Virus record (IMG/VR): IMGVR_UViG_3300031992_000018
Coordinates: 32,001 to 96,000 of that record
Length of the DNA: 64,000 nt
Source: a virus
Taxonomy: Duplodnaviria > Caudoviricetes
Reading direction: 5' to 3' (one strand)
The position numbers were made by a program, and so were the translations under genes. The notes beneath the pieces were generated by a model. It was not told where the DNA came from, ran no database searches, and saw only the letters and a program-made list of their open reading frames with translations. Shown here piece after piece: positions 1 to 64,000 of this stretch. Each line of letters begins with the position of its first letter. Position 1 is the stretch's first letter.

Positions 1-1
1 A

Positions 2-679
2 ATATCAATAAAAGATAATAAAATTTCAATGAAAGATTATGATGATATTAAATCATCAATATTAAATTATAAAAATGAATATATCAGTTATGTAAATGAA
101 TATAAAAGTTTAAATGAATACTTAAAATCTGGTAATGTTTTATTAAGAGATAAAAATATTCAGTTATTTAGTATCAATGAAAAATCTGTAACTGAACTTA
201 GTAAACCTAAAAAGGATGAAGAAGTTATTAATATGGAAACTCAATATGTATCTATAGAGTTTAATATAATAACAACATGCGATTTTATAATGAATATACA
301 TTTTGAAGAAGGAACAAATGAATTCCCAAATGTTGATATTGTAGAAGTTAATTATAATACTAAAAAAATATATACAAGAGAAGAAGCATTAAATCCTAAA
401 ACAGTATATCCTTCAACAAATGGAGAACTTATGAAATTTATTGTAAAATTATCAGCAAAGAATTTTAGAAATTCAACAAAAGGACAATCATTAGTAACAT
501 CAATAAACTTTATAATTTCAAATGCTGAAGATCATAATAAACAGAAAAATGAAAAATATTCAATTATAAGATATAATTCATTATATAAAGAAAAAACTAA
601 TGAAGATTCAACTAAAAATGAAAATTCAAATAGTGTATATGTTTTAAAGAGTGATAATATAACATGGTCATTCATTTAA
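2..679 (+). CDS. C-terminal part of a fibre-family virion protein (5'-truncated by window edge)
   Basis: Frame is open from position 2. SIEFNIITTCDF and KYSIIRYNS match SVDFIISTNCPF and LYSIVRFNS of ORF 11736 and TISFSIKTNCKF of ORF 7425. Confidence 0.65.
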   Translation: MSIKDNKISMKDYDDIKSSILNYKNEYISYVNEYKSLNEYLKSGNVLLRDKNIQLFSINEKSVTELSKPKKDEEVINMETQYVSIEFNIITTCDFIMNIHFEEGTNEFPNVDIVEVNYNTKKIYTREEALNPKTVYPSTNGELMKFIVKLSAKNFRNSTKGQSLVTSINFIISNAEDHNKQKNEKYSIIRYNSLYKEKTNEDSTKNENSNSVYVLKSDNITWSFI

Positions 680-703
680 AGATAAATAAATTTAATTAAT
701 AAA

Positions 704-3700
704 ATGGCATTTGTACCTTATCATAATGAGATAGAAAATTCTAGTGAGTTAGAATACTCTAGAAATCCTGAAGAATATATTATCATAGAAGATAATGATA
801 ATATTTTTACAGTAACTTTACATTTAAAAGATGGAAATAATGATATTAAATATAATAATACTGGTATAAATAATATAACATTTAATAATGTTTCTTTATA
901 TTATAATACTAGTAATAATTATAAATATGATGTAGATTCAACATCAACAAGAATAGAATATAGTATTTCAACTGATGGTACTAAATATAAAAGTGCATCA
1001 GGAAGATTATTATGTAGACAAGAATGTGAACATAATATTTCTTTAACAAAAATATATCATTATCAATTTATTGTAAAAAATATTAATGATATAACAACTA
1101 ATAATCTAGTATTTACTAATAATTCTGATACTAATGCAAGATCATTAATACAAAAACAATCAAATAATACAGTAATAAATTATTATACAACAGCAATATC
1201 AATTAGTTTAGAAATTAATAAAGCTGGATATGAAAAATATAATAGTGGTAATATATCAGGTACATTTGGGATAAATAGTAATTCTATAATTAATACAACA
1301 ATAACACCAGTAACTTTAGAAAAAGAAGAAACACAAGTTACTGTTCATGAATATTATTTTAATATTTTATATAATGAAACACAATTATCACAAAATAAAT
1401 ATAATATAACTATTGATGATAAAACACAATCAGATTTAAAATATTATGAATCACAAAATAATAAAATAGAATATACTATACAATTTAATTCTGATATAAT
1501 TAATTATACTTCTATTTCTGGTTCATTAAATGCTACTATTAATAATGAATTAAATTTAGATTTATATAATATTACTGATATTGAATATAAATTTACTATA
1601 GAAGTATATGATAGTAATACAAATAAACTAATAAAAACAATAAATAATGATAATTGTAAAATAAATACTGAAATACCTCTTGGTAATGCTAATATTAATA
1701 ATGAATATTATATAATTAATGATATTGATTTAGGAACATATAAAATTACTAATAATGATATATATAATTTATTAATTAATAATTTATCTACAATAAAAAT
1801 ATATAAAAATTTATCTGAATATACAGTAAATATAGAATATAATCCTATTGATATAAATGAAATAACAGATAAAATAAATGTATATAAAGATAAAACTGAT
1901 ACAGAACCATTAGAATATAAAATTGATTATTATATTACAAATGAAAATAATAATGAAATAGAAGAAACAGTTAAATATAATGAAACTATATATATAAATT
2001 CTAAAGATGAAAATTATTCATCTAAAGAAGTTCGTGTATCTATTATATTAGAAAATGATGATCAATATCCTATAGTTTTAAGAAAGGGTAAAAAGCAGTT
2101 TTCTAATGAAACATATTGTTTCCCTTGGTATATTGATGAAATAAATGTTCATTATCAATTAAGAGATAAATTAACATCTAATATTAAAGAATTCTCTGAA
2201 AAAATTAAAACATTTATTTATGATAATAAAGATTGTAAATCTTCTGAAGAAAAGAGTTTAATAAAAGAAGGACAAAATGAAGCTAATAATGTAGTAGAAG
2301 CATCTAAATTTTATATCAGAAGAAAAGAAACAATTGATAATAAACCATATAATTTTGTAATACCTCTTTATAAGCAGGTATATCCTAATTATATGTTATT
2401 TAGAAATGATGATAATTCATTAATAAATATACATAAATATAAAAATTCTTATATAAATATATTATATAGAACAGATCAAAATGAATATAGTAATTTAAAT
2501 GATAATTATAATATTGATAGTAATACAATTAGTATTAATTCTAATGAAGACATTACATATAATGATGGATATAATACATTAAAATTTAATAGTGATTGTA
2601 TTAGTAATGATATAAATGATAATGGTATATCTGGAAGTATATTAATATGTCCAAATAAGTATGATAATGATCAATCATCAGATGAATATAAACATAAAGA
2701 TGTATTAGGATTAAAATATAATGTAATAGTTAATAATGAAAATATTACTGGATATAATTTCAATACAGAAATAGGATATGTATTATATAATACAGATGGT
2801 AAATATAATTATTCATTTGGTGATAATAAATATACATTTAGTTATAATAGTATAATAACAACACATAATATTTCAGATAATAATATAAATGATATTTATC
2901 CAAATATTAAAATAACAAATTATAATATATCTGTAGAAAAAGATAAAATAACTATATCTGACTATAATTTAGAAGGTGATAACAATTATAAAACATTTAA
3001 TATAAGTTATGAAAATACAGATGATTTTATAGGAATTTCAGGACAATTTGATAAAACAGTATATACATATTTATATCCTGAAATAATATATAATAATTCA
3101 TCATTTACATATTCTAATAATGGTACTATATCATATTCTGTAAAAATTTCAGATGATAATTCTGACTATAATAGCAATGGATTTAATGATGAAAATTTAA
3201 GAAATAATACTAAAGAAATTAAATATATTATAACATCTAAAAAAACAGATTATAACTATAATCCTAATATAAATTATAGTGACAATGATAATCATTATAA
3301 GTTAGAAAATAATAATATAACATATAATGGTAGGATATCATTAGAAAATTTAGATAGTGGAAATTCTAAGATAAGATATAATTTTTATAAATATAATACT
3401 CAATTTAATGAAAATGATCATCCACATATAGGAAATAATTCATTAACTAATCAAACAAATAATGATGATTATATATTTATAAAAACAGAAGATAATAAAT
3501 ATTTTTCATATATTAAAAGATATATATCAGATAATGAACAAATAAAATTTTATAAAGATACAAATAATATTAATAGTCCATATTATATATCTGATAATAT
3601 TGAAACTATATATAATGATAATAATACTGATAGACAGATATCATATTCTATAGAAGATAAATATGGTAGTGAAGATTTTTATTATACTAATAATAATTTT

Positions 3701-6424
3701 ACATTAACTAATAAGAAAGTATCAAATGATTATAATATATTATATTTTATTTATACTTTAGAAAAGGATAATAATATATATATGTCTTCTAAAAAGAACT
3801 TTAATACAAATTTATTTATTAATACTATTAAATATAATAATTCTCCAGGTTATGATACATTATCTAATATATTAAATAGTGATTTTGATGAGGAGTGTAA
3901 ATGTATTAATATAGAAAATAATATCTTAAAAAAATCTACAAAGATTGATAGTATTATAGATCAATATAAATATACAAGTAATCCAATTATAGAAAAAAGA
4001 TATGATTGGGATTCACAATTCAGTTATAGTTTAGTTGATTTTAAGAATTATTTAAATACTATTAATTTAAGTGATACTATAAATACAATATTAGATAGTA
4101 ATTTTAGCAAAGATAATATCAGTGATAATATTATATTATCTAATTATCTTAATATAAATAGTATCGAAAATTATAATAGTAGGTATATTTATACATATGA
4201 ACAAGGACAATATTATAGTGGTTACTTTAGAGATTATATTAGTGATATTAGCTTACATACAAATGAACTTACATATTTAGATAATGCTTATACAGTTTTA
4301 GATAAATTTAATCAAAACATATCTCAATTATGTAGTAATTCAAATGTTCAACTTTCTAAGTTATCATCTGATAATTTATCTATTAAACAATTTGAAGAAA
4401 TAACTATTGATGAAAATATTATTAATGGACAAAACAAATTGGATGAATTATTATGTATAAATAATTATGAAAATAATGTTGTAGACTTATATAATACATA
4501 TTTTGGAGTAAATTATACTATTAATGATTTAAAAATTAATACTAAAATAAATAATAATTATACAAAACAAAATAATACATATAGTGATTATATAGATATA
4601 AAAAATAATATAGATAGTATTAAATCAAATTTATTTAGTTTTTATACATATACTAATCTTAGTAGTATACCAAGACAAGATGATATTGTTTATGAACTAA
4701 ATAATAATTCATATAGTATAGTTAATGATCATAATAGTATTAATGATGAAAATTATAATACATATTATATTAGAAATGAAGTTAATTCATATTTTGATAA
4801 AGAAATAATTAGTAAAGATATTAGTGATTTTATATTATCTACTGATATATATACTTATCAATATAATGGATATTATTATGAAATTAGTAGATCTGTAAAA
4901 GAAAATTATGATAATAATATTAATGAATTATATAGTAATGAATATAGTGAAGAAAATAATTTAGATAATTTAAATAATATATATAATGAATTATATAATG
5001 TCAATGATATTGAAACTACATATACTTATGTAAAAAATTATATATATAATCAATTAAATATTTTAAATACATCATATAGTGATGATAATAGTAATATAAA
5101 TAATTATAATAGTGCAATAAATAATATTAATAATATATTTATATTTAATATAAAAACAAATTATAATAAAATTAATGAATCATTAGATGAATATAAATTT
5201 TATGAAAATATATCAAATAACCAAAAATTTTATAGTATAGATGATGTATTTGTTCAGACAAATAATATAAATAAAATATCTTATTTTAAAACTAATTTTA
5301 ATGATTATTATAAAACAGTAAATGTTTATAGATTATTATTTAGAGCATATTTATATAATGTATATAGCTCATCAGATACTAATAAAACTAATATTCAAAA
5401 AGAAATTTTAAAAAATAATTCTGAGTTATTTTATAATTATTGGTTAAATTATATTTATGTTAATAAAAAGCATTTAACTGATGAATTTTATATAAAAGCC
5501 TCAGGAAATCAAACAATAAATATTAATACAAATGATATTGATAGTTTATTAAATAGACAATATACATTAAAGTGTGATAAAACATCTAAAACAAATATTT
5601 ATTACTTTGATGATGATATGTATAATTCATTAATAAATTCTAATATTTCTATAAAATATAAAATTAATAATGATGAACCTGAATTTTTTAATGGAGTAAT
5701 TAATTATAAAGAGAATAAAACAGGAAAAATTAAATTCTCATTATATAATCGTGACTTATTTATTAAAGATATAGATGTTATAAATAATAATATTAGAACA
5801 TATTTTGATATTAATAATTCTGATAATTCTATTAATTTAACAATAACACAAGGTATAAAATTATTAAAATTAGAATTTAATATTGAAATTAATGAAATAG
5901 ATATATCTGGAACAAATTATAAATTTAAATTATTATATAGTATATTTAATAATGAAACTCAATATCAACCTCAAGAAATTAATATAGCATCACATAAAAT
6001 TATAAAAAATATAAATATTCCAAATAATATACAAAAGTCAGTATATATTATATCATATAGATTAAAGATGTATAATAAATATAATGAAGAAGATTATGTT
6101 TATAGTAAAATATATAATAAGATATTTTATTATAATGAGGATATATATGAATATAAGATAGAGAATGATTCTGATAAAATAAAAAATGATAAGATTGTTG
6201 ATGTTAAATTATTATTGGATTATAATAAAAATAGTAATCATACATATTTTGTTGGATTTGCTGAAAATAATAGTAATACTAATAGTATTAAATTTTCATA
6301 TATAACTAAATATAATGATAGTTATTATGCTCCACAATTAACAGGAAAATTTGAATTAGGTAAATCATATCCTAAGTATAATTTTATTGATAATAATATA
6401 AAAGAAGTTGTAAAATATGAGTAA
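704..6424 (+). CDS. Giant Asn/Tyr/Ile-rich hypothetical protein, probably virion-associated (1906 aa)
   Basis: Long uninterrupted ORF in the structural cluster, no recognisable catalytic motif. Confidence 0.6.
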   Translation: MAFVPYHNEIENSSELEYSRNPEEYIIIEDNDNIFTVTLHLKDGNNDIKYNNTGINNITFNNVSLYYNTSNNYKYDVDSTSTRIEYSISTDGTKYKSASGRLLCRQECEHNISLTKIYHYQFIVKNINDITTNNLVFTNNSDTNARSLIQKQSNNTVINYYTTAISISLEINKAGYEKYNSGNISGTFGINSNSIINTTITPVTLEKEETQVTVHEYYFNILYNETQLSQNKYNITIDDKTQSDLKYYESQNNKIEYTIQFNSDIINYTSISGSLNATINNELNLDLYNITDIEYKFTIEVYDSNTNKLIKTINNDNCKINTEIPLGNANINNEYYIINDIDLGTYKITNNDIYNLLINNLSTIKIYKNLSEYTVNIEYNPIDINEITDKINVYKDKTDTEPLEYKIDYYITNENNNEIEETVKYNETIYINSKDENYSSKEVRVSIILENDDQYPIVLRKGKKQFSNETYCFPWYIDEINVHYQLRDKLTSNIKEFSEKIKTFIYDNKDCKSSEEKSLIKEGQNEANNVVEASKFYIRRKETIDNKPYNFVIPLYKQVYPNYMLFRNDDNSLINIHKYKNSYINILYRTDQNEYSNLNDNYNIDSNTISINSNEDITYNDGYNTLKFNSDCISNDINDNGISGSILICPNKYDNDQSSDEYKHKDVLGLKYNVIVNNENITGYNFNTEIGYVLYNTDGKYNYSFGDNKYTFSYNSIITTHNISDNNINDIYPNIKITNYNISVEKDKITISDYNLEGDNNYKTFNISYENTDDFIGISGQFDKTVYTYLYPEIIYNNSSFTYSNNGTISYSVKISDDNSDYNSNGFNDENLRNNTKEIKYIITSKKTDYNYNPNINYSDNDNHYKLENNNITYNGRISLENLDSGNSKIRYNFYKYNTQFNENDHPHIGNNSLTNQTNNDDYIFIKTEDNKYFSYIKRYISDNEQIKFYKDTNNINSPYYISDNIETIYNDNNTDRQISYSIEDKYGSEDFYYTNNNFTLTNKKVSNDYNILYFIYTLEKDNNIYMSSKKNFNTNLFINTIKYNNSPGYDTLSNILNSDFDEECKCINIENNILKKSTKIDSIIDQYKYTSNPIIEKRYDWDSQFSYSLVDFKNYLNTINLSDTINTILDSNFSKDNISDNIILSNYLNINSIENYNSRYIYTYEQGQYYSGYFRDYISDISLHTNELTYLDNAYTVLDKFNQNISQLCSNSNVQLSKLSSDNLSIKQFEEITIDENIINGQNKLDELLCINNYENNVVDLYNTYFGVNYTINDLKINTKINNNYTKQNNTYSDYIDIKNNIDSIKSNLFSFYTYTNLSSIPRQDDIVYELNNNSYSIVNDHNSINDENYNTYYIRNEVNSYFDKEIISKDISDFILSTDIYTYQYNGYYYEISRSVKENYDNNINELYSNEYSEENNLDNLNNIYNELYNVNDIETTYTYVKNYIYNQLNILNTSYSDDNSNINNYNSAINNINNIFIFNIKTNYNKINESLDEYKFYENISNNQKFYSIDDVFVQTNNINKISYFKTNFNDYYKTVNVYRLLFRAYLYNVYSSSDTNKTNIQKEILKNNSELFYNYWLNYIYVNKKHLTDEFYIKASGNQTININTNDIDSLLNRQYTLKCDKTSKTNIYYFDDDMYNSLINSNISIKYKINNDEPEFFNGVINYKENKTGKIKFSLYNRDLFIKDIDVINNNIRTYFDINNSDNSINLTITQGIKLLKLEFNIEINEIDISGTNYKFKLLYSIFNNETQYQPQEINIASHKIIKNINIPNNIQKSVYIISYRLKMYNKYNEEDYVYSKIYNKIFYYNEDIYEYKIENDSDKIKNDKIVDVKLLLDYNKNSNHTYFVGFAENNSNTNSIKFSYITKYNDSYYAPQLTGKFELGKSYPKYNFIDNNIKEVVKYE

Positions 6425-7379
6425 ATTAGGTAATATATATTTATCATATGGACATCAATTTAATATTGGTGTATCTAATACATATTCATATAATATTCTT
6501 TCTGGTAATAATTTACCAAAAAATATTATAGTTATATCTTCTCCAATAGATGATGAAAATAATGATATTGGTACATATTCATTGATGTGTACTGATTCAT
6601 TAGGAAATCCTGTTAGATTAACATATTCTATAAAGGAAGGTAATGGATTATTTGTAGATAATGATGTATTATATTTAAATATTGATAATGAAACTATAAA
6701 GAATTCAAATGGATTATATATAGATTTATCAACTATATATAGTGATATAGTTTTAAATGAAAATAATATATTACATATTGATAATGATAAATTATCTGTT
6801 ATTTCACAGTCTTCAAGAGGAGTATCTAAAGGAGATAATAATACTATAAAAAATGATGAAGGAATGTTATATGTTGATACTGAAAATTTACAGTATTCTA
6901 ATAATTCAACATCAACATATGGTATTATAACTTCTAGTGATGATAAAATATTAATAAATAATGGAGTATTATCATTAAACCAAGATAATTTAAATAAAGC
7001 TTCTAATGAAGAATATGGAATATGTCATGGTGATGAAACAACAGTTTCAGTTATAAATGGTAAATTACAAGTAAATACAAAAAATTTAATAAAGGCATCA
7101 GAATCAAATTATGGTATAATAGATATAGATGGTAATAAAATTTTATCAAATGATGGTTTATTAAGTATTAATACTGATAATTTAAATATTGGAGATAATA
7201 ATAATATAGGAGTTATTGATATTGATAATTCTACAATAGTATTAAATGATAATAATCAAATAACAATATCTTATTATGATAATATTATTAAAGATATTGA
7301 TGATTTAAGAAATGACTTAAATAGTTATATTATTGGTTTAGATAAAATGAAAGAAGACATTTTATCCAAAATAAGTTAA
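6417..7379 (+). CDS. Fibre-like virion protein, paralog 1
   Basis: Shared N-domain (KLG..SYG.QFNIG.SN; TDS.GNP.RLTY), ~32-aa NL.KAS...YG...D..TI...G.L.V repeats, C-terminal coiled coil. Confidence 0.65.
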   Translation: MSKLGNIYLSYGHQFNIGVSNTYSYNILSGNNLPKNIIVISSPIDDENNDIGTYSLMCTDSLGNPVRLTYSIKEGNGLFVDNDVLYLNIDNETIKNSNGLYIDLSTIYSDIVLNENNILHIDNDKLSVISQSSRGVSKGDNNTIKNDEGMLYVDTENLQYSNNSTSTYGIITSSDDKILINNGVLSLNQDNLNKASNEEYGICHGDETTVSVINGKLQVNTKNLIKASESNYGIIDIDGNKILSNDGLLSINTDNLNIGDNNNIGVIDIDNSTIVLNDNNQITISYYDNIIKDIDDLRNDLNSYIIGLDKMKEDILSKIS

Positions 7380-7424
7380 GAATAAATCATATTTTTATAT
7401 ATAGAAAGATAATTAAAATAATAT

Positions 7425-10400
7425 ATGAAGACACAATTAGGAAATACTACTAAATCTTTTGGTAAAGAATATAATATTTCTGTTTCTAATCTTGGAGGAG
7501 AAGGAGTATTATCAACATATTCATATCTTAGAGAAAATACTATTATAATTGATTCTAAGGTAGATTCTAATTTTGAAGATATTGGAAGTTATAGTATATT
7601 CATGACTGATTCTAATGGTAATCCTGTTAGATTAACATATACTATACAACCAGGTAATGGTCTTTATCCTGATCCAACTGATACAGATATTCTTAGAATG
7701 GTTATTGATGATTCATCTATCATGGCAAATGATGGTGATGAAATTTATGTTAATAAACATAATATCATTGATAATGATACATTAACTGTAGATCCTACAG
7801 ATGATGGTAATTCTAAAAGAGGTAGAATTCATGTAGTAACTCAAAATCTTGAAAAAGCAAGTGATGCAAGATATGGTGTAGTTACATCTGATCAGAATAC
7901 AACATATATTCCATATGAATATTATAAAAATATAAATTCTGACCCAGATGCTGAACCAGAATATCAGAAAATAGAATTAAATAATCCAGGAGATATTCCA
8001 CAAGATTATGATTTATTAGTAGAAAGTGGTAAGATAATGGTTAATACACAGAATCTTGATACTGTTGATGATAGTTCTAATCGTGATGGTATTGTAAAGC
8101 ATAATTCAGAAACATTTAGAACTATTGAGGCAGTAGATGGTAAATTAACTGTTCTTACATATAATCTTGATAAAGCATCATATACAGATTATGGTGTTAT
8201 TAAAACAGATGGTATTACAATTCAAGCTGATGATAGTGGTGTTGTAAGTGTTTTAACTGATGGTCTTGAACATAGTAATAAATCAAAATTTGGTATTTCT
8301 AAAGGTGATGAAGTAACAATTAATTCTTTAGATGGTGTATTAAGTGTAAATACTAGAAATTTAAGTTATGCTACATATACAGCGCCTGGTGTTGTTATTA
8401 TTGATAAATATTCAATGTCAGTAAATGAAGGTAAGATTGAAGTAAATAGATATAATGAAATAGAATCTATACTTGATAGAAATAATCCAGAACATGATTT
8501 ATTCCGTTCAGATATAGAAGATTTAAAAAACCGTGTTTCTAAACTTGAAACAGCTGCTCTTCAAGAAGTAATTGAATTCTTAATACCTGTTGGTGATCCT
8601 GAAACATCTCTTCCTCAACCTATATTTGATAGAGATACATGGACAGTAAATCATTATAGTGATAGAAAGACAATATCATTCAGTATTAAGACTAATTGTA
8701 AATTTAATGTAAATGTAGAATATAAAAATGGTACTAATGATTATTCACAAGTTGAATTAATAAATGTAAGATATGGTGATGAAGATACTATTCCTGCTAA
8801 CCAATTAGCTAATACAATATTTAATGCGACTGGTAATACAGTTAAGACTCTTTACTTTACATTTGTAGTAAGAAATTATGATAAAGACGATAATCTTGCA
8901 AGTATAAATACTCAGGCAATTATTTCTGCTGCTTCAATTAATGACTCTTCTATTAAACAAACACAATTCCATATCTTTAAGTGTTGGAATAATATTGCAT
9001 TTACAGAAGATAAACCAGTAAAACCAGAAATACCTGAACCAATAATTATTCCTGAATCATATTTACTTACACATGTTGGTACAGAAAAAATTTATGCATA
9101 TAATTATGCATATAATTTTAAAGAAGTTGTTTTATCATATAATAAAACAACATCAAATAATTTCTTCTTTACTACAACTATAGATGCTACATATTGTTAT
9201 TGTACATATACAGATGGACAATATGTATGGGGTTATAAAACAGATGTACCAACTTATCAATGTCCAAAAATTGGAGGAAATTCAAGTTATGATATTAATA
9301 TAAAATATCAAAATATTGATGAAGATGGTGGTGTTGTTGGTGGTCAAGTAGATTCTCTTGATTGGTTAAATACATATATTACTGCATCATATAATACTAC
9401 AAGAGCATTTAATGTATTAACAGTATTTTCTAAAAAACCTTTGACAGAAAAATCAAGAGCTGCTTATATAACATGTTATTTGAATACTGTTGATTTAAAT
9501 AATAGTACTGAATCAAATATTAAATTAAATACAAAATTTGGAGAAATAAAGAAATTTAATAATGCTACATTATCACATGTTAATTATACATATACATCAG
9601 AACAAGATCTATCACAAAAAAGTACTAATATTGAAAGTTTTAAGAATACAGTTTTAAATACTTTAAGTCAAAATATAACTGATGATTCATTATTATCATT
9701 AAAACGAACTAATATAAATAATGCTAAGAATAATGTTACTAATTTAAATACAAGTAATACTTCATATTCTTCTGTATTCTCAAAAATTATTGAAAATGAT
9801 ATTACTGAATTTAATAATGTAAAAGCAGAATTAGATAATTATTATACAAATAATTTAAATAGTAAGACACCAGAAACATATCAAAAAGAAAAATATATTG
9901 CATATTATACTTATGTTAAAAAATTAGATAAATATGCATATAAATTAGCTGATGAATATAATAAATTTGTAGATATTTTATCAAACGAAAAGAATAAATT
10001 TGATAATAAATTTATTATAAATAATAATGAAGTATTAATTAAAAATAATCCTAATAATTATAATAGTTATACTTATCTTACTTTATTCTATAGTGAAAAA
10101 ATGGATTTAGTACAACCAATTATTAATGTAACAAGTTCTATTAATGCTAAAGATAATGGTATTAAATTTAGTGTTATAAGAAATGAAAAATCATTACTTA
10201 AAATAAATAATTATCCATTATTAATACAATATAATTATATTAATAAATCTGGTAATTTAGTAAATTCAGATGGTACTAGTTTAAATCCTTCTAATAGATA
10301 TGAAAAATATTTATTAAATATTCCTAAAGAATCTACAACATATACTAATGTATTACTTAATAATGTAATAAATGGTACTAATACAGAAACAACAACTGAA

Positions 10401-11723
10401 ACTATTTATTATAATGTAATTAATATATATGGTGATAAATATGATTTAGCTTCATTTATTGGTATTGGTAGAAGTGATGGCGGAACAGTTTATTATGGTG
10501 GTTGGTGGCCAAATGTAGATGGTGAAGGAGGAACAAATGGTAAACTTATAGAAGATAATATTTATGCTGTATATAAATTAACTGGACAAGAAGCTAGTTT
10601 TGGTTTATTCTCACAGAAATATTCATTCTGGACAATAAATCTTAAAGGTAAATCATCTGGTTATTCACAAGATTTATGTCAAGCAAATGAAATTGAATTT
10701 GTTGGATTAAGTAAAACACCATATAGTAAATCAAGAAATGCTTCATATTATAATAAAGTAACTATTGGTAAAAATGTTTATATGGTTAATAGAACAACTA
10801 ATAATACTACTAGCTTAAAAACTATTTCAAAGAATTATTATGATAATAATAAAACATCATTAAAATATACAACAAATAATAAAACTATTAAAGTTTCTAA
10901 TAATATAACAGGTATAAAGATTAAAAATGCTGTTATACCAAATTGGGATGATGTATTCTATTTACAACCTAAGATTACATATACATCAACTGGTTCTTGG
11001 GAATCTAAAGATGGTGATAAATCATTTAATGATAATAAGAAATGTACATTTGGAAATGCTAAGATTGTATCTATAAATATATCAAGATGGGATGATTTCA
11101 CAATGAATATTTCATTTAATGTTGTTGCTGGAGATACAACTCATCTTCCAAATAATACACAGATTATAGAATATGTTGGATCATCATTTGGTAGAAGTAA
11201 TATAATATTCTTGCAAGGAAGTAAGAGTTATGAATATAGTCAATTCTATAATTCATTAAGTGTAAGTTGTACAAATTGGGTAAATAATACATGTACAGTA
11301 ACATTTAAGTTATCTAATCCATATAGTTTAAATAATACTCCAGGATTAGAGGTTAAAGAATATTTCTATAGTTTAACTTCAGATACATTAAAACCTGTTT
11401 ATGTTGACAGAGAAATACCATTTAGCGGAAAGAATAATAGAAATTATATTAAAGCTTCAGCTCCATTATTAGCAAATATAACAGGTATTAAATTCTGGGT
11501 TGGATTGAATACAACAAGTACATGTGTTGTTGAAAAACAATATATATCTTCATTATCATCAATTGGTACAGAAGTATTAATAAGTGGTAATTACAAGACA
11601 GGATGTGCTAAATCATTATCAATTGTAAATGCTAATACAACACAAAATACTAATATTTCTAATAAAAACTTTGGTAATAAAGAAAAGAATTTATCAAATA
11701 CATTATTACCTGCTGAAAAATAA
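7425..11723 (+). CDS. Long fibre/receptor-binding protein, paralog 2 (1432 aa)
   Basis: Same N-domain and shaft repeats, coiled coil, shared beta domain, KPVKPEIPEP linker, then a long unique C-terminal region. Confidence 0.65.
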   Translation: MKTQLGNTTKSFGKEYNISVSNLGGEGVLSTYSYLRENTIIIDSKVDSNFEDIGSYSIFMTDSNGNPVRLTYTIQPGNGLYPDPTDTDILRMVIDDSSIMANDGDEIYVNKHNIIDNDTLTVDPTDDGNSKRGRIHVVTQNLEKASDARYGVVTSDQNTTYIPYEYYKNINSDPDAEPEYQKIELNNPGDIPQDYDLLVESGKIMVNTQNLDTVDDSSNRDGIVKHNSETFRTIEAVDGKLTVLTYNLDKASYTDYGVIKTDGITIQADDSGVVSVLTDGLEHSNKSKFGISKGDEVTINSLDGVLSVNTRNLSYATYTAPGVVIIDKYSMSVNEGKIEVNRYNEIESILDRNNPEHDLFRSDIEDLKNRVSKLETAALQEVIEFLIPVGDPETSLPQPIFDRDTWTVNHYSDRKTISFSIKTNCKFNVNVEYKNGTNDYSQVELINVRYGDEDTIPANQLANTIFNATGNTVKTLYFTFVVRNYDKDDNLASINTQAIISAASINDSSIKQTQFHIFKCWNNIAFTEDKPVKPEIPEPIIIPESYLLTHVGTEKIYAYNYAYNFKEVVLSYNKTTSNNFFFTTTIDATYCYCTYTDGQYVWGYKTDVPTYQCPKIGGNSSYDINIKYQNIDEDGGVVGGQVDSLDWLNTYITASYNTTRAFNVLTVFSKKPLTEKSRAAYITCYLNTVDLNNSTESNIKLNTKFGEIKKFNNATLSHVNYTYTSEQDLSQKSTNIESFKNTVLNTLSQNITDDSLLSLKRTNINNAKNNVTNLNTSNTSYSSVFSKIIENDITEFNNVKAELDNYYTNNLNSKTPETYQKEKYIAYYTYVKKLDKYAYKLADEYNKFVDILSNEKNKFDNKFIINNNEVLIKNNPNNYNSYTYLTLFYSEKMDLVQPIINVTSSINAKDNGIKFSVIRNEKSLLKINNYPLLIQYNYINKSGNLVNSDGTSLNPSNRYEKYLLNIPKESTTYTNVLLNNVINGTNTETTTETIYYNVINIYGDKYDLASFIGIGRSDGGTVYYGGWWPNVDGEGGTNGKLIEDNIYAVYKLTGQEASFGLFSQKYSFWTINLKGKSSGYSQDLCQANEIEFVGLSKTPYSKSRNASYYNKVTIGKNVYMVNRTTNNTTSLKTISKNYYDNNKTSLKYTTNNKTIKVSNNITGIKIKNAVIPNWDDVFYLQPKITYTSTGSWESKDGDKSFNDNKKCTFGNAKIVSINISRWDDFTMNISFNVVAGDTTHLPNNTQIIEYVGSSFGRSNIIFLQGSKSYEYSQFYNSLSVSCTNWVNNTCTVTFKLSNPYSLNNTPGLEVKEYFYSLTSDTLKPVYVDREIPFSGKNNRNYIKASAPLLANITGIKFWVGLNTTSTCVVEKQYISSLSSIGTEVLISGNYKTGCAKSLSIVNANTTQNTNISNKNFGNKEKNLSNTLLPAEK

Positions 11724-11735
11724 TTTATTTAATAA

Positions 11736-13193
11736 ATGTCTAAATTAGGTTATATTCAAAATTCCTATGGTAAGCAATTCAATATAGGTATTTCAAATAC
11801 ATATGCAACTAATATATTATCCGGAACTAATCTTCCAGGTAATATGTTAATTATATCTTCTCCTATAGATGAAGATAATAATGATATTGGATATTATTCA
11901 ATATTAGTAACTGATTCTTATGGAAATCCTATAAGATTGACATATACTATTTCTCAGAATAATGGATTACAATATTCTAAAGATAAAGACTCATTAATAT
12001 TGAATATTGATAATAATACTATTATTGAAAATAATCATCAATTAACAGCAAATATTTCATATCTTATTGATAATAATACGATTAAATATGAAAACAATAA
12101 AATTGATATAAATATTGATAATCTTAATAAAGCAAATGATTATAAAAGAGGATTATTTAAGATTGATGATAATACAATAAAATCAGATAATGGAAAATTA
12201 TATGTTGATACATCTAATTTAAAGTTTGTAAATGAAAATACTTCTTATGGAATTTGTTTAGGAGATAATAATACAATTATATCAAATCAAGGTATATTAT
12301 CAGTAAATACTAATAATTTAACAATTGCAAATGAAAATCAATTTGGTATTGTAAATGGATTAAGTGATAATATTAATGTAAATGATGGTGTTATAAGTGT
12401 TATTACTGATAATCTTGAAACATGTACAAAAGATAGAAGTGGTATTGTATCTATAGATAATTCAACAATTATTTTAGATGATAAAAAACAATTAACAATA
12501 AATACTGAAAATCTTAATAAAGTATCAGTAAATAATAGAGGAGTATTTAAATATGATGATAATGTTTTTGATATAATTGATGGTAAGTTAACTGTAAAAA
12601 ATGTTAAAAATATTAAAGAAAATTTAAATAAAATAAAAACAGATATTTCATTATTAAAAGAAAAAATATCTGAAATACATGATGATTTAAAAACATATAA
12701 AGTTGGTATTTTACAACCAATGATTTTAGATTTCCATTGCTGTGATATAACAACATTTGTTCTTGAAAAACCTAATTATTTAAATGAACAAATAAATGAT
12801 ATGGAATTCCAATATAAAAGTGTTGATTTTATAATATCTACTAATTGTCCATTTATTATCAGTGTTAAATTTGAAAACAATATTGATCCACAAGTATCTC
12901 TTTATGAAATTAATTATGATAATAAGCATGTTTATTATGGAACTAATGGATTAATTCAGATATATCAGACAACACAAGAGAAAAAAATACCAATTAAATT
13001 TACTTTTATAGCAAAGAATTATTATAAAAATAATCAGAAAGAATCTACAAATGAAGTTAAAGTTAAGATTACAGTATCTTATTTAAATGATTCAACAATT
13101 AATAAATCAATATTATATTCTATTGTAAGATTTAATTCTGGTTATAATACTGAAATTGTTTATGATGAAAGCAATGTAGATAAATTAATATAA
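11736..13193 (+). CDS. Fibre-like virion protein, paralog 3
   Basis: Same N-domain, repeats, coiled coil and C-terminal domain as its neighbours. Confidence 0.65.
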   Translation: MSKLGYIQNSYGKQFNIGISNTYATNILSGTNLPGNMLIISSPIDEDNNDIGYYSILVTDSYGNPIRLTYTISQNNGLQYSKDKDSLILNIDNNTIIENNHQLTANISYLIDNNTIKYENNKIDINIDNLNKANDYKRGLFKIDDNTIKSDNGKLYVDTSNLKFVNENTSYGICLGDNNTIISNQGILSVNTNNLTIANENQFGIVNGLSDNINVNDGVISVITDNLETCTKDRSGIVSIDNSTIILDDKKQLTINTENLNKVSVNNRGVFKYDDNVFDIIDGKLTVKNVKNIKENLNKIKTDISLLKEKISEIHDDLKTYKVGILQPMILDFHCCDITTFVLEKPNYLNEQINDMEFQYKSVDFIISTNCPFIISVKFENNIDPQVSLYEINYDNKHVYYGTNGLIQIYQTTQEKKIPIKFTFIAKNYYKNNQKESTNEVKVKITVSYLNDSTINKSILYSIVRFNSGYNTEIVYDESNVDKLI

Positions 13194-13223
13194 AAAAATC
13201 ACCGATTAATATCGGTGATTTTT
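13194..13223. terminator. Bidirectional intrinsic terminator
   Basis: AAAAATCACCGAT-TAAT-ATCGGTGATTTTT between convergent genes. Confidence 0.9.
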
Positions 13224-13226
13224 ATT

Positions 13227-15440
13227 TTAGAAACCAAGACCAGCTAAACTTCGTTTAAATGTTCCTTCAAGTAATTTTCCAACCCATGTATGACTTTTTA
13301 TATCTGCACCTTCTGTGGCATAAATATTATTTGAATTCATCATTGCATTAGCATGCCAATCAAGAGTGAAAGAGTTAGATTTAGCTAATGAATAATCTAA
13401 TTGTTTAGTTTCTATATTATTCTCTTTAAATTGATTTGGTATAGGTTTATTTTTTGGAGATGCAGATCTTGCAGATGTTGCAGATCCTATATTATTCTTT
13501 TTTGTAAATAAACTTACATGTGCTAAATCTTCATCAATTTCTTTATATTCAATATTAGTTTCATTAAATTCATTTAAATCAGACATATCTCTTGGTATTT
13601 CAAATTTCCATGGCATATCTTTATCATAAGTAGTTATATTACTTTCTTTAAATTGATTTTCAAATGCTAAAGATAATGGTATATCACTTAATGTAGTATT
13701 TAATGAACCATTTTTTATTCTATTTAATTTTTCTTCAAAATAATCAGTCAATGGTCCAAAATTATAATCATATAAATTACCATTGATACTTCCGTTTGAT
13801 ATTCTTTCTAATTTTTTACTAAAGTATTTAGATTCTGGTCCAAAATTATAATCATATAAATTACCATTAATAGTACCTTTAGATAATCTTCTTAATTTTT
13901 CTTCAAGATAAGCAGTATTTACTTTTTTACCTCTTTTAATAAATGTAGCATAATTATAAGCATACATATTACCTTTAATAGTACCTAATTTTATTTCCAA
14001 TAATTTATAATTTAAATAATCAGTATTTTGTCTATGTTTTAGATTATATCCTGTTCTCATATAGTCATAATCATAAAGATTACCACCAATTGTACCTTCA
14101 GATAATCTTCTTAATTTTTCTTCAAAATATTTAGTATTTATTCTATCTTTACCTCTACCAGTTCTTATAAAATCATAATGATAAATATTACCTTTTTTAA
14201 TTGTTCCTAATTTACTATATTTTAATTTTTCTTGGTAATATTTAGATTTTATCTTTGTATGGTTTTCATAAAGATTTTGATTAGAATTACCTCTTCTATC
14301 ATGTGCTTCAATATAGTATGATTCATATGAGTCATTTATATTTGCTGCTATAGATTCAAATCTACCATTATCATCAAATGTATATAAACCATCTTGTCCT
14401 ACTATAATATGTTCATATTCATTTAATCTTGTTTCAAATACTTTATCATATTTTATTCTTATTTGATTATTACCAAGATTAAATAAATTTTCATTAGATG
14501 GTGAATCATTAAATTCGTTTAAACTATTTACATCAAATTCACAGTTTTGGAAAGTAAATAATTTGAATGACATTATATCACTTGGATCAACATCAATATA
14601 ATTTGTAGATTTATCATTATATTCTTTATTTTCATTAGAAGTAAATTCTTGCTGATACTTTTTAAAAGGAACATGACAGAATAATATTTGCATTTCAAAT
14701 TTTCTAAGATTAGCAGGTATTATTTCTTTATTTCTTATATTATCATAACAAGAATATTTATATAAATCAAATAATGTTCCTAATCTCATATCTATAGATT
14801 CTTCTGAACATTGTATTTCGATTGTATTATCACTAAAATCTTCTGCATTGACATATGATCCTTTAATATTATTTAAACCATTTATTGATTTAAAAAACCA
14901 AGGATTATTAATAGATATATTAGATAGTGTATTTACAAATTTAAATAAAGAATTTTTTCTATTGCTTATTAATTGAGATTTATATAATCCCATATTTTCA
15001 CATAAACTTAAATAAGCATAAGCAGTATTTGTTGATTTATTATGATTTAATATTCCACCTAATAAACCATAGTTAGTATCAAAATTAAAAAATATTTTAA
15101 AATAAAAATGTCCTTTAGTTACAAATGGATTTAATTGTTTCTTCCATTTATCTATATCTTTAAAATAATCTGCGACAGAATAATTAGGAAAAAGATGTAA
15201 TAAATTTACATCTTCATTATCTTTTGAAAGATTATTTGATGGATTATTTAAAATTTCATTATATGTTTTAGCAGATAAATCAGCATTCAACATTAAATGT
15301 TCAACAATTAAATGCTCATCTTTATTTTTATTATTTATAATATTTTTTAATCCTTTTGCTCCATTTACTGATAAATATATTGATTTTTCTATTAAATTAT
15401 TATCTAGTAATGCTGGATCTATTCCTCTTTCACCTGCCAT
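13227..15440 (-). CDS. Baseplate/tail-tube-related structural protein with internal repeats
   Basis: N-half looks tube-like (PWFFKSINGL, I.IQC.EESIDMR, LRKFEMQI, FTFQNCEFD). Six YxEEKLxRxxxGTIxGNLYDY repeats follow. Baseplate context. Confidence 0.5.
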   Translation of the reverse strand: MAGERGIDPALLDNNLIEKSIYLSVNGAKGLKNIINNKNKDEHLIVEHLMLNADLSAKTYNEILNNPSNNLSKDNEDVNLLHLFPNYSVADYFKDIDKWKKQLNPFVTKGHFYFKIFFNFDTNYGLLGGILNHNKSTNTAYAYLSLCENMGLYKSQLISNRKNSLFKFVNTLSNISINNPWFFKSINGLNNIKGSYVNAEDFSDNTIEIQCSEESIDMRLGTLFDLYKYSCYDNIRNKEIIPANLRKFEMQILFCHVPFKKYQQEFTSNENKEYNDKSTNYIDVDPSDIMSFKLFTFQNCEFDVNSLNEFNDSPSNENLFNLGNNQIRIKYDKVFETRLNEYEHIIVGQDGLYTFDDNGRFESIAANINDSYESYYIEAHDRRGNSNQNLYENHTKIKSKYYQEKLKYSKLGTIKKGNIYHYDFIRTGRGKDRINTKYFEEKLRRLSEGTIGGNLYDYDYMRTGYNLKHRQNTDYLNYKLLEIKLGTIKGNMYAYNYATFIKRGKKVNTAYLEEKLRRLSKGTINGNLYDYNFGPESKYFSKKLERISNGSINGNLYDYNFGPLTDYFEEKLNRIKNGSLNTTLSDIPLSLAFENQFKESNITTYDKDMPWKFEIPRDMSDLNEFNETNIEYKEIDEDLAHVSLFTKKNNIGSATSARSASPKNKPIPNQFKENNIETKQLDYSLAKSNSFTLDWHANAMMNSNNIYATEGADIKSHTWVGKLLEGTFKRSLAGLGF
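13700..14290 (-). repeat. Six intragenic 28-37 aa tandem repeats
   Basis: For example GGTCCAAAATTATAATCATATAAATTACCATT occurs twice (about 13753 and 13837). Confidence 0.85.
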
Positions 15441-15442
15441 AA

Positions 15443-15982
15443 TTATTCTCCATAAATTTTATTTTGTAATTTATATGAAAATGTATCTTTTAATAACATT
15501 TCATCACTGATTTTTGTATCACTATTAATATATTCTAAAGTTTTATAAATTTCTAAACCAGTATTTTTATTTCTTAATTTTACTTTATCTTTAACATAAT
15601 CTATATAAACAACTTCAAAACCTTCTGGAACATTATATTCAGTTAAAAATTCTGGATTTATATTTTTAAATTTTTTAATATATTCATAATTATTCCAATA
15701 TTTTGATAAATCAATAGTTTCTGTTTCAAATGGATATTTTAAATTTCTAATAAATACTCTTGATGGTTTCCAATATTCAGTATTTTTTATTTCAGTAAAA
15801 TCATGACTATGTATATATTCTTCATTATCATTATTTTCTGATTTAAGATATTCATTTAATGCTTCACTATATAATTGTTTATGTACATCATTATATTTAT
15901 CTGAAACATAATCAGTAAATTTTGTTTTTGAAGAATTATATTCTGCATTATTATATTTATTAATACTGTTAAAAATTGTCAT
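15443..15982 (-). CDS. Hypothetical protein
   Basis: ORF tightly packed in the operon. Confidence 0.7.
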   Translation of the reverse strand: MTIFNSINKYNNAEYNSSKTKFTDYVSDKYNDVHKQLYSEALNEYLKSENNDNEEYIHSHDFTEIKNTEYWKPSRVFIRNLKYPFETETIDLSKYWNNYEYIKKFKNINPEFLTEYNVPEGFEVVYIDYVKDKVKLRNKNTGLEIYKTLEYINSDTKISDEMLLKDTFSYKLQNKIYGE

Positions 15983-15983
15983 A

Positions 15984-17552
15984 TTATTCGTTAATAGCTA
16001 AATTTACTTCTGTATATTTATTTAATATATTATTAGTAATTCCTCGTTTAATTAAATATAAAACTTGTTCAAATTTTTGATTACCAGCATTATATATTAA
16101 TTCTATACCATTTATATAATATAATCCACTTAAACTTGGATTTGTTACTCCATTATATTCATCTGATATTAACTCTTTTTCTTTTGCATTTTTTGCAACT
16201 ATCTCTGTTTTTTCATCTTTTTTAAATGATAAAGCATTATTACCATTATTTAATATTGTTTGCTTATTAGTTTCATTATATTCATCAATGATAACTTCTA
16301 AAAGCATTCCTCTTTGAAGACTATAGTTAGCATTAGTTAATTTAACTTTTAAAATTTTACTAGTTAATTTATTAATATAATTATTTTTTAATTTTTCTAG
16401 ATATAATTCACATGGACCATCTTCATTTTGATTTGTACCTAAAAATTCAATATTTTCATATTGATATTCTTCAATACCATGTAAACCATCAATAGAATTT
16501 TCAAATATCTGTACTTGTTCTTGTTTTATTAAATTTTGTTCACATGATGAATCAAGATAATAATATCTAGTTAATGTTCCATTATTTAATATATTTTCAT
16601 TATTTACTTGGCTGAAATATTCAGTAATCTGTAAATTATGAGTTGATGGAGTATTCTTTATGTTTGTAATTATTCTATATACTTCTGAAACATTTTGACC
16701 AGGTATTTTTGTCTTTGGTAAATCAGTAATAACATCACCAGTTATAACTTTAGTTGTCAACTGTTTTACTTCAACTGGAGTATTCATTATATATGGAATA
16801 TTTACCATTACAAGATATCCAAATTCATCAATCCAACAATCAAATATACTATCTTCATCTAAACCAGCATGTGATATTTCTTGAAGAATATAGTCTTTAT
16901 ATGTTTCTGAATATATCTGTCTCCATTTTTTATCAGATATTTCTTTACATTTATCAGATGCTGCAAAACCAAGTTTACAATCTTTAGCAATAGCTTCTAA
17001 CATTTCATATGTTGATAATTGAGTATCACCAATTTGTGTACATTTTTTCTGTTTTAATCCATTACATTTATATTCACCATAATAAGTAATTGTATCATCT
17101 TCATTAAATTCACAATTTGTGATATAAAAATCCATTGATATTTTCTTATTAGCACCATCAACTGGAGCTGTCATGATAATTGTTATTACATTATTCATTC
17201 CAGGAACATCAGTTGCTTGAATGTTTTTTTGTGGATCATCAATATTAATAACAATAGTAGGTAAAAAATCTTGTATATAAATACTTAATGAATATACCTT
17301 ATCAGGCATTATTATTTTATTATTTATCTTAAGAATTGGAACTAATACACCATTTACTTTTAATGTACTTGTTGTATCTTTATTTTCTCCATATTCTGAT
17401 TCTTCATCATAATTATATGGCATTACAATAGAACTAAACTTAAATTCTGGGTCAAATACAACAATAGGATCTAATGGATTTTTTGGTTCAATAAATTCTA
17501 TTGAATCATTAGAAGAATTACTATTTGGATTTATATTTGTATTTTCTGCCAT
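15984..17552 (-). CDS. Putative baseplate hub protein (gp27-like)
   Basis: Downstream of the gp53-like gene. EAIAKDCKLGF and SLSGLYYINGIELIY..G motifs are typical of hub proteins. Confidence 0.5.
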   Translation of the reverse strand: MAENTNINPNSNSSNDSIEFIEPKNPLDPIVVFDPEFKFSSIVMPYNYDEESEYGENKDTTSTLKVNGVLVPILKINNKIIMPDKVYSLSIYIQDFLPTIVINIDDPQKNIQATDVPGMNNVITIIMTAPVDGANKKISMDFYITNCEFNEDDTITYYGEYKCNGLKQKKCTQIGDTQLSTYEMLEAIAKDCKLGFAASDKCKEISDKKWRQIYSETYKDYILQEISHAGLDEDSIFDCWIDEFGYLVMVNIPYIMNTPVEVKQLTTKVITGDVITDLPKTKIPGQNVSEVYRIITNIKNTPSTHNLQITEYFSQVNNENILNNGTLTRYYYLDSSCEQNLIKQEQVQIFENSIDGLHGIEEYQYENIEFLGTNQNEDGPCELYLEKLKNNYINKLTSKILKVKLTNANYSLQRGMLLEVIIDEYNETNKQTILNNGNNALSFKKDEKTEIVAKNAKEKELISDEYNGVTNPSLSGLYYINGIELIYNAGNQKFEQVLYLIKRGITNNILNKYTEVNLAINE

Positions 17553-17553
17553 T

Positions 17554-18048
17554 TTAATATATTACAAGTCCTAAATTTTTATCTATATAATAATTTTTAT
17601 CTTCTATAGTTTGATCTCCTGGAGAACGTCTTTCATTCTTTAATTTTTGTAAATTCTTTCTTGTCTTTGATATTGTTTCTTCTACTTTATTCTTTTTTGT
17701 TTTTGATTTATATTCATCTAATAAATCATTTTCAAATGAAGAACCAGTTAATGCTTTATTTATAGAATCAATATCTGGAACATATATAATCATTCCTTTA
17801 TTTAATTCAAATGGATTAGATATACCATTTATTTTACAAATAACATCTGCATATTTATCATCACCATAAACTGCTAATGATATTAAATCTGGTCGAGCAA
17901 TATAGTTTTCATCAACAAATATAGCTCTTGTATTATTTAAATTAATATTATTAAATGTATTAACTGTTAAATCTAAAAACTTTGTAGGTTTATTATCTTT
18001 ATATATAGTTAATACTGGTTTTTGTTCTAATATAGGATAATCTAACAT
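17554..18048 (-). CDS. Baseplate wedge protein, T4 gp53-like (LysM-like)
   Basis: ARPDLISLAVYGD...ICKINGISNPFEL..G. Start reassigned to ATG 18048, downstream of the late promoter motif. Confidence 0.8.
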   Translation of the reverse strand: MLDYPILEQKPVLTIYKDNKPTKFLDLTVNTFNNINLNNTRAIFVDENYIARPDLISLAVYGDDKYADVICKINGISNPFELNKGMIIYVPDIDSINKALTGSSFENDLLDEYKSKTKKNKVEETISKTRKNLQKLKNERRSPGDQTIEDKNYYIDKNLGLVIY

Positions 18049-18080
18049 TATCAAATAAATATCTTTATATATAAAAATAA

Positions 18081-18111
18081 AAATGATTGACAAATATTAT
18101 GTCAATCATTT
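18081..18111 (-). terminator. Intrinsic terminator abutting a late promoter
   Basis: AAATGATTGACA-7nt-TGTCAATCATTT. Confidence 0.8.
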
Positions 18112-18134
18112 AAATATTTTAGTATTTTTAGATG

Positions 18135-21100
18135 TTAATCTCCTGTTTGAACATCACCAGATGATTGTTCTTCAACCTTAACATATATTGTAATTTCTTT
18201 CTTTTTATATACACCGTCTTGGTCACCATCAATTATAACATTTATTGGATATTTTTGATTTTGTGTATCATTTACACCAATAACACTTAATGAATATTTG
18301 CTTGATATATTTTGTGATGTATTAAGTTTAGTAAAATAATAAATATTAAAGAATTTATTATTCTTATCAAGATTTACTTGTTGATTAGAACCATCATCAG
18401 GAACATTAATAAACCATTTATTGTTCATATTTAATGAATTTATTGAAACATTTAAATAATTATCTATAAATTCATTTTGAACTTTTATTGAAGTTAATCC
18501 ATTATTTAATTCAATTTGTAAAGCATCTGATGAATTAACATTTAATGTTTCAATGTTTTGTGTAGTACCACTACCAAATTCATTAGAAATAAAATGTATA
18601 GCCCATCTGTCTTGACCTCCTAATGATGTTGCTGAACCTGTATTAATAGTAGTAACACTATTATTTATTTTGTTTAATTTTTTAGGAGTAACAATATAAT
18701 TAACTCTCTTTGGAGAATTTGTATCTATAGATTCATATAAATCAATATCTAATGTTTTCTTATTTATTTTAATATTAAATGTTGTACTGTTATTAATACT
18801 TCTTACATAATTTGAAGAATTACCAATATTACATGTTAATGCTAAATATATAGAATCATTAGGAATAACATCATAACTATATATATTATTAATATCATCA
18901 TATTGTGTCTGAGATAATAATTTATTTACAAATAAAATTGATCCAGAAGATGCATTATTAAATTTACCTACTGTTCTACTTGAACTACCATTTGATATAA
19001 AATCTTTAGGAATAATTACACCATTTTCTGGTTTAAATAAGTAATTATTATTTTGTTTACCATTTTCTGAATTATAATTTATTGTATTATAATTATCCCC
19101 TTCATTATATATTTTTATGAATTCTTCATTAGTATTTCTATTTTTTATAGCTACTTTAGTATCATCCCATCTTGATGAAATATCTTTATTATCAACACCA
19201 TAGAAATCCCAGAAGATATTAGCATCTGTATTCTGTATTTCAATTTGAGAATCAATATCAAATAATCTATTTAAATAAATAGGAATTCTTGGAACTAATT
19301 TAAATGAATTTACAGTTTCTTCATTATTAGTACCAATTGTTGTATAAGTAATATAATTTTCTAAATCACTTAATAATCTTAAATTAAATTGTTTTTGTCT
19401 ACGTAAAACTTTTAAGAAATAATATGCTTTACATGGACTATATGATATAGAACCAATACTACCTGATGAAGACTTAATCTTAAATACTAAATAATAGTAA
19501 TCAGTATCAGCATTTACCCAATTATTATTAACTTCAAAAATACCATTTTTATCTGGATATATAGCTGTTGATTTATTAATATCATATACTTTGTTTTTAT
19601 TAAATTGAGTTTTAAATAAAGTATTTTCTGTAACAAATCCATTAACATTATTTACACTGAATTCAGTAGTATTTAAATCAGCATCTTCTGTAGGTTTAGT
19701 TCCATTTATAATATCATTTAAAACATTAATATCATAATAATTTTCTAAAGTATCATTACAATAATAGAATGATTTATCTGGTTCTTGACCAATTTTTATT
19801 TTATTGTTTAATAAAATATCAAATTCTTTTTCTTCATCTACATGTAATTCACCATATCTTCCATCTGATTCTGATTCATAAATAGTAATATTTCTAGAAC
19901 TTGTATCACTATTTATTACACCTAAATATTCTACTTCATAATCACTGTCACAATATACTCTTACAAAGTCATCAAATATAAGATTTGGAACAGGACCAGG
20001 AGATACTTTATTACCACTTGGATATGATGCAACAAGGTCTTCAAAAGTTATTGTTCTTATACAATAATTAATATTATTAGCAGCATTATTTTCAAAATAG
20101 TTTCCTGTTTCTCTATCATCTCTTACCCAATCTGAACCTCTATCTGTAACATTTCTAAAATCATAAGAATCATTAATTTTTCTATAAAGATTTATATTAC
20201 TAGCTTCATCTTTAAGGAATATAATTCTATTTTGAACTTCTTTCTTTAATTTAATTTTAAAAGATATTATAGTAGGAGTTATTTGTCTTGATTGATTATC
20301 ATCTTTATAATAGAATATACAATATAAATTAAATTCTTTATCTGTATTTTGTGTTTGTACAGGAGGAATATAATAATATTTATTATTTTCACATACTATT
20401 TTACCATATTCAACTGTATTATATTCAACAAAATCTCTACCATCCAATGTATATGTACCAGAATTTCCAATAAAGAAATAAGGATATATACCATATTCAC
20501 TACCATATAATAAATCAAATGTAATTTCTTTTTTAGAAACTTCATCATTTAAATAATATGGCATTGATATTGCATTATCTCTAGTACCACTAAATGTTAT
20601 ATTATAAATTTTACCATATTCAATTGCATTTGAATTATTTAACTTAGATGCAAATGTTTCACCATTGTTATTTATTATCTGAGTATTTCCAAATTTAAAT
20701 TGAGTTATTGTATTATCAGATTTTTCTATAGTTAAATGTATATTAAATTCTGAACCAACAAAACTATCACCATTTTCATCAGAACCACCAGTATGATTAA
20801 CTGTAAAATCAACAGATTTTTTAGCAGGATCAAAATTAGCAAGATTTTGAATATTTGATTTAATATCAGTATACCATGTTTCTAATGGTTTATAATTACC
20901 TGTACCAATAATATCCATATCAATTTTGAAGAATTTCCACAATTCTCCATTATAATCTACTGGATCAACATTCAATTTTGAAATTGAATTTATAATAGCA
21001 GTATTTGCTGTAACAGATGAAGTTACTGACATTTCACCAGGGTTATTTGAAGCAATAACTGAATATAAATTATTACTTAATCCAGCATTATTATAATATG

Positions 21101-21770
21101 TATATACATTATCTAAAGATTTATTTAAATTATATGGTGTTCTGTCAATAGTAGGAGTTAATATTACTTTTGCTCTATTACCAGAATTTCTAAAATCAGC
21201 TTGATAAAAATTACCAAGAATACTTTTATCTTGACCTTCTAAAAAGTCAATATTAGCAGCATTGTCAAAAGGATAAAGTAAATCTTCATAGATACATGCT
21301 CGTGCATTTCTTCTATCCCAGTGATCTGTATAGTAATCAATTGTAATAACTCTCCATGTTAAATAATTTAATAAATCAACAATATCAGTAGAATCTTTTA
21401 TTGTACCATCTTTATACCATCTTGGTAATAAATCTAATACATCAGTATTACCTTCTGGTGTTTCAGACATATCAGAAAGGTAATCATATTTACTATTAAT
21501 CCAGTCAATAGTATTATTTATTTTATTTTCGCTTATTTCAGCATTTTTTACTTTATTTATATATTCACTAAATGAACCACTTGGTGTTTCACCAGCAGCA
21601 TTCCATTTTCTGATTCTTGTTGCCCAAGGAATATTAGTATTTTCCCAGTCAATATTTAAAGATTCTAAAAGTTTATAAGTATCGCTTGCTCCAGCGGTAA
21701 TTAATCCATCTGGAACTTCTACACCATTTGTCCACTTTTCGTTTTGATTATAATCTATTCTTTTACTCAT
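18135..21770 (-). CDS. Large putative virion protein (1211 aa)
   Basis: Beta-rich ORF in a late operon. Confidence 0.55.
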   Translation of the reverse strand: MSKRIDYNQNEKWTNGVEVPDGLITAGASDTYKLLESLNIDWENTNIPWATRIRKWNAAGETPSGSFSEYINKVKNAEISENKINNTIDWINSKYDYLSDMSETPEGNTDVLDLLPRWYKDGTIKDSTDIVDLLNYLTWRVITIDYYTDHWDRRNARACIYEDLLYPFDNAANIDFLEGQDKSILGNFYQADFRNSGNRAKVILTPTIDRTPYNLNKSLDNVYTYYNNAGLSNNLYSVIASNNPGEMSVTSSVTANTAIINSISKLNVDPVDYNGELWKFFKIDMDIIGTGNYKPLETWYTDIKSNIQNLANFDPAKKSVDFTVNHTGGSDENGDSFVGSEFNIHLTIEKSDNTITQFKFGNTQIINNNGETFASKLNNSNAIEYGKIYNITFSGTRDNAISMPYYLNDEVSKKEITFDLLYGSEYGIYPYFFIGNSGTYTLDGRDFVEYNTVEYGKIVCENNKYYYIPPVQTQNTDKEFNLYCIFYYKDDNQSRQITPTIISFKIKLKKEVQNRIIFLKDEASNINLYRKINDSYDFRNVTDRGSDWVRDDRETGNYFENNAANNINYCIRTITFEDLVASYPSGNKVSPGPVPNLIFDDFVRVYCDSDYEVEYLGVINSDTSSRNITIYESESDGRYGELHVDEEKEFDILLNNKIKIGQEPDKSFYYCNDTLENYYDINVLNDIINGTKPTEDADLNTTEFSVNNVNGFVTENTLFKTQFNKNKVYDINKSTAIYPDKNGIFEVNNNWVNADTDYYYLVFKIKSSSGSIGSISYSPCKAYYFLKVLRRQKQFNLRLLSDLENYITYTTIGTNNEETVNSFKLVPRIPIYLNRLFDIDSQIEIQNTDANIFWDFYGVDNKDISSRWDDTKVAIKNRNTNEEFIKIYNEGDNYNTINYNSENGKQNNNYLFKPENGVIIPKDFISNGSSSRTVGKFNNASSGSILFVNKLLSQTQYDDINNIYSYDVIPNDSIYLALTCNIGNSSNYVRSINNSTTFNIKINKKTLDIDLYESIDTNSPKRVNYIVTPKKLNKINNSVTTINTGSATSLGGQDRWAIHFISNEFGSGTTQNIETLNVNSSDALQIELNNGLTSIKVQNEFIDNYLNVSINSLNMNNKWFINVPDDGSNQQVNLDKNNKFFNIYYFTKLNTSQNISSKYSLSVIGVNDTQNQKYPINVIIDGDQDGVYKKKEITIYVKVEEQSSGDVQTGD

Positions 21771-21789
21771 ATGTTATTTAATAAATTAT

Positions 21790-22875
21790 TTACTTTATAA
21801 TCCAAGTTAAATTACTTGTATAATATTTTGGAGATTCATATACTTTATATAATATTCCATTATATTCAACTTCTTTTTCATATAAATTATATGAACTTAA
21901 AATGTTATTGAAATTACATCTAATGTCAGATGATTTCAAAATAAATTTAGGATCTTCTAATACATAAGGAACAATAAAATAATGTTTTCTTATATTATTT
22001 GTTTCTCCTGTTGTTATTTCTGTTCCATTTTCATCATAAAGAATATCTGTATTAAAATCAAATGTATAATTATTAATATCAAATAATTCTCCATAATCAG
22101 AGAAAATAGGATATTTAAATTTAATATCACAAATTTTTAAATTTGTAATATATGTTTTATCTCTATCACATAAAAATATCTTTACAGGAACTTTATATGT
22201 TGGATAATTTAAATCTTTAATTACTTCAATATTTACAGGTATATTGATACTATGTTTCTTACCATCACAAACCATTTCAAAAGGTTCTAATTGAGACATA
22301 TTAAAATCAACACTGTCATCAAAGAATATTTTATAGTATGGTGAAACTGCTGAAAATAATGCTGAATATTCTATAATAATATATTTAATAGTTATTTTTG
22401 ATAACATTGATGTTTCAAATATATCATTGCTTTTTATAGTTTCATTAGTAATTGTACCATTTAAATCTTTTTCAATTCTAATAGAAATATCACTTATATC
22501 AATCCAATGTTCTCCAAGTAAAACACCATTATTTATCATTATTTTATCATTATGAAAATATATAGAAGAATCTTGAAGTTCAGATATTTCTTCTGTTGGT
22601 GTTTCTTGTTGTTCTGGATTTACTATTAAATTTCCTTCTAATAATTTCTTTATATTATCATTTTTTAAAAGTTCTTCAACAGCATGTTTTGTTTCTAAAG
22701 TTTTTAAACCATAACCACTAGCAATATGAGTATTACCAATATAAAGACTATTATTGTCATCATCAGTAACAACAACATTAATCTGTCCTGAATTTTCAGT
22801 ATTAGCATTATTAATAGAATCGACTACTTGATAATCGACTAATTTACCTTTAATTTCTTCTGACTTATTACTCAT
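21790..22875 (-). CDS. Putative virion protein
   Basis: ORF in a late operon. Confidence 0.55.
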   Translation of the reverse strand: MSNKSEEIKGKLVDYQVVDSINNANTENSGQINVVVTDDDNNSLYIGNTHIASGYGLKTLETKHAVEELLKNDNIKKLLEGNLIVNPEQQETPTEEISELQDSSIYFHNDKIMINNGVLLGEHWIDISDISIRIEKDLNGTITNETIKSNDIFETSMLSKITIKYIIIEYSALFSAVSPYYKIFFDDSVDFNMSQLEPFEMVCDGKKHSINIPVNIEVIKDLNYPTYKVPVKIFLCDRDKTYITNLKICDIKFKYPIFSDYGELFDINNYTFDFNTDILYDENGTEITTGETNNIRKHYFIVPYVLEDPKFILKSSDIRCNFNNILSSYNLYEKEVEYNGILYKVYESPKYYTSNLTWIIK

Positions 22876-22892
22876 TTTAATAATCTTTATAT

Positions 22893-25800
22893 TTATTCTT
22901 CAGTAGCTTCATCAACAAGTAATGTTGTTGAATTTAATATACTTCCACTTGAAGTATAATCATAATTTGCTGTAATTTCAACCATATAATGTTGAGGTTC
23001 ATTTATAAGAGAATCTCTTAAATCAAAGTAAATACCTTTAGTAATATTATTTACAGTTTCATTATCTAAATAATATTCAAATACAATAGGAACAGAAATT
23101 GATTTACCAACTTCTACTTCAACATATCCATTATAATTACCATTAGTAAGTATTGTATTTCTACCAGTAATATCTGGATATAAGAAAGCTCCTATAAATA
23201 TATTTGTTGCTGGATTTACACCATTTACAGTATTATTTGCAATAAATTCAGATAATGATGATTCAGCATCTAACATTACTAATTTACCATCTAAATTAAT
23301 ACCAGCAATATCTTCAAAACGGTTAAGATAATTATTAGCAAGTGTTTGTTCATAGATAAAGAATTCAATATCCTTTGAACTATATAATTCAAGATTTGAT
23401 TTATCTGGATTGAATTTATCAGCTAATATATCAAATATACCATCACCTTTATAATCAAGACCAACCCAAGTTGATTCAATCATTTCTTTAATTTCTCCAG
23501 TATTTCTCTTTCTATATCCAAGAAGAGGAGAATCAAAGTTTCTCTTCATATATGTATTAATTCCTTTAAAATCAAGTTTAGATATATTAGTTGTTATAGA
23601 TTTATAATCTTGAAGATCTTGTGATTCATTATCATAATATATCTTCTTTCCTGTATAAGGATTATCTTGACGGAAATAAATCCATTGACCAAGAGTCTGA
23701 TAACTTAATGTATTATCAATAAATATTGGTACTCTTTCATAATGATAAATATATTGTTCATAGAATTCATTATTAGAAAGAAGAAGAGGAATATCTATAT
23801 TTCCTGGGAATATTGAATATAATTTAATATTACTGCTTCCTGTATTCTTAATAACAATATTCATATACTGTTTTACAAAAGCATCAGTAATATGATCATC
23901 ATTATATATATTAATTTTATTTATTGCATTATTAAATAATTTAACATTCTTATCATTGAATGTTACATATACTTCATATTTCTTATTAAATTCTGAGTCT
24001 AATATTGTTTTTGTATTTTCAATGTCATTACTCATTGTAGTAAGCTTATCTTTAAGAGAGATAAGATTATTATCTGAAGTATTGAAACCTGAATAAATAT
24101 TTTCAGGCATATGGTAATAAACAACATTATTAGACTTTAATGAATTGTTTACGTGATCTTGATAACCATCATTAATAAGTGTCTGACTAAATCTTGAATT
24201 TATTAAATCAGTATCATTTTCATTTAATATTGTGGAAAGTTGTAAATTGTCACTAAATTCATTAGGGAATACAACTGTCATTTCATCACTCCAAGGTGTA
24301 TATAAATTAATAAATGGTTGACCAATATTATATTTATATCTACATCTAAGTACTACATCTTCACCTTGAACAATAGGAATATCAATTTGATTCCATTTAA
24401 TTATATTCTGTGTAGATGAATAATCAACAAAATCAATAGTAAATCCAGATAAAGTTGAATTAAATACTAATTTTCTTTCTCTTTCAATATTATCTAATTT
24501 AATCCAATCTGTAAATACATTTGAATTTATATTAGTAATAGTTGTAGTTTCTTTTGTAGGAGATTTATATTTATATTCACATTCAAGACTTATAATCTGT
24601 ATTTTATCACTTTCATTAGAATGTAACCATGTTTCAAGTTCATTTGTATTAGTTATACCTCTTACTCTATATTTAGTATCTTCTCTAGCAATTTGAATAT
24701 CTTTACTGATTGCATTGATATTTTCAATTGTTGAATTTAATTGTTTTTGAATAGTTACTTTCTGTGCATAATATTTATCAAGTTTAGCCTTAAGAGCTTC
24801 TTGAGAAATTTGTACTTCTTGAGAGAAGTCTGTATTTATAAGAGTTGAATAAACATTATTAATATTATCTTGAAGAGAAGATAACTGAGTATTCAATTCA
24901 TTTTTCTGACTATGTAAATTTATAATATCTTCAGAAGTAGAATCATCAACAAGATGTTTATTAATAGGAAGAACTTGAAGAATACCATCTCCCATAAATG
25001 TTTCATTGACAAGAGTCTTAATTGTTGAATTATCCTGGATTGATACAATAATATCATTTGTAAAATTACTTATCTGAGGATAAATTGTTTCTGAAATACC
25101 AATAAGAATATCACCAATATTTGTACAATATTTATTATAATATTCTATATAATTCATATGATTACCTGTAGAATCAAGAATTGGATTACCATAAGTATCA
25201 TACATTTTAATTGAACTTAAATCAATTAAATATGGTGAAGAATATAAACTTCTTGTATTGTTATATACTAAACTTAAGAAAATACATATATATTGATTTT
25301 CTTCAAGAGGAACATTTACATAATGATATTTATTATAATTAGAAACATAATATTGTAATTCCATGTTATTATTTTCTTTATATGTCTGAAGATTAACATG
25401 TCCTATAGTTTCTGATATTGATATTGTCATTTGTTTAATATCAACATTAGTAACTTTATAAATTACTGTTTCATTAGGTAAACATACACTATCTCCAACA
25501 GAAAGAGTAAATTCTGTACTTTCATCTTCTTGTGAATGATATTGAAGAGTATCTTTTATTTTAAGAACATAATGTCCACCATTATCATCTGAAATTATTT
25601 CATCAATTTTAAATGATGATATATATGCTTCACTCTTTATAGGTAACTGTAATTCACTTTCATATTCTTCATAATCTATTCCTTTAGTATAATTATAAAG
25701 AGCTGCTACATATTCAGAATATGAATTTAAATTTAAGTTTCTTATCTGTGAGAATATATTATAATTTGAAAAGACTATCTTTTTCATATAGATCTTTTCA

Positions 25801-26228
25801 ATATTATCAGGTAGATTATTTATATTTAATTTTAAAAATGTCTTAGGTGAAACTAAGTCTTTAAAAAAGTTATTGTCTGTAATAGATCCATGAACATTAG
25901 AAGTAGAAAATTCTGGTACAAGGGGTGCTGTAGAACTTTTTACAAGTTCTAATTTAGTCATACTGTCTTTAGTATTGAACCATGCTTCTCCAGAAGTTGG
26001 AATATTAAATAAATTATTAAAATTATTTTCTAGTGTTTCTAATTTACTTTCTAAATAAAATAATGATGGTATTGTCAATGTTTTTTCTTCATTATCCACA
26101 GTTACTGTAACAGCAACATTTGTTGATGTTGAAGATAAACTTTGATTCATAGCCTCAACCATACTAACTGCATTATTATACAATTTAGTAAGTTGAACAT
26201 AATATTCTTTTAATGAATTATTTATCAT
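22893..26228 (-). CDS. Large putative structural protein with central coiled coil (1111 aa)
   Basis: Heptad-like segment around aa 435-510, late operon. Confidence 0.55.
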   Translation of the reverse strand: MINNSLKEYYVQLTKLYNNAVSMVEAMNQSLSSTSTNVAVTVTVDNEEKTLTIPSLFYLESKLETLENNFNNLFNIPTSGEAWFNTKDSMTKLELVKSSTAPLVPEFSTSNVHGSITDNNFFKDLVSPKTFLKLNINNLPDNIEKIYMKKIVFSNYNIFSQIRNLNLNSYSEYVAALYNYTKGIDYEEYESELQLPIKSEAYISSFKIDEIISDDNGGHYVLKIKDTLQYHSQEDESTEFTLSVGDSVCLPNETVIYKVTNVDIKQMTISISETIGHVNLQTYKENNNMELQYYVSNYNKYHYVNVPLEENQYICIFLSLVYNNTRSLYSSPYLIDLSSIKMYDTYGNPILDSTGNHMNYIEYYNKYCTNIGDILIGISETIYPQISNFTNDIIVSIQDNSTIKTLVNETFMGDGILQVLPINKHLVDDSTSEDIINLHSQKNELNTQLSSLQDNINNVYSTLINTDFSQEVQISQEALKAKLDKYYAQKVTIQKQLNSTIENINAISKDIQIAREDTKYRVRGITNTNELETWLHSNESDKIQIISLECEYKYKSPTKETTTITNINSNVFTDWIKLDNIERERKLVFNSTLSGFTIDFVDYSSTQNIIKWNQIDIPIVQGEDVVLRCRYKYNIGQPFINLYTPWSDEMTVVFPNEFSDNLQLSTILNENDTDLINSRFSQTLINDGYQDHVNNSLKSNNVVYYHMPENIYSGFNTSDNNLISLKDKLTTMSNDIENTKTILDSEFNKKYEVYVTFNDKNVKLFNNAINKINIYNDDHITDAFVKQYMNIVIKNTGSSNIKLYSIFPGNIDIPLLLSNNEFYEQYIYHYERVPIFIDNTLSYQTLGQWIYFRQDNPYTGKKIYYDNESQDLQDYKSITTNISKLDFKGINTYMKRNFDSPLLGYRKRNTGEIKEMIESTWVGLDYKGDGIFDILADKFNPDKSNLELYSSKDIEFFIYEQTLANNYLNRFEDIAGINLDGKLVMLDAESSLSEFIANNTVNGVNPATNIFIGAFLYPDITGRNTILTNGNYNGYVEVEVGKSISVPIVFEYYLDNETVNNITKGIYFDLRDSLINEPQHYMVEITANYDYTSSGSILNSTTLLVDEATEE

Positions 26229-26243
26229 ATCTCTATTACTATA

Positions 26244-27557
26244 TTATTTCCATTTATATACAAGTTCATTGAATAATGTATTTACTTTTTCTTCAATGAT
26301 ACTGTCTAAGTTATTTAATTTTTCTTTCATTTCTTCATTATCTTTCTTATAATCATCTAATTGTTGTTGTAATTTTTCAATATCTAAATTATTAGTTAAA
26401 CTACTTACAATTTGTTCAAGTTTTGTAACTTTAGTATAAAGATTATTTATTTGATTAGATAATGTTGATTGACTAGATAATATTTTAGCATATGTTGCGA
26501 ATGCTTGCTGATTATCTTTTGAAGTTATATCATTATTCTGATATTTATTAGAATATGGGAATGGTTTAAATTGTGAAGAAATTACAAGACTCCAAGAAGG
26601 AGCATATTTAGAATTTTGATCTCTTTTTAATTCAATAACTTCATCACTGAACCAAATACCAAGTGGATTATTAATACTTCTTTTTTCTTTTTCAGAATAA
26701 TCAATATCTGTTTTAAGAATTATCTCTCCGGTTTCTTCATCAAGAGTATAATTTTTTAATTCTATATTTTCTTCAAGAGTTGTATTTTCATCAACTTCAT
26801 TGAAATTAGTTTGATAATTAATATCTGTTATATCAAATAAAGGAATTATAACATTGAATTTAATATAATTTCTATCTTCATCAATTTCTTCTAATTCATA
26901 TGTTGAATAAAGTTCATATTCATTTGATACATTTTCTTCATCAAGAGAATCTGGTTCAAAATTAGGTTTAAGATTTTTATATTCTGAATCCTCTAATTCT
27001 TCTGTTGACCAACCATATAAAATATTTAAATCTTTATCATATGGTTTTCTGTCACCAGAGTTTACTATCATTTTATATAGTTGTACAGAATTTGAATTTT
27101 GCTTATATCCTTCTCCAGAATCTATAATACATATTGTATCTGTATATGTACCTTTAAAATCAAATTCAGTAACTTCTCCTAAAAAAGTTATTTGATAATT
27201 TTCATCAAATTTACTAATACATTTAAATAACCATGCAAGAGAATTTACATCAGCTTCTATATCAAATTCAGAAAGATTATCTTGTAGTTTTTCTGTATAA
27301 AAATCTCTTAAGAAAGCAAGTTTGTTTTCATAATATCTAACAAGATAATTTTTAATAAAGTCAGCTTTTACACTTTCTTTAGTTTCTCCTTCTGGTATTT
27401 CTTCTAATTTAGGCATATATAAACACAAAAATCTAGATGGATATACTTTCCAATCTGTTGAAAGGAAATTACCAGTAAGAGCTTCAGTAAAATTACTAAA
27501 TGTTAAAAAATTACTGTCATCTGTTTTTGTATAAAATAAATTAGTTTTTCTTTGCAT
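26244..27557 (-). CDS. Putative structural protein with C-terminal coiled coil
   Basis: Start reassigned to ATG 27557 (MQRKTN), downstream of the late promoter motif. Confidence 0.6.
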   Translation of the reverse strand: MQRKTNLFYTKTDDSNFLTFSNFTEALTGNFLSTDWKVYPSRFLCLYMPKLEEIPEGETKESVKADFIKNYLVRYYENKLAFLRDFYTEKLQDNLSEFDIEADVNSLAWLFKCISKFDENYQITFLGEVTEFDFKGTYTDTICIIDSGEGYKQNSNSVQLYKMIVNSGDRKPYDKDLNILYGWSTEELEDSEYKNLKPNFEPDSLDEENVSNEYELYSTYELEEIDEDRNYIKFNVIIPLFDITDINYQTNFNEVDENTTLEENIELKNYTLDEETGEIILKTDIDYSEKEKRSINNPLGIWFSDEVIELKRDQNSKYAPSWSLVISSQFKPFPYSNKYQNNDITSKDNQQAFATYAKILSSQSTLSNQINNLYTKVTKLEQIVSSLTNNLDIEKLQQQLDDYKKDNEEMKEKLNNLDSIIEEKVNTLFNELVYKWK

Positions 27558-27575
27558 ATATAATATCAATATTTC

Positions 27576-27589
27576 TATAATTAAAAATA
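27576..27589 (-). promoter_or_regulatory. Class L (late) promoter TATTTTTAATTATA
   Basis: Motif recurs upstream of structural operons. Confidence 0.65.
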
Positions 27590-27617
27590 ATTTATTATAA
27601 TAATTTTACATAGGTAA

Positions 27618-27648
27618 ATGAATAAGAAATTTAAGATTTTCTATATTA
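27618..27648 (+). promoter_or_regulatory. Class E promoter ATGAAT-N18-TATATT
   Basis: Motif recurs upstream of + strand non-structural genes. Confidence 0.65.
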
Positions 27649-27670
27649 ATTTAAGATAAATGTTAATAAT

Positions 27671-28423
27671 ATGAATGATATTAAAAAACCTTTGGTATTT
27701 CCAGATATAGAAACAACGGGTCTTAATAAAGAACAAGATTCAATTATTCAATTTGCAGCAATTAAGGTTGATCCTATAACTGATGCAATTATTGATTCTA
27801 TTAATTTATATATTCGTCCAATTGGACCATATACTATTACTATACAAGCATATCTTAAACATCATATTAAACCAGCAGATCTTCAAGATAAACCAACATT
27901 TCCTGAGGTTGCTGATAAAATTAGAGATTTTCTTGAAGGTTGTGATATTGTAACTTATAATGGAAATGGATTTGATTTACCTTTTTTGAAATATGAATTT
28001 ATTAAAGCTGGTAAAGATTTTTCATTTTTAAATATAAATTGTTATGATGCTTATGTAGAAGAAAGACGTAGAAATGGTATAACTCTTGCTCAGACATTTA
28101 AAAGATATGCTGGTTGTACAATGGAAGAAGCTGGATTAAAACCTCATGATGCTTTTAGTGATGTAAAAGCAACTCATAAGATTTTTTCAGAACAACAAAA
28201 GATTCAAGAATATGGACCAGAGTCTGTATTAACTGAAGACAATAGTATTATTTTAACTGAATTTAATAACAGAGAATTACCATGTTTTAATATTGGTAAA
28301 TATAAAGGACTTCCTATTTCTTATATTTCAAATGTTGATCAACAATATTTAAAATGGTGTATAAGTGATAATTGTAATTTTGTTCAATCAACTAAGAATT
28401 ATATTAGTAAATATATTAAATAA
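27671..28423 (+). CDS. DEDDh 3'-5' exonuclease (DNA polymerase III epsilon-like)
   Basis: DIETTG, YNGNGFDL, HDAFSDV motifs and a C-terminal GKYKG...YLKW module. Confidence 0.9.
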   Translation: MNDIKKPLVFPDIETTGLNKEQDSIIQFAAIKVDPITDAIIDSINLYIRPIGPYTITIQAYLKHHIKPADLQDKPTFPEVADKIRDFLEGCDIVTYNGNGFDLPFLKYEFIKAGKDFSFLNINCYDAYVEERRRNGITLAQTFKRYAGCTMEEAGLKPHDAFSDVKATHKIFSEQQKIQEYGPESVLTEDNSIILTEFNNRELPCFNIGKYKGLPISYISNVDQQYLKWCISDNCNFVQSTKNYISKYIK

Positions 28424-28428
28424 ATAAT

Positions 28429-28650
28429 ATGAGTGAAAATATAGAAGATTTAGGAAGTTTAATTAAAGATGATGTAATTGATGTAAGTACTTTATTAAAT
28501 TATTTTCTTGAAAGATTTAAACATTTATTATTATTTTCTACAAGTGATAATTCAATACAGTCATTAGAAAGATTATCAAGAATAATTATTGCAACTAAAA
28601 AAGCACAATTAGCAAAAATACATGAAAAGGATATAGAATCAAACCCTTAA
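28429..28650 (+). CDS. Hypothetical protein
   Basis: Operon-packed ORF. Confidence 0.6.
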   Translation: MSENIEDLGSLIKDDVIDVSTLLNYFLERFKHLLLFSTSDNSIQSLERLSRIIIATKKAQLAKIHEKDIESNP

Positions 28651-28663
28651 AATTTAATTAATT

Positions 28664-29104
28664 ATGATATACAATAACATAGATAAACTTATTGCTGAGG
28701 CAATGAAAAATCATGACAATGTAAGATTGTCAACACTTAGATTAATTAAGACAAAGTTCCTTGAATATAAGACAAGTAAGGGAGCTAAACCAATTGATGA
28801 AACTATTGAAATTTCAATTCTTAGAAAAATGGTTTCTGAAAGGACAGATTCTCTTGGTATATATCTTTCTGCTGGTAGAAATGAACTTGCAGAAAAGGAA
28901 CAAAATGAAATAAATATTATTAAGGAATTCCTTCCTGTTGAAATTACTGAAGAACAAATTTCTCAAGCATTTAATTCTGTATTAAGTAAAGGTATTGAAC
29001 CTATTAAAAAGAATATGGGTGTATTTATTAAAGAGATAAAGAATATTCTTCCTACAGCAGATGGTAAAACTGTTTCTACTTATGTACAAAAACATTTAAG
29101 TTAA
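28664..29104 (+). CDS. yqeY: GatB/YqeY domain protein
   Basis: AMK..D..RLSTLRLIK, AGRNELAEKE..EI.II..FLP, KNMG, ADGKTVS. Confidence 0.9.
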   Translation: MIYNNIDKLIAEAMKNHDNVRLSTLRLIKTKFLEYKTSKGAKPIDETIEISILRKMVSERTDSLGIYLSAGRNELAEKEQNEINIIKEFLPVEITEEQISQAFNSVLSKGIEPIKKNMGVFIKEIKNILPTADGKTVSTYVQKHLS

Positions 29105-29106
29105 TT

Positions 29107-29487
29107 ATGATATTTGATATTTATGATGATAATAGATATTATCCATTAATTGATATTGAAAATTATTATAGATTTAATGAATATGATAATAAACATTATC
29201 AAACAATAAATACTACTATATGTCCAATGGGATTTAGTAGATTTATATTAAAGAATAAAGAATATTTTGATAATAAAGATAATTTAAAAACATTTATTTC
29301 TTGGATAGATCATCTTAGAGATTTAGGATTTTTACTTAATGAAATATGGAGAAATAATTCTGATTTTCCTATGAGAAATGATGATGAAGAATATTCATCT
29401 GAAGAAGCTAGATATGTTGAAGAAAAAATCCGAAAAGAAGTAGAAATATTTTGTTCATATTGGAATCTTAAAATCAATGAAGATTAA
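29107..29487 (+). CDS. Hypothetical protein
   Basis: Operon-packed ORF. Confidence 0.65.
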   Translation: MIFDIYDDNRYYPLIDIENYYRFNEYDNKHYQTINTTICPMGFSRFILKNKEYFDNKDNLKTFISWIDHLRDLGFLLNEIWRNNSDFPMRNDDEEYSSEEARYVEEKIRKEVEIFCSYWNLKINED

Positions 29488-29489
29488 TT

Positions 29490-29744
29490 ATGAGTGGAAA
29501 AACAATAACACAATCAATCAATACAGATACTAATAAGAAAAAATATTTAACATTGGTATTTAGTTATAATGATTGTACAAAGAATAGTTATGATACTGTA
29601 AATAATTTTATAGCTCATATAATATCAGAAACTGATAAGTATAATCAGAATAAACCATATGTTAGTTCAACTAGATATAATATTGAAAGATTTTTTACTT
29701 CTGAAAATATAGACATTAAAGATAATGATATTAATAGTTTATAA
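29490..29744 (+). CDS. Hypothetical protein
   Basis: Operon-packed ORF. Confidence 0.6.
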   Translation: MSGKTITQSINTDTNKKKYLTLVFSYNDCTKNSYDTVNNFIAHIISETDKYNQNKPYVSSTRYNIERFFTSENIDIKDNDINSL

Positions 29745-29774
29745 ATTATTTTTATAAAAAGATTAATTGATTAA

Positions 29775-30056
29775 ATGAAAAAATTAGTTGATTATATAAA
29801 TGAATCAAAAGGAGATCCTATTGATGAACAATGGATAAATGATGAAAAACCAGTAATGACTAAAGATGGCCGTCAAGCTATTATTAAATCAATAGATATG
29901 GATGAGGTTCCTAATATAATTAAAGGAGCAGTTAAATGGAATGAAGATCTTCTTGATTATGAATGGTTAGATGATGGAACATGTAAGAAGGCTCTTGACC
30001 GTCTTGGAAATCCTAAGAAACCTGATGAAAGTGATAACCTTGTAAAAGCAATTTAA
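29775..30056 (+). CDS. Putative internal head protein with capsid-targeting-like leader MKKLVDYINE
   Basis: Leader motif, and late-promoter core TATTTTTA at 29747-29754. Confidence 0.6.
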   Translation: MKKLVDYINESKGDPIDEQWINDEKPVMTKDGRQAIIKSIDMDEVPNIIKGAVKWNEDLLDYEWLDDGTCKKALDRLGNPKKPDESDNLVKAI

Positions 30057-30059
30057 AAT

Positions 30060-30332
30060 ATGGATATAGATATTAATCAAATTGGTCGCCAAGGATATAA
30101 AATGCTTCAAACAATGCATGTAATTGGTGATAAAGAAAAGAAAGATTTAACTCTTAAAGAAAGAGAAGAAATAATTAAAAATCTTTATGAACATTTAAAT
30201 ATGTCCATAATAAAATGTGGTCAAGATAGAAATCATAAGTATGAATTTTTATCATATTTATATCTTAGTGTGATCCTTTATCTGGATAACTTGGATTTAA
30301 ATAAATTTATAAAACTTTCTACAAAAGACTGA
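30060..30332 (+). CDS. Hypothetical protein
   Basis: ORF. Confidence 0.6.
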   Translation: MDIDINQIGRQGYKMLQTMHVIGDKEKKDLTLKEREEIIKNLYEHLNMSIIKCGQDRNHKYEFLSYLYLSVILYLDNLDLNKFIKLSTKD

Positions 30333-30450
30333 ATTTAATTTTAATATTTTTCTATAATATAAATGTAATTTTAATGTTTATTTGAATTGATATTAACATA
30401 TAAATTAACAAATATCAATTCGTATGTTTAACTTTTAAAAATCAAATTAA

Positions 30451-31530
30451 ATGAAAAATCAAAAATTGATCACTGCTGCAGATGTATGTGATGTTCTTGA
30501 GTCACCTTTTGCAGATGATAAGGAGAGAATTAAATATATCTCTCAGCATTACGGACAGATGACCATTACTAAGGCCTTTTCCGTATATTATGGACTTGAA
30601 ATTGATGATGATAAGAAGTCCAATAAGAATGTCATTAATAATATTGAACTCGGAAAAATTTATACTGGTACTGTCAAGGAGTTCACAAAGAATATTATGA
30701 CATTTGATATTCCTGGTGTAAAGGAGGAGATAATCTGTAAAGAGCCATTTGGCACATGTATGGACAGTATCAGAAATTATCTTCTTACCCATGATAATAA
30801 GCTTATGTTTGAGGTTCGTGAGAAGGAACGTGATAAGTATTATGTAAGTGTTATCAATGCTTACTATAAGGCATGGGAAAATCTTATTAAAAAGGCTATT
30901 GACCATGAAGATGGTATCAATGTTCACATTGATGAGCTTGTAAAGGGTGGTTATGTTTGTCACACAGATATTACAACTCTTACTGAGTTAACAGGTAAAA
31001 AGTATATTTCAAGTGTATTTATTCCTGGTTCTCATATTGTATTGAATATTGAACGTGATTTTGAGAAGTGGATTGGTCAGGATGTAGTTATCGTTCCTCA
31101 AAAGTTTGTAGAATTTAAGAAAGACCTTAAGACAGGTTATACTGAGAATAGTCTTGTTGGTTCAAGAAAGAGAGTTCTCCAGATTCTTGGTACAAAGAAT
31201 ATGTTTGACCTCTGGAATGATCTTGAAACAAAGAAGAAGCTTGCTTCTCTTTCTAATAAGACTGATGTTAAGTCTGATGTTTATGAAGGTACTGTAACAG
31301 GTATTATTAATTCAAACAAGAAGACTGGTATTTTTGTTGAGCTCAATGGAAAGTATATTACAGGTCTTATGCCTATTGATACTTCAGAGCTTCTTGATTA
31401 TCGTCCAGGTGATGAAATCAAGGTTAGAATATCTGAATTTGAAATTCAGGAAGGAAAGGAACCTTTCGTCCTAAATAAGAAAAATCAGATTATTAAGTGT
31501 AATGTCAGACCTGTTTTCGAGGTTGCATAA
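30451..31530 (+). CDS. Ribosomal protein S1-like protein (three S1/OB domains)
   Basis: ELGKIYTGTVK; KGGY...VFIPGSHI...LVGSRKRVL; VYEGTVTGI...GIFVEL..ITGLMP...PGDEIKVRI. Confidence 0.85.
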   Translation: MKNQKLITAADVCDVLESPFADDKERIKYISQHYGQMTITKAFSVYYGLEIDDDKKSNKNVINNIELGKIYTGTVKEFTKNIMTFDIPGVKEEIICKEPFGTCMDSIRNYLLTHDNKLMFEVREKERDKYYVSVINAYYKAWENLIKKAIDHEDGINVHIDELVKGGYVCHTDITTLTELTGKKYISSVFIPGSHIVLNIERDFEKWIGQDVVIVPQKFVEFKKDLKTGYTENSLVGSRKRVLQILGTKNMFDLWNDLETKKKLASLSNKTDVKSDVYEGTVTGIINSNKKTGIFVELNGKYITGLMPIDTSELLDYRPGDEIKVRISEFEIQEGKEPFVLNKKNQIIKCNVRPVFEVA

Positions 31531-31531
31531 A

Positions 31532-31559
31532 AAAAGAGAGGTTTTAAAACCTCTCTTTT
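31532..31559. terminator. Bidirectional terminator
   Basis: Perfect palindrome AAAAGAGAGGTTTTAAAACCTCTCTTTT between convergent genes. Confidence 0.9.
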
Positions 31560-31995
31560 ATTTTATAACAGTAATTACACCTGAATAACTATTTGTTCGT
31601 TTATTATATAAAATAGTTCCTTCATAAGGTTTTTCTTCTCCTGTTGATGGATCTAAGTAAGTAAAATATTCTTGTTTACTTTCAATAGGTGGATTATATT
31701 CTAATTTAAATAAATCTCTTTCTGTGTATGTAAAATATACATTACCATCTTCATCTTTCTTTATTGATTCAAAATATCTTATTTCCTTATTTTCATTATT
31801 GATATATGAATAATAAGATAAGTAACCTTTTACTTCTTCAATTTCTGGATGGTATTCAAGTTCTTTATTTAAAGTATTCTTTTCAGAAATAGTAAGTATT
31901 CCATTATATGAATTATTATCAGATATAATTTTACCTACATATTTTTTCTTATTACCATCTTTGTCAATGTAATAAAATTTATCTTTATAAGCCAT
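31558..31995 (-). CDS. Small beta-repeat protein (3 repeats)
   Basis: Y/F.Y.D..G....Y.G.I......SY.G repeats, paralog of ORF 32888. Confidence 0.7.
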   Translation of the reverse strand: MAYKDKFYYIDKDGNKKKYVGKIISDNNSYNGILTISEKNTLNKELEYHPEIEEVKGYLSYYSYINNENKEIRYFESIKKDEDGNVYFTYTERDLFKLEYNPPIESKQEYFTYLDPSTGEEKPYEGTILYNKRTNSYSGVITVIK

Positions 31996-32009
31996 AGTTA
32001 TGGAATAAT

Positions 32010-32870
32010 TTATTTATTAAGAATTAATCTACCAGTAAATTTAACACCAGATTCAGCATAAGCTGTAAGTGTACCTTCTGAACCTTTCTTAAGTTCATCA
32101 GTTGTAGCATTTAACCAAACAATACCTTCTTTACCAGTATTTGTATCAACTGAGAAAATATCTGGAATTGATGAATACCAATAAAGCTGAGTATTAGTAA
32201 CATTTTCTGGAGTAAGTGAATATGAAAGTTCAAATTTATCTCCACAATTAAGACGAATTGGTTGTTCAAATTCAATACTTGTTACAGGATAACGATTCTT
32301 ATATTCTACAGTATGTCTATTATCAGCAATACTATCCCATTTATTAAAGAAATATGTTCCTTCTTCATTACAGAAAGTTACATCATAAATAAGTTCAAAT
32401 GCACCTGAATAAGCATTTTTTGTAAAGTATTCTGTATTACCATCAAGATTCATTTCAGAATATGGGATTTCTTCATACTTTTCACCATCTGGAACAAATA
32501 TTGTTGTTTGTGAAGGTAATTTACAATAAATTGATGGGGGATTTGATGCTTCAAAATCAAGTTCTTGTAATGATGTACAACCATCAAATGCTTCTTTACC
32601 AATATATTCAATTGTTTCACCAATAGGTACTCTTTCAAGTGATGTACAACCCTTGAAAGCTCCTCTCTTAATTTTCTTAATTTCTGGTGGGAATGCTATA
32701 TATGATAATTCTGTGCAATTTTGGAAAGCATAAGCACATACTTCATCAGTATTATCAAGACCATATCTTACAACATGTGTATCTGCTTGAGCAAATGTAT
32801 GAGTATAAGGAACTTGACTTTTATCAGTAAGTTCTACATTTTCACCATCAATGATAAGTTTATTAATCAT
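32010..32870 (-). CDS. BspA-type leucine-rich-repeat protein with C-terminal Ig-like (Big_2-like) domain
   Basis: AF..CT.L..I...I..I...AF repeats and LSYSLTPENVTN..L.W.SS. Confidence 0.85.
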   Translation of the reverse strand: MINKLIIDGENVELTDKSQVPYTHTFAQADTHVVRYGLDNTDEVCAYAFQNCTELSYIAFPPEIKKIKRGAFKGCTSLERVPIGETIEYIGKEAFDGCTSLQELDFEASNPPSIYCKLPSQTTIFVPDGEKYEEIPYSEMNLDGNTEYFTKNAYSGAFELIYDVTFCNEEGTYFFNKWDSIADNRHTVEYKNRYPVTSIEFEQPIRLNCGDKFELSYSLTPENVTNTQLYWYSSIPDIFSVDTNTGKEGIVWLNATTDELKKGSEGTLTAYAESGVKFTGRLILNK

Positions 32871-32887
32871 AATATATTATATTAATT

Positions 32888-33301
32888 TTATTTTTCTTTA
32901 AATATTTTAACTATTTCATCATGAAGAATATCTTCTGTTACTTCTCCATAATATGAATTAGATTCTAAATCAAATTTTGGTTTGCCAATAAAAACTCTTT
33001 CTCTACCATAATTATCTTTATATGAGAAATATTCATCGACATGTTCAACAGAATTTACTGTAGGATGATAATCTAAAATAACTTTATGTGTTGTAATTGT
33101 CTTTCCAATATATGATCCATCTAAATCTGTAACAACAATTCCTGAATATTTTAATTTTTCTCCATTTGCATTTGTATAAGTATAATATTCAGGTACATAT
33201 TCTTGTCCAGGATGATGTATTAAAGCTATTTTAATATTTCTTTTTATTCCTTTACTTGCATTAGTACCAGGTTTTTTATTTGAAAAAGAAAATGTTGCCA
33301 T
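32888..33301 (-). CDS. Small beta-repeat protein (2 repeats)
   Basis: Paralog of ORF 31558, late promoter at 33322-33335. Confidence 0.7.
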   Translation of the reverse strand: MATFSFSNKKPGTNASKGIKRNIKIALIHHPGQEYVPEYYTYTNANGEKLKYSGIVVTDLDGSYIGKTITTHKVILDYHPTVNSVEHVDEYFSYKDNYGRERVFIGKPKFDLESNSYYGEVTEDILHDEIVKIFKEK

Positions 33302-33396
33302 ATTTATTTATTTTACCAATTTATAATTAAAAATAAAATATAAAATGAATTATTAGAAAATGATTCTATATTAATTATGTAAAAACAAAGAATATT

Positions 33397-34137
33397 ATGA
33401 AGTATATTGGTAAATCTGATAAATTTTACACTCTCTGGGAAGTTAATACAGAAACCCGTACTACAATGCGTGGTGAGACTTATAGAGTTACTACTCATCA
33501 GTATATCAAGAATATTTCTTTTGATCTTGTAAAAGCTACCAATAAATATCCTAATGCAATTCTTGATACTTCTCTTCGCGGTCATTCTTCTTGGACTTCT
33601 GTAGATTATCCAAAGCCTCCAGTTGATGAATTCCATGGAGGTAAATATCGTGGAGATAAGATTGCTGAATGTACAGATTATCAATATCTCCATTGGGCTT
33701 ATGACCTTGGTTATATCATTCCTTGGGAAGCTAGAGAAATAGTTCTTGGAATTCTTGAATCACAAGGTTATAGGAAAATTAATGATACTCATATTGCTAC
33801 TCCTGAAGAAGTAGAAAGAATCGAGAAGAGTTATACTGAATGTGAAGAAGCTCAGAAAACTTTAGAAGAGTTTGGTTCTATTAAGATTGTCGCCAATAAG
33901 AATCTTGATGAATTTGGAAATTTGAGTATTGGAAATATCGAATTCAATTTTCCTAATTATAAAGAACTTGAATATGGTGGTTATTCTTATGGACTTCCTA
34001 TTGATTCTAAAGGAAAAGCTAAAAGAATTAAGAATAAGGAAATTGAAATTATTCCTGAATCTTTTAAAATGGTTATCAGTGAATATGGTTGGGGTGCAAC
34101 CCTTAATGTTGAAGTAAAAGATTTTAAAATTTTATAA
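33397..34137 (+). CDS. Hypothetical protein with GKYRG...YLHW module
   Basis: Module resembles the exonuclease C-terminus. Class E promoter at 33345-33373. Confidence 0.7.
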   Translation: MKYIGKSDKFYTLWEVNTETRTTMRGETYRVTTHQYIKNISFDLVKATNKYPNAILDTSLRGHSSWTSVDYPKPPVDEFHGGKYRGDKIAECTDYQYLHWAYDLGYIIPWEAREIVLGILESQGYRKINDTHIATPEEVERIEKSYTECEEAQKTLEEFGSIKIVANKNLDEFGNLSIGNIEFNFPNYKELEYGGYSYGLPIDSKGKAKRIKNKEIEIIPESFKMVISEYGWGATLNVEVKDFKIL

Positions 34138-34139
34138 TT

Positions 34140-34337
34140 ATGGCTTGTTTAGAAGATTATCCTATTATTGAAACTGCAATTAATTATGGTCTTAATGCTT
34201 GGGGAAAGCATGAAGCTATGGCTATTCAAATTGCAAGATTCTGGGTAGATGGTTGGCTTGAAGCTAACAAGGGTAAGGTATCTGAAGAAGATGCCAAGAT
34301 TATTCGTCGTGGAGTTGATAATTGGATTTGGCTATAA
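34140..34337 (+). CDS. Hypothetical protein
   Basis: Operon-packed ORF. Confidence 0.65.
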   Translation: MACLEDYPIIETAINYGLNAWGKHEAMAIQIARFWVDGWLEANKGKVSEEDAKIIRRGVDNWIWL

Positions 34338-34338
34338 T

Positions 34339-35064
34339 ATGGAAAAAACTCCTAAATTAATTAAAGATTGTAAAGTGGGAGATACACTTTACTATGTTAT
34401 TTTAAAAGATGGCTCTGTTGAAGATTTAATTATCCCAGTTTCTATTGAAGAAATTAAAATGGGTGATTCATTTGGTATAAAGCCGAATGTATATAAATGT
34501 AAATCTATATATGGTAGTGACACTTATGAATTTAATCATGAAAATAGTGAACAACATGACAGTCTTATTGTAGATAGTGATTATGCTTATGCAAAAGATG
34601 CTAATGGTTTTAAAAATAATTATGAAAGATTTTATACAACATATGATGGTGCTGTTGAATGGTTAATGGTAGAAATCAAATATGATATTATAAAGAAACT
34701 TAATAGGCTTGAAAAACTTGAAAGGAATAATGGAATAAAGACAAATATATTCCAAAAGAAAACTAAACAGTGTAAAATAGATTATCATCCTTATAAGAAA
34801 ATTGAAATTTATGACTGTAGTTCTTGGGAGAAACCTGAAGATATAGATAAAGCTCTTGAAAATAAGAAAATTAAAGTCTATAAAAAATTAATTGAGACTG
34901 ACTATTATGGTGATATCAAATATTCTGGTACTGAAATCTTTGTAAAAGAGTTTGATTATGTTGAAGATGCATTAGAATATATCTTTGAACATGATAAATC
35001 AAGATGGCATGGTGATCTTGATTCATGGTATGAAGGTGAAACTTATTTTATAAAAGAAGATTAA
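34339..35064 (+). CDS. Hypothetical protein
   Basis: Start reassigned to ATG 34339 to avoid overlap. Confidence 0.7.
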   Translation: MEKTPKLIKDCKVGDTLYYVILKDGSVEDLIIPVSIEEIKMGDSFGIKPNVYKCKSIYGSDTYEFNHENSEQHDSLIVDSDYAYAKDANGFKNNYERFYTTYDGAVEWLMVEIKYDIIKKLNRLEKLERNNGIKTNIFQKKTKQCKIDYHPYKKIEIYDCSSWEKPEDIDKALENKKIKVYKKLIETDYYGDIKYSGTEIFVKEFDYVEDALEYIFEHDKSRWHGDLDSWYEGETYFIKED

Positions 35065-35066
35065 AA

Positions 35067-35285
35067 ATGAAAACTTATAAATTTTATGTAGGAACATGTC
35101 CTAATAGTCCAAATTTTGAAAACTTACAAAAATGGTTTGAACATATGCAATCTATAGGATGGGAACTTATTTGTCCAGTTCATAAACAAACTAATACAAA
35201 TTATGCATCTTATGAACAAGGATATATATTTAGAAAAGAAGAAATACTATGTAAACCTAATAATATAAATGATAAAGAAGGATGA
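35067..35285 (+). CDS. DUF4177-like small protein
   Basis: MKTYKF...GWELI...YIFRKE. Confidence 0.6.
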   Translation: MKTYKFYVGTCPNSPNFENLQKWFEHMQSIGWELICPVHKQTNTNYASYEQGYIFRKEEILCKPNNINDKEG

Positions 35286-35479
35286 AACAATTTGAATATA
35301 ATATGATATCTGTACCAAATGGTACTGATGGATCAGAATTAATTAAATGTCTCAATAATGATGGTAAATTAGGTTGGGAAGTAATATCTATGATTCAATC
35401 ATCTGATAGAAGTCATTTTAATGTTTTGTTGAAACGAGAAATTTTAAATGAAAATTATATAGAAAATGAAAAGAATTGA
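35282..35479 (+). CDS. DUF4177-like small protein
   Basis: MKQFEY...LNNDGKLGWEVI...LLKRE. Confidence 0.75.
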   Translation: MKQFEYNMISVPNGTDGSELIKCLNNDGKLGWEVISMIQSSDRSHFNVLLKREILNENYIENEKN

Positions 35480-35639
35480 ATATAAAGTAGAATGGATATC
35501 AGAGAGTGGTTCATATGAATTGGAAAATAGATTACAAAAATATGGTGATGATGGTTGGGAATTAATAACCATTAGAGAACATTTTACATATATATTTAAA
35601 AGAGAAAAAATTATAAATAATAAAAAAGAGGGAATTTAA
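35466..35639 (+). CDS. DUF4177-like small protein (57 aa, not in ORF track)
   Basis: MKRIEYKV...LQKYGDDGWELI...YIFKRE. Confidence 0.75.
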   Translation: MKRIEYKVEWISESGSYELENRLQKYGDDGWELITIREHFTYIFKREKIINNKKEGI

Positions 35640-35652
35640 ATTCCCTCTTTTA
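35622..35652. terminator. Bidirectional terminator
   Basis: AAAAGAGGGAATTTAAATTCCCTCTTTT palindrome. Confidence 0.9.
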
Positions 35653-36369
35653 TTTTACTTTTTTACCAAAACTTATAAGATTATAATTTATACTTAAACC
35701 AACACCGACATAAACATCTGGTTTTTTATTAATAAATCCATAACCAACACCAATTTGTGGTCCTACACCAATACTCCATCTTGGAGTAGTTTTTGGTAAA
35801 ACAACACCTTGTACATCATTATATTTAAGATATGGATTATTTGATGTTACATATACTTTACTATCTTTAATAGCAACAGTAAGATCTGCATAAACTATAT
35901 CTTTATCAATAGTAAGACCAATATTAGGTTTATTATATTCTATAAATCCAGAAAGTATTCTCCATTTATTTGAAAAATCAAATGGATGTTTAATATAAGT
36001 AGTACTATCACTTACAACAAATGTTGTATCATGTACTGGATAAGGTACTTCAACATTTACATAAACAACTTCACTTGGTTTTGCTTTAAGTTCTTTAACT
36101 TGTTTATAAAGATCTTCATTTGTTTGTTTAAGAAGATTAATATCTCCTTCAAGAACTGTTTTTTCAGCAACTAAATCACCACTTTTAGTTTTCCATAATT
36201 GAACTTCTTCAGTTAAGGCTTTAACATTATTTTCATATATCTTTCTACTATCAATTTGATTAGTACATGATCTAAATAAGAACAATAAAGATATAACCAA
36301 TGCTAAACTTAATATAATTTGTGATTTATATTTATTCCAAAAATCTTTAATTAATTCAATAAAATTCAT
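35650..36369 (-). CDS. Membrane-anchored coiled-coil protein, spanin-like
   Basis: N-terminal TM helix, coiled coil, C-terminal Gly-rich amphipathic beta hairpin. Confidence 0.55.
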   Translation of the reverse strand: MNFIELIKDFWNKYKSQIILSLALVISLLFLFRSCTNQIDSRKIYENNVKALTEEVQLWKTKSGDLVAEKTVLEGDINLLKQTNEDLYKQVKELKAKPSEVVYVNVEVPYPVHDTTFVVSDSTTYIKHPFDFSNKWRILSGFIEYNKPNIGLTIDKDIVYADLTVAIKDSKVYVTSNNPYLKYNDVQGVVLPKTTPRWSIGVGPQIGVGYGFINKKPDVYVGVGLSINYNLISFGKKVK

Positions 36370-36388
36370 AAAATTAATAGAAAAAATA

Positions 36389-36414
36389 TATTTTTATATA
36401 GGTAATTAAAAATA
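36389..36414. promoter_or_regulatory. Overlapping divergent class L promoters
   Basis: TATTTTTATATAGG (+, 36389) and TATTTTTAATTACC (-, 36414-36401). Confidence 0.6.
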
Positions 36415-36422
36415 ATTTTTTT

Positions 36423-36881
36423 ATGTCAACTAATAATTATATAAAACATCAAGGACCTAGAAAAAATTCTAAATATCATCAAGGTGTAGTTGATCCTAAA
36501 AAGCTTAGAAAATATTTTGATTCATGTAAAAATGAACCAGTTATTTATAGAAGTGGATTAGAATATCAATTTATACAGTTTTGTGAAAATAGTCCTACAG
36601 TTGCTAAATGGGCAAGTGAAGTACTTAAGATACCTTATTATTCTCATCTTGATGGTAAAGAATGTAATTATTATCCTGATTATGTTATTGAAAATTACAA
36701 AGGAGTAAAATGCGTAGTAGAGCTTAAACCATATAATCAAACAATAAAACCAGATATGACAGATAGTAATTGGTTGAAAGAACAATGGATTAAGAATGTT
36801 GATAAATGGAATGCTGCTAAAAAATTCTGTGATGAGAATGGACTTAAATTTATGATTATAACTGAAAAATTCTTTGAATAA
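36423..36881 (+). CDS. Head completion nuclease, T4 gp4-like
   Basis: YRSGLE..F..FC...WASE...IPY...YYPD...ELKP..QT..P...KW.AA..FC...F.IITE. Confidence 0.9.
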   Translation: MSTNNYIKHQGPRKNSKYHQGVVDPKKLRKYFDSCKNEPVIYRSGLEYQFIQFCENSPTVAKWASEVLKIPYYSHLDGKECNYYPDYVIENYKGVKCVVELKPYNQTIKPDMTDSNWLKEQWIKNVDKWNAAKKFCDENGLKFMIITEKFFE

Positions 36882-36885
36882 AAAT

Positions 36886-37266
36886 ATGAAAACATTAGTA
36901 CAATATATTAAAGAAAGTAAAGACGGTAAAATATTATATAATGATATATTTAATAAATTATATAAATACCTTTTGAAATCTAATAAAGAAAATAAGAAAG
37001 GATATTCTGATAAAGAAATAGATGATTATTTTCATCAAGATTTAAACTCAGATTCATTTAAAGAAAATGAAAATAAAGTTGTTAAAGAATTATTTGAAGA
37101 ATATCCAGACATGGATTGGAGTACCAAATCCCAATTAATGGAATATATTAAAAGAAATAATAATGCTCTTTGTGCAAAAGAATTAATCGGTACAGCACTT
37201 TATCAGGCATTTGTAAAATTTGTTTATATTCATATTCAACATATAAAATATGAAGGACATGTTTAA
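36886..37266 (+). CDS. Putative internal head protein with leader MKTLVQYIKE
   Basis: ATG 36886 follows the gp4 stop and carries the leader motif. Confidence 0.6.
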   Translation: MKTLVQYIKESKDGKILYNDIFNKLYKYLLKSNKENKKGYSDKEIDDYFHQDLNSDSFKENENKVVKELFEEYPDMDWSTKSQLMEYIKRNNNALCAKELIGTALYQAFVKFVYIHIQHIKYEGHV

Positions 37267-37287
37267 ATAATTCTATATTATATATAT

Positions 37288-37986
37288 ATGGCACCATTTA
37301 AAAGACCTATAAAGAAAAAAGAAGAACAAGAAGAATTATCAAGAACCACGATAGTTAATTCAAGAAGAAACTTACGTGATTTAGATACTCATATATATAC
37401 ACCAGATGAAATTGAAAATTTCAGATTAGATGAGGCAATAAATAATAATCCATTATCACATAGACCAACTAATATTAGAAGTAAATTAGCTTATGCTGAA
37501 GTAATGAAACAATTAAAACCAACTTCTAAATATTTACTTCCAGGACAACTTGTTATTTTTGAATATCTTGAACCAAAATTTAAAGAAGATCTAGAATATT
37601 ATGACAGAACACCTTTTACTCTTTTCTTTGGTATAACAAGAACAGATGATGGTAATATTCGTGAAATTGGACTTAATCTTCATTATTATCCACCTCATAC
37701 AAGAGCAAGAATATTAAGAAAAACTTATCAAGTATTTAAACCATATTTTGATAAATATTTCAATGATCCATCACATAAACCAAATGCTATTATTTCATAT
37801 TCATCATTAAAACATTTAATGAAAGTAAATGATAAGATTGGTTTTGGTGTTAAGATGTATATTCCTGTTCTTAGAGGAAGAAGTTATGTTGTTCCTCCAA
37901 GACTTTGGCCAACTGCATTTTATACAGAAGGACACTTTAGTAAAGCTACATTACAACAGATATTTAGTTTCTGGAGACAGTTTTAA
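37288..37986 (+). CDS. DNA end protector, T4 gp2-like
   Basis: PGQLVIFEY.PK.K..LEYYD..P...GLNLHY.PP..R. Confidence 0.85.
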   Translation: MAPFKRPIKKKEEQEELSRTTIVNSRRNLRDLDTHIYTPDEIENFRLDEAINNNPLSHRPTNIRSKLAYAEVMKQLKPTSKYLLPGQLVIFEYLEPKFKEDLEYYDRTPFTLFFGITRTDDGNIREIGLNLHYYPPHTRARILRKTYQVFKPYFDKYFNDPSHKPNAIISYSSLKHLMKVNDKIGFGVKMYIPVLRGRSYVVPPRLWPTAFYTEGHFSKATLQQIFSFWRQF

Positions 37987-38042
37987 TTGAATTGATTAAA
38001 ATATAGATTCTATATTAATTAATAAATATAGAATCTTTTTTT

Positions 38043-38912
38043 ATGAGAGATTGTGTAATAGTAATTCCAGTATATAAACCTACTCTTGATTGTGTAGAAG
38101 AAATTTCTTTAAAACAACTACATAAAATTATTTATAATCCACCATTTCATATGGATGATTATAGAGATTGGGAAGAAAGAGATGTATTTCTTGTTTATCC
38201 TCAAGGAATGGATATAAGTGAATATAAAAAAATATATCCTTCTCTTAAAGAAAAAACATTTGATCCTGAATATTTTAAATCAACAGCAACATATTCACAA
38301 TTATGTATATCATATGATTTTTATAAATCATTTGATTGGTATGATTATATGTTGATATATCAACTTGACTGTTATCTTTTTAAAGATGAAATTAGTAAAT
38401 GGTGTAAAAAAGGATATGATTATGTTGGTGGTCCTATTCTTTCTACTGATTGTGGATGGAATACAATAAAAGAATCACAAAAAGGTAAGAAGTGGACTCC
38501 TTATGTTGGTAATGGTGGATTTAGCCTTAGAAAAATATCTACATTTAAAGAACTTACAGATCCTCTTGGTGAATTTAGAATAAGATATAATTTAACAGAT
38601 GATAAATTAAAGAATGTATTATTTGAAGATAAATACTTCTGTAATGATATTTATAACTTATATGAATTAGATGTACCTTCTTGGAAAGAAGCTCTTGAAT
38701 TTGGTTTAGATATGTCTGTAGATATTGTATATAATTATCTTAAATGGACTGGTGAACCTATGGGTATTCATTCTGTTGATAAGAATATCAGATGGTGGAA
38801 AAAAATAATTCCTGAGTTTATGGATCAAAAAGTCATAGATTATTGTGAAGAAAAACATAAAGAATTCTTTAAGTTATATTATGATGAAAATGATTCAACA
38901 TTAAGACAATAA
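38043..38912 (+). CDS. Glycosyltransferase-like protein (DUF5672-type)
   Basis: IVIPVYK, YMLIYQLD, YDYVGGP, VGNGGFSLRK, EDKYF. Confidence 0.8.
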   Translation: MRDCVIVIPVYKPTLDCVEEISLKQLHKIIYNPPFHMDDYRDWEERDVFLVYPQGMDISEYKKIYPSLKEKTFDPEYFKSTATYSQLCISYDFYKSFDWYDYMLIYQLDCYLFKDEISKWCKKGYDYVGGPILSTDCGWNTIKESQKGKKWTPYVGNGGFSLRKISTFKELTDPLGEFRIRYNLTDDKLKNVLFEDKYFCNDIYNLYELDVPSWKEALEFGLDMSVDIVYNYLKWTGEPMGIHSVDKNIRWWKKIIPEFMDQKVIDYCEEKHKEFFKLYYDENDSTLRQ

Positions 38913-38971
38913 TATAGATTAAATTATTATAAGTTTTATTATTATATATAATTTATAATATGTAATTAATT

Positions 38972-40003
38972 ATGAAGAAATTTTCAGATATATTTAACGA
39001 ATCTTGTGTAACAAGTGATGTAAATCAAGGTAATTCATTATCACTTGGTGTAAGTAATCATTATACACCTGTTCAGAATATTGTAACTAATGTTAGAAAT
39101 TTATTTTCTATCATAGTTCCTGTTGTTGCATCTGTTGCAGAAGATGGTGTATCAGTTAAATTAAATTCTAGTAAATTTGTAAATAAAGAAGAAATTAATA
39201 AATTACTTTATCAACCAGTATATCAATCACAATCTTTATATTCATTCATTGCTTCACAAGGACTTGATCTTGTTAAGATGGTAAATCTTGGCATGTATTT
39301 TGTTGTATATTTCTGCCCAAGAGATATTAAACAAGCAGCTCCTGGTCTTGAAGCAAATCCAGCTTCAGCTCCAGTAAAAGAACAATTCCAAGAAGAAGTT
39401 GAAATGTTTAACTTTATCAAAGAAAGTGAAGATGATGAAGAATTAAAAGATTTGACTAAAGAAAAACTCAAAGAAATTCTTGATATGAAGGATAAAGTAA
39501 AAGCTGCTAAGCAGATGGAATTACTTATTTCTAGTGAAGTAGAACTTCCAAGAGAATATTATTTTGCTGGTGTTAAAGATAAACAAGGAAATGAATCAAT
39601 TGCACTTAGATGGAAATATACAGTAAAGAGACCAAAGGGAATGAGTGCTGAAATTACAAGAAGCCTTATTAATATTTATGGTGTTGATAAAGATGGTGTA
39701 TGGGTAGGAGATTTTGATGAAGATAGTATGTTCCAACTTCCTGATGAAGTAAAGAAACTTATTGAAACAGTTCTTGATTATATTGGTGCCGAAAAAACAG
39801 ATGATCCATGTGTATATGATTTATCCGGAGAAAATAAAAAAGATAAAGAAGATAAAGAGGATAAAGATGATGAAGAAACAAAGGATAATTCTAACAAAAA
39901 TGATGGAAATAAAGAAAAAGAAAGAGAAGAAAGCAAAAAAGAAAATGATGAAGATGTAGAAGATGATAAATCTCGTGATGAAGCTGATGATTTATTAAAA
40001 TAA
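38972..40003 (+). CDS. Putative prohead core/internal protein with leader MKKFSDIFNE and acidic tail
   Basis: Leader motif, D/E/K-rich C-terminus, late-like motif at 38937-38950. Confidence 0.55.
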   Translation: MKKFSDIFNESCVTSDVNQGNSLSLGVSNHYTPVQNIVTNVRNLFSIIVPVVASVAEDGVSVKLNSSKFVNKEEINKLLYQPVYQSQSLYSFIASQGLDLVKMVNLGMYFVVYFCPRDIKQAAPGLEANPASAPVKEQFQEEVEMFNFIKESEDDEELKDLTKEKLKEILDMKDKVKAAKQMELLISSEVELPREYYFAGVKDKQGNESIALRWKYTVKRPKGMSAEITRSLINIYGVDKDGVWVGDFDEDSMFQLPDEVKKLIETVLDYIGAEKTDDPCVYDLSGENKKDKEDKEDKDDEETKDNSNKNDGNKEKEREESKKENDEDVEDDKSRDEADDLLK

Positions 40004-40021
40004 ATATATGACTATTAAAAT

Positions 40022-40261
40022 ATGAAAAATATAGTAGAATATATTAGTGAAAAGTTTAATGATATAAAATCTAAAGAAGTAAATGAACAAGATGACACTG
40101 TTTGGGTACTTAGAGATAAAGATTTAGATGGTGCAATTTTTGATGTATGTGATACAGAAGAAGATGCTAACCGTTTAAAAGAAATGAAACTTAAAGAAAA
40201 TCCTGATGCAAATTTTGAAGTAGTAACAGGAAAAAGAAGTGAATTTGTAAAAGAAAATTAA
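40022..40261 (+). CDS. Putative internal head protein with leader MKNIVEYISE
   Basis: Leader motif. Confidence 0.6.
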   Translation: MKNIVEYISEKFNDIKSKEVNEQDDTVWVLRDKDLDGAIFDVCDTEEDANRLKEMKLKENPDANFEVVTGKRSEFVKEN

Positions 40262-40274
40262 TAAATAATAAATT

Positions 40275-40565
40275 ATGAAAAATTTAACAGAATATTTAAC
40301 AGAATCATCATCTATTAATGAAGCATGGAATTCAAAATGGGATGATGTATTAGATTATCTTTTAGATGATATGGATCCAGAAGAATTAGAATCAATGAAA
40401 GAAGATGATCCTGGTGAACTTTTTGATTGGATGCAAGGACAACTTGAAGATAGTGATGATTCAACAGCAAGAAGTTTTGCTAAAGCATTATCTAAGAATG
40501 ATCCAGCTGTTATTAAACATATTCAAGATAAAGTTGATGAAATTTTAGCTGATTATGATGAATAA
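40275..40565 (+). CDS. Highly acidic putative internal head protein with leader MKNLTEYLTE
   Basis: Leader motif, about 28 D/E versus 8 K/R in 96 aa. Confidence 0.6.
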   Translation: MKNLTEYLTESSSINEAWNSKWDDVLDYLLDDMDPEELESMKEDDPGELFDWMQGQLEDSDDSTARSFAKALSKNDPAVIKHIQDKVDEILADYDE

Positions 40566-40590
40566 TAAAATATTTAAATAAATTAAAATT

Positions 40591-40630
40591 GAGGGATTCT
40601 TTTGAATTCCTCTTTTTTTATACTATATTA
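40591..40630 (+). terminator. Terminator fused to class E promoter
   Basis: GAGGGATTC-TTTT-GAATTCCTC-T7, with TTGAAT(40602)-N16-TATATT(40624). Confidence 0.75.
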
Positions 40631-40642
40631 TATATGTAATTA

Positions 40643-40969
40643 ATGAAAGATATGTCAAGAAGCTATAATAAAGTATTTACAACTGGTTTATGTTGTGGTG
40701 ATAATCGTTGGTTTTATAAAGATCGTCGGCATAAATTTGCAAATCATATAAAACATCAGCTTCGTAATTTGATAGCAAATTATGATACTGATGAAATTGA
40801 TGATATTATTGAAAAACCTAAATATATTAAACAAGATACTTGGGCTGAACCTACTGATGGACGTTTAATCTACTTTTCACTTGATAGACTTAAGGAAAGA
40901 TATAAAGATTGGGATAAAGCAAAAAGAAAACTCTATCCTAAAATAACTAAAAAATGTAATTGGAAATAA
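40643..40969 (+). CDS. Small basic protein (MSRSY.K family)
   Basis: Basic N-terminus similar to ORF 45008. Confidence 0.65.
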   Translation: MKDMSRSYNKVFTTGLCCGDNRWFYKDRRHKFANHIKHQLRNLIANYDTDEIDDIIEKPKYIKQDTWAEPTDGRLIYFSLDRLKERYKDWDKAKRKLYPKITKKCNWK

Positions 40970-40971
40970 TT

Positions 40972-41139
40972 ATGACAGAAGCAAAATTTAGAGACATTAT
41001 TTCGACAATGGTTGAGTTTGGTTGGCTTGACCCTGGAAGAGCTATTCTTGATAGAGAATATCTTAATACTCAGTTATCTCTATATATTGAGGCAGCAAAT
41101 ACTGCACGTGAAATACTTAACATGGAACCTTTAGTTTAG
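40972..41139 (+). CDS. Hypothetical protein (55 aa, not in ORF track)
   Basis: Fills the gap with phage-like codons and ends in TAG. Confidence 0.65.
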   Translation: MTEAKFRDIISTMVEFGWLDPGRAILDREYLNTQLSLYIEAANTAREILNMEPLV

Positions 41140-41151
41140 ATAAATAATATT

Positions 41152-41598
41152 ATGGATAAAGTAGTTAATGGTAAAAAGATTACTGCTGCTGTAGTAATTA
41201 TTGATAGTGAAGGAAATATTCTTGCTTGTCATGGTACTGGTAAACCTAAAGATAGTGGATATGATTTTCCTAAGGGTTGTGTAGAAGAAAAGGAAGCAGA
41301 TATTGCTGCAGCTGTTCGTGAACTTAGAGAAGAAACAGATATTTATCTTGATGATTCTTATCGACTGATTGATGCAGGAATACATCCGCATAATAAGGAA
41401 AAGAATATTCATCTATTTATTTATAAGACTAATCATTTTCCTCCTCTTGAACAGTTGAAGTGTTCTACATATTTTGAAAGATATGGTAAGCAATTTCCTG
41501 AAGTAGATTCTTATAAGATTATTTCAAAAAGTGAAAGAAGAATGTTTAATAAAGTACTTCAGAATAAATTTGAAATTATTGATAATTTTAATAAATAA
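41152..41598 (+). CDS. Nudix hydrolase
   Basis: Nudix box PKGCVEEKEADIAAAVRELREET and a PEVD motif. Confidence 0.9.
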   Translation: MDKVVNGKKITAAVVIIDSEGNILACHGTGKPKDSGYDFPKGCVEEKEADIAAAVRELREETDIYLDDSYRLIDAGIHPHNKEKNIHLFIYKTNHFPPLEQLKCSTYFERYGKQFPEVDSYKIISKSERRMFNKVLQNKFEIIDNFNK

Positions 41599-41690
41599 TG
41601 AAACACAATGTAGAAGTAGAAACATTTTTTAAAGTATTATTTCTTATTTTAAAACTTGGACTATTAGTTTATTTAATTTTCTTTTTATAA
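41598..41690 (+). CDS. Small membrane peptide (30 aa)
   Basis: TAATG-coupled start and one hydrophobic helix. Confidence 0.45.
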   Translation: MKHNVEVETFFKVLFLILKLGLLVYLIFFL

Positions 41691-41699
41691 TATATAATT

Positions 41700-42284
41700 A
41701 TGGCTTATAAAGGTGACCCTGAAAAAGATTTGATGTGTCAGTATCTTGACTGGGACAAAAACACAATGAGTCTTGAGACTCTGCTTGGTGCTATTGAAGA
41801 TGCAAGAAGGAATGCTATTAAAAATGGATATGATCCTACAAAGATTCCAGTAGTAATTAGGTTTGATAATATTAATTATGCTATTCCTTGGTATGGCGCA
41901 GGATATGGTATTGGTAGTAAAGGATTTAGTATGTTTATTGAATCTGGTAATTATCATAAAATTATGCCTATCGTTTCTGATGTTCGCCCTGAAAGCGGTG
42001 AAGGAGAATATTGGTATAGTCGTGGTCCTGGTTATCCTGATATTTCTGGCTTTGTAAAATCTAAACAAGCTGGTGAAAGGATTGATAAGATGGTATCTGA
42101 AGTCCTGATGAATAATGAACATAAGTCTTGGTTAGACTATCGTGAAACTGAGCCTACTTGGATTCAGTATAAGTTTCATAGTGATGAATTTGATATGGAG
42201 ATGCTTGATAAGCTTACTAAGGAAAACAATGGAATTATCACTAAGGAAATTATTAAGAAATGCAGTAAACTTTTTGGAATGTAA
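41700..42284 (+). CDS. Hypothetical protein
   Basis: ORF with biased codon usage. Confidence 0.75.
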   Translation: MAYKGDPEKDLMCQYLDWDKNTMSLETLLGAIEDARRNAIKNGYDPTKIPVVIRFDNINYAIPWYGAGYGIGSKGFSMFIESGNYHKIMPIVSDVRPESGEGEYWYSRGPGYPDISGFVKSKQAGERIDKMVSEVLMNNEHKSWLDYRETEPTWIQYKFHSDEFDMEMLDKLTKENNGIITKEIIKKCSKLFGM

Positions 42285-42286
42285 TT

Positions 42287-42664
42287 ATGGATGTTATTTT
42301 ATTTATTTATTTTCTAATTTTAGGAATGTTTTGGTTAGCCACATTATCTTGGCTTTTAATTGATGAAGGTGATTGTTATTATGTTAATGCCATTGTAAAT
42401 GGTGATGATGAAATAAAAGCAGATATAACTGGTTGGATAAAAATGGTTTGGATTTCAATTTTCTGGCCTATTTATCTATTATATTTATATCTAAGATATG
42501 GATTTATTCCTACAGTTAAATTCTTATGGAAGGCAATCATATTTATATTTAAGTTTTTGTTATATCCATTTAAATTAGCTTTTGGCTGGATTAAATTCAA
42601 GAAACCTTCTGAACCATTACATGATAAGATAGCTAAATGGATAGTTAAAAAGTACCATTTATAA
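42287..42664 (+). CDS. Membrane protein
   Basis: Several hydrophobic helices, IFWPIYL motif. Confidence 0.7.
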   Translation: MDVILFIYFLILGMFWLATLSWLLIDEGDCYYVNAIVNGDDEIKADITGWIKMVWISIFWPIYLLYLYLRYGFIPTVKFLWKAIIFIFKFLLYPFKLAFGWIKFKKPSEPLHDKIAKWIVKKYHL

Positions 42665-42711
42665 TTGAAATTTTATAATTTAATTCTATATTAAATTGTA
42701 AAATAAATATT

Positions 42712-42918
42712 ATGAAGAAACGAATAGTAATTAAAGATTGGAAATATTCATTAGGAGTAGCTTGTAATAAAGTTACTTCTGAAATTATTTATGAAAAGAA
42801 AGTAGATGATCATTTTGAATATTTTACTTTTGATAATAAATATATAGGAAGATATAATTCTGATGTTTCTTTATTTAGAGATGATTTAAATTTAGTAGTA
42901 TTAGATTCTGAATATTAA
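42712..42918 (+). CDS. Hypothetical protein
   Basis: Class E promoter at 42665-42693. Confidence 0.6.
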   Translation: MKKRIVIKDWKYSLGVACNKVTSEIIYEKKVDDHFEYFTFDNKYIGRYNSDVSLFRDDLNLVVLDSEY

Positions 42919-42919
42919 T

Positions 42920-43255
42920 ATGGATAATATTGGAGAAGTAAAAGATGCACAAGTAAAAGATAAAATCAAAGAAGAAACTACTGATTTAGCAGAAATAGCT
43001 AAACTTCTTGATAAAGATATGTTTTTTACTGCAAATGTTGCAAATAAAAAAACTTGGGCTGTTCAAAAGAAACGTCTTGAAGTTTCTATGCTTGAAATAT
43101 ATAAAGAAATAAATGCTGCTATTAATGCTGGTGAATTTTCTGTAACACTTTGGCTTACTAATAATCAGAAAGAATTTCTTTATAATAAAAATTTTAGCCT
43201 TACTCCTATTGAAAAAGGTAATAGTAAAATAAAATGCCAAATTTATTGGAATTAA
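42920..43255 (+). CDS. Hypothetical protein
   Basis: Operon-packed ORF. Confidence 0.65.
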   Translation: MDNIGEVKDAQVKDKIKEETTDLAEIAKLLDKDMFFTANVANKKTWAVQKKRLEVSMLEIYKEINAAINAGEFSVTLWLTNNQKEFLYNKNFSLTPIEKGNSKIKCQIYWN

Positions 43256-43269
43256 AAAAATTATAATAT

Positions 43270-43974
43270 ATGATACATACTGTAGATAACTTTGAACTTT
43301 TTGCTAAGAAGCTTTTTGAGAAGCCTCTTAAAGAAGATGAATTTTACTTTCTTCAGATTCTAGTTCGTGGAAAGGATGGTCATCATGTAAGTGGTAATAA
43401 CAAGAATCGTCTTGTCAAATATTACACTATTACTTCTGGTGAACAGCTTCTTTCTCTTAAAGATGAGATTCTTGCTATCTGTCATGTAGATAATGCAAGA
43501 GCATATATTCATCCTACTAAGAGAAATGCTAAGGAAGTTGCAAATATTGCTGTTGAGCTTGCAGTTCATACTTTTGTATCTCAGAACTGGATTGGTTTTA
43601 AGAGTATGTATTCTACTGCTTGTGGTCAGAGTTTTGTAACTAATGATAAGAAGTTTATCGTTGATCTTGATGATATTCATGAAGGTGATGCAATCCTTGA
43701 TGAAATTAGGAATAAAATTTATACTTATCGTGGTCATGGTGGTGAAAATTCTGATAAGGTATTTATGACTGTTCCAACTAAGAGTGGTGTACATCTTATT
43801 ACCTGGCCATTTGATGTAGGTCAGTTTACAAAGGATTTTCCTGGAATTGATATTCATAAGAACAATCCTACTCTTCTTTATTTTAGATGGGAGACTGAAG
43901 ATGATAAAATTAAAAAGGATAACATAGATAAATATATGATATCTGCTGAATATGGTCGTGCATCAGAATATTAA
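43270..43974 (+). CDS. Putative archaeo-eukaryotic primase (AEP)-fold protein
   Basis: KFIVDLDD (motif I, DxD), PTKSGVHLI (motif II, SGxH), IDIHK (possible motif III). Confidence 0.55.
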   Translation: MIHTVDNFELFAKKLFEKPLKEDEFYFLQILVRGKDGHHVSGNNKNRLVKYYTITSGEQLLSLKDEILAICHVDNARAYIHPTKRNAKEVANIAVELAVHTFVSQNWIGFKSMYSTACGQSFVTNDKKFIVDLDDIHEGDAILDEIRNKIYTYRGHGGENSDKVFMTVPTKSGVHLITWPFDVGQFTKDFPGIDIHKNNPTLLYFRWETEDDKIKKDNIDKYMISAEYGRASEY

Positions 43975-43975
43975 T

Positions 43976-44068
43976 AAAAACAAGGCAACATGCGAACTGC
44001 AGTGGACTGTGTTGAATAATATTAAGTCGTCGATACGAGTTATCGAGTGTAAATAATTGCTTGTTTTT
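43976..44068 (+). ncRNA. Candidate structured RNA, unknown family
   Basis: GC-elevated non-coding island with end-to-end pairing and two internal hairpins, followed by a terminator. Confidence 0.55.
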
Positions 44069-44070
44069 TA

Positions 44071-44107
44071 TTCCAGGAATGAATTCCTGGAATTTTTTTC
44101 TATATTA
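44071..44107 (+). terminator. Terminator fused to class E promoter
   Basis: TTCCAGGAA-TGAA-TTCCTGGAA-T7, with ATGAAT(44079)-N16-TATATT(44101). Confidence 0.8.
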
Positions 44108-44129
44108 ATATTGTAATTTATTAAAATAT

Positions 44130-44256
44130 ATGATTGAAATAATTGCAGTAATATTTGGGTTATTACAAGGTATTACAATTGCTCTTAATAAAAGAAGTAA
44201 TTGGATATATTGAAGGTATTAATTGGATGAGTAATGAAATTTTAAAAAGAATCTAA
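44130..44256 (+). pseudogene. Possible pnuC (nicotinamide riboside-type transporter) remnant
   Basis: MIEIIAVIFGLLQGITIALNKRSNWIY* resembles the first PnuC helix and stops after 27 codons. Confidence 0.4.
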
Positions 44257-44291
44257 TACGGATTATAATTTATTATTCAAGAGATTTTTAT

Positions 44292-44624
44292 ATGAATACA
44301 AGAGCATTATATAAAACTTGGGAAGATTACATGCATGCTAAGTATGGTGATAAAATCAAAGAAGAATGTAAGAATTTTGTCTTCTTTGAAGATGGCTCTA
44401 TGAAGTATGATTTTGATAAATTTAATGATTATTGGGAAGCTATGATTGATGCTGTAAAGAATGGCGAAAATATTGATAAAGTAGTTAATCTTGTTTTTAG
44501 AGAGAAAGTTGATTGGCCTATTGTAAAAGAAAAACTTTTGAAAGAAATTAATATAAGAGAATCAGCTAAGAAAGGTTGGGAAACTAGAGCACTTAAGAAT
44601 TATTTAAATTCAAAGGAAATATGA
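44292..44624 (+). CDS. Hypothetical protein
   Basis: ORF with SAKKGWETR basic motif. Confidence 0.7.
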   Translation: MNTRALYKTWEDYMHAKYGDKIKEECKNFVFFEDGSMKYDFDKFNDYWEAMIDAVKNGENIDKVVNLVFREKVDWPIVKEKLLKEINIRESAKKGWETRALKNYLNSKEI

Positions 44625-44797
44625 AATACAAGATTAACATAAAATATTGTCTGCAAACTCTTTCTTATGAATATTATATAATTGATAAGAAGACAAAGAA
44701 AGTAGTTGCACATAACTATTATAAAGGTTATGGTCCTAATAAGAAAATTAGGGAAGGTATTATTAATATGTATAAAGGTATTTTAGATTTTGAATAA
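44621..44797 (+). CDS. Hypothetical protein (58 aa)
   Basis: ATGA overlap with the previous stop, fills the gap. Confidence 0.6.
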   Translation: MKYKINIKYCLQTLSYEYYIIDKKTKKVVAHNYYKGYGPNKKIREGIINMYKGILDFE

Positions 44798-44798
44798 T

Positions 44799-45005
44799 AT
44801 GAAATTACCAAACATTATTTATCCAATAGGAACAAAGGTTTATAAACCTTCTGGTAAGCCATTTAAATCTGGAAAGAAAATAAATACTATTTCTTGTATT
44901 ATTGAACATCCATTTAAAAAAGATGAAAATGGTAACGGAGTTCCAAGTTATAAATTTGTTGAAGATGATTCAATTGTTGAGGCAATAATGTGTAAAGCTA
45001 TTTAA
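44799..45005 (+). CDS. Hypothetical phage protein
   Basis: K.SGKPFKSG.K..T...I.HP motif. Confidence 0.7.
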   Translation: MKLPNIIYPIGTKVYKPSGKPFKSGKKINTISCIIEHPFKKDENGNGVPSYKFVEDDSIVEAIMCKAI

Positions 45006-45007
45006 TT

Positions 45008-45271
45008 ATGAGCAGAACTTATAGAAAAGAATATACAAGTAATCTTTTTCATAATGGTGAACATGGACATCATAATTCTTTAACTAGAGAATTTAAAGGT
45101 ATTGATGGTTGTTGGACAGTTAAGTCTGGAAGAGGATTGATTGATCGAAGAGATTATGAATCTGATAGATGTAAAGCTATTAGAAAGATTATGACTCAGA
45201 AACGAAGAACTGTTATGAAAAGAAATACTAATAAAATTATTGAAGAGGAACTATTATATGATGCTTATTAA
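45008..45271 (+). CDS. Small basic protein (MSRTYRK family)
   Basis: Basic protein similar to ORF 40643. Confidence 0.7.
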   Translation: MSRTYRKEYTSNLFHNGEHGHHNSLTREFKGIDGCWTVKSGRGLIDRRDYESDRCKAIRKIMTQKRRTVMKRNTNKIIEEELLYDAY

Positions 45272-45398
45272 TATTGGTGGTAATTTATTTCCAATTCCAC
45301 AAAATAATGACAATAATGATAATGATGATACTCCTAATGGCTGTGGATGTTTAATCATTATAATTATACTTTTATTGATATTTCTTTTTATAAAATAG
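45258..45398 (+). CDS. Small membrane protein (46 aa)
   Basis: GCGCL followed by a hydrophobic C-terminus, ends at a terminator. Confidence 0.5.
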   Translation: MMLINIGGNLFPIPQNNDNNDNDDTPNGCGCLIIIIILLLIFLFIK

Positions 45399-45437
45399 AG
45401 GAGATTCTTTGAATTTCCTCAATTTTTTTCTATATTA
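45398..45437 (+). terminator. Terminator fused to class E promoter
   Basis: GAGGAGATTC-TTT-GAATTTCCTC, with TTGAAT(45409)-N16-TATATT(45431). Confidence 0.75.
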
Positions 45438-45461
45438 TAATGTGATTAAAAAATAAACATT

Positions 45462-45629
45462 ATGAATAAAGAAGAATTATCAAAGAAAATCCATGATGCT
45501 TTGATGGAGTATTCATTTAAGATTGCAATGGAAAGTGAAGATGGTAAATTTAGCATGTCTGATATGTGTGAAGCATTCCATAAGGGTACTGAAGTAATTC
45601 TTGAATCATTAAACATTAATCTTGATTAA
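45462..45629 (+). CDS. Hypothetical protein (55 aa)
   Basis: First ORF after the promoter. Confidence 0.6.
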   Translation: MNKEELSKKIHDALMEYSFKIAMESEDGKFSMSDMCEAFHKGTEVILESLNINLD

Positions 45630-45630
45630 T

Positions 45631-47058
45631 ATGACTTTTAAGACTCTTCCATATGATAACTTACTTAAGGAAATTGGCTGTGTTGCTGATGATCTTAAGT
45701 ATGAATGCTATGTAGTTGGTGGTTTTGTTCGTGACCTACTTCTTAATAGAGACAATGATGACATTGATGTTGTTGTTGTTGGTAAGGGAGTAGAGATGGC
45801 TAAGACCTATGTAAAATATCTTCGGGGTTTAGGAAGAAATGTAAAGTATTCTTTTTTTGAAAACTTTGGTACCGCTCAGGTTAAGGTTGATGATCCTGAG
45901 TATGGTGATATTGAAGTTGAGTTTGTTGGCGCAAGAAAGGAATCTTATGAGCGTGGTTCTAGAAAGCCTATTGTTGAAGAAGGTACTCTTCGTGATGACC
46001 AGCTTCGTCGCGACTTTACTATCAATGCAATGGCAATTTGTTTGAATAAGAAGCATTTTGGAAAGCTTGTTGACCCTTTCAATGGAGTTGATGATCTTAA
46101 AAGAGGAATTATTCGTACTCCAGTAAATCCAGATATTACTTTTTCTGATGATCCTCTTCGTCAGCTTCGCGCTGTTCGTTTTGCAGCTAAGCTAAATTTT
46201 GATATTGATAGAAATACTTTTGAAGGAATTCAGAGAAATGCAGATAGGCTTTCTATCATCTCTGAGGAAAGAATCAATGTTGAACTTATGAAAATTCTTG
46301 CTTCTGACTCTCCTTCTAAGGGTATTCATCTTCTTCTTGATACTGGACTTCTTGAGAAGTTTCTTCCTGAAGTAAGTAAATTAAATACTGATGGAAGGAC
46401 TGAGAAGATTACTCATGGGCATAAGAATATCTTTGCTCATACTCTTGAAGTTCTTTCAAATGTAAGTGCAAAGACTTCTAATCCTTGGATTCGTCTTGCT
46501 GCACTTCTTCATGACATTGGTAAGATTCCTACCAGAAAATATATTCCTGGTACTGGTTATACTTTTATGGGACATGAGAATGTTGGAGCAAACATGGTTG
46601 ATGTAATTTTCCGCCGTCTTAAGCTTCCTCTTGATGAGCATCTTACTCTTGTACATAATTTGGTAAAGCTTCATATGCGTCCTCAGTCAATTGCTTCTGA
46701 AGGTGTTACTGATTCTGGCGTACGTCGTCTTGTCTTTGATGCTGATGGACATATTGATGACCTTCTTATTCTTGCTGAAAGTGATATTACTACTGGTAAA
46801 CTTGCAAAGAAAGAGAAGTTTATTGCTCAGTATGAGGAGTTGAAGAAAAGGATTGAAGAGCTTAAGCAAGCTGACTTTGTAAGAACTTTCCAGCCTTGTG
46901 TAAGTGGTAATGATATTATGGAAAGATATGGTCTTTCTCCTTGTAAGAAGGTTGGTGAACTGAAGCAGATTATCAAGGATGCTGTTCTTGATGGTACTGT
47001 AGAGAACACTCCTGAAAAGCTATATGAGATTCTTGATAAAGAAATGAATTATGAATAA
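45631..47058 (+). CDS. cca: CCA-adding tRNA nucleotidyltransferase with HD domain
   Basis: VGGFVRDLLL..D.DID, EFVGARKESY...SRKP, RRDFTINAMA, DDPLR.LRA.RF, LLHDIGK. Confidence 0.92.
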   Translation: MTFKTLPYDNLLKEIGCVADDLKYECYVVGGFVRDLLLNRDNDDIDVVVVGKGVEMAKTYVKYLRGLGRNVKYSFFENFGTAQVKVDDPEYGDIEVEFVGARKESYERGSRKPIVEEGTLRDDQLRRDFTINAMAICLNKKHFGKLVDPFNGVDDLKRGIIRTPVNPDITFSDDPLRQLRAVRFAAKLNFDIDRNTFEGIQRNADRLSIISEERINVELMKILASDSPSKGIHLLLDTGLLEKFLPEVSKLNTDGRTEKITHGHKNIFAHTLEVLSNVSAKTSNPWIRLAALLHDIGKIPTRKYIPGTGYTFMGHENVGANMVDVIFRRLKLPLDEHLTLVHNLVKLHMRPQSIASEGVTDSGVRRLVFDADGHIDDLLILAESDITTGKLAKKEKFIAQYEELKKRIEELKQADFVRTFQPCVSGNDIMERYGLSPCKKVGELKQIIKDAVLDGTVENTPEKLYEILDKEMNYE

Positions 47059-47305
47059 TAAAAAGGCAAAAGAAAGATGGATGAAAATCCAAGAGAATAA
47101 TAAAAAGTGTTGTGCTAATTGTTCTCAATTATGTAAATATTCAAGTGGTGATTATATTTGTTATTTTTTGACATCTAAAAAAGAAACAAAAACAAGTGGT
47201 GTAATTGTTCATGCAGATGAACTTTCTATGGTTCGTGGAAAGTGTTTTGACAAGTATAATGGATTAAATTTAATGTCGATGCAAATGGTAAAGAAACACC
47301 TTTAA
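47051..47305 (+). CDS. Cys-rich hypothetical protein
   Basis: CCANC..C motif. Confidence 0.6.
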   Translation: MNNKKAKERWMKIQENNKKCCANCSQLCKYSSGDYICYFLTSKKETKTSGVIVHADELSMVRGKCFDKYNGLNLMSMQMVKKHL

Positions 47306-47317
47306 ATAAATATACTT

Positions 47318-47596
47318 ATGAAAAGTAATTATGCAAAATTATTAAAATATAAAGATGAGATATATACATATTCTCATTCAAAGGGAAATATTTTAATATA
47401 TATTAGTCAACCTTATTATTATTATGAAGACTGGCTAGATGATGGTGGTATTCTTGTTGTAAAATATAAACCTAATACAAAAAATAATCAATACTATGTT
47501 CTTCATAAATTAAGAATTTGTGAAGGAAGCGGACATATTGAACATATAAATTTAACAAAACAAGATAGAATAGCTAAAGAATATGAACATGAATAA
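47318..47596 (+). CDS. Hypothetical protein
   Basis: ORF. Confidence 0.6.
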   Translation: MKSNYAKLLKYKDEIYTYSHSKGNILIYISQPYYYYEDWLDDGGILVVKYKPNTKNNQYYVLHKLRICEGSGHIEHINLTKQDRIAKEYEHE

Positions 47597-47816
47597 AGAA
47601 GCATATATTGAAAAGGTTTTGAATGGAGTATCTATCAAAATAGGAAATGCTATAGAATCTGATCATGATAATATGTGGGCTTTAATTGATGACTATATTA
47701 GAGCAGGTATTGAAGAAGCATATGATAAAGGCCATATAGATGGATATAGTGAAGGTTATAGTGATGCAATGAATACAGCTTCTTATGAATTTGATAGAGA
47801 AAGATGTTATCTTTAA
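47583..47816 (+). CDS. Hypothetical protein
   Basis: AY..G...GY.EGY..A glycine pattern. Confidence 0.65.
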   Translation: MNMNKEAYIEKVLNGVSIKIGNAIESDHDNMWALIDDYIRAGIEEAYDKGHIDGYSEGYSDAMNTASYEFDRERCYL

Positions 47817-47832
47817 AATATAATGATTAATT

Positions 47833-48264
47833 ATGGGTGAAAATATAAATAAACCAGTTCCTAAAGTAGGAAAAGAATATCATTTCTTTGATGATGGTAA
47901 AATAAGACGTTCAAGACATTATATTGCTACTATTAAAAGAATTATTACTAAAGAAGAAGCAAAATCAATTATATTTAAACTTACAGAATATTTTAATGAT
48001 GATGATTACTATGATTATAAATCATCATTATATGATATTTGGCAATCAGAAATAGAAAGATATGATTGGATTATCGCTAAAGATACTGATTATATAGTAG
48101 AAGCATCTATTCCTGAGTATGATGATAATTTAATTTATTTTGTAAGAACAAAGAATGGTGGATGGTTTAGTATGAATATACAAAGCGATTGGCAAGGAGG
48201 AAGACTTGATATTGATGGAAAATTATATGAATCACTTTTAGAATATGAAAACTTATACATGTAA
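47833..48264 (+). CDS. Hypothetical phage protein
   Basis: YHFFDDGKI..SRH and FVRTK.GGWFS. Confidence 0.75.
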   Translation: MGENINKPVPKVGKEYHFFDDGKIRRSRHYIATIKRIITKEEAKSIIFKLTEYFNDDDYYDYKSSLYDIWQSEIERYDWIIAKDTDYIVEASIPEYDDNLIYFVRTKNGGWFSMNIQSDWQGGRLDIDGKLYESLLEYENLYM

Positions 48265-48610
48265 TGGATTATATTATGAAGGAATAGTATATGTTCTTGA
48301 ATCATTAGAAGATTGGGATGAATATGAAAAGATTTGTAAAGAAAAAGATCCTAATTTTCCAAAATGGAATCCTAATTTTTATCATATAAAAGAAGAATTT
48401 AAAGAATATATTAATTGTATTTGGGAAGATAAAGAAAATCTACGATATACATATAATGGTAAGTCAGTTTATAAAGAATATATTGTAACAGGTATTGAAG
48501 ATAATGGACCAATGATGGATTGGTATTGGATTGTTGAAAATGAAGATGATCCAAAGGATATAAAGCATATTCTTGTTAATTCTCATGATTTGAAAAATGG
48601 TTTAAGATAA
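48245..48610 (+). CDS. Hypothetical protein
   Basis: ORF. Confidence 0.7.
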   Translation: MKTYTCNGLYYEGIVYVLESLEDWDEYEKICKEKDPNFPKWNPNFYHIKEEFKEYINCIWEDKENLRYTYNGKSVYKEYIVTGIEDNGPMMDWYWIVENEDDPKDIKHILVNSHDLKNGLR

Positions 48611-48710
48611 GATTATTAAATTTTTTATAATGCAGTTTCTATATTATATTATAGAAGCTGCATATTTCTTATGTAGTTAATAACAAAAATTCTAAAAAAA
48701 CAAATAACGT

Positions 48711-49205
48711 ATGAATATTTTAACAAAAGAAACTGTTAAGACCTATTCTTATACTACTGCCAATGGTAATAGAGAAGGTTCAATGCTTGTTAGAATTAAT
48801 GGCCGTGACTACGTCAAGTTTGGCACATTCCAAGCTGTCACGTTAGTTGGAAACTTGTGCGAAGTCTACGATGCTGATGTTAAACGTTCTAAAACTGTGC
48901 TCTTTGTTGGTGTATCAAGGCAGCACCCACGTGACATAAAGATTGATAAGGAACTCGCTTATGAGACTGCTCATCTTAATGCACTATTTAATCCTCAGAT
49001 GGTTATTGAAGTAGGAGAATGCTTCACTCAATATAACTTCAGAGAGTTTGCAAAAAATTATATTGATACTCTTAAACTTCAGTTTGTAAAGACAACTCAA
49101 GAAATTGATGAAGATGATTTTTTATCAAGTATTGAAGATATTGAGTTTGAAGAAATTGAAGATGATGAACCAGATATTGAGGAGACAAAAATATCTGAAA
49201 AGTAA
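48711..49205 (+). CDS. Hypothetical protein with acidic tail
   Basis: ORF after the class E promoter at 48639. Confidence 0.75.
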   Translation: MNILTKETVKTYSYTTANGNREGSMLVRINGRDYVKFGTFQAVTLVGNLCEVYDADVKRSKTVLFVGVSRQHPRDIKIDKELAYETAHLNALFNPQMVIEVGECFTQYNFREFAKNYIDTLKLQFVKTTQEIDEDDFLSSIEDIEFEEIEDDEPDIEETKISEK

Positions 49206-49207
49206 TA

Positions 49208-49807
49208 ATGGGTGATGATTTAATTCAAAAATTTGGATATTCTGAAATGTATGAGTGGAATGAACTTCCACCAAATGATTCTAAATTAGGTAGATTTGTT
49301 ACATTTTCATCAGATGATCCTTCTAAGATTGTAAAAATAAATAAATCTAATCAGCCTGTTCTTGGAGTCACTACTGTTAATTCAGTAGTAGATTCTGATA
49401 ATCCAGAAGAATGGAAATATAAAAATCTTTGTAATGAATATGGTGATTTATATCTTAGAAAAGAAAAGCTTGCTGTTGGTGAAAAGGTATATGATCAACT
49501 TAATGAAATAAACTATATTCGTACTCGTCCTTGGGAACATTTTATCACAATAGATAATAAATATTATGATAAGAATAAAAAGTATGTCAAGAGAACAAAT
49601 AGAGGAGAATGGATTAGAGTTACTTTGATGGGTAAGACAATAGTTTATGATAATGGTAAATGCACTCCAGGTGAATGGTGTACTCCATATACTGGTAAAT
49701 TCAAAGAGGATTTTGGTATAGCTGTTCCAGCAACTGAAAAATCAAAAAATAAATATTATGTCCTTGAACGACTTAGTGATAAGACAATATTAATTTTTTA
49801 TAAATAA
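49208..49807 (+). CDS. Stand-alone peptidase G2/intramolecular-chaperone-like domain
   Basis: YSEMYEW...GRFVT...VLGV...NEYGD...Y..R..R.EW..V.LMGK..V.DNG.C..G. Confidence 0.7.
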   Translation: MGDDLIQKFGYSEMYEWNELPPNDSKLGRFVTFSSDDPSKIVKINKSNQPVLGVTTVNSVVDSDNPEEWKYKNLCNEYGDLYLRKEKLAVGEKVYDQLNEINYIRTRPWEHFITIDNKYYDKNKKYVKRTNRGEWIRVTLMGKTIVYDNGKCTPGEWCTPYTGKFKEDFGIAVPATEKSKNKYYVLERLSDKTILIFYK

Positions 49808-49822
49808 ATTATAGTTTGAAGT

Positions 49823-50809
49823 ATGGCAAAGGTAGAAGAAAATAAAAAATTAGACGTTATCTCAGTCATTACAACATTCTATAATGCTGAGAAATTTATA
49901 TTCAATACTCTTAATTCTATTAATCAGCAAATTATTGACGGATTTGATTTTGAGTATGTAATTGTTGATGATAAATCACCAGATTCTTCAAGAAAAATAG
50001 TTGAATCATTTATTGAAAATAATGTTCCAGAAGACAAGAAAAGTAAATGGAAACTTTATACTCCAGAAGAAAATCTTGGTTGTGGTGGAGCAAGAAAATT
50101 TGGTATTGATCATGCAATTGGAGATTTCTTTATGTTCCTTGATGCTGATGATTATTATATGCATACAAACTTTATGTTGAATGCTTATAATACAATTATT
50201 TCAGAAAATGCAGATATTGTTGAATATGGTGTAATATTTAATCAACCAAATGGACAACAAATAAATAATACTGCTCCACAAAAGTATATTATTGAAAATA
50301 ATCCAAGTGTTGCTGAAATTGCATTATTCAAAGATAATCTTATTAAATTCAATGTATGGAGTAAAATCTATAGAAGATGGGTTGTTGAAAGTTATCCTTA
50401 TTCAGAAGTACGTACATATGAAGATGTAAGAACTATTCCTGTATGGGTTTCAAATGCTCATAAAATAGTTATAATGCCTACTGCTGAGATTAATTATCGT
50501 GCTGCTAGTGGAAGTATTATTAGAAGTGATATGATTCAAACTCGTCTTGGAACTATTACTGCTATTACAGAATTATTCCCAAGATTCAAAGATGATTATA
50601 ATGTTCTTAAAGCTATGTATGGTAGAGCTATGGTTGATTTAGAGGCATTACTTCATAATCATTCTTCTAATGATCCAGGATTTAATGAAATGAGTAGATT
50701 AAATACAATAATGCTTTCTTATCTTTATCCAGATAATTATAAAGAAATTACTTATAATATTGATTTAGAAGAAAATAAAAATATTGAAGAAAATAATGAA
50801 TCTAAATAG
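49823..50809 (+). CDS. Family 2 glycosyltransferase
   Basis: ISVITTFYNAE, IVDDKSPD, N.G.GGAR..G, FLDADD. Confidence 0.9.
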   Translation: MAKVEENKKLDVISVITTFYNAEKFIFNTLNSINQQIIDGFDFEYVIVDDKSPDSSRKIVESFIENNVPEDKKSKWKLYTPEENLGCGGARKFGIDHAIGDFFMFLDADDYYMHTNFMLNAYNTIISENADIVEYGVIFNQPNGQQINNTAPQKYIIENNPSVAEIALFKDNLIKFNVWSKIYRRWVVESYPYSEVRTYEDVRTIPVWVSNAHKIVIMPTAEINYRAASGSIIRSDMIQTRLGTITAITELFPRFKDDYNVLKAMYGRAMVDLEALLHNHSSNDPGFNEMSRLNTIMLSYLYPDNYKEITYNIDLEENKNIEENNESK

Positions 50810-51251
50810 TGCTCTTTTAAAATATCATATTATTAATTCATTAATTTTTGTTGATGGTAATTATTCAGTTAGTAGAGAATTGAAAGTTAAACTTATAAGG
50901 TATAAGTTCAATTTTAAGAAATTTTTTGATGAATTTAATGAAATACAATCAAAATATGCTGAAGAAGTAAAAACTGATGAATATAATGAACTTGTTTCAA
51001 TTCCAATTAAAGATAGAACAAAAAAACAAGATGATAGACTTGATAAACTTATACAAGAAATAAATTCAGAATATAATTCATTAATAAATCAAAAATTATC
51101 TGAAGAAGTCAATACGGATTGGTATACTCCATTAAATGAAACTGAATTTGATGAATTATTAAATGTAAATATTGAACATAATGTAAATATAAATGGAACT
51201 GAAATAAATGGAACCGATTTTGTTACATTAATTCATGATAATTTATTATAA
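50796..51251 (+). CDS. Helical hypothetical protein
   Basis: Start reassigned to ATG 50796. Confidence 0.65.
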   Translation: MNLNSALLKYHIINSLIFVDGNYSVSRELKVKLIRYKFNFKKFFDEFNEIQSKYAEEVKTDEYNELVSIPIKDRTKKQDDRLDKLIQEINSEYNSLINQKLSEEVNTDWYTPLNETEFDELLNVNIEHNVNINGTEINGTDFVTLIHDNLL

Positions 51252-51286
51252 AAAAAGAAGAGGTTTTGTTAAACCTCTTCTTTTTT
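51251..51286. terminator. Bidirectional terminator
   Basis: AAAAAAGAAGAGGTTT-TGTT-AAACCTCTTCTTTTTT. Confidence 0.9.
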
Positions 51287-51296
51287 GTTTAAAGAT

Positions 51297-53600
51297 TTAT
51301 GTAATTATATATAATGTATGTTGGTCAGTACCAGGAGATGATGCTACTGTAATTTGGTCTATATAATTTGTTTCAGAACTATGTGTAACTATATTATTTG
51401 TATATGTTGTATTTTCTGATTGTCTATTTATTTTACCAGTAATTCTAATATAATTAGAAGACATAACTCCTAAATTTATAGTAGGATTATTTAATGAATT
51501 TCTTGATCCCCAGTTATATGTATTTACTGCAAATAATAAATTAGATGCTTCAGATGTAGAACGTTTAATATATGTAAATAAACCTTCAGTAGATATTTTT
51601 GTATAAGTATTATAAGGTATTCCAGGTCCTGGTACATCAACTGATCCTTCACATATATATGTTGATGAAGCTAATAAATATATATTACCATTTCCAGCAT
51701 CAACATCTATATTATAGTCATCTGATTTTATTTCTATAGGTGCTGAATTTCCATATATATTTATACCATTTGCACCTCCTTCTAAATATAATATATCATC
51801 ATCACTATTAATATTGCCATTATAATCTCCTGTTGAAATTAATCCACCACCACTAAAACTTAATGTATTTCCTGCTGGATTAAATGTAAGACCATTATTT
51901 ACATATGATTTAGCAAGACTTCCTGAAGTTTGATCAGTAAATAAAAAATTATATGATTGATTAGTATTTTTAGTTTCTATTGTAGGATATGTAGTTGGTA
52001 ATGTAGGTAATTTATAAGAATCTACAGTAACTCCAGTTACATGTCCTTTTAAATCTCTTTTTATATTAACACCTGTAACAATTTGAGTTGTACCAAATGT
52101 TGCATCACTTCCACCACTTGCATCAACATTTAATTCTGCTGAACTATTCTCTGCAGGTGTATAGTGACCTTCTAATGATGTTGATACATCTGTCCATGGA
52201 ACATTTACAATTAATTTTCCATCTGGATTTGTTTGTATACCATAATATTTACCAGCAGTAGTTTGTGCACTATTTACATTAACAGCAGATGATGCACTAT
52301 GATAAGTTTTTGCTACACCATATACGGAATTTGTCATTACAGGTATATCACCTGTAACACTAGTTGTAAGTGATCCAGAACGAGATAATGTCATTCTAAC
52401 ACCATTAACTCCACTTGTATTACCGCTAAATGATGCTCCACTTACATATGTATCTGTCCAAGGTACATTAGTATATAAATTACCATTACTAATATCTAGT
52501 TTATAATTTCTAGCAGTTGTATTTGTAGTGTATCCTGTTTTTCCAACACCATATGTTGATGATGTCATTATTGGAATTGTAAAATTAATTGTTTTATTAC
52601 TTGTTAAACTGTCATCACCATTATGAACATGATATGTCAATGTTACTTTATCACCAGCATTGTCATTAGAAGTTACTTCTGCTTTATAAATATATGAATT
52701 AATCCATGGTACATATGTAAATAAATTACCTGCAGATGTAATTTCTGTTTTATATTTTTTTACTGAATTAACATAACCTAATTTTGCTACACCATATGAT
52801 GTTGATGTCATAGGTGGTATAGTAGATGTATGTGAATCATTATAATTTGTAATTATAGATAATTTTCTACCACCACCATCATTTTCATTTTTAAATTCTG
52901 TAATATATGTTTCTTTAATAGTAAATTCATATGCACCTACTACATGACGTTTTGAATCAAGTTTAAGACCATTTAAAATTGATATACCATCTCTAAGATA
53001 ATGAGGATTTGAATCATTTATATTATTAGAAGCTATAAATGATGTTGCTCCTGAACCAGTACGAGCTGTAGGAGATGATGGTATATAGTGTGTTGTTGTA
53101 ATTGAAATATTTGTATCACTTGAAGTTCCACTACCACTTATATCTCCTGATAAAGATATAGCATGAGCAAAATATGATGAATCCTTACTATCAAGTGTAT
53201 CAGCATCATCAGCAGTATTAGCATGATTTACTGATAAACTAGAAGATTTAGTATATGTTATTGTGATTGTTCCATTTGATTTAGTAATATCAGAAACTAA
53301 ATCTTGTCCGGATGATTTTGTACCAGATAATGTATCAACAGCATATCCTTTACTTACAGTAATAGTATAAGCATTATTATCATTTGATATAGATACTCCA
53401 TTTACAAAATTACCTGTTCCACTAGAACTTATTGAAATAGATCTTGAATATCCATATTCTTCACCATGTGTCCATATAGAATGTCTTTTATTATCAAATA
53501 CTAAAGAATTTGATGTATCAGCATCTAATGTTTTTATTTTATTATAGGTTGTTGAATATGAACCATCACCATTATAAGTATTAAATACATTACTTGCCAT
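51297..53600 (-). CDS. Tail fibre protein
   Basis: S/T/G-rich. SIWTHGEEYG N-domain, ADDADTLD, D.K.HV.G knots, three MT...YGV.K...G.L..NVPW repeats. Confidence 0.8.
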   Translation of the reverse strand: MASNVFNTYNGDGSYSTTYNKIKTLDADTSNSLVFDNKRHSIWTHGEEYGYSRSISISSSGTGNFVNGVSISNDNNAYTITVSKGYAVDTLSGTKSSGQDLVSDITKSNGTITITYTKSSSLSVNHANTADDADTLDSKDSSYFAHAISLSGDISGSGTSSDTNISITTTHYIPSSPTARTGSGATSFIASNNINDSNPHYLRDGISILNGLKLDSKRHVVGAYEFTIKETYITEFKNENDGGGRKLSIITNYNDSHTSTIPPMTSTSYGVAKLGYVNSVKKYKTEITSAGNLFTYVPWINSYIYKAEVTSNDNAGDKVTLTYHVHNGDDSLTSNKTINFTIPIMTSSTYGVGKTGYTTNTTARNYKLDISNGNLYTNVPWTDTYVSGASFSGNTSGVNGVRMTLSRSGSLTTSVTGDIPVMTNSVYGVAKTYHSASSAVNVNSAQTTAGKYYGIQTNPDGKLIVNVPWTDVSTSLEGHYTPAENSSAELNVDASGGSDATFGTTQIVTGVNIKRDLKGHVTGVTVDSYKLPTLPTTYPTIETKNTNQSYNFLFTDQTSGSLAKSYVNNGLTFNPAGNTLSFSGGGLISTGDYNGNINSDDDILYLEGGANGINIYGNSAPIEIKSDDYNIDVDAGNGNIYLLASSTYICEGSVDVPGPGIPYNTYTKISTEGLFTYIKRSTSEASNLLFAVNTYNWGSRNSLNNPTINLGVMSSNYIRITGKINRQSENTTYTNNIVTHSSETNYIDQITVASSPGTDQHTLYIIT

Positions 53601-53628
53601 ATATTACTATATTAATTATATAAACCTT

Positions 53629-53690
53629 TATACATAAAAATAATTTTTTAAGTGAAATAATTATATAAATATCTATAAATATCTATATTA
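53629..53690. promoter_or_regulatory. Divergent class L (-, 53642-53629) and class E (+, 53683) promoters
   Basis: TATTTTTATGTATA on the minus strand and CTATATTA on the plus strand. Confidence 0.6.
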
Positions 53691-53716
53691 AATTATAAAA
53701 TAATCAATTTTAGTAA

Positions 53717-54415
53717 ATGAAAATTTTAAACGAATTCGGTATTAAACCTACAAGAACTGGTCGTGCTGCTGGTTATGATTTCTTTATTCCTAATATTAAA
53801 ACTTCTGTAGAAGAAGGTAAAAATATTTTAGAAGCATTTTCAAAATCTTATAATAAAAGTGTAGATGAATTAAATAATCTTATTAATGATTTATATCTTC
53901 AGATTTCTGCTACTTATGGTGAAGATAAAATTAATGGTAATGAATTAAATATTCTTCATCTTTATCTTGCTATTGATTCTGTTTCATTAAAAAGTGTTGA
54001 TGATTCAATTGAAACATTTGTAGATAATTATCTTGTTTATGATAAGAATGGAAATCCTGGTATTAAGCCTCGTGTTCTTGATCATGTAAAATTTAATTCT
54101 GGTATTCATACTCTTTTAAATAGAGGTACTGCTGGTATATTCTTTAATAAGAGTGGTAAAGGTGTAAAGGGTTGGGATATTAGAGCTTGTGTTGTTGATG
54201 ATGATTATGCTGGTTTTGTTCATCTTTCAATGAGTTATACAAAAATTAATGATGAAGATGGTATTATTTATGTTGGTGATAAATTAACTCAGATGGTAAT
54301 TCTTAAGGTTGAACAAGATGATGTTGAAGAAATTGATGCTGAAACTTATAATAAAGCAATGAGTGATTCAGAGCGTGGTTCAGATGGTTTTGGTTCAAGT
54401 GATGTAAAACATTAA
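53717..54415 (+). CDS. dut: Trimeric dUTPase with large insertion
   Basis: Motifs AGYD, NKSG, VVDDDYAG, GDKLTQ and RGSDGFGSS. Confidence 0.9.
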   Translation: MKILNEFGIKPTRTGRAAGYDFFIPNIKTSVEEGKNILEAFSKSYNKSVDELNNLINDLYLQISATYGEDKINGNELNILHLYLAIDSVSLKSVDDSIETFVDNYLVYDKNGNPGIKPRVLDHVKFNSGIHTLLNRGTAGIFFNKSGKGVKGWDIRACVVDDDYAGFVHLSMSYTKINDEDGIIYVGDKLTQMVILKVEQDDVEEIDAETYNKAMSDSERGSDGFGSSDVKH

Positions 54416-54438
54416 AATATTTATTATTTATAATATTT

Positions 54439-54480
54439 AAAAGACTGATATTTTATCAGTCTTTTTTATTTTTATATATA
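54439..54480 (+). terminator. Terminator fused to class L promoter
   Basis: AAAAGACTGATA-TTT-TATCAGTCTTTT runs into TATTTTTATATATA (54467-54480). Confidence 0.8.
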
Positions 54481-54498
54481 ATATATTTGTTTTTATTA

Positions 54499-57400
54499 AT
54501 GGCTAAACATAGAGATTTTGGTACAATAAGAGTAAGAATACAATTACCTTCAACTGATGAACAGAAGGCAATAGTAGGAAGTATGCCTGATAATTTACAA
54601 AAAATAGGTGCAGATATTGATAGTGCTATGTTAGCTATTATTACCGGAGATACATCTAAAAAACCTAATATCGGTGATATTGCTAAAGGATTTACTATCG
54701 GTAAAGATGGTACATTATTTAGTAATATAAAAAATATTAATGAAGAAATTACACAAATAAAAACTGAATTAACTAATAGTAATAAAACATTATCAGATAT
54801 ATATGGTTTACTTAATTCAATTACTACTAAAGAAAATCCAGAATCAAAAAAATCATCTGTTCTTATTGTTGATACAACAAAGGCAAATAATTTAGAACAA
54901 ATTCTTGGAGAGGTAAAAAATCTTGCTAATAATTCAAATGAAGTTGATTTAGATGGTTTTATTAACATTGAAAAATTCTTTATAATGTTAAATGAACTAA
55001 CTAATGAAAATGGTATAATAACTCAAGCAGTAAATAATACAAATAATATACCTAATTTATCTAAAAAGGCAAATAAAAATATTCATACATTAACATCTTT
55101 ATTTACTGCTATTAATAATTTAATTGTAATAGATTCTAATAAAATAAAAAGTAGTAGTGATGAACTTAAAGCTAGTATTGAATATTTAAATAAAATATTA
55201 GAAGATATATCAAAGCTTGACATTGATGATAATATTAAAAATGTCAAGAAAACATTTGATTCTATAAAGAGTTTATATGATGATAATGTTAAAGTAACTG
55301 CTGAAGCAGTAAAAAATCATACAGCAGACCTAAATACTATAAAATTAGGTCTTGATCAATCATATGAAACAGTTATAACATCTCATGATAGAATGAGTGA
55401 TTTAGATATTGATGATATAGAATTAACTGCTGGTGATGTCGCAGGTGCTATTGCTTTATTAGGTGTAGTTATGCTTATTGGTGGAGCAATAATAAAGAAT
55501 AATCCAGACTTAATTCTTGAATCAGTAAAATTTGGTGCTGTATTAACTACTTTCTTATTAGAATTAAGTATACCTATTGCTGTTATTGGTGTAATAAATA
55601 ATAGACTTGACGCATCTTTTGATTCTTTAGCTGAATTAACTGTTTTTATAACAATTGCATCATTTGTAATGTTTATTGGCGCATTAGTTGTTCAAAATAA
55701 GAGATTAGTTATTAATTCATTATTATTTGGTACGGTTTTCTCAATATTTTTATTTGTAACTCTTGGAGCTATTAATATTGCTACAAAAAATATTACTCCT
55801 GAACTATTCAAAGATATTCATAAATTATCTTGGTTAATCATTACATGTACATTTGTAATGTTGATTGCTACTAAATTTGTTGAATCAAAAGAAATATGGG
55901 CTAATGCTTTACTATTTGGAATAATATTAGGAGGTTTTATCATTGCTGTATTATTACCATTTGCTTTATATGGTAGATTATTTAAAAAGACAATAGAGAT
56001 AGCATCAGGTGCTGTACAATTAATTTTAGTATGTACACTAATAATGGTTATTGCAGCATATTTTGTTAAAACAAAAGAAATATGGGAAAATTCATTAAGA
56101 TTTAGTGGTTTATTATTTGTATTTATATTTGCTACTACTGCACCACTATTATTCTTTGCTCTTCTTAAAGAAAAAGCATATGAAGCTATAGATTCTTATA
56201 GAAGATTTATAGTTACATCATTAATTATAATGACATTAGGTATCATCTTTATGAATATTAAAGGTGGTAAATATGCTATTGATGCTTTACAATTTGGTGC
56301 TTTATTAGGAGCATTTATATTTGCAACATTATTACCTGTTCTTTTATTTATTCCTTTACAGAAGAAAGCAACATCAACAATATTAGTTATAACTTTATTT
56401 GTATTAAGTTGTGCTGCTATATTATTTATGGCTGCTACTATTATTGAAAGTGGTACATGGAAAGCTGCATTATTATTTAGTGTAGCAATGGGATTATTTA
56501 TTACATCAATATTATTACCATTTAAGAAAGGTGTTAATGAAAGTATTACTAGAGCAACATTAGCTATTTTATCATTAAGTGTTTTAGTATTTGTTTCAGG
56601 ATATACTATAAAAATGGTAGCAGAAACTGTTAAAGATAATGGTTGGGGTAAAACTTTAATAGGTGCTGGTATTTTTGTTGCAACATTACTTATTTTAGTT
56701 GGAGGAATTGTATTTATATCTTCACTTATTGAAAATAATATAAATCCAAATAAAGTAAAAGCAATTTCATTTACTTTATTATCTATATCAGTTCTTATAC
56801 TTATAACTTCATATTCTTTATCATTATTGAAGAAATCTGGAATTGAATTAGCAGATATTGGAAAATTTGCTATTTTAAACGCTATTGTTATTGCAATGGT
56901 TGGTTTAATAGTTTGGATTTCAAGTAAAGCAGATTTTAATAACGTTAAAAATACTATAATGATAATGGGAGCAATTAGTCTTACATTATTAGTTATTGTT
57001 GGTACATTATGGTTATTAAAGAAAGCTGAAATTACAAAAGAACATTTAATACAAATTGGACTTATAGCTGCTGGTATTACAGTAATGCTTGCTATTATTA
57101 TGGTTATATCAATGATACCTGCTAAAAGAGTTTTAGAAGCAAGTAAAATAATGTTTGGAATAACATTTGTATTAGCTTTAGCAGTTGGTGCAATATGGTT
57201 AATGAAGAAAGCTAAAATTGATGAAACAGATTTAAAAAGAATTGGACTTATAGCTGGCGGTATTACTGTAATGACAGGTATTATAATGGCAATTAGTTTA
57301 ATACCAGCAAAAAATACAGAAGCAGCTATTGGTATAATGCTTTCTATAGGTATTACATTAGCTTTAGTGGTTGGAGCAATATGGTTAATGAAAACTGCTC

Positions 57401-60400
57401 AAATTAAAGAAGAAGATCTTAAATTAATAGGATGTATAGCTGGTGGTATTACTATAATGACAAGTATTATTATGGGATTATCAGCAATAAAATCAGTTGA
57501 TGCTAAAAAAGCTATATTAATTTTAGCTAGTATTACTATATGTTTAGTAGGATTAGTTTTAACTTTAGCATATTTAGCTAATTCTGGTATTGATTGGAAA
57601 CATATTTGGATGTTATATGCTATTGAAGGAGCTGTTGTAGTTTTAACTGCTATTACAATAGGTATTGGAATATTACTTGAAAAAGTAAAAGATAAAGGAA
57701 AATTTTATGAAAGTTTATTTATAGTTTCTTTAATGACAGCTTGTGTTATTGGATTAGCTCTTGGTATTTCAGAAATAGCAAAAGCTGGTGTTGAATGGAA
57801 ACATGTTTTAATGTTAGGTGCTCTTGAATTAGCTGTTGTAGCTTTAGTTGGTTTAGTTTTTGCTATTGGTGCTATAACTTCAATTCCAGGAGTAAAAACA
57901 TTATTAGCAATTGGTGCAGTTATTATTGCAGCAGCTGTTGGTGTAGTTTTATTAATAGGTATTGCTATAAGAAAAATAGCAGATGCAGCAAAAGAAGCAG
58001 ATGAAGTAAAACATCCAGAATCAATAGGTCTTGTTTTATCAGCATTTTTTAATTCATTTAAAGATTTAAGTTTAGGTAGTACATTAAAATTAGCTTTATT
58101 TGGTAAAAAAATAGCTAAAACAGTTAATAGATTAGTTGAACCAATTTCAAAGATTGTTGAAATTATAAAAAATATATCATCATTAAATGTTCCTACTGGT
58201 TTTGATAAAAATGGTAATCCAACAGGATATACACGTTTAACTCCAGAAGAATTTAAAAAAACTGCAAGTAATATAACAGATATACTTATGGTTATTCCAA
58301 ATGGTGTTGCACCAGCTGCTAAAAGTATAAAGAAATTTGTAAAGAGTAATAAAAAAACAGATAATTTATTAGAAGTAATTAGTAATATGGGCGAAATTAT
58401 TTCTAATATAGCTAAAGGTGTTCAATCATATGCTAATTTAGCAATACCTTCCGGATGGGATGAAAATTGTAAACCAACTGGTTATAGATTAATGAATGAA
58501 CAAGATTTTATAAATGCTGGAAATAGTATAAAACAAATACTTATAATAATACCAGAAGCTATAAAAAATACTTATGGTGATTTAAAGAAATTAATAAAGA
58601 ATAATGAAATTGACAGTGTTATAAAAACTTGTGTAAGTATTGGTGATATTATTGGTAATATAGCTAAAGGTGTTCAATCATATGCTAAATTATTAATTCC
58701 AAAAGATTATGATGAAAATGGTAAGCCTAAAAGATATGAATTAATGACAAAAAAAGATTTTAAGGATGCTGGTGAGGCAATTTCAGAAATTATGCTTACA
58801 ATGACAAAAGGTGTTATTAATGCATATAAAGAATATGAAACTATAATGACACCAAGCAAATTCAAGAAAATTATTAAATCATTTTCTCCTATTGGTGAAT
58901 TAATATCTAATATGAGTAAAGGTATTAAAGATATAATTGAATTAGAAATACCTATATATGATGAAAATGGTAATGTTGTTGGTAAGCAAAAATTAAATGA
59001 AAATGACTTTACTGATTTAAAAACTAATCTTAATATATTAATGACAGGAACATCACAATCAATTGTTGATATTGCTGACAATATGAAGAATAGTGATTTA
59101 GATCCTAGTTCTAAAAAGTTCAAAGCTATTATTGAATCATTTGTACCAATTGGAGAATTTATTTCTAAATTAGCAACTGGTATAAAAGATTATGCGTCAG
59201 CAACTTATACAGATGAAAATGGTAAGAAGATTCATGTTACTCCAGAATATATACAAGAAGCTGGAACTAATATATCTACATTATTAACAACTGTAACAAA
59301 TTCATTAATAGATTATTATAATGATCCTAAATATACAAAGTTATTTGATAAAGATATTATTAAAAATATAGGAACACAATATAAAGAAATTACAGAAGTT
59401 ATAAGTTCAATAATTGATTCTATTAAGAAAATAGGAGAAATTAAAAATGATATTATAATAACTAGTCTTAATAATTTAAATACAATATTTAATGGAACAA
59501 AGAAAGATAAATCAGATAGTTTAATAAATATTATATGCTCAGCATTTAGTGATAATATAAGTTATGATTCAAATAAATTAAAAACTATACAAACTATATT
59601 TACAGATTTATTTGATACTATTAATATATTAAATAAAAATTTAACTGAGAATGAAATTAAAAATATTCCAGAACAAAAAATTATAGCTATTATTGATAGT
59701 ATTACTAATATAATTAATAAATTTAAACCTGGAGATAGTTTTTGGGATGATAATAAGAATGTATTAAATATTGCAAATAAGTTTAAAACATTTGATTTAA
59801 TAAATGGTTATATATCATCATCTATAAAGAAAATTAGTAAATTAATAGATAATATAGATAAATTAAATATTAATAATTTATATTATGAAGAAGTAAATGA
59901 TGAAAATAAAGAAACTAAAAATAAAATTAATAAAATTACTAAAGTATTAAATTCTATTAGTAATATTACTAATATATTAAATTCAAACACAAATGTAAAA
60001 ATAGATAGAGAAAAAATAAATAAATTAAAAAAGGAACTTGGTTTAATAGATAATTTAATAGATGTCTTAAAGAATTCTTTTAAAAAACTTAATAAATTTA
60101 ATAAGGCATATGAAACTGATAATAATTTTGATAATATTTCCATAGCTATTAAAAAGTTTAATATTGCTTTTGCTAATATTAAGAAAGAATTAGAAGGAGA
60201 TCCTAAAAATAATATTCCAGGATTATCTAATGAATCAATTAAAAATTTAGCTAAGTTAGAATATAAAGTTGAAACATTTAGTAATATTGTTAGAGACCTT
60301 ATAAAAGCATCTTCTGATTCAATAAAGAATCCTAAGTTATTTGAACAAATTGGACAAGGTATTTCAACAATAAATAGTAAATTAAATGAAGTAAATAGTA

Positions 60401-60789
60401 ATAATGCTGAAAAGATTGATAATGAAGTTAGATCATTAGATAAATTTGTAAAATCAGTTGATAGAATTGATTTAGTTAAAGTTACAAAAATGACAAGTCT
60501 TATGGAAGCAATGAGTAATTTAGCTGATAAGATGGGTGGTTTTGATAAACTTGCTGAATTATTAGATGGTGATTTTATAGAAATACTTACTAAACTTAAT
60601 GATACAGTTAATGAAGCAAAACAAAGTATAGAAACATCAGAACGTATTAATAAGCAAAGACAGCAAGAATTAAAGAAGAATATTGAAGAATTCAGTAAAC
60701 TTATGGATAAGAATATTGTTGTTGGAGTAAGTGAACTTGATAAAGATGGTAATCTTAAAGTAAGTTCAGAAAAAATAAAAAAGAGTTAA
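54499..60789 (+). CDS. Tape measure protein (about 2096 aa)
   Basis: Very long helical protein with a hydrophobic repeat core, upstream of a tube-like gene. Start at ATG 54499. Confidence 0.7.
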   Translation: MAKHRDFGTIRVRIQLPSTDEQKAIVGSMPDNLQKIGADIDSAMLAIITGDTSKKPNIGDIAKGFTIGKDGTLFSNIKNINEEITQIKTELTNSNKTLSDIYGLLNSITTKENPESKKSSVLIVDTTKANNLEQILGEVKNLANNSNEVDLDGFINIEKFFIMLNELTNENGIITQAVNNTNNIPNLSKKANKNIHTLTSLFTAINNLIVIDSNKIKSSSDELKASIEYLNKILEDISKLDIDDNIKNVKKTFDSIKSLYDDNVKVTAEAVKNHTADLNTIKLGLDQSYETVITSHDRMSDLDIDDIELTAGDVAGAIALLGVVMLIGGAIIKNNPDLILESVKFGAVLTTFLLELSIPIAVIGVINNRLDASFDSLAELTVFITIASFVMFIGALVVQNKRLVINSLLFGTVFSIFLFVTLGAINIATKNITPELFKDIHKLSWLIITCTFVMLIATKFVESKEIWANALLFGIILGGFIIAVLLPFALYGRLFKKTIEIASGAVQLILVCTLIMVIAAYFVKTKEIWENSLRFSGLLFVFIFATTAPLLFFALLKEKAYEAIDSYRRFIVTSLIIMTLGIIFMNIKGGKYAIDALQFGALLGAFIFATLLPVLLFIPLQKKATSTILVITLFVLSCAAILFMAATIIESGTWKAALLFSVAMGLFITSILLPFKKGVNESITRATLAILSLSVLVFVSGYTIKMVAETVKDNGWGKTLIGAGIFVATLLILVGGIVFISSLIENNINPNKVKAISFTLLSISVLILITSYSLSLLKKSGIELADIGKFAILNAIVIAMVGLIVWISSKADFNNVKNTIMIMGAISLTLLVIVGTLWLLKKAEITKEHLIQIGLIAAGITVMLAIIMVISMIPAKRVLEASKIMFGITFVLALAVGAIWLMKKAKIDETDLKRIGLIAGGITVMTGIIMAISLIPAKNTEAAIGIMLSIGITLALVVGAIWLMKTAQIKEEDLKLIGCIAGGITIMTSIIMGLSAIKSVDAKKAILILASITICLVGLVLTLAYLANSGIDWKHIWMLYAIEGAVVVLTAITIGIGILLEKVKDKGKFYESLFIVSLMTACVIGLALGISEIAKAGVEWKHVLMLGALELAVVALVGLVFAIGAITSIPGVKTLLAIGAVIIAAAVGVVLLIGIAIRKIADAAKEADEVKHPESIGLVLSAFFNSFKDLSLGSTLKLALFGKKIAKTVNRLVEPISKIVEIIKNISSLNVPTGFDKNGNPTGYTRLTPEEFKKTASNITDILMVIPNGVAPAAKSIKKFVKSNKKTDNLLEVISNMGEIISNIAKGVQSYANLAIPSGWDENCKPTGYRLMNEQDFINAGNSIKQILIIIPEAIKNTYGDLKKLIKNNEIDSVIKTCVSIGDIIGNIAKGVQSYAKLLIPKDYDENGKPKRYELMTKKDFKDAGEAISEIMLTMTKGVINAYKEYETIMTPSKFKKIIKSFSPIGELISNMSKGIKDIIELEIPIYDENGNVVGKQKLNENDFTDLKTNLNILMTGTSQSIVDIADNMKNSDLDPSSKKFKAIIESFVPIGEFISKLATGIKDYASATYTDENGKKIHVTPEYIQEAGTNISTLLTTVTNSLIDYYNDPKYTKLFDKDIIKNIGTQYKEITEVISSIIDSIKKIGEIKNDIIITSLNNLNTIFNGTKKDKSDSLINIICSAFSDNISYDSNKLKTIQTIFTDLFDTINILNKNLTENEIKNIPEQKIIAIIDSITNIINKFKPGDSFWDDNKNVLNIANKFKTFDLINGYISSSIKKISKLIDNIDKLNINNLYYEEVNDENKETKNKINKITKVLNSISNITNILNSNTNVKIDREKINKLKKELGLIDNLIDVLKNSFKKLNKFNKAYETDNNFDNISIAIKKFNIAFANIKKELEGDPKNNIPGLSNESIKNLAKLEYKVETFSNIVRDLIKASSDSIKNPKLFEQIGQGISTINSKLNEVNSNNAEKIDNEVRSLDKFVKSVDRIDLVKVTKMTSLMEAMSNLADKMGGFDKLAELLDGDFIEILTKLNDTVNEAKQSIETSERINKQRQQELKKNIEEFSKLMDKNIVVGVSELDKDGNLKVSSEKIKKS

Positions 60790-60792
60790 TGT

Positions 60793-60963
60793 ATGAAAGT
60801 ATTTAATATATATCATAAAAATGAAAAATTAAATCATAGACCATTAACAGATAAAGATGTATTAGGTATTAAAGAAAAGAATTTTATTTTAAAAAAAGAA
60901 AATAATAGAATTGTAAAAATACCTTTACAAGAAATAAAAATAATTAAATGTACATTAATATAA
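60793..60963 (+). CDS. Hypothetical protein (56 aa)
   Basis: Fills the gap exactly. Confidence 0.55.
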   Translation: MKVFNIYHKNEKLNHRPLTDKDVLGIKEKNFILKKENNRIVKIPLQEIKIIKCTLI

Positions 60964-60964
60964 T

Positions 60965-61612
60965 ATGTTTACACTAAGAGGAAGACAAGATAATTTTAGG
61001 TTAATATTTCCTAAAGAGTTTATTGTACCAGAAATTGAAGAGAAATATGCAAAAATACTTCAAGATAAACATAGTTTTATATATACACCGATTGACTTTG
61101 TAAATGAAACAATACAGAGTGTACAAGTATTAGGTTTTCAAGAAGCTACTGTTGAACAACTTCAACCTGGTAGAGGAACATATACAGATAATCCAAATAG
61201 AATTAATCAGAATAGATTTATGCATACTACATCAAGTGTAAATTATCGTTCTGAGAAAAATCCAATTGATTTAATTGATAAGACTCTTAATGTACAATTC
61301 AGGCATACTCTTGGATTTGTTAATTATTTTTTATTATTTGAGAATTTCTTTTATCTTTATGCTAGAGATACTAAATATGATCAAATGATTCCAAATTTAT
61401 TTATAGATATAATGGATAATATTGGAAATGTATATTCTAGAATAGAAATCATTAAACCAATAATTAGTGGTATTGATATGCTTGATTTAAATTTTACACA
61501 GCCTCTTGCACAAAGTCAGACATTCAAAATTGAATTTAAATATTCTAATTTAGATTTCCAATTTATATCTAATGATGATTCACAAGAAAAAAATGTAATT
61601 ACTTATATTTAA
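60965..61612 (+). CDS. Tail tube-fold protein (gp19/gp3-like)
   Basis: IQSVQVLG, LNVQF, IDMLDLNF...QTFKIEFKY, next to the tape measure. Confidence 0.55.
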   Translation: MFTLRGRQDNFRLIFPKEFIVPEIEEKYAKILQDKHSFIYTPIDFVNETIQSVQVLGFQEATVEQLQPGRGTYTDNPNRINQNRFMHTTSSVNYRSEKNPIDLIDKTLNVQFRHTLGFVNYFLLFENFFYLYARDTKYDQMIPNLFIDIMDNIGNVYSRIEIIKPIISGIDMLDLNFTQPLAQSQTFKIEFKYSNLDFQFISNDDSQEKNVITYI

Positions 61613-61812
61613 TCCTGGAAAGTTAATAAATTTTTAATTTCTTGCTACTTATTTTTAGCCTGGTCGCGCTAAAATATAAAAAACATATAATATATTAAAG
61701 AACAGTTTATTTTATCCTAAAAACGATTTAAATAAATTGTTCTTTTTTATTGTCTTTTTATATTTTATTTTTCTATATTAAAAATGTATGAAAAATATAT
61801 ATTAATTATAAT

Positions 61813-63057
61813 ATGATATTAAATCAAGGTTTAGCATATACAGATTTGACAATTGTACCAGCTGTTATTAGTGATGTTGATAGTAGAAAAGAATGTAATA
61901 TCTTTTATGAAGATGGAAATCTTCCTATTTTTACATCTCCAATGATGACTGTAGTTAATGAACATAATTATAAAATTTATAAAGATAATAAAATTAATGT
62001 AATTCTTCCAAGAACTATTAAGTATAAAGAAAGAATTGATTTTCTTAATAATGGTGAATGGGTTGCATTTTCTTTAAAAGAATTTAAAAGATTATTCTGT
62101 TATTTACCTGAAGATCCTGTTCAAAATGTCTTTAAACAAGAAAAGGATAAAGAATATAAAGTATTAATTGATATGGCTGATGGTCATATGCATTCTTTAT
62201 ATAAAACAACTTTTGAAGCAAAAAGAATTGCAAAAAATTATGGATATAAACTTACTATAATGGTAGGTAATATAGCTAATCCTATGACATATCGTTGGAT
62301 ATGTGAGAATACTTATGTAGATTATGTTCGTCTTGCTATTGGAAGTGGTGCAAATTGTATTACAGCTTCTAATACTGGTGTTCATTATCCTATTGCCACT
62401 CTTATTGATCAATGTAAGCAGATTAAAGAAGAACTTAAAGGAAATATGGATTATTATGAACCAGGTACAGATTATATAGATGTAAAATGTTTACCATATC
62501 TTGTAGCAGATGGTGGTATCAAGAATTATTGTGATATTAATAAAGCTCTTGCTCTTGGTGCTGATTATGTAATGATTGGTTCTTTATTTGGACAACTTCT
62601 TGAAAGTAGTGCAGATATGATTATTGAGTCAAGAGATAATGCTCAATATCCTGCAATTTATGATAATGAAGTAGGTAAGGTAGTTTATTATACTTCTTAT
62701 GGTTCAAAGAAACTTAATATTTGGAATGGAAATACTGAAGAAGAAAAACGTACATTTATTCGTTCAGTAAAAAGTATTAAGAAGAGACTTATTGGTATGT
62801 CTACTAAGGAAGCTCAGATTGCTATTGCCAGATGTCTTGAAGAACCTCAGGAATTAACTCCAGATATGTTAAAGACAAGTGAAGGTATTACTACATTTGT
62901 TGAATGTAAATATACACTTTCACAGTGGCTTGAGAATATGATGGATTATCTTAAGAGTGGAATGAGTTATTGTAATTGTTTTACTCTTGAAGAATTTAAG
63001 AATAATTGTGATTTAATTATTAATTCACCAGCAGAAATACAAGCAGTAAATAAGTAA
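61813..63057 (+). CDS. GMP reductase / IMP dehydrogenase family
   Basis: SPMMTV, IDMADGH, MVGNIA, IGSGANCIT (catalytic Cys), ADGGI, KALALGADYVMIG. No CBS domains. Confidence 0.9.
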   Translation: MILNQGLAYTDLTIVPAVISDVDSRKECNIFYEDGNLPIFTSPMMTVVNEHNYKIYKDNKINVILPRTIKYKERIDFLNNGEWVAFSLKEFKRLFCYLPEDPVQNVFKQEKDKEYKVLIDMADGHMHSLYKTTFEAKRIAKNYGYKLTIMVGNIANPMTYRWICENTYVDYVRLAIGSGANCITASNTGVHYPIATLIDQCKQIKEELKGNMDYYEPGTDYIDVKCLPYLVADGGIKNYCDINKALALGADYVMIGSLFGQLLESSADMIIESRDNAQYPAIYDNEVGKVVYYTSYGSKKLNIWNGNTEEEKRTFIRSVKSIKKRLIGMSTKEAQIAIARCLEEPQELTPDMLKTSEGITTFVECKYTLSQWLENMMDYLKSGMSYCNCFTLEEFKNNCDLIINSPAEIQAVNK

Positions 63058-63058
63058 T

Positions 63059-63415
63059 ATGATTACAGAAGATTATGTCTCATATGAGATTGCCAAACTC
63101 TTAAAAGATAAGGGATTTGATGAGTCATGTTTAATGTGCTATACTTCAGACAAAAAATTAGGAAATTATGGACATTATAAAAGTTGTAAGAATAGTGATG
63201 TTTTTGCATTAACTGCACCAACTATTCAAAAGGCAATGAAGTGGTTAAGGAAAGTCCATAACATTGATATATCAGTGACTCCTGATAGAAAGAATGGTTA
63301 TTCAGTTTTAATATTTAAGGATAAACGATTACCATTCGATACTCTTGATTCGTATTCTACTTACGAACAAGTCTGTGAAGTTGCTATAAAATATTGTTTA
63401 CAAAATTTAATATGA
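63059..63415 (+). CDS. Hypothetical phage protein
   Basis: EDYVS.E.AKLLK.KGF...APT.Q.AMKWLR motif. Confidence 0.75.
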   Translation: MITEDYVSYEIAKLLKDKGFDESCLMCYTSDKKLGNYGHYKSCKNSDVFALTAPTIQKAMKWLRKVHNIDISVTPDRKNGYSVLIFKDKRLPFDTLDSYSTYEQVCEVAIKYCLQNLI

Positions 63416-63759
63416 TATCAAAAGATTTTAATAAAAAATTCTTATTCAATAGAGATGAAACTGGAAGATTTATTGTAAAGTCTATTAATACTGGTAAATC
63501 TTATTATGTTGAAACTATTGATGATGAAGAAAAAAGTTATTGGGGAGATTATGATCCAGCAAGTAAGAAATTTACTGGTAATTATGGATTTAAATATAAA
63601 GGTAGTATTAAGGAAGAAGAATCATTAATTACAAAAGAAAATGGTTTTGAAAAAATTCATGTTCTTAAACCAGGAGAATCTCCACTTGATTATATAAATA
63701 GAATTGATACTGAATATTATGAAAATACCAGAAGAAACATATCTAAAATGGATGAATGA
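63412..63759 (+). CDS. Hypothetical phage protein
   Basis: WGD.DPA.K...G.YG.KY.G.I...ES.IT.ENGF. Confidence 0.75.
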   Translation: MISKDFNKKFLFNRDETGRFIVKSINTGKSYYVETIDDEEKSYWGDYDPASKKFTGNYGFKYKGSIKEEESLITKENGFEKIHVLKPGESPLDYINRIDTEYYENTRRNISKMDE

Positions 63760-64000
63760 TTATTTTCATTGTGCAGATAAAGAAGTAGAAAATAATTATC
63801 AAATTTGGAAAGATTTTTTAATTGAATCAAAAAATAATGATAAATTATTCAGTGTATGGAATGCAATGATAGAAGGTAGACTTGGTATGCATGTAAGAAA
63901 TTATATGAGAGAAAATCATCCTGAAATTGATTATGATATTCAGAATTATGGATTTTTTGAAGATTATTCTTGGGAATTAATACAAAAACTTGTAGATAAA
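63719..64000 (+). CDS. Hypothetical protein (3'-truncated)
   Basis: Open frame MKIPEETYLKW... to the window end. Confidence 0.6.
   Translation, partial: MKIPEETYLKWMNDYFHCADKEVENNYQIWKDFLIESKNNDKLFSVWNAMIEGRLGMHVRNYMRENHPEIDYDIQNYGFFEDYSWELIQKLVDK

What the first reader, a model, noticed from the sequence alone, without database searches (positions are those of the whole stretch)
29775..40565. Five unrelated proteins share a 10-aa capsid-targeting-like leader: a candidate packaged-and-injected protein cargo system
Seen: N-termini MKKLVDYINE|S (29775), MKTLVQYIKE|S (36886), MKKFSDIFNE|S (38972), MKNIVEYISE|K (40022) and MKNLTEYLTE|S (40275). The consensus is MK-x-hydrophobic-x-D/E/Q-Y/I-hydrophobic-x-E with Glu fixed at position 10, and the protein bodies are unrelated. 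Each lies behind a late-type promoter motif or in a late operon, even where it sits among early genes. Established: T4 internal proteins carry the 10-aa CTS (MKTYQEFIAE), which the gp21 protease removes after I/L-x-E, and IPI* is injected to block GmrSD restriction. Inference: this phage uses a portable tag to load diverse effectors (anti-defence or host takeover) into the head.
Basis: partly seen in the sequence, partly recalled or inferred. Interest (0 to 1): 0.88.

Follow-up and report, generated by a model that had tools for sequence, protein, structure and literature searches.

The report
T4-type capsid-targeting leader, massively expanded
A giant uncultured phage from the sheep gut puts the same ten-residue start on about one gene in seven; this start matches the tag that phage T4 uses to load proteins into its head, so it probably marks a very large set of packaged, possibly injected, proteins, though no experiment shows this yet.

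Summary
All five N-termini are present. On the 168-kb contig, 32 of 218 ORFs begin M-K-x-[LI]-x-[EQD]-[YF]-[IL]-x-E, against about 0.3 in shuffled N-termini and 3 of 47,827 internal positions. Their bodies are unrelated.

A matrix built only from these leaders ranks gp24, IPIII, IPII and IPI in the top 6 of 263 T4 N-termini (P about 8e-8). All four are known gp21-processed head proteins. The near-invariant positions 4, 7, 8 and 10 are the ones mapped in T4 as needed for targeting (4, 7) and for cleavage (8, 10).

The phage has a T4-type portal and terminase and gp4 and gp2 homologues. A complete 240-kb relative with the same leader family has a gp23-type capsid protein and an S77/S80 prohead protease. 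27 of 29 leader genes with an assigned promoter class sit in units headed by the motif that also precedes portal and terminase (P 1.4e-9).

Packaging and cleavage are inferred, not shown. The protease and capsid genes are missing from this 59%-complete contig. The weakest of the five (343 aa) is a conserved core protein, not a variable effector.

The scan had already noted this leader in other windows of this genome.

The parts
29747..29755 (+). Motif-B (late-type) promoter-like site TATTTTTAT, 20 nt before the ATG of leader gene 1
   Evidence: The same motif precedes the portal, the terminase and the giant structural-size ORFs.
29775..30056 (+). Leader protein 1, 93 aa, MKKLVDYINE|S. No known family. 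Acidic, pI 4.5.
   Evidence: The G001 homologue is 79% identical.
36389..36397 (+). Motif-B site heading the unit of the gp4 homologue and leader gene 2
36423..36881 (+). Homologue of T4 gp4 head completion / head closure protein
   Evidence: tblastn with T4 gp4, E 5e-17. phrog_218 'head closure', E 4.7e-35.
36886..37266 (+). Leader protein 2, 126 aa, MKTLVQYIKE|S, inserted between the gp4 and gp2 homologues. Rare accessory gene.
   Evidence: Only 3 relatives among 5.8 billion proteins.
37288..37986 (+). Homologue of T4 gp2 DNA end protector (context, no leader)
   Evidence: tblastn with T4 gp2, E 4e-9. phrog_429 'DNA end protector', E 7.5e-19.
38936..38947 (+). Motif-B variant TTATTATTATAT heading the unit of three leader genes
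38972..40003 (+). Leader protein 3, 343 aa, MKKFSDIFNE|S (weakest leader). Conserved core protein with two folded domains, a disordered N-terminus and a highly charged C-terminal tail.
   Evidence: 561 homologues. Variable N-termini MK[KR]FS... AF2 model, pLDDT 67.5. No fold match.
40022..40261 (+). Leader protein 4, 79 aa, MKNIVEYISE|K. No known family.
40275..40565 (+). Leader protein 5, 96 aa, MKNLTEYLTE|S. Very acidic (pI 4.1, net charge -19).
40591..40619 (+). Intrinsic-terminator-like hairpin GAGGGATTC-TTTT-GAATTCCTC plus a run of seven T. It closes the leader-gene unit. A motif-A site follows at 40623-40629.
   Evidence: Read from the sequence

Best explanation
The ten-residue start M-K-x-[L/I]-x-[E/Q/D]-[Y/F]-[I/L]-x-E is a capsid-targeting propeptide of the T4 type.

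Proposed mechanism, all steps inferred:
- The tagged proteins are made late, together with the head proteins.
- The hydrophobic residues at positions 4 and 7 dock them onto the assembling prohead core.
- A gp21/gp175-type prohead serine protease then cuts after Glu10, in the context I/L-x-E.
- The mature proteins stay in the head with the DNA. At least some of them enter the host cell at infection.

The five genes in this finding are part of a set of at least 32 on this 59%-complete contig, about 15% of its genes. Outside the finding, the set includes a 1331-aa protein with a ResIII helicase domain, two P-loop kinases (one zeta-toxin-like), a RimK-like ATP-grasp enzyme and DUF285 (Mycoplasma DUF285) proteins.

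Shown here: the tag exists, it is under protein-level selection across a lineage, it matches the T4 CTS, it is tied to late-type promoters, and it occurs together with T4-type head genes.

Inferred: binding to the core, cleavage, presence in virions and injection.
For: 1. Statistics. 32 of 218 N-termini carry the leader, against 0.33 in shuffles and 3 of 47,827 internal positions.

2. Blind cross-test on T4. The PSSM built from this contig alone ranks T4 gp24 (MAKINELLRE|S), IPIII, cd.1, gp61.1, IPII and IPI as the top 6 of 263 T4 N-termini. Four of these six are known gp21-processed head proteins (hypergeometric P 7.7e-8).

3. Match to T4 genetics. Over 81 leaders from three genomes, position 4 is L/I/F in 100%, position 7 is Y/F in 85%, position 8 is I/L/V/F in 100% and position 10 is E in 80%. 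In T4 IPIII, residues 4 and 7 carry targeting and residues 8 and 10 carry processing (PMC9026906).

4. T4-type head genes on the contig. Portal PF07230, E 1.4e-73. Terminase_6N. gp4 and gp2 homologues flank leader gene 36886.

5. The complete 240-kb relative G002 (portal 57% identical, 37% GC) has 22 leader genes, a Gp23 capsid protein and a 492-aa S77/S80 protease. Leader genes lie directly upstream of this protease family in several contigs of 30-48% GC.

6. Phi-x-E motifs in the capsid protein's N-terminal region align between T4 gp23, PTm1 and this lineage: the KW..[IL][ITL]E motif and an invariant Glu.

7. Timing. 27 of 29 leader genes with an assigned class are in motif-B units, the class that also holds portal and terminase, against 51 of 151 other genes (Fisher P 1.4e-9).

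8. Selection is on the protein, not the DNA. Codons differ between the 25% and 37% GC genomes while the residues are kept.

9. Bodies are unrelated and of independent origin.
Against: - There is no proteomic or N-terminal data, so packaging and cleavage are unobserved.
- The prohead protease and major capsid protein are not on this contig, nor on the 83%-complete relative G001.
- About 15% of genes is far above T4's handful of tagged proteins. It is unclear whether a head could hold so many different species.
- 8 of the 32 leaders lack Glu10.
- In the family of the 343-aa protein, 38 of the 120 listed homologues start MKRFSDFNKAMT, with no Glu.
- Leader-protein bodies show no depletion of internal [LI]-x-E sites, although this test is weak.
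- The cultured relatives PTm1 and PAU, and Lak-A1, have no strict-pattern hit. The expansion is therefore clade-specific, and no virion proteome from those phages can vouch for it.
Confidence: 0.55

Rival explanations
1. The tag does target proteins to the prohead, but most bearers are scaffold or core components. These would be used during assembly and then degraded, as T4 gp67, gp68 and gp22 are, rather than delivered as effectors. On this reading the 'cargo arsenal' interpretation is wrong, while the targeting and cleavage mechanism is right.
For: - The 343-aa member is a conserved, acidic, partly disordered core protein with 561 homologues.
- Leader genes often sit directly after the portal or directly before the protease, which is the position of gp67 and gp68 in T4.
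- Most bearers are small and acidic.
Against: - Several bearers are enzymes with no plausible scaffold role: ResIII helicase, P-loop kinases and an ATP-grasp enzyme.
- Many are rare or variably present, which essential core parts should not be. The 126-aa protein has 3 relatives, and the portal-adjacent leader gene is present or absent among close relatives.
Confidence: 0.15
2. The leader is a shared protein tag for some other late-stage partner and has nothing to do with the capsid. Candidates are a chaperone, an AAA+ unfoldase or translocase, an oligomerisation helix, or a degradation signal.
For: - The tag is short, probably helical and amphipathic, and could bind many things.
- An AAA ATPase (genome 113571-115079) heads the late unit that runs into the largest leader-gene array.
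- The share of tagged genes is unusually high for head cargo.
Against: - This rival does not explain why a matrix trained here picks out exactly the T4 gp21-processed head proteins.
- It does not explain why the conserved positions coincide with the T4 targeting and cleavage residues.
- It does not explain the co-occurrence with the S77/S80 protease family.
Confidence: 0.18
3. The conservation is at the nucleic-acid level. It would be a shared translation-initiation or 5'-coding cassette, or a recombination junction that moves genes about, and the peptide itself would have no function.
For: - Earlier notes of this scan report recombination scars at leader-coding junctions in another part of the genome (e1-5747816, e1-5752139; not tested here).
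- The genes lack obvious Shine-Dalgarno sequences and have A-rich starts.
Against: - Conserved positions vary between similar residues using different codons: L/I/F at position 4, Y/F at 7, I/L at 8. Positions 3, 5 and 9 are free.
- The residues are kept in relatives of 37-48% GC with different codons.
- 51 other genes of the same promoter class lack the leader.
Confidence: 0.05

Closest known systems
T4 capsid targeting sequence (CTS) of internal proteins IPI, IPII and IPIII, and the 10-residue propeptide of gp24, removed by prohead protease gp21 (Mullaney & Black 1996; reviewed in PMC9026906, PMC3012670, PMC5694885)
   Same: - The length is 10 residues.
- The pattern is M-K-x-Phi-x-E-aromatic-I/L-x-E, followed by a small residue.
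- The conserved positions equal the T4 targeting (4, 7) and processing (8, 10) positions.
- The tag sits on unrelated bodies.
- The genes are co-expressed with head genes.
- The phage has a T4-type portal, terminase, gp2 and gp4. Relatives have a gp23-type capsid protein and an S77-type protease.
   Different: - At least 32 bearers on 59% of a genome (about 15% of genes), against about four to six in T4.
- The lineage is only distantly related to T4 (portal about 23%, TerL about 27% identity). It comes from the sheep gut.
- The cargo includes large enzymes.
- The lineage's protease is 492 aa, scores on both S77 and S80, and has a repeat-rich C-terminal extension.
- Nothing has been verified experimentally.
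Ejection / inner-body proteins of phiKZ-like giant phages (phiKZ, 201phi2-1, SPN3US), processed by the gp175-type S80 protease at S/A/G-x-E (PMC5694885, PMC7411985)
   Same: - It is a giant phage.
- There are many different head-internal proteins.
- Cleavage is after Glu by a gp21-related protease.
- The propeptides are thought to target proteins to the prohead.
   Different: - The phiKZ-type propeptides are mostly over 100 residues and are not a shared short tag.
- The cleavage context is S/A/G-x-E, not I/L-x-E.
- There is no T4-type portal or gp2-gp4 set.
Hypervariable internal-protein loci of T-even phages, and PeSL-mediated modular shuffling (PMC3012670 and PMC9026906 for IP diversity; Arbiol et al. 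2010 as named in earlier scan notes)
   Same: Diverse, fast-turning-over small genes that share only the CTS. Presence or absence varies between close relatives.
   Different: The scale is larger and the genes are spread over many sites of the genome. The shuffling mechanism was not tested here.
Phage P1 Dar antirestriction system (DarB and others packaged in the head; PMC12810830, PMC9024508)
   Same: It is a precedent for very large proteins being packaged and injected as counter-defence.
   Different: In P1, packaging depends on a hierarchy of Dar/Hdf proteins rather than on one common 10-residue tag (my own knowledge, not tested here).

Membership tests
T4-type CTS / gp21-processed head-internal proteins | N-terminal propeptide of about 10 residues matching the T4 CTS pattern, with hydrophobic or aromatic residues at positions 4 and 7, I/L at 8 and Glu at 10 | tested here: met
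   A PSSM from this contig ranks gp24, IPIII, IPII and IPI in the top 6 of 263 T4 N-termini (P 7.7e-8). The T4 mutational map is in PMC9026906.
T4-type CTS / gp21-processed head-internal proteins | The same tag on proteins with unrelated mature parts (portability) | tested here: met
   Only one homologous pair among the 32 bodies. Pfam gives ResIII, AAA_33, Zeta_toxin, RimK, DUF285 or nothing.
T4-type CTS / gp21-processed head-internal proteins | A gp21-type (Peptidase S77) prohead protease encoded by the phage | tested here: inconclusive
   Not on this 59%-complete contig, nor on G001. Present in the complete relative G002, which has 22 leader genes (S77 E 2e-7, S80 E 5e-7). Also present on 15 or more related contigs, often next to leader genes.
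T4-type CTS / gp21-processed head-internal proteins | T4-type head module (gp20 portal, gp23 capsid protein) | tested here: met
   Portal_T4 E 1.4e-73 on this contig. The Gp23 capsid protein was found only in relative G002, E 5.5e-25. Its N-terminal Phi-x-E motifs align with T4 gp23.
T4-type CTS / gp21-processed head-internal proteins | Synthesis at the time of head assembly | tested here: met
   27 of 29 leader genes lie in units headed by motif B, which also heads the portal and terminase units. 'Late' is inferred from this association, not from expression data.
T4-type CTS / gp21-processed head-internal proteins | Cleavage after Glu10, and presence of the mature protein in virions and in the infected cell | not testable with these tools
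   This needs virion mass spectrometry or a packaging assay.
phiKZ-type ejection proteins | Long (over 100 aa) propeptides cut at S/A/G-x-E | tested here: not met
   The shared element is 10 residues long and ends I/L-x-E. phiKZ-type features are as described in PMC5694885.

The most novel reading that the evidence does not exclude
A clade of uncultured T4-related giant phages of the ruminant gut has turned the T4 capsid-targeting tag into a general address label. It sits on some 30-50 proteins per genome, about 15% of genes. Bearers include a 1331-aa ResIII-helicase protein, kinases, an ATP-grasp enzyme, DUF285 proteins and dozens of orphan small proteins. Most of them would be packaged in the head and injected. 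The ten-residue tag would then let the injected proteome of uncultured phages be read directly from sequence.
Probability: 0.4. Interest if true: 0.78.

Novelty: new variant of a known kind. Interest (0 to 1): 0.62.

Why it matters
If the tag works as in T4, it gives a sequence-only way to list the proteins that an uncultured gut giant phage carries into its host. Proteins of this class include the first-acting anti-defence and takeover factors and are otherwise found only by virion proteomics.

It would also show two things about the tag itself. First, the T4 CTS-protease logic is conserved over a very large evolutionary distance: portal identity to T4 is about 23%. Second, the cargo set can grow by an order of magnitude.

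In practice, the tag could be tried as a packaging label for engineering phages of the lineage once one is cultured. The orphan small acidic proteins are candidates for new inhibitors of host defences.

Tried and rejected
- Megablast of the region against cultured phages found no match.
- PF03420 and PF07068 searches of this contig found nothing. tblastn with the G002 capsid protein and protease against this contig and G001 also found nothing. The genes are probably in the missing part of the genome.
- phmmer of the G002 capsid protein and protease against PDB sequences gave no hit.
- Pfam and PHROGs on the five leader proteins gave no family.
- The AlphaFold model of the 343-aa protein has two folded domains at pLDDT 80-88. 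Foldseek against the PDB and BFVD gave no match at E<=0.001, so the function stays unknown.
- I hypothesised that g121535 (553 aa, leader MKTLTELLE|S), which is conserved near portals of distant relatives, is the gp24 vertex protein. This was rejected. It is a RimK-like ATP-grasp protein.
- I hypothesised that the gene after the portal-adjacent leader gene is the protease, as in T4 gene order. This was rejected. It matches a baseplate protein.
- Depletion of internal [LI]-x-E sites in leader-protein bodies showed no consistent signal (observed/expected 1.06, 0.96 and 1.30, against 1.16-1.19 in other proteins). The result is uninformative.
- Complex prediction of the G002 protease with the first 60 residues of a G002 leader protein gave no verdict. 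It counts neither for nor against.
Only the index result remains: sheep-gut RNA runs hold 30-44% of the sampled words of the stretch.
- A signal-peptide or lipoprotein reading was rejected. The leader is short and acidic and has no hydrophobic core.
- An artefact of AT-richness was rejected. Lak-A1 (542 kb) has 0 hits, and relatives of 37-48% GC keep the leader.

Full report
**Observation**

The five N-termini are present exactly as described. At 36886 the leader starts at the first ATG, 4 nt after the stop of the upstream gene; the mechanical ORF begins at a TTG a few codons earlier.

The window is bases 32001-96000 of a 168,026-bp IMG/VR viral contig with 25% GC. CheckV rates it 59% complete, so the full genome is probably a giant phage of about 280 kb. 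Sheep-gut metagenomes hold 90-96% of the sampled words of the stretch, and sheep-gut metatranscriptomes hold 30-44%.

**Extent and significance**

- A crude gene call gives 218 ORFs on the contig.
- Shuffling residues within each N-terminus gives 0.013 and 0.33 hits respectively. Permuting the columns gives 0.24. Only 3 of 47,827 internal positions reach the PSSM threshold.
- Only the five genes of this finding lie in this window. The other 27 lie in clusters elsewhere on the contig.
- Without the first 12 residues, just one pair of the 32 is related by blastp.
- Where Pfam domains exist they are of independent origin: ResIII helicase in a 1331-aa protein, an AAA_33 kinase, a zeta-toxin-like kinase, a RimK-type ATP-grasp enzyme and DUF285 proteins.
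- The five proteins of this finding have no family.

**Protein-level selection across a lineage**

Portal-based searches found relatives. I read two of them in full:
- G001: 236 kb, 26% GC, 27 leader genes.
- G002: 240 kb, 37% GC, CheckV 100% complete, 22 leader genes.

Over the 81 leaders from the three genomes:

| Position | Residues | Share |
|---|---|---|
| 2 | K | 91% |
| 4 | L/I/F | 100% |
| 7 | Y/F | 85% |
| 8 | I/L/V/F | 100% |
| 10 | E | 80% |

Positions 3, 5 and 9 are free. Codons differ between the AT-rich and the 37% GC genomes while the residues are kept. Contigs of up to 48% GC also carry the leader.

A strict DNA pattern for the leader gives these counts:

| Genome | Hits |
|---|---|
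| This contig (G000) | 14 |
| G001 | 7 |
| G002 | 9 |
| T4 | 1 |
| Tenacibaculum phage PTm1 | 0 |
| Sphingomonas phage PAU | 0 |
| Chryseobacterium phage MA9V-2 | 1 |
| Prevotella phage Lak-A1 (542 kb) | 0 |
| LR756500 (462 kb) | 0 |

The reversed-pattern control gives 0 in every genome. The expansion is therefore specific to one clade and is not a by-product of base composition.

**Comparison with the T4 CTS**

I fetched the T4 genome and scored all 263 crude T4 N-termini with the PSSM built from this contig alone. The top six are:
1. gp24 (MAKINELLRE|S)
2. IPIII (MKTYQEFIAE|A)
3. cd.1
4. gp61.1 (MKTFKEFIKE)
5. IPII
6. IPI

Four of the six are known gp21-processed head proteins with short propeptides (PMC5694885). 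The chance of this is about 8e-8.

The review PMC9026906 reports the T4 genetics. In the IPIII CTS, targeting depends mainly on residues 4 and 7, and processing depends on residues 8 and 10. An Asp at position 10 blocks cleavage but not targeting. These are the four positions that are nearly invariant here.

**Is the phage of the T4 type?**

On the contig:
- A Portal_T4 protein (E 1.4e-73) and a T4-type terminase.
- tblastn hits from T4 gp43, gp17, gp20, gp4, gp2 and gp42, at 23-45% identity.

Within the finding, leader gene 36886 sits between a gp4 head-closure homologue (36423-36881) and a gp2 DNA-end-protector homologue (37288-37986).

The capsid protein and the prohead protease are not on this contig or on G001. 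G002 has both:
- A Gp23-family capsid protein.
- A 492-aa protein whose N-terminal domain matches Peptidase_S77 (T4 gp21) and S80 (phiKZ gp175). Its C-terminal part carries repeats of the form W-[IV]-x-E-E-[FY].

Relatives of this protease occur on 15 or more contigs, and leader genes often lie directly upstream of it. Within the clade they also often lie directly downstream of the portal, and there they come and go between close relatives.

In an alignment of capsid proteins, the N-terminal region shares a KW..[IL][ITL]E motif and an invariant Glu in a Phi-x-E context from T4 gp23 to this lineage. This is consistent with a conserved cleavage specificity but does not prove it.

**Timing**

Two upstream motifs are enriched:
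- Motif A, TTCTATATTA, lies 20-33 nt before starts of units that include DNA polymerase, a helicase and the dCMP hydroxymethylase.
- Motif B, TTATTTTTAT[AT]TA, mostly lies 22-26 nt before the starts of the portal, terminase and very large ORFs of structural size.

When each gene is assigned to the nearest upstream motif on its strand, 27 of 29 leader genes fall in B units, against 51 of 151 other genes (Fisher P 1.4e-9).

For the five genes of this finding:
- 29775 has its own B site at 29747-29755.
- 36886 follows gp4 behind the B site at 36389-36397.
- 38972, 40022 and 40275 form one unit. It starts at a B variant (38936-38947) and ends at a hairpin with a T-run (40591-40619), which is followed at once by an A site.

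The caveat is that 'late' rests on association with structural genes, not on expression data.

**The five proteins**

- The 126-aa protein (36886) has only three relatives among 5.8 billion proteins. It is a rare accessory gene.
- The 343-aa protein (38972) has 561 homologues, some on contigs of about 390-410 kb.
  - Their N-termini vary around MK[KR]FS..., and 38 of the 120 listed have no Glu.
  - The model shows two folded domains, a disordered N-terminus and a charged tail, with no fold match.
  - It looks like a conserved core component, possibly of the prohead core, rather than a variable effector.
- The other three are small and acidic, without relatives in G002. Only the 93-aa protein has a G001 homologue (79% identity).

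**Verdict**

The best explanation is a T4-type capsid-targeting propeptide that has been greatly expanded in a clade of ruminant-gut giant phages (confidence 0.55).

Three rivals remain:
- The bearers are mainly degradable core proteins rather than delivered effectors.
- The tag addresses another late partner, not the capsid.
- The conservation is at the DNA level.

The kind of system is known from T4. The new elements are the scale, the evolutionary distance and the types of cargo. I found no paper describing this: searches, the Jug phage preprint, and the jumbo-phage survey.

Earlier notes of this scan describe the same leader in other windows of this same genome. I tested the leader, the T4 relationship and the habitat independently.

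Noticed in passing
L120:18966-19130 (T4 AF158101, minus strand): T4 gp61.1, a 54-aa hypothetical protein, starts MKTFKEFIKE. This is a near-perfect CTS and ranks 4th of 263 T4 N-termini. T4 cd.1 (MMNLTDIIDN) ranks 3rd. Neither is listed among the known head proteins in the papers I read.
   Followed up: no
window 37273-37279, 38010-38016 and 40623-40629 (motif A); 29747-29755, 36389-36397 and 38936-38947 (motif B): Two distinct promoter-like motifs divide the genome into units. A (TTCTATATTA) precedes replication and nucleotide-metabolism genes. B (TTATTTTTAT[AT]TA) precedes structural genes. Neither is the T4 late TATAAATA box.
   Followed up: partly
window 704-6424, 7425-11723 and 54499-60789 (+ strand): Three giant ORFs of 1906, 1432 and 2096 aa. 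The first two have no Pfam or PHROG match. The 1432-aa and 2096-aa ORFs lie directly behind motif-B sites and the 1906-aa ORF lies in a motif-B unit, so all three are probably structural. The 2096-aa ORF was not searched.
   Followed up: partly
L004:3571-5079 (genome 113571-115079, minus strand): An AAA ATPase of 502 aa heads, behind a motif-B site, the late unit that runs into the largest leader-gene array (genome 105-113 kb). A jumbo-phage survey (PMC7824862) proposes that phage BCS1-like AAA+ proteins move folded proteins into heads.
   Followed up: no
L001:7427-7954 and L003:11159-12046, plus five more genes on the contig: A sub-group of leader proteins has an extended shared start, ...YI-x-E-KLHLNK[DN]IK. 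Where tested, it carries DUF285 domains. G001 has a matching sub-group with EGLRINKN.
   Followed up: partly
L098:4331-5809 (G002 protease, minus strand): The prohead protease of the lineage starts MKQSYIYE|T, which is leader-like. Its C-terminal half holds repeats W-[IV]-x-E-E-[FY]-x-P, each with a Phi-x-E site, as if protease and scaffold were fused.
   Followed up: no
L001:14921-15412 and L006:15717-16622: Two P-loop kinases, one AAA_33 polynucleotide-kinase-like and one zeta-toxin-like, carry the leader. They are candidates for enzymes delivered into the host.
   Followed up: no
window 32010-32870 (minus strand) and its flanks 31558-31995 and 32888-33301: A BspA-type leucine-rich-repeat protein sits between two small ORFs that share repeated 'Y..Y.G..' motifs. 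All three lie behind a motif-B site on the minus strand, within the finding's span. None has the leader.
   Followed up: no

Follow-up and report, generated by a model that had tools for sequence, protein, structure and literature searches.

In retrons (reverse transcriptase with its msr/msd RNA), in Ro60-Y RNA systems and in type III toxin-antitoxin systems, the RNA is conserved together with the neighboring gene and shows covariation. The phage locus described here resembles them superficially, with a nucleotidyltransferase-like gene standing beside a stretch of DNA whose ends can pair, and an initial annotation of the sequence had proposed a module of a protein and a non-coding RNA or, alternatively, an independent structured RNA or ribozyme. 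The likeness goes no further, however, because the stretch is absent in all relatives and folds with no excess stability. A second described group are the Prim-Pol domains that are reportedly associated with RNA repair. Members of the AEP superfamily, in turn, are defined by three motifs, which are motif I (hhhDhD/E) with its metal-binding acidic pair, the nucleotide-binding motif II (sxH), and motif III (hD/E; PMC5862659). We consider it probable that the locus as a whole consists of the end of a gene for an AEP-fold enzyme, a strain-specific junction spacer, and a terminator belonging to a recurrent cassette, and that it contains no partner RNA.

Sequence Data and Comparative Material

The analyzed window, a stretch of 64,000 nucleotides, corresponds to bases 32001–96000 of a 168-kb IMG/VR virus record (G000) that is estimated to be 59% complete. 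Its GC content is 24.6%, and CpG is strongly depleted (observed/expected ratio 0.22). The protein encoded by the open reading frame (ORF) at 43270–43974 has 1187 homologs in the database; motif conservation and the structure model rest on 73 homologs. About 160 loci were examined for comparison, comprising six contigs chosen by identity, 80 viral loci and 80 loci from metagenomes. The two sets of 80 were gathered by alignment-based scans; scans of viral contigs with single proteins (the AEP-like protein and the 110-aa protein encoded downstream) retrieved none. The relatives originate from rumen and gut metagenomes, and those phages with a member of the protein family that bear a name all infect Bacteroidota (the Prevotella Lak megaphages, Cellulophaga phage phi17:2, Tenacibaculum phage pT24 and a crAss-like phage). 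The features of the locus are listed in Table 1.

Table 1. Features of the AEP-like gene and the region downstream of it (window coordinates).
Feature	Position	Strand	Remarks
AEP-like gene, 234 aa, stand-alone, phrog_14949 family	43270–43974	+	stop codon TAA at 43972–43974; transcription unit predicted to end with this gene
AEP motif I, FIVDLD, residues 129–134	43654–43671	+	D132 and D134 invariant in 73 homologs; on model strand 129–134
AEP motif II, SGVH, residues 172–175	43783–43794	+	G173 and H175 invariant in 73 homologs
AEP motif III and invariant block, IDIHKNN, residues 193–199	43846–43866	+	D194 conserved in at least 90%; K197 and N198 invariant
Orphan CpG-rich spacer (proposed structured RNA)	43975–44069	+	94 nt between stop codon and terminator; strain-specific
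Intrinsic terminator	44070–44100	+	10-bp hairpin (44070–44093; -12.5 kcal/mol) and T-run (seven T); from scan and folding energy
Recurrent post-terminator motif (TTTTCTATATT...)	44096–44127	+	likely promoter of the next unit
27-aa hydrophobic mini-ORF	44130–44213	+	ATG 34 nt past the motif, the canonical distance; from ORF list
Next conserved gene, 110 aa	44292–44624	+	synteny with relatives resumes; L001 homology from 44300
CCA-adding enzyme (tRNA nucleotidyltransferase, HD domain)	45622–47058	+	Pfam PolyA_pol (3.6e-25), PolyA_pol_RNAbd and HD

A Predicted AEP Fold

The protein belongs to phrog_14949, a family labeled "hypothetical proteins" in PHROGs, and neither it nor any of the 73 homologs has a match in Pfam. 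All three AEP motifs are present on the strands where members of the superfamily carry them; among them are the DxD and SGxH signatures that had already been read from the sequence, and these are invariant in the 73 homologs. The AlphaFold model (73 sequences; pLDDT 88.7, pTM 0.83) predicts the architecture typical of AEPs, an N-terminal alpha/beta unit together with an RRM-like catalytic module. By protein-language-model features, the nearest named clusters are PF24387 ("AEP-like"; 0.94, 192 shared features) and PF22548 ("AEP-TOTE"; 0.79). Both are mostly bacterial, and the phage family would at best be a separate one within the same superfamily. HMMs of PF24387, Prim-Pol (PF09250) and RepB_primase (PF16793) had no match in the whole genome, and PF24387 had none even at an E-value of 10.

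A Foldseek search with the model gave no significant match in the PDB, and a profile search of the PDB sequences with the AEP-like family also found none. The chains of known AEPs that were matched, at identities of 8–14%, belong to RepB' of RSF1010 (3h20), the PrimPol of cyanophage S-2L (6zp9) and PriS/PRIM1 (8b9d_O, 1v33, 1zt2). Compared to the known enzymes, the family is characterized by its small size of just ~200–234 aa and by the lack of any partner domain (helicase, PriCT, zinc-binding or PriL-like); for helicase and PriCT, which are both missing from the 234-aa protein, this confirms the initial annotation. We conclude with good confidence that the protein is a minimal and divergent AEP that falls outside the curated families; its predicted fold and its motifs are not accompanied by any HMM match. 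Fold model and motifs thus support the earlier designation as an AEP-like polymerase gene in its "AEP-like" part, and the activity is a prediction.

Close relatives differ in the C-terminal ~27 residues of the AEP-like protein, for which there are two unrelated variants (window 43882–43971 versus L001, L095 and L100), a long tail ending in ...AEYGRASEY and a short one ending in ...CDDFDEFL. The recombination break is located within the gene at ~43890.

Gene Neighborhood and Possible Role of the Enzyme

At most two positions away from members of the family, we found genes for DNA polymerase A, ThyX, kinases of the PNKP and AAA_33 types, RNA ligases and RtcB, and furthermore HAD_SAK_2, Thg1, CCA-adding enzymes and Band-7 proteins. 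According to a raw tally without background control, a gene for PNKP, RtcB, RNA ligase or a CCA enzyme, a tRNA or a tmRNA lies within 1.5–2.5 kb in 31 of 86 clusters (80% identity), and PolA or ThyX are nearby in 10 of the 86. In the window itself, the AEP-like gene is followed after 1.65 kb by the CCA-adding enzyme and preceded at 1.7 kb by a NUDIX hydrolase, and in Cellulophaga phage phi17:2 (L175, gp033–gp031) a tRNA nucleotidyltransferase directly abuts the AEP-like homolog. The gene order in phi17:2 is AEP-like homolog, tRNA nucleotidyltransferase, a "polymerase" (annotated from Pfam PF00644) and a ligase. The gene of the CCA-adding enzyme in the window also holds one of the few CpG-rich stretches of this DNA (45917–46207).

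The loci of the family are similar to those of the RNA-repair-associated Prim-Pol domains in their proximity to PNKP, RtcB, RNA ligase, CCA-adding enzyme, Thg1, Band-7, tRNA and tmRNA genes. They differ in that DNA polymerase A and ThyX are frequent neighbors as well, and the two groups are likened here by gene neighborhoods for which no background control exists. The neighboring RNA-repair and tRNA genes point to a role in the repair of RNA ends. On the basis of this gene context, we tentatively favor a nucleotidyltransferase linked to RNA or tRNA end repair over a replicative primase, which we consider possible. No Toprim primase and no DnaB helicase were detected in the record, but at 59% completeness this says nothing about the whole phage.

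Pairing and Folding of the Spacer

The pairings that had been proposed for the 94-nt spacer, namely a closing stem, two hairpins and an alternative helix, all exist as possible pairings in the sequence. As read from the sequence, positions 43976–43988 can pair with 44057–44068 to form a closing helix of 12 bp with one bulged G. The GCAG/CTGT hairpin (43999–44010) has a 4-bp stem that includes one G·U pair (-1.7 kcal/mol), and the TCGATA/TATCGA hairpin (44030–44046) consists of a perfect 6-bp stem and a 5-nt loop (-3.6 kcal/mol), while CAACAT and GTGTTG could form the alternative helix with one G·U pair. As a structure, however, this pairing is no more than what is expected by chance. The MFE of the 93-nt core is -18.0 compared to -16.6 ± 2.9 for dinucleotide shuffles (z -0.5), a value that is equaled by 30% of the shuffles, and 22% of the native windows of similar GC content fold as stably. 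The structure originally proposed reaches only -13.4 kcal/mol, and z-scores for a 106-nt fold are -0.36 on the plus strand and -1.37 on the minus strand. Moreover, the window contains 188 perfect 9-bp inverted repeats with loops of up to 100 nt, against 122 ± 11 in Markov simulations, so that the closing stem is not special; an A-tract/T-tract stem is expected approximately every 500 nt.

Searches for known RNA families, a check that the initial annotation itself had suggested, gave no indication of a described RNA. No Rfam 15 family matched in the window at the gathering score, and a search at E-values of up to 10, which covered the CRISPR-repeat families, gave sub-threshold chance matches only. 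Among these, AbsR28 alone spans the spacer (E-value 5; 11.8 bits, the gathering score being 50), and the remaining ones fall on the terminator hairpin or at other places. ARAGORN predicted neither a tRNA nor a tmRNA in the spacer. As the spacer is, in addition, absent in relatives (see below), the idea of an independent structured RNA or ribozyme finds no support.

The Spacer Position in Related Phages

The closest relative at the DNA level, L001 (79–84% nucleotide identity), loses homology to the window at 43890 and regains it at 44300. Another relative, L094, has the same C-terminal tail as the window and 94.5% nucleotide identity over 43850–43976, and its homology stops precisely at the spacer's first base, 43976. 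In L094 a gene for a 137-aa protein begins 1 nt past the AEP-like stop codon, and the same gene comes next in L098, L006 and L007. A protein gene that starts 1–3 nt past the stop codon is thus the arrangement in the closest relatives, and across 86 loci the next ORF on the same strand abuts or overlaps the AEP-like stop codon in 60. Depending on the relative, the position is taken by the 137-aa gene, by one of 76 aa or by further small genes. Two genes downstream, L006 carries a Tad2-like gene. Judged from these alignments, the slot behind the AEP-like gene is a hypervariable slot for accessory genes.

In none of the ~160 loci does the spacer follow the AEP-like gene. Searches of the relatives' loci with blastn and nhmmer found no match to it, and a single-sequence covariance model of the structure originally proposed matched only itself when 744 kb of relatives' loci and the phage's own genome were searched. 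The spacer is single-copy in its 168-kb record, and scans of viral, metagenome and genome contigs with exact patterns for its two halves revealed no copy, so that neither the own genome nor the relatives' loci nor the three collections supplied a second copy in which compensatory changes could be counted. A BLAST search of phage and plasmid records with this region retrieved nothing relevant. A six-frame tblastn search with 43881–44300 against the genome and the relatives found no gene similar to the spacer; apart from the terminator cassette, it matched just the AEP-like C-terminal tail (L008, L009). An 18-mer match in L090 was discarded as a chance hit in an unrelated context.

With the spacer absent in all relatives, related phages show no linkage between the gene and the proposed RNA, an outcome that the initial annotation had itself named as refuting its proposal, and the postulated module of protein and non-coding RNA could not be substantiated: the element is missing from every relative examined, and a protein gene takes its place in the closest ones. 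One lineage of human-gut phages (L016:3399-3804, L017:3399-3661, L024:3406-3829) encodes a phage tmRNA that lies ~310 nt behind the AEP-like gene; a tRNA-Gln is found ~0.9 kb beyond the tmRNA, and Band-7 genes are located upstream. These two RNAs, which lie in a long gap behind the gene, are ordinary ones unrelated to the spacer.

A Recurrent Cassette of Terminator and Likely Promoter

The separate strong terminator recognized by the initial annotation was confirmed by both its stem and its T-run (Table 1). Hairpin, T-run and the TTTTCTATATT motif likely form a terminator–promoter cassette, in which the motif would serve as promoter of the next unit. Hairpin and motif together have 18 matches in G000, ~14 of which are clear cassettes, one more of these being located at 45398–45464 of the window. 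The motif is kept among the copies and the hairpin stems differ; in the paralogous cassette at G000:154112 the stem shows a compensatory change (G>A and C>T) relative to 44070–44093. An ORF of at least 60 aa starts 31–43 nt past the motif in 8 of the 18 matches, and the relative L096 has the same kind of cassette directly 5' of its homolog of gene 44292. Thus, 44070–44127 resembles other phage terminator–promoter cassettes in its GC-rich hairpin, its T-run and a motif ~35 nt before the next ATG. The only oddity compared to the usual arrangement is the 94-nt orphan spacer between the preceding stop codon and the hairpin. The distance from stop codon to motif is 11–34 nt in 13 of the 18 matches, so that stop codon and hairpin adjoin, whereas it is 121 nt at the AEP-like locus, which identifies the spacer as extra material in a standard layout.

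The mini-ORF at 44130–44213, behind which 78 nt are free of genes, has no match in Pfam; it may either encode a real micro-protein or be the truncated stump of a lost gene. Its interpretation as an N-terminal remnant of PnuC was dropped, as Pfam gave no support for it.

Origin of the Spacer

The composition of the spacer sets it apart from the rest of the genome. It contains five CpG in 94 nt, a number reached by just 0.24% of 94-nt windows, and the initial description as a CG-rich island in a CG-poor genome was therefore accurate. Per 100 nt, this amounts to 5.3 CpG as opposed to 0–1.5 in the adjoining genes, and is 13 times the genome mean; 2 of the 60 TCGA sites of the genome are found here. 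The GC content is coding-like, yet the codon-usage score ranges from -0.2 to -1.4 per codon over all six frames, whereas the 3' ends of real genes score +0.54 ± 0.25. The high CpG content speaks for constraint or else for an origin that is recent or foreign, and the non-native composition, in CpG as well as in codon usage, suggests that the DNA was either acquired from outside or scrambled.

According to our preferred reading, the gene at 43270–43974 would encode a small stand-alone AEP-fold nucleotidyltransferase of a family that is specific to phages and occurs widely in those of Bacteroidota. This gene would be the last one before the intrinsic terminator, where its transcription unit ends. 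Relatives have one or more protein genes straight after the stop codon and this phage has none, and the spacer may represent a strain-specific junction that was left in the accessory slot by the replacement or deletion of a cassette. Its DNA would have come from outside or been scrambled during the replacement, and it would be transcribed passively as part of the 3' UTR.

A private functional RNA of this strain is an unlikely alternative. The spacer could be a small RNA derived from the 3' UTR, an element that stabilizes or processes the mRNA, or an anti-defense decoy, and a recent gain would account for its absence in relatives. Both the exceptional CpG density and the combination of coding-like GC content with a lack of native codon usage in any frame would fit such an RNA, as would the accessory and anti-defense genes found in this slot in relatives (for instance the Tad2-like gene of L006) and the occurrence of structured RNAs, such as the GOLLD-like one described below, in CpG-rich gaps of the same genome. 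However, the spacer lacks excess folding stability and any Rfam match at E-values of up to 10, no second copy exists in the viral, metagenome and genome collections or in the relatives' loci, and it sits within the 3' UTR of the AEP-like gene with no recognizable promoter of its own.

Alternatively, the spacer might be a gene stump, that is, the 3' end of a former protein gene that was joined to the AEP-like stop codon by a recent deletion, although we regard this as quite improbable. One frame (43940–44053) is open over 38 codons and has its stop codon 13 nt before the terminator hairpin, like real genes in other cassettes; the GC content is coding-like, and relatives do have genes in the slot. 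But at -0.50 per codon the score of this frame is below the 5th percentile of real gene 3' ends (+0.12), and native genes have a far lower CpG density. Moreover, tblastn of the six frames against the relatives' loci and a degenerate peptide pattern for the open frame in viral contigs were both without result.

It is highly improbable that the spacer is a recently acquired functional RNA, serving either as a decoy or as a cofactor that resembles a tRNA or a Y RNA, and acting together with the RNA-repair set of the phage (AEP-like protein and CCA-adding enzyme); the small AEP family would then consist of RNA-acting polymerases and not of DNA primases. Even less credence is given to a miniature mobile element with terminal inverted repeats of 12–13 nt that inserted between stop codon and terminator. 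The repeats at 43976–43988 and 44057–44068 would be its ends, removal of the spacer restores the standard layout of stop codon and hairpin, and the L094 homology breaks off precisely at the first base. On the other hand, chance is expected to produce such inverted repeats, there is no clear target-site duplication at the ends, and no other copy is present in the 168-kb genome, the relatives or the three collections. Finally, the spacer RNA as template, guide, primer or antitoxin of the AEP-like enzyme is the least credible reading, largely refuted by the lack of linkage across the aligned loci: gene and spacer are adjacent in this one genome and the family often occurs near RNA and RNA-repair genes (such as the tmRNA in one human-gut lineage), but the ~160 loci examined have the gene without the element, database homologs number more than 1000, the closest relatives have a protein gene at the position, and the RNAs of other lineages are ordinary tmRNA and tRNA.

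Candidate Non-Coding RNAs Elsewhere in the Genome

Outside the window, the region G000:C1:11-429 (plus strand; L091:11-429) matches GOLLD RNA (RF02032) with 88.7 bits and an E-value of 7.8e-23, the gathering score being 150. It is followed by a tRNA-Thr(tgt) at 918–991 and is probably a divergent GOLLD-like large RNA. Also outside the window, G000:C1:22505-23128 (L092) is a CpG-rich gap of 624 nt that is free of ORFs and has a terminator-like hairpin at its end. No Rfam family matched this gap at E-values up to 0.01, and we consider it a candidate for a large, undescribed non-coding RNA.

Implications

The comparative data remove the reading of this locus as a nucleotidyltransferase-plus-RNA system and leave an ordinary gene end with an orphan spacer. 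As the spacer RNA is not a conserved feature, there is little case for a ribozyme or guide RNA. For the large family phrog_14949, which occurs in Lak megaphages and in Cellulophaga, Tenacibaculum and crAss-like phages, an annotation as predicted minimal stand-alone AEP-fold enzyme is now possible. Its tRNA, tmRNA, CCA-enzyme, PNKP and RNA-ligase neighbors lead to the hypothesis that phrog_14949 acts on RNA ends and not in DNA priming. The locus furthermore illustrates the turnover of accessory slots at gene boundaries in jumbo phages.
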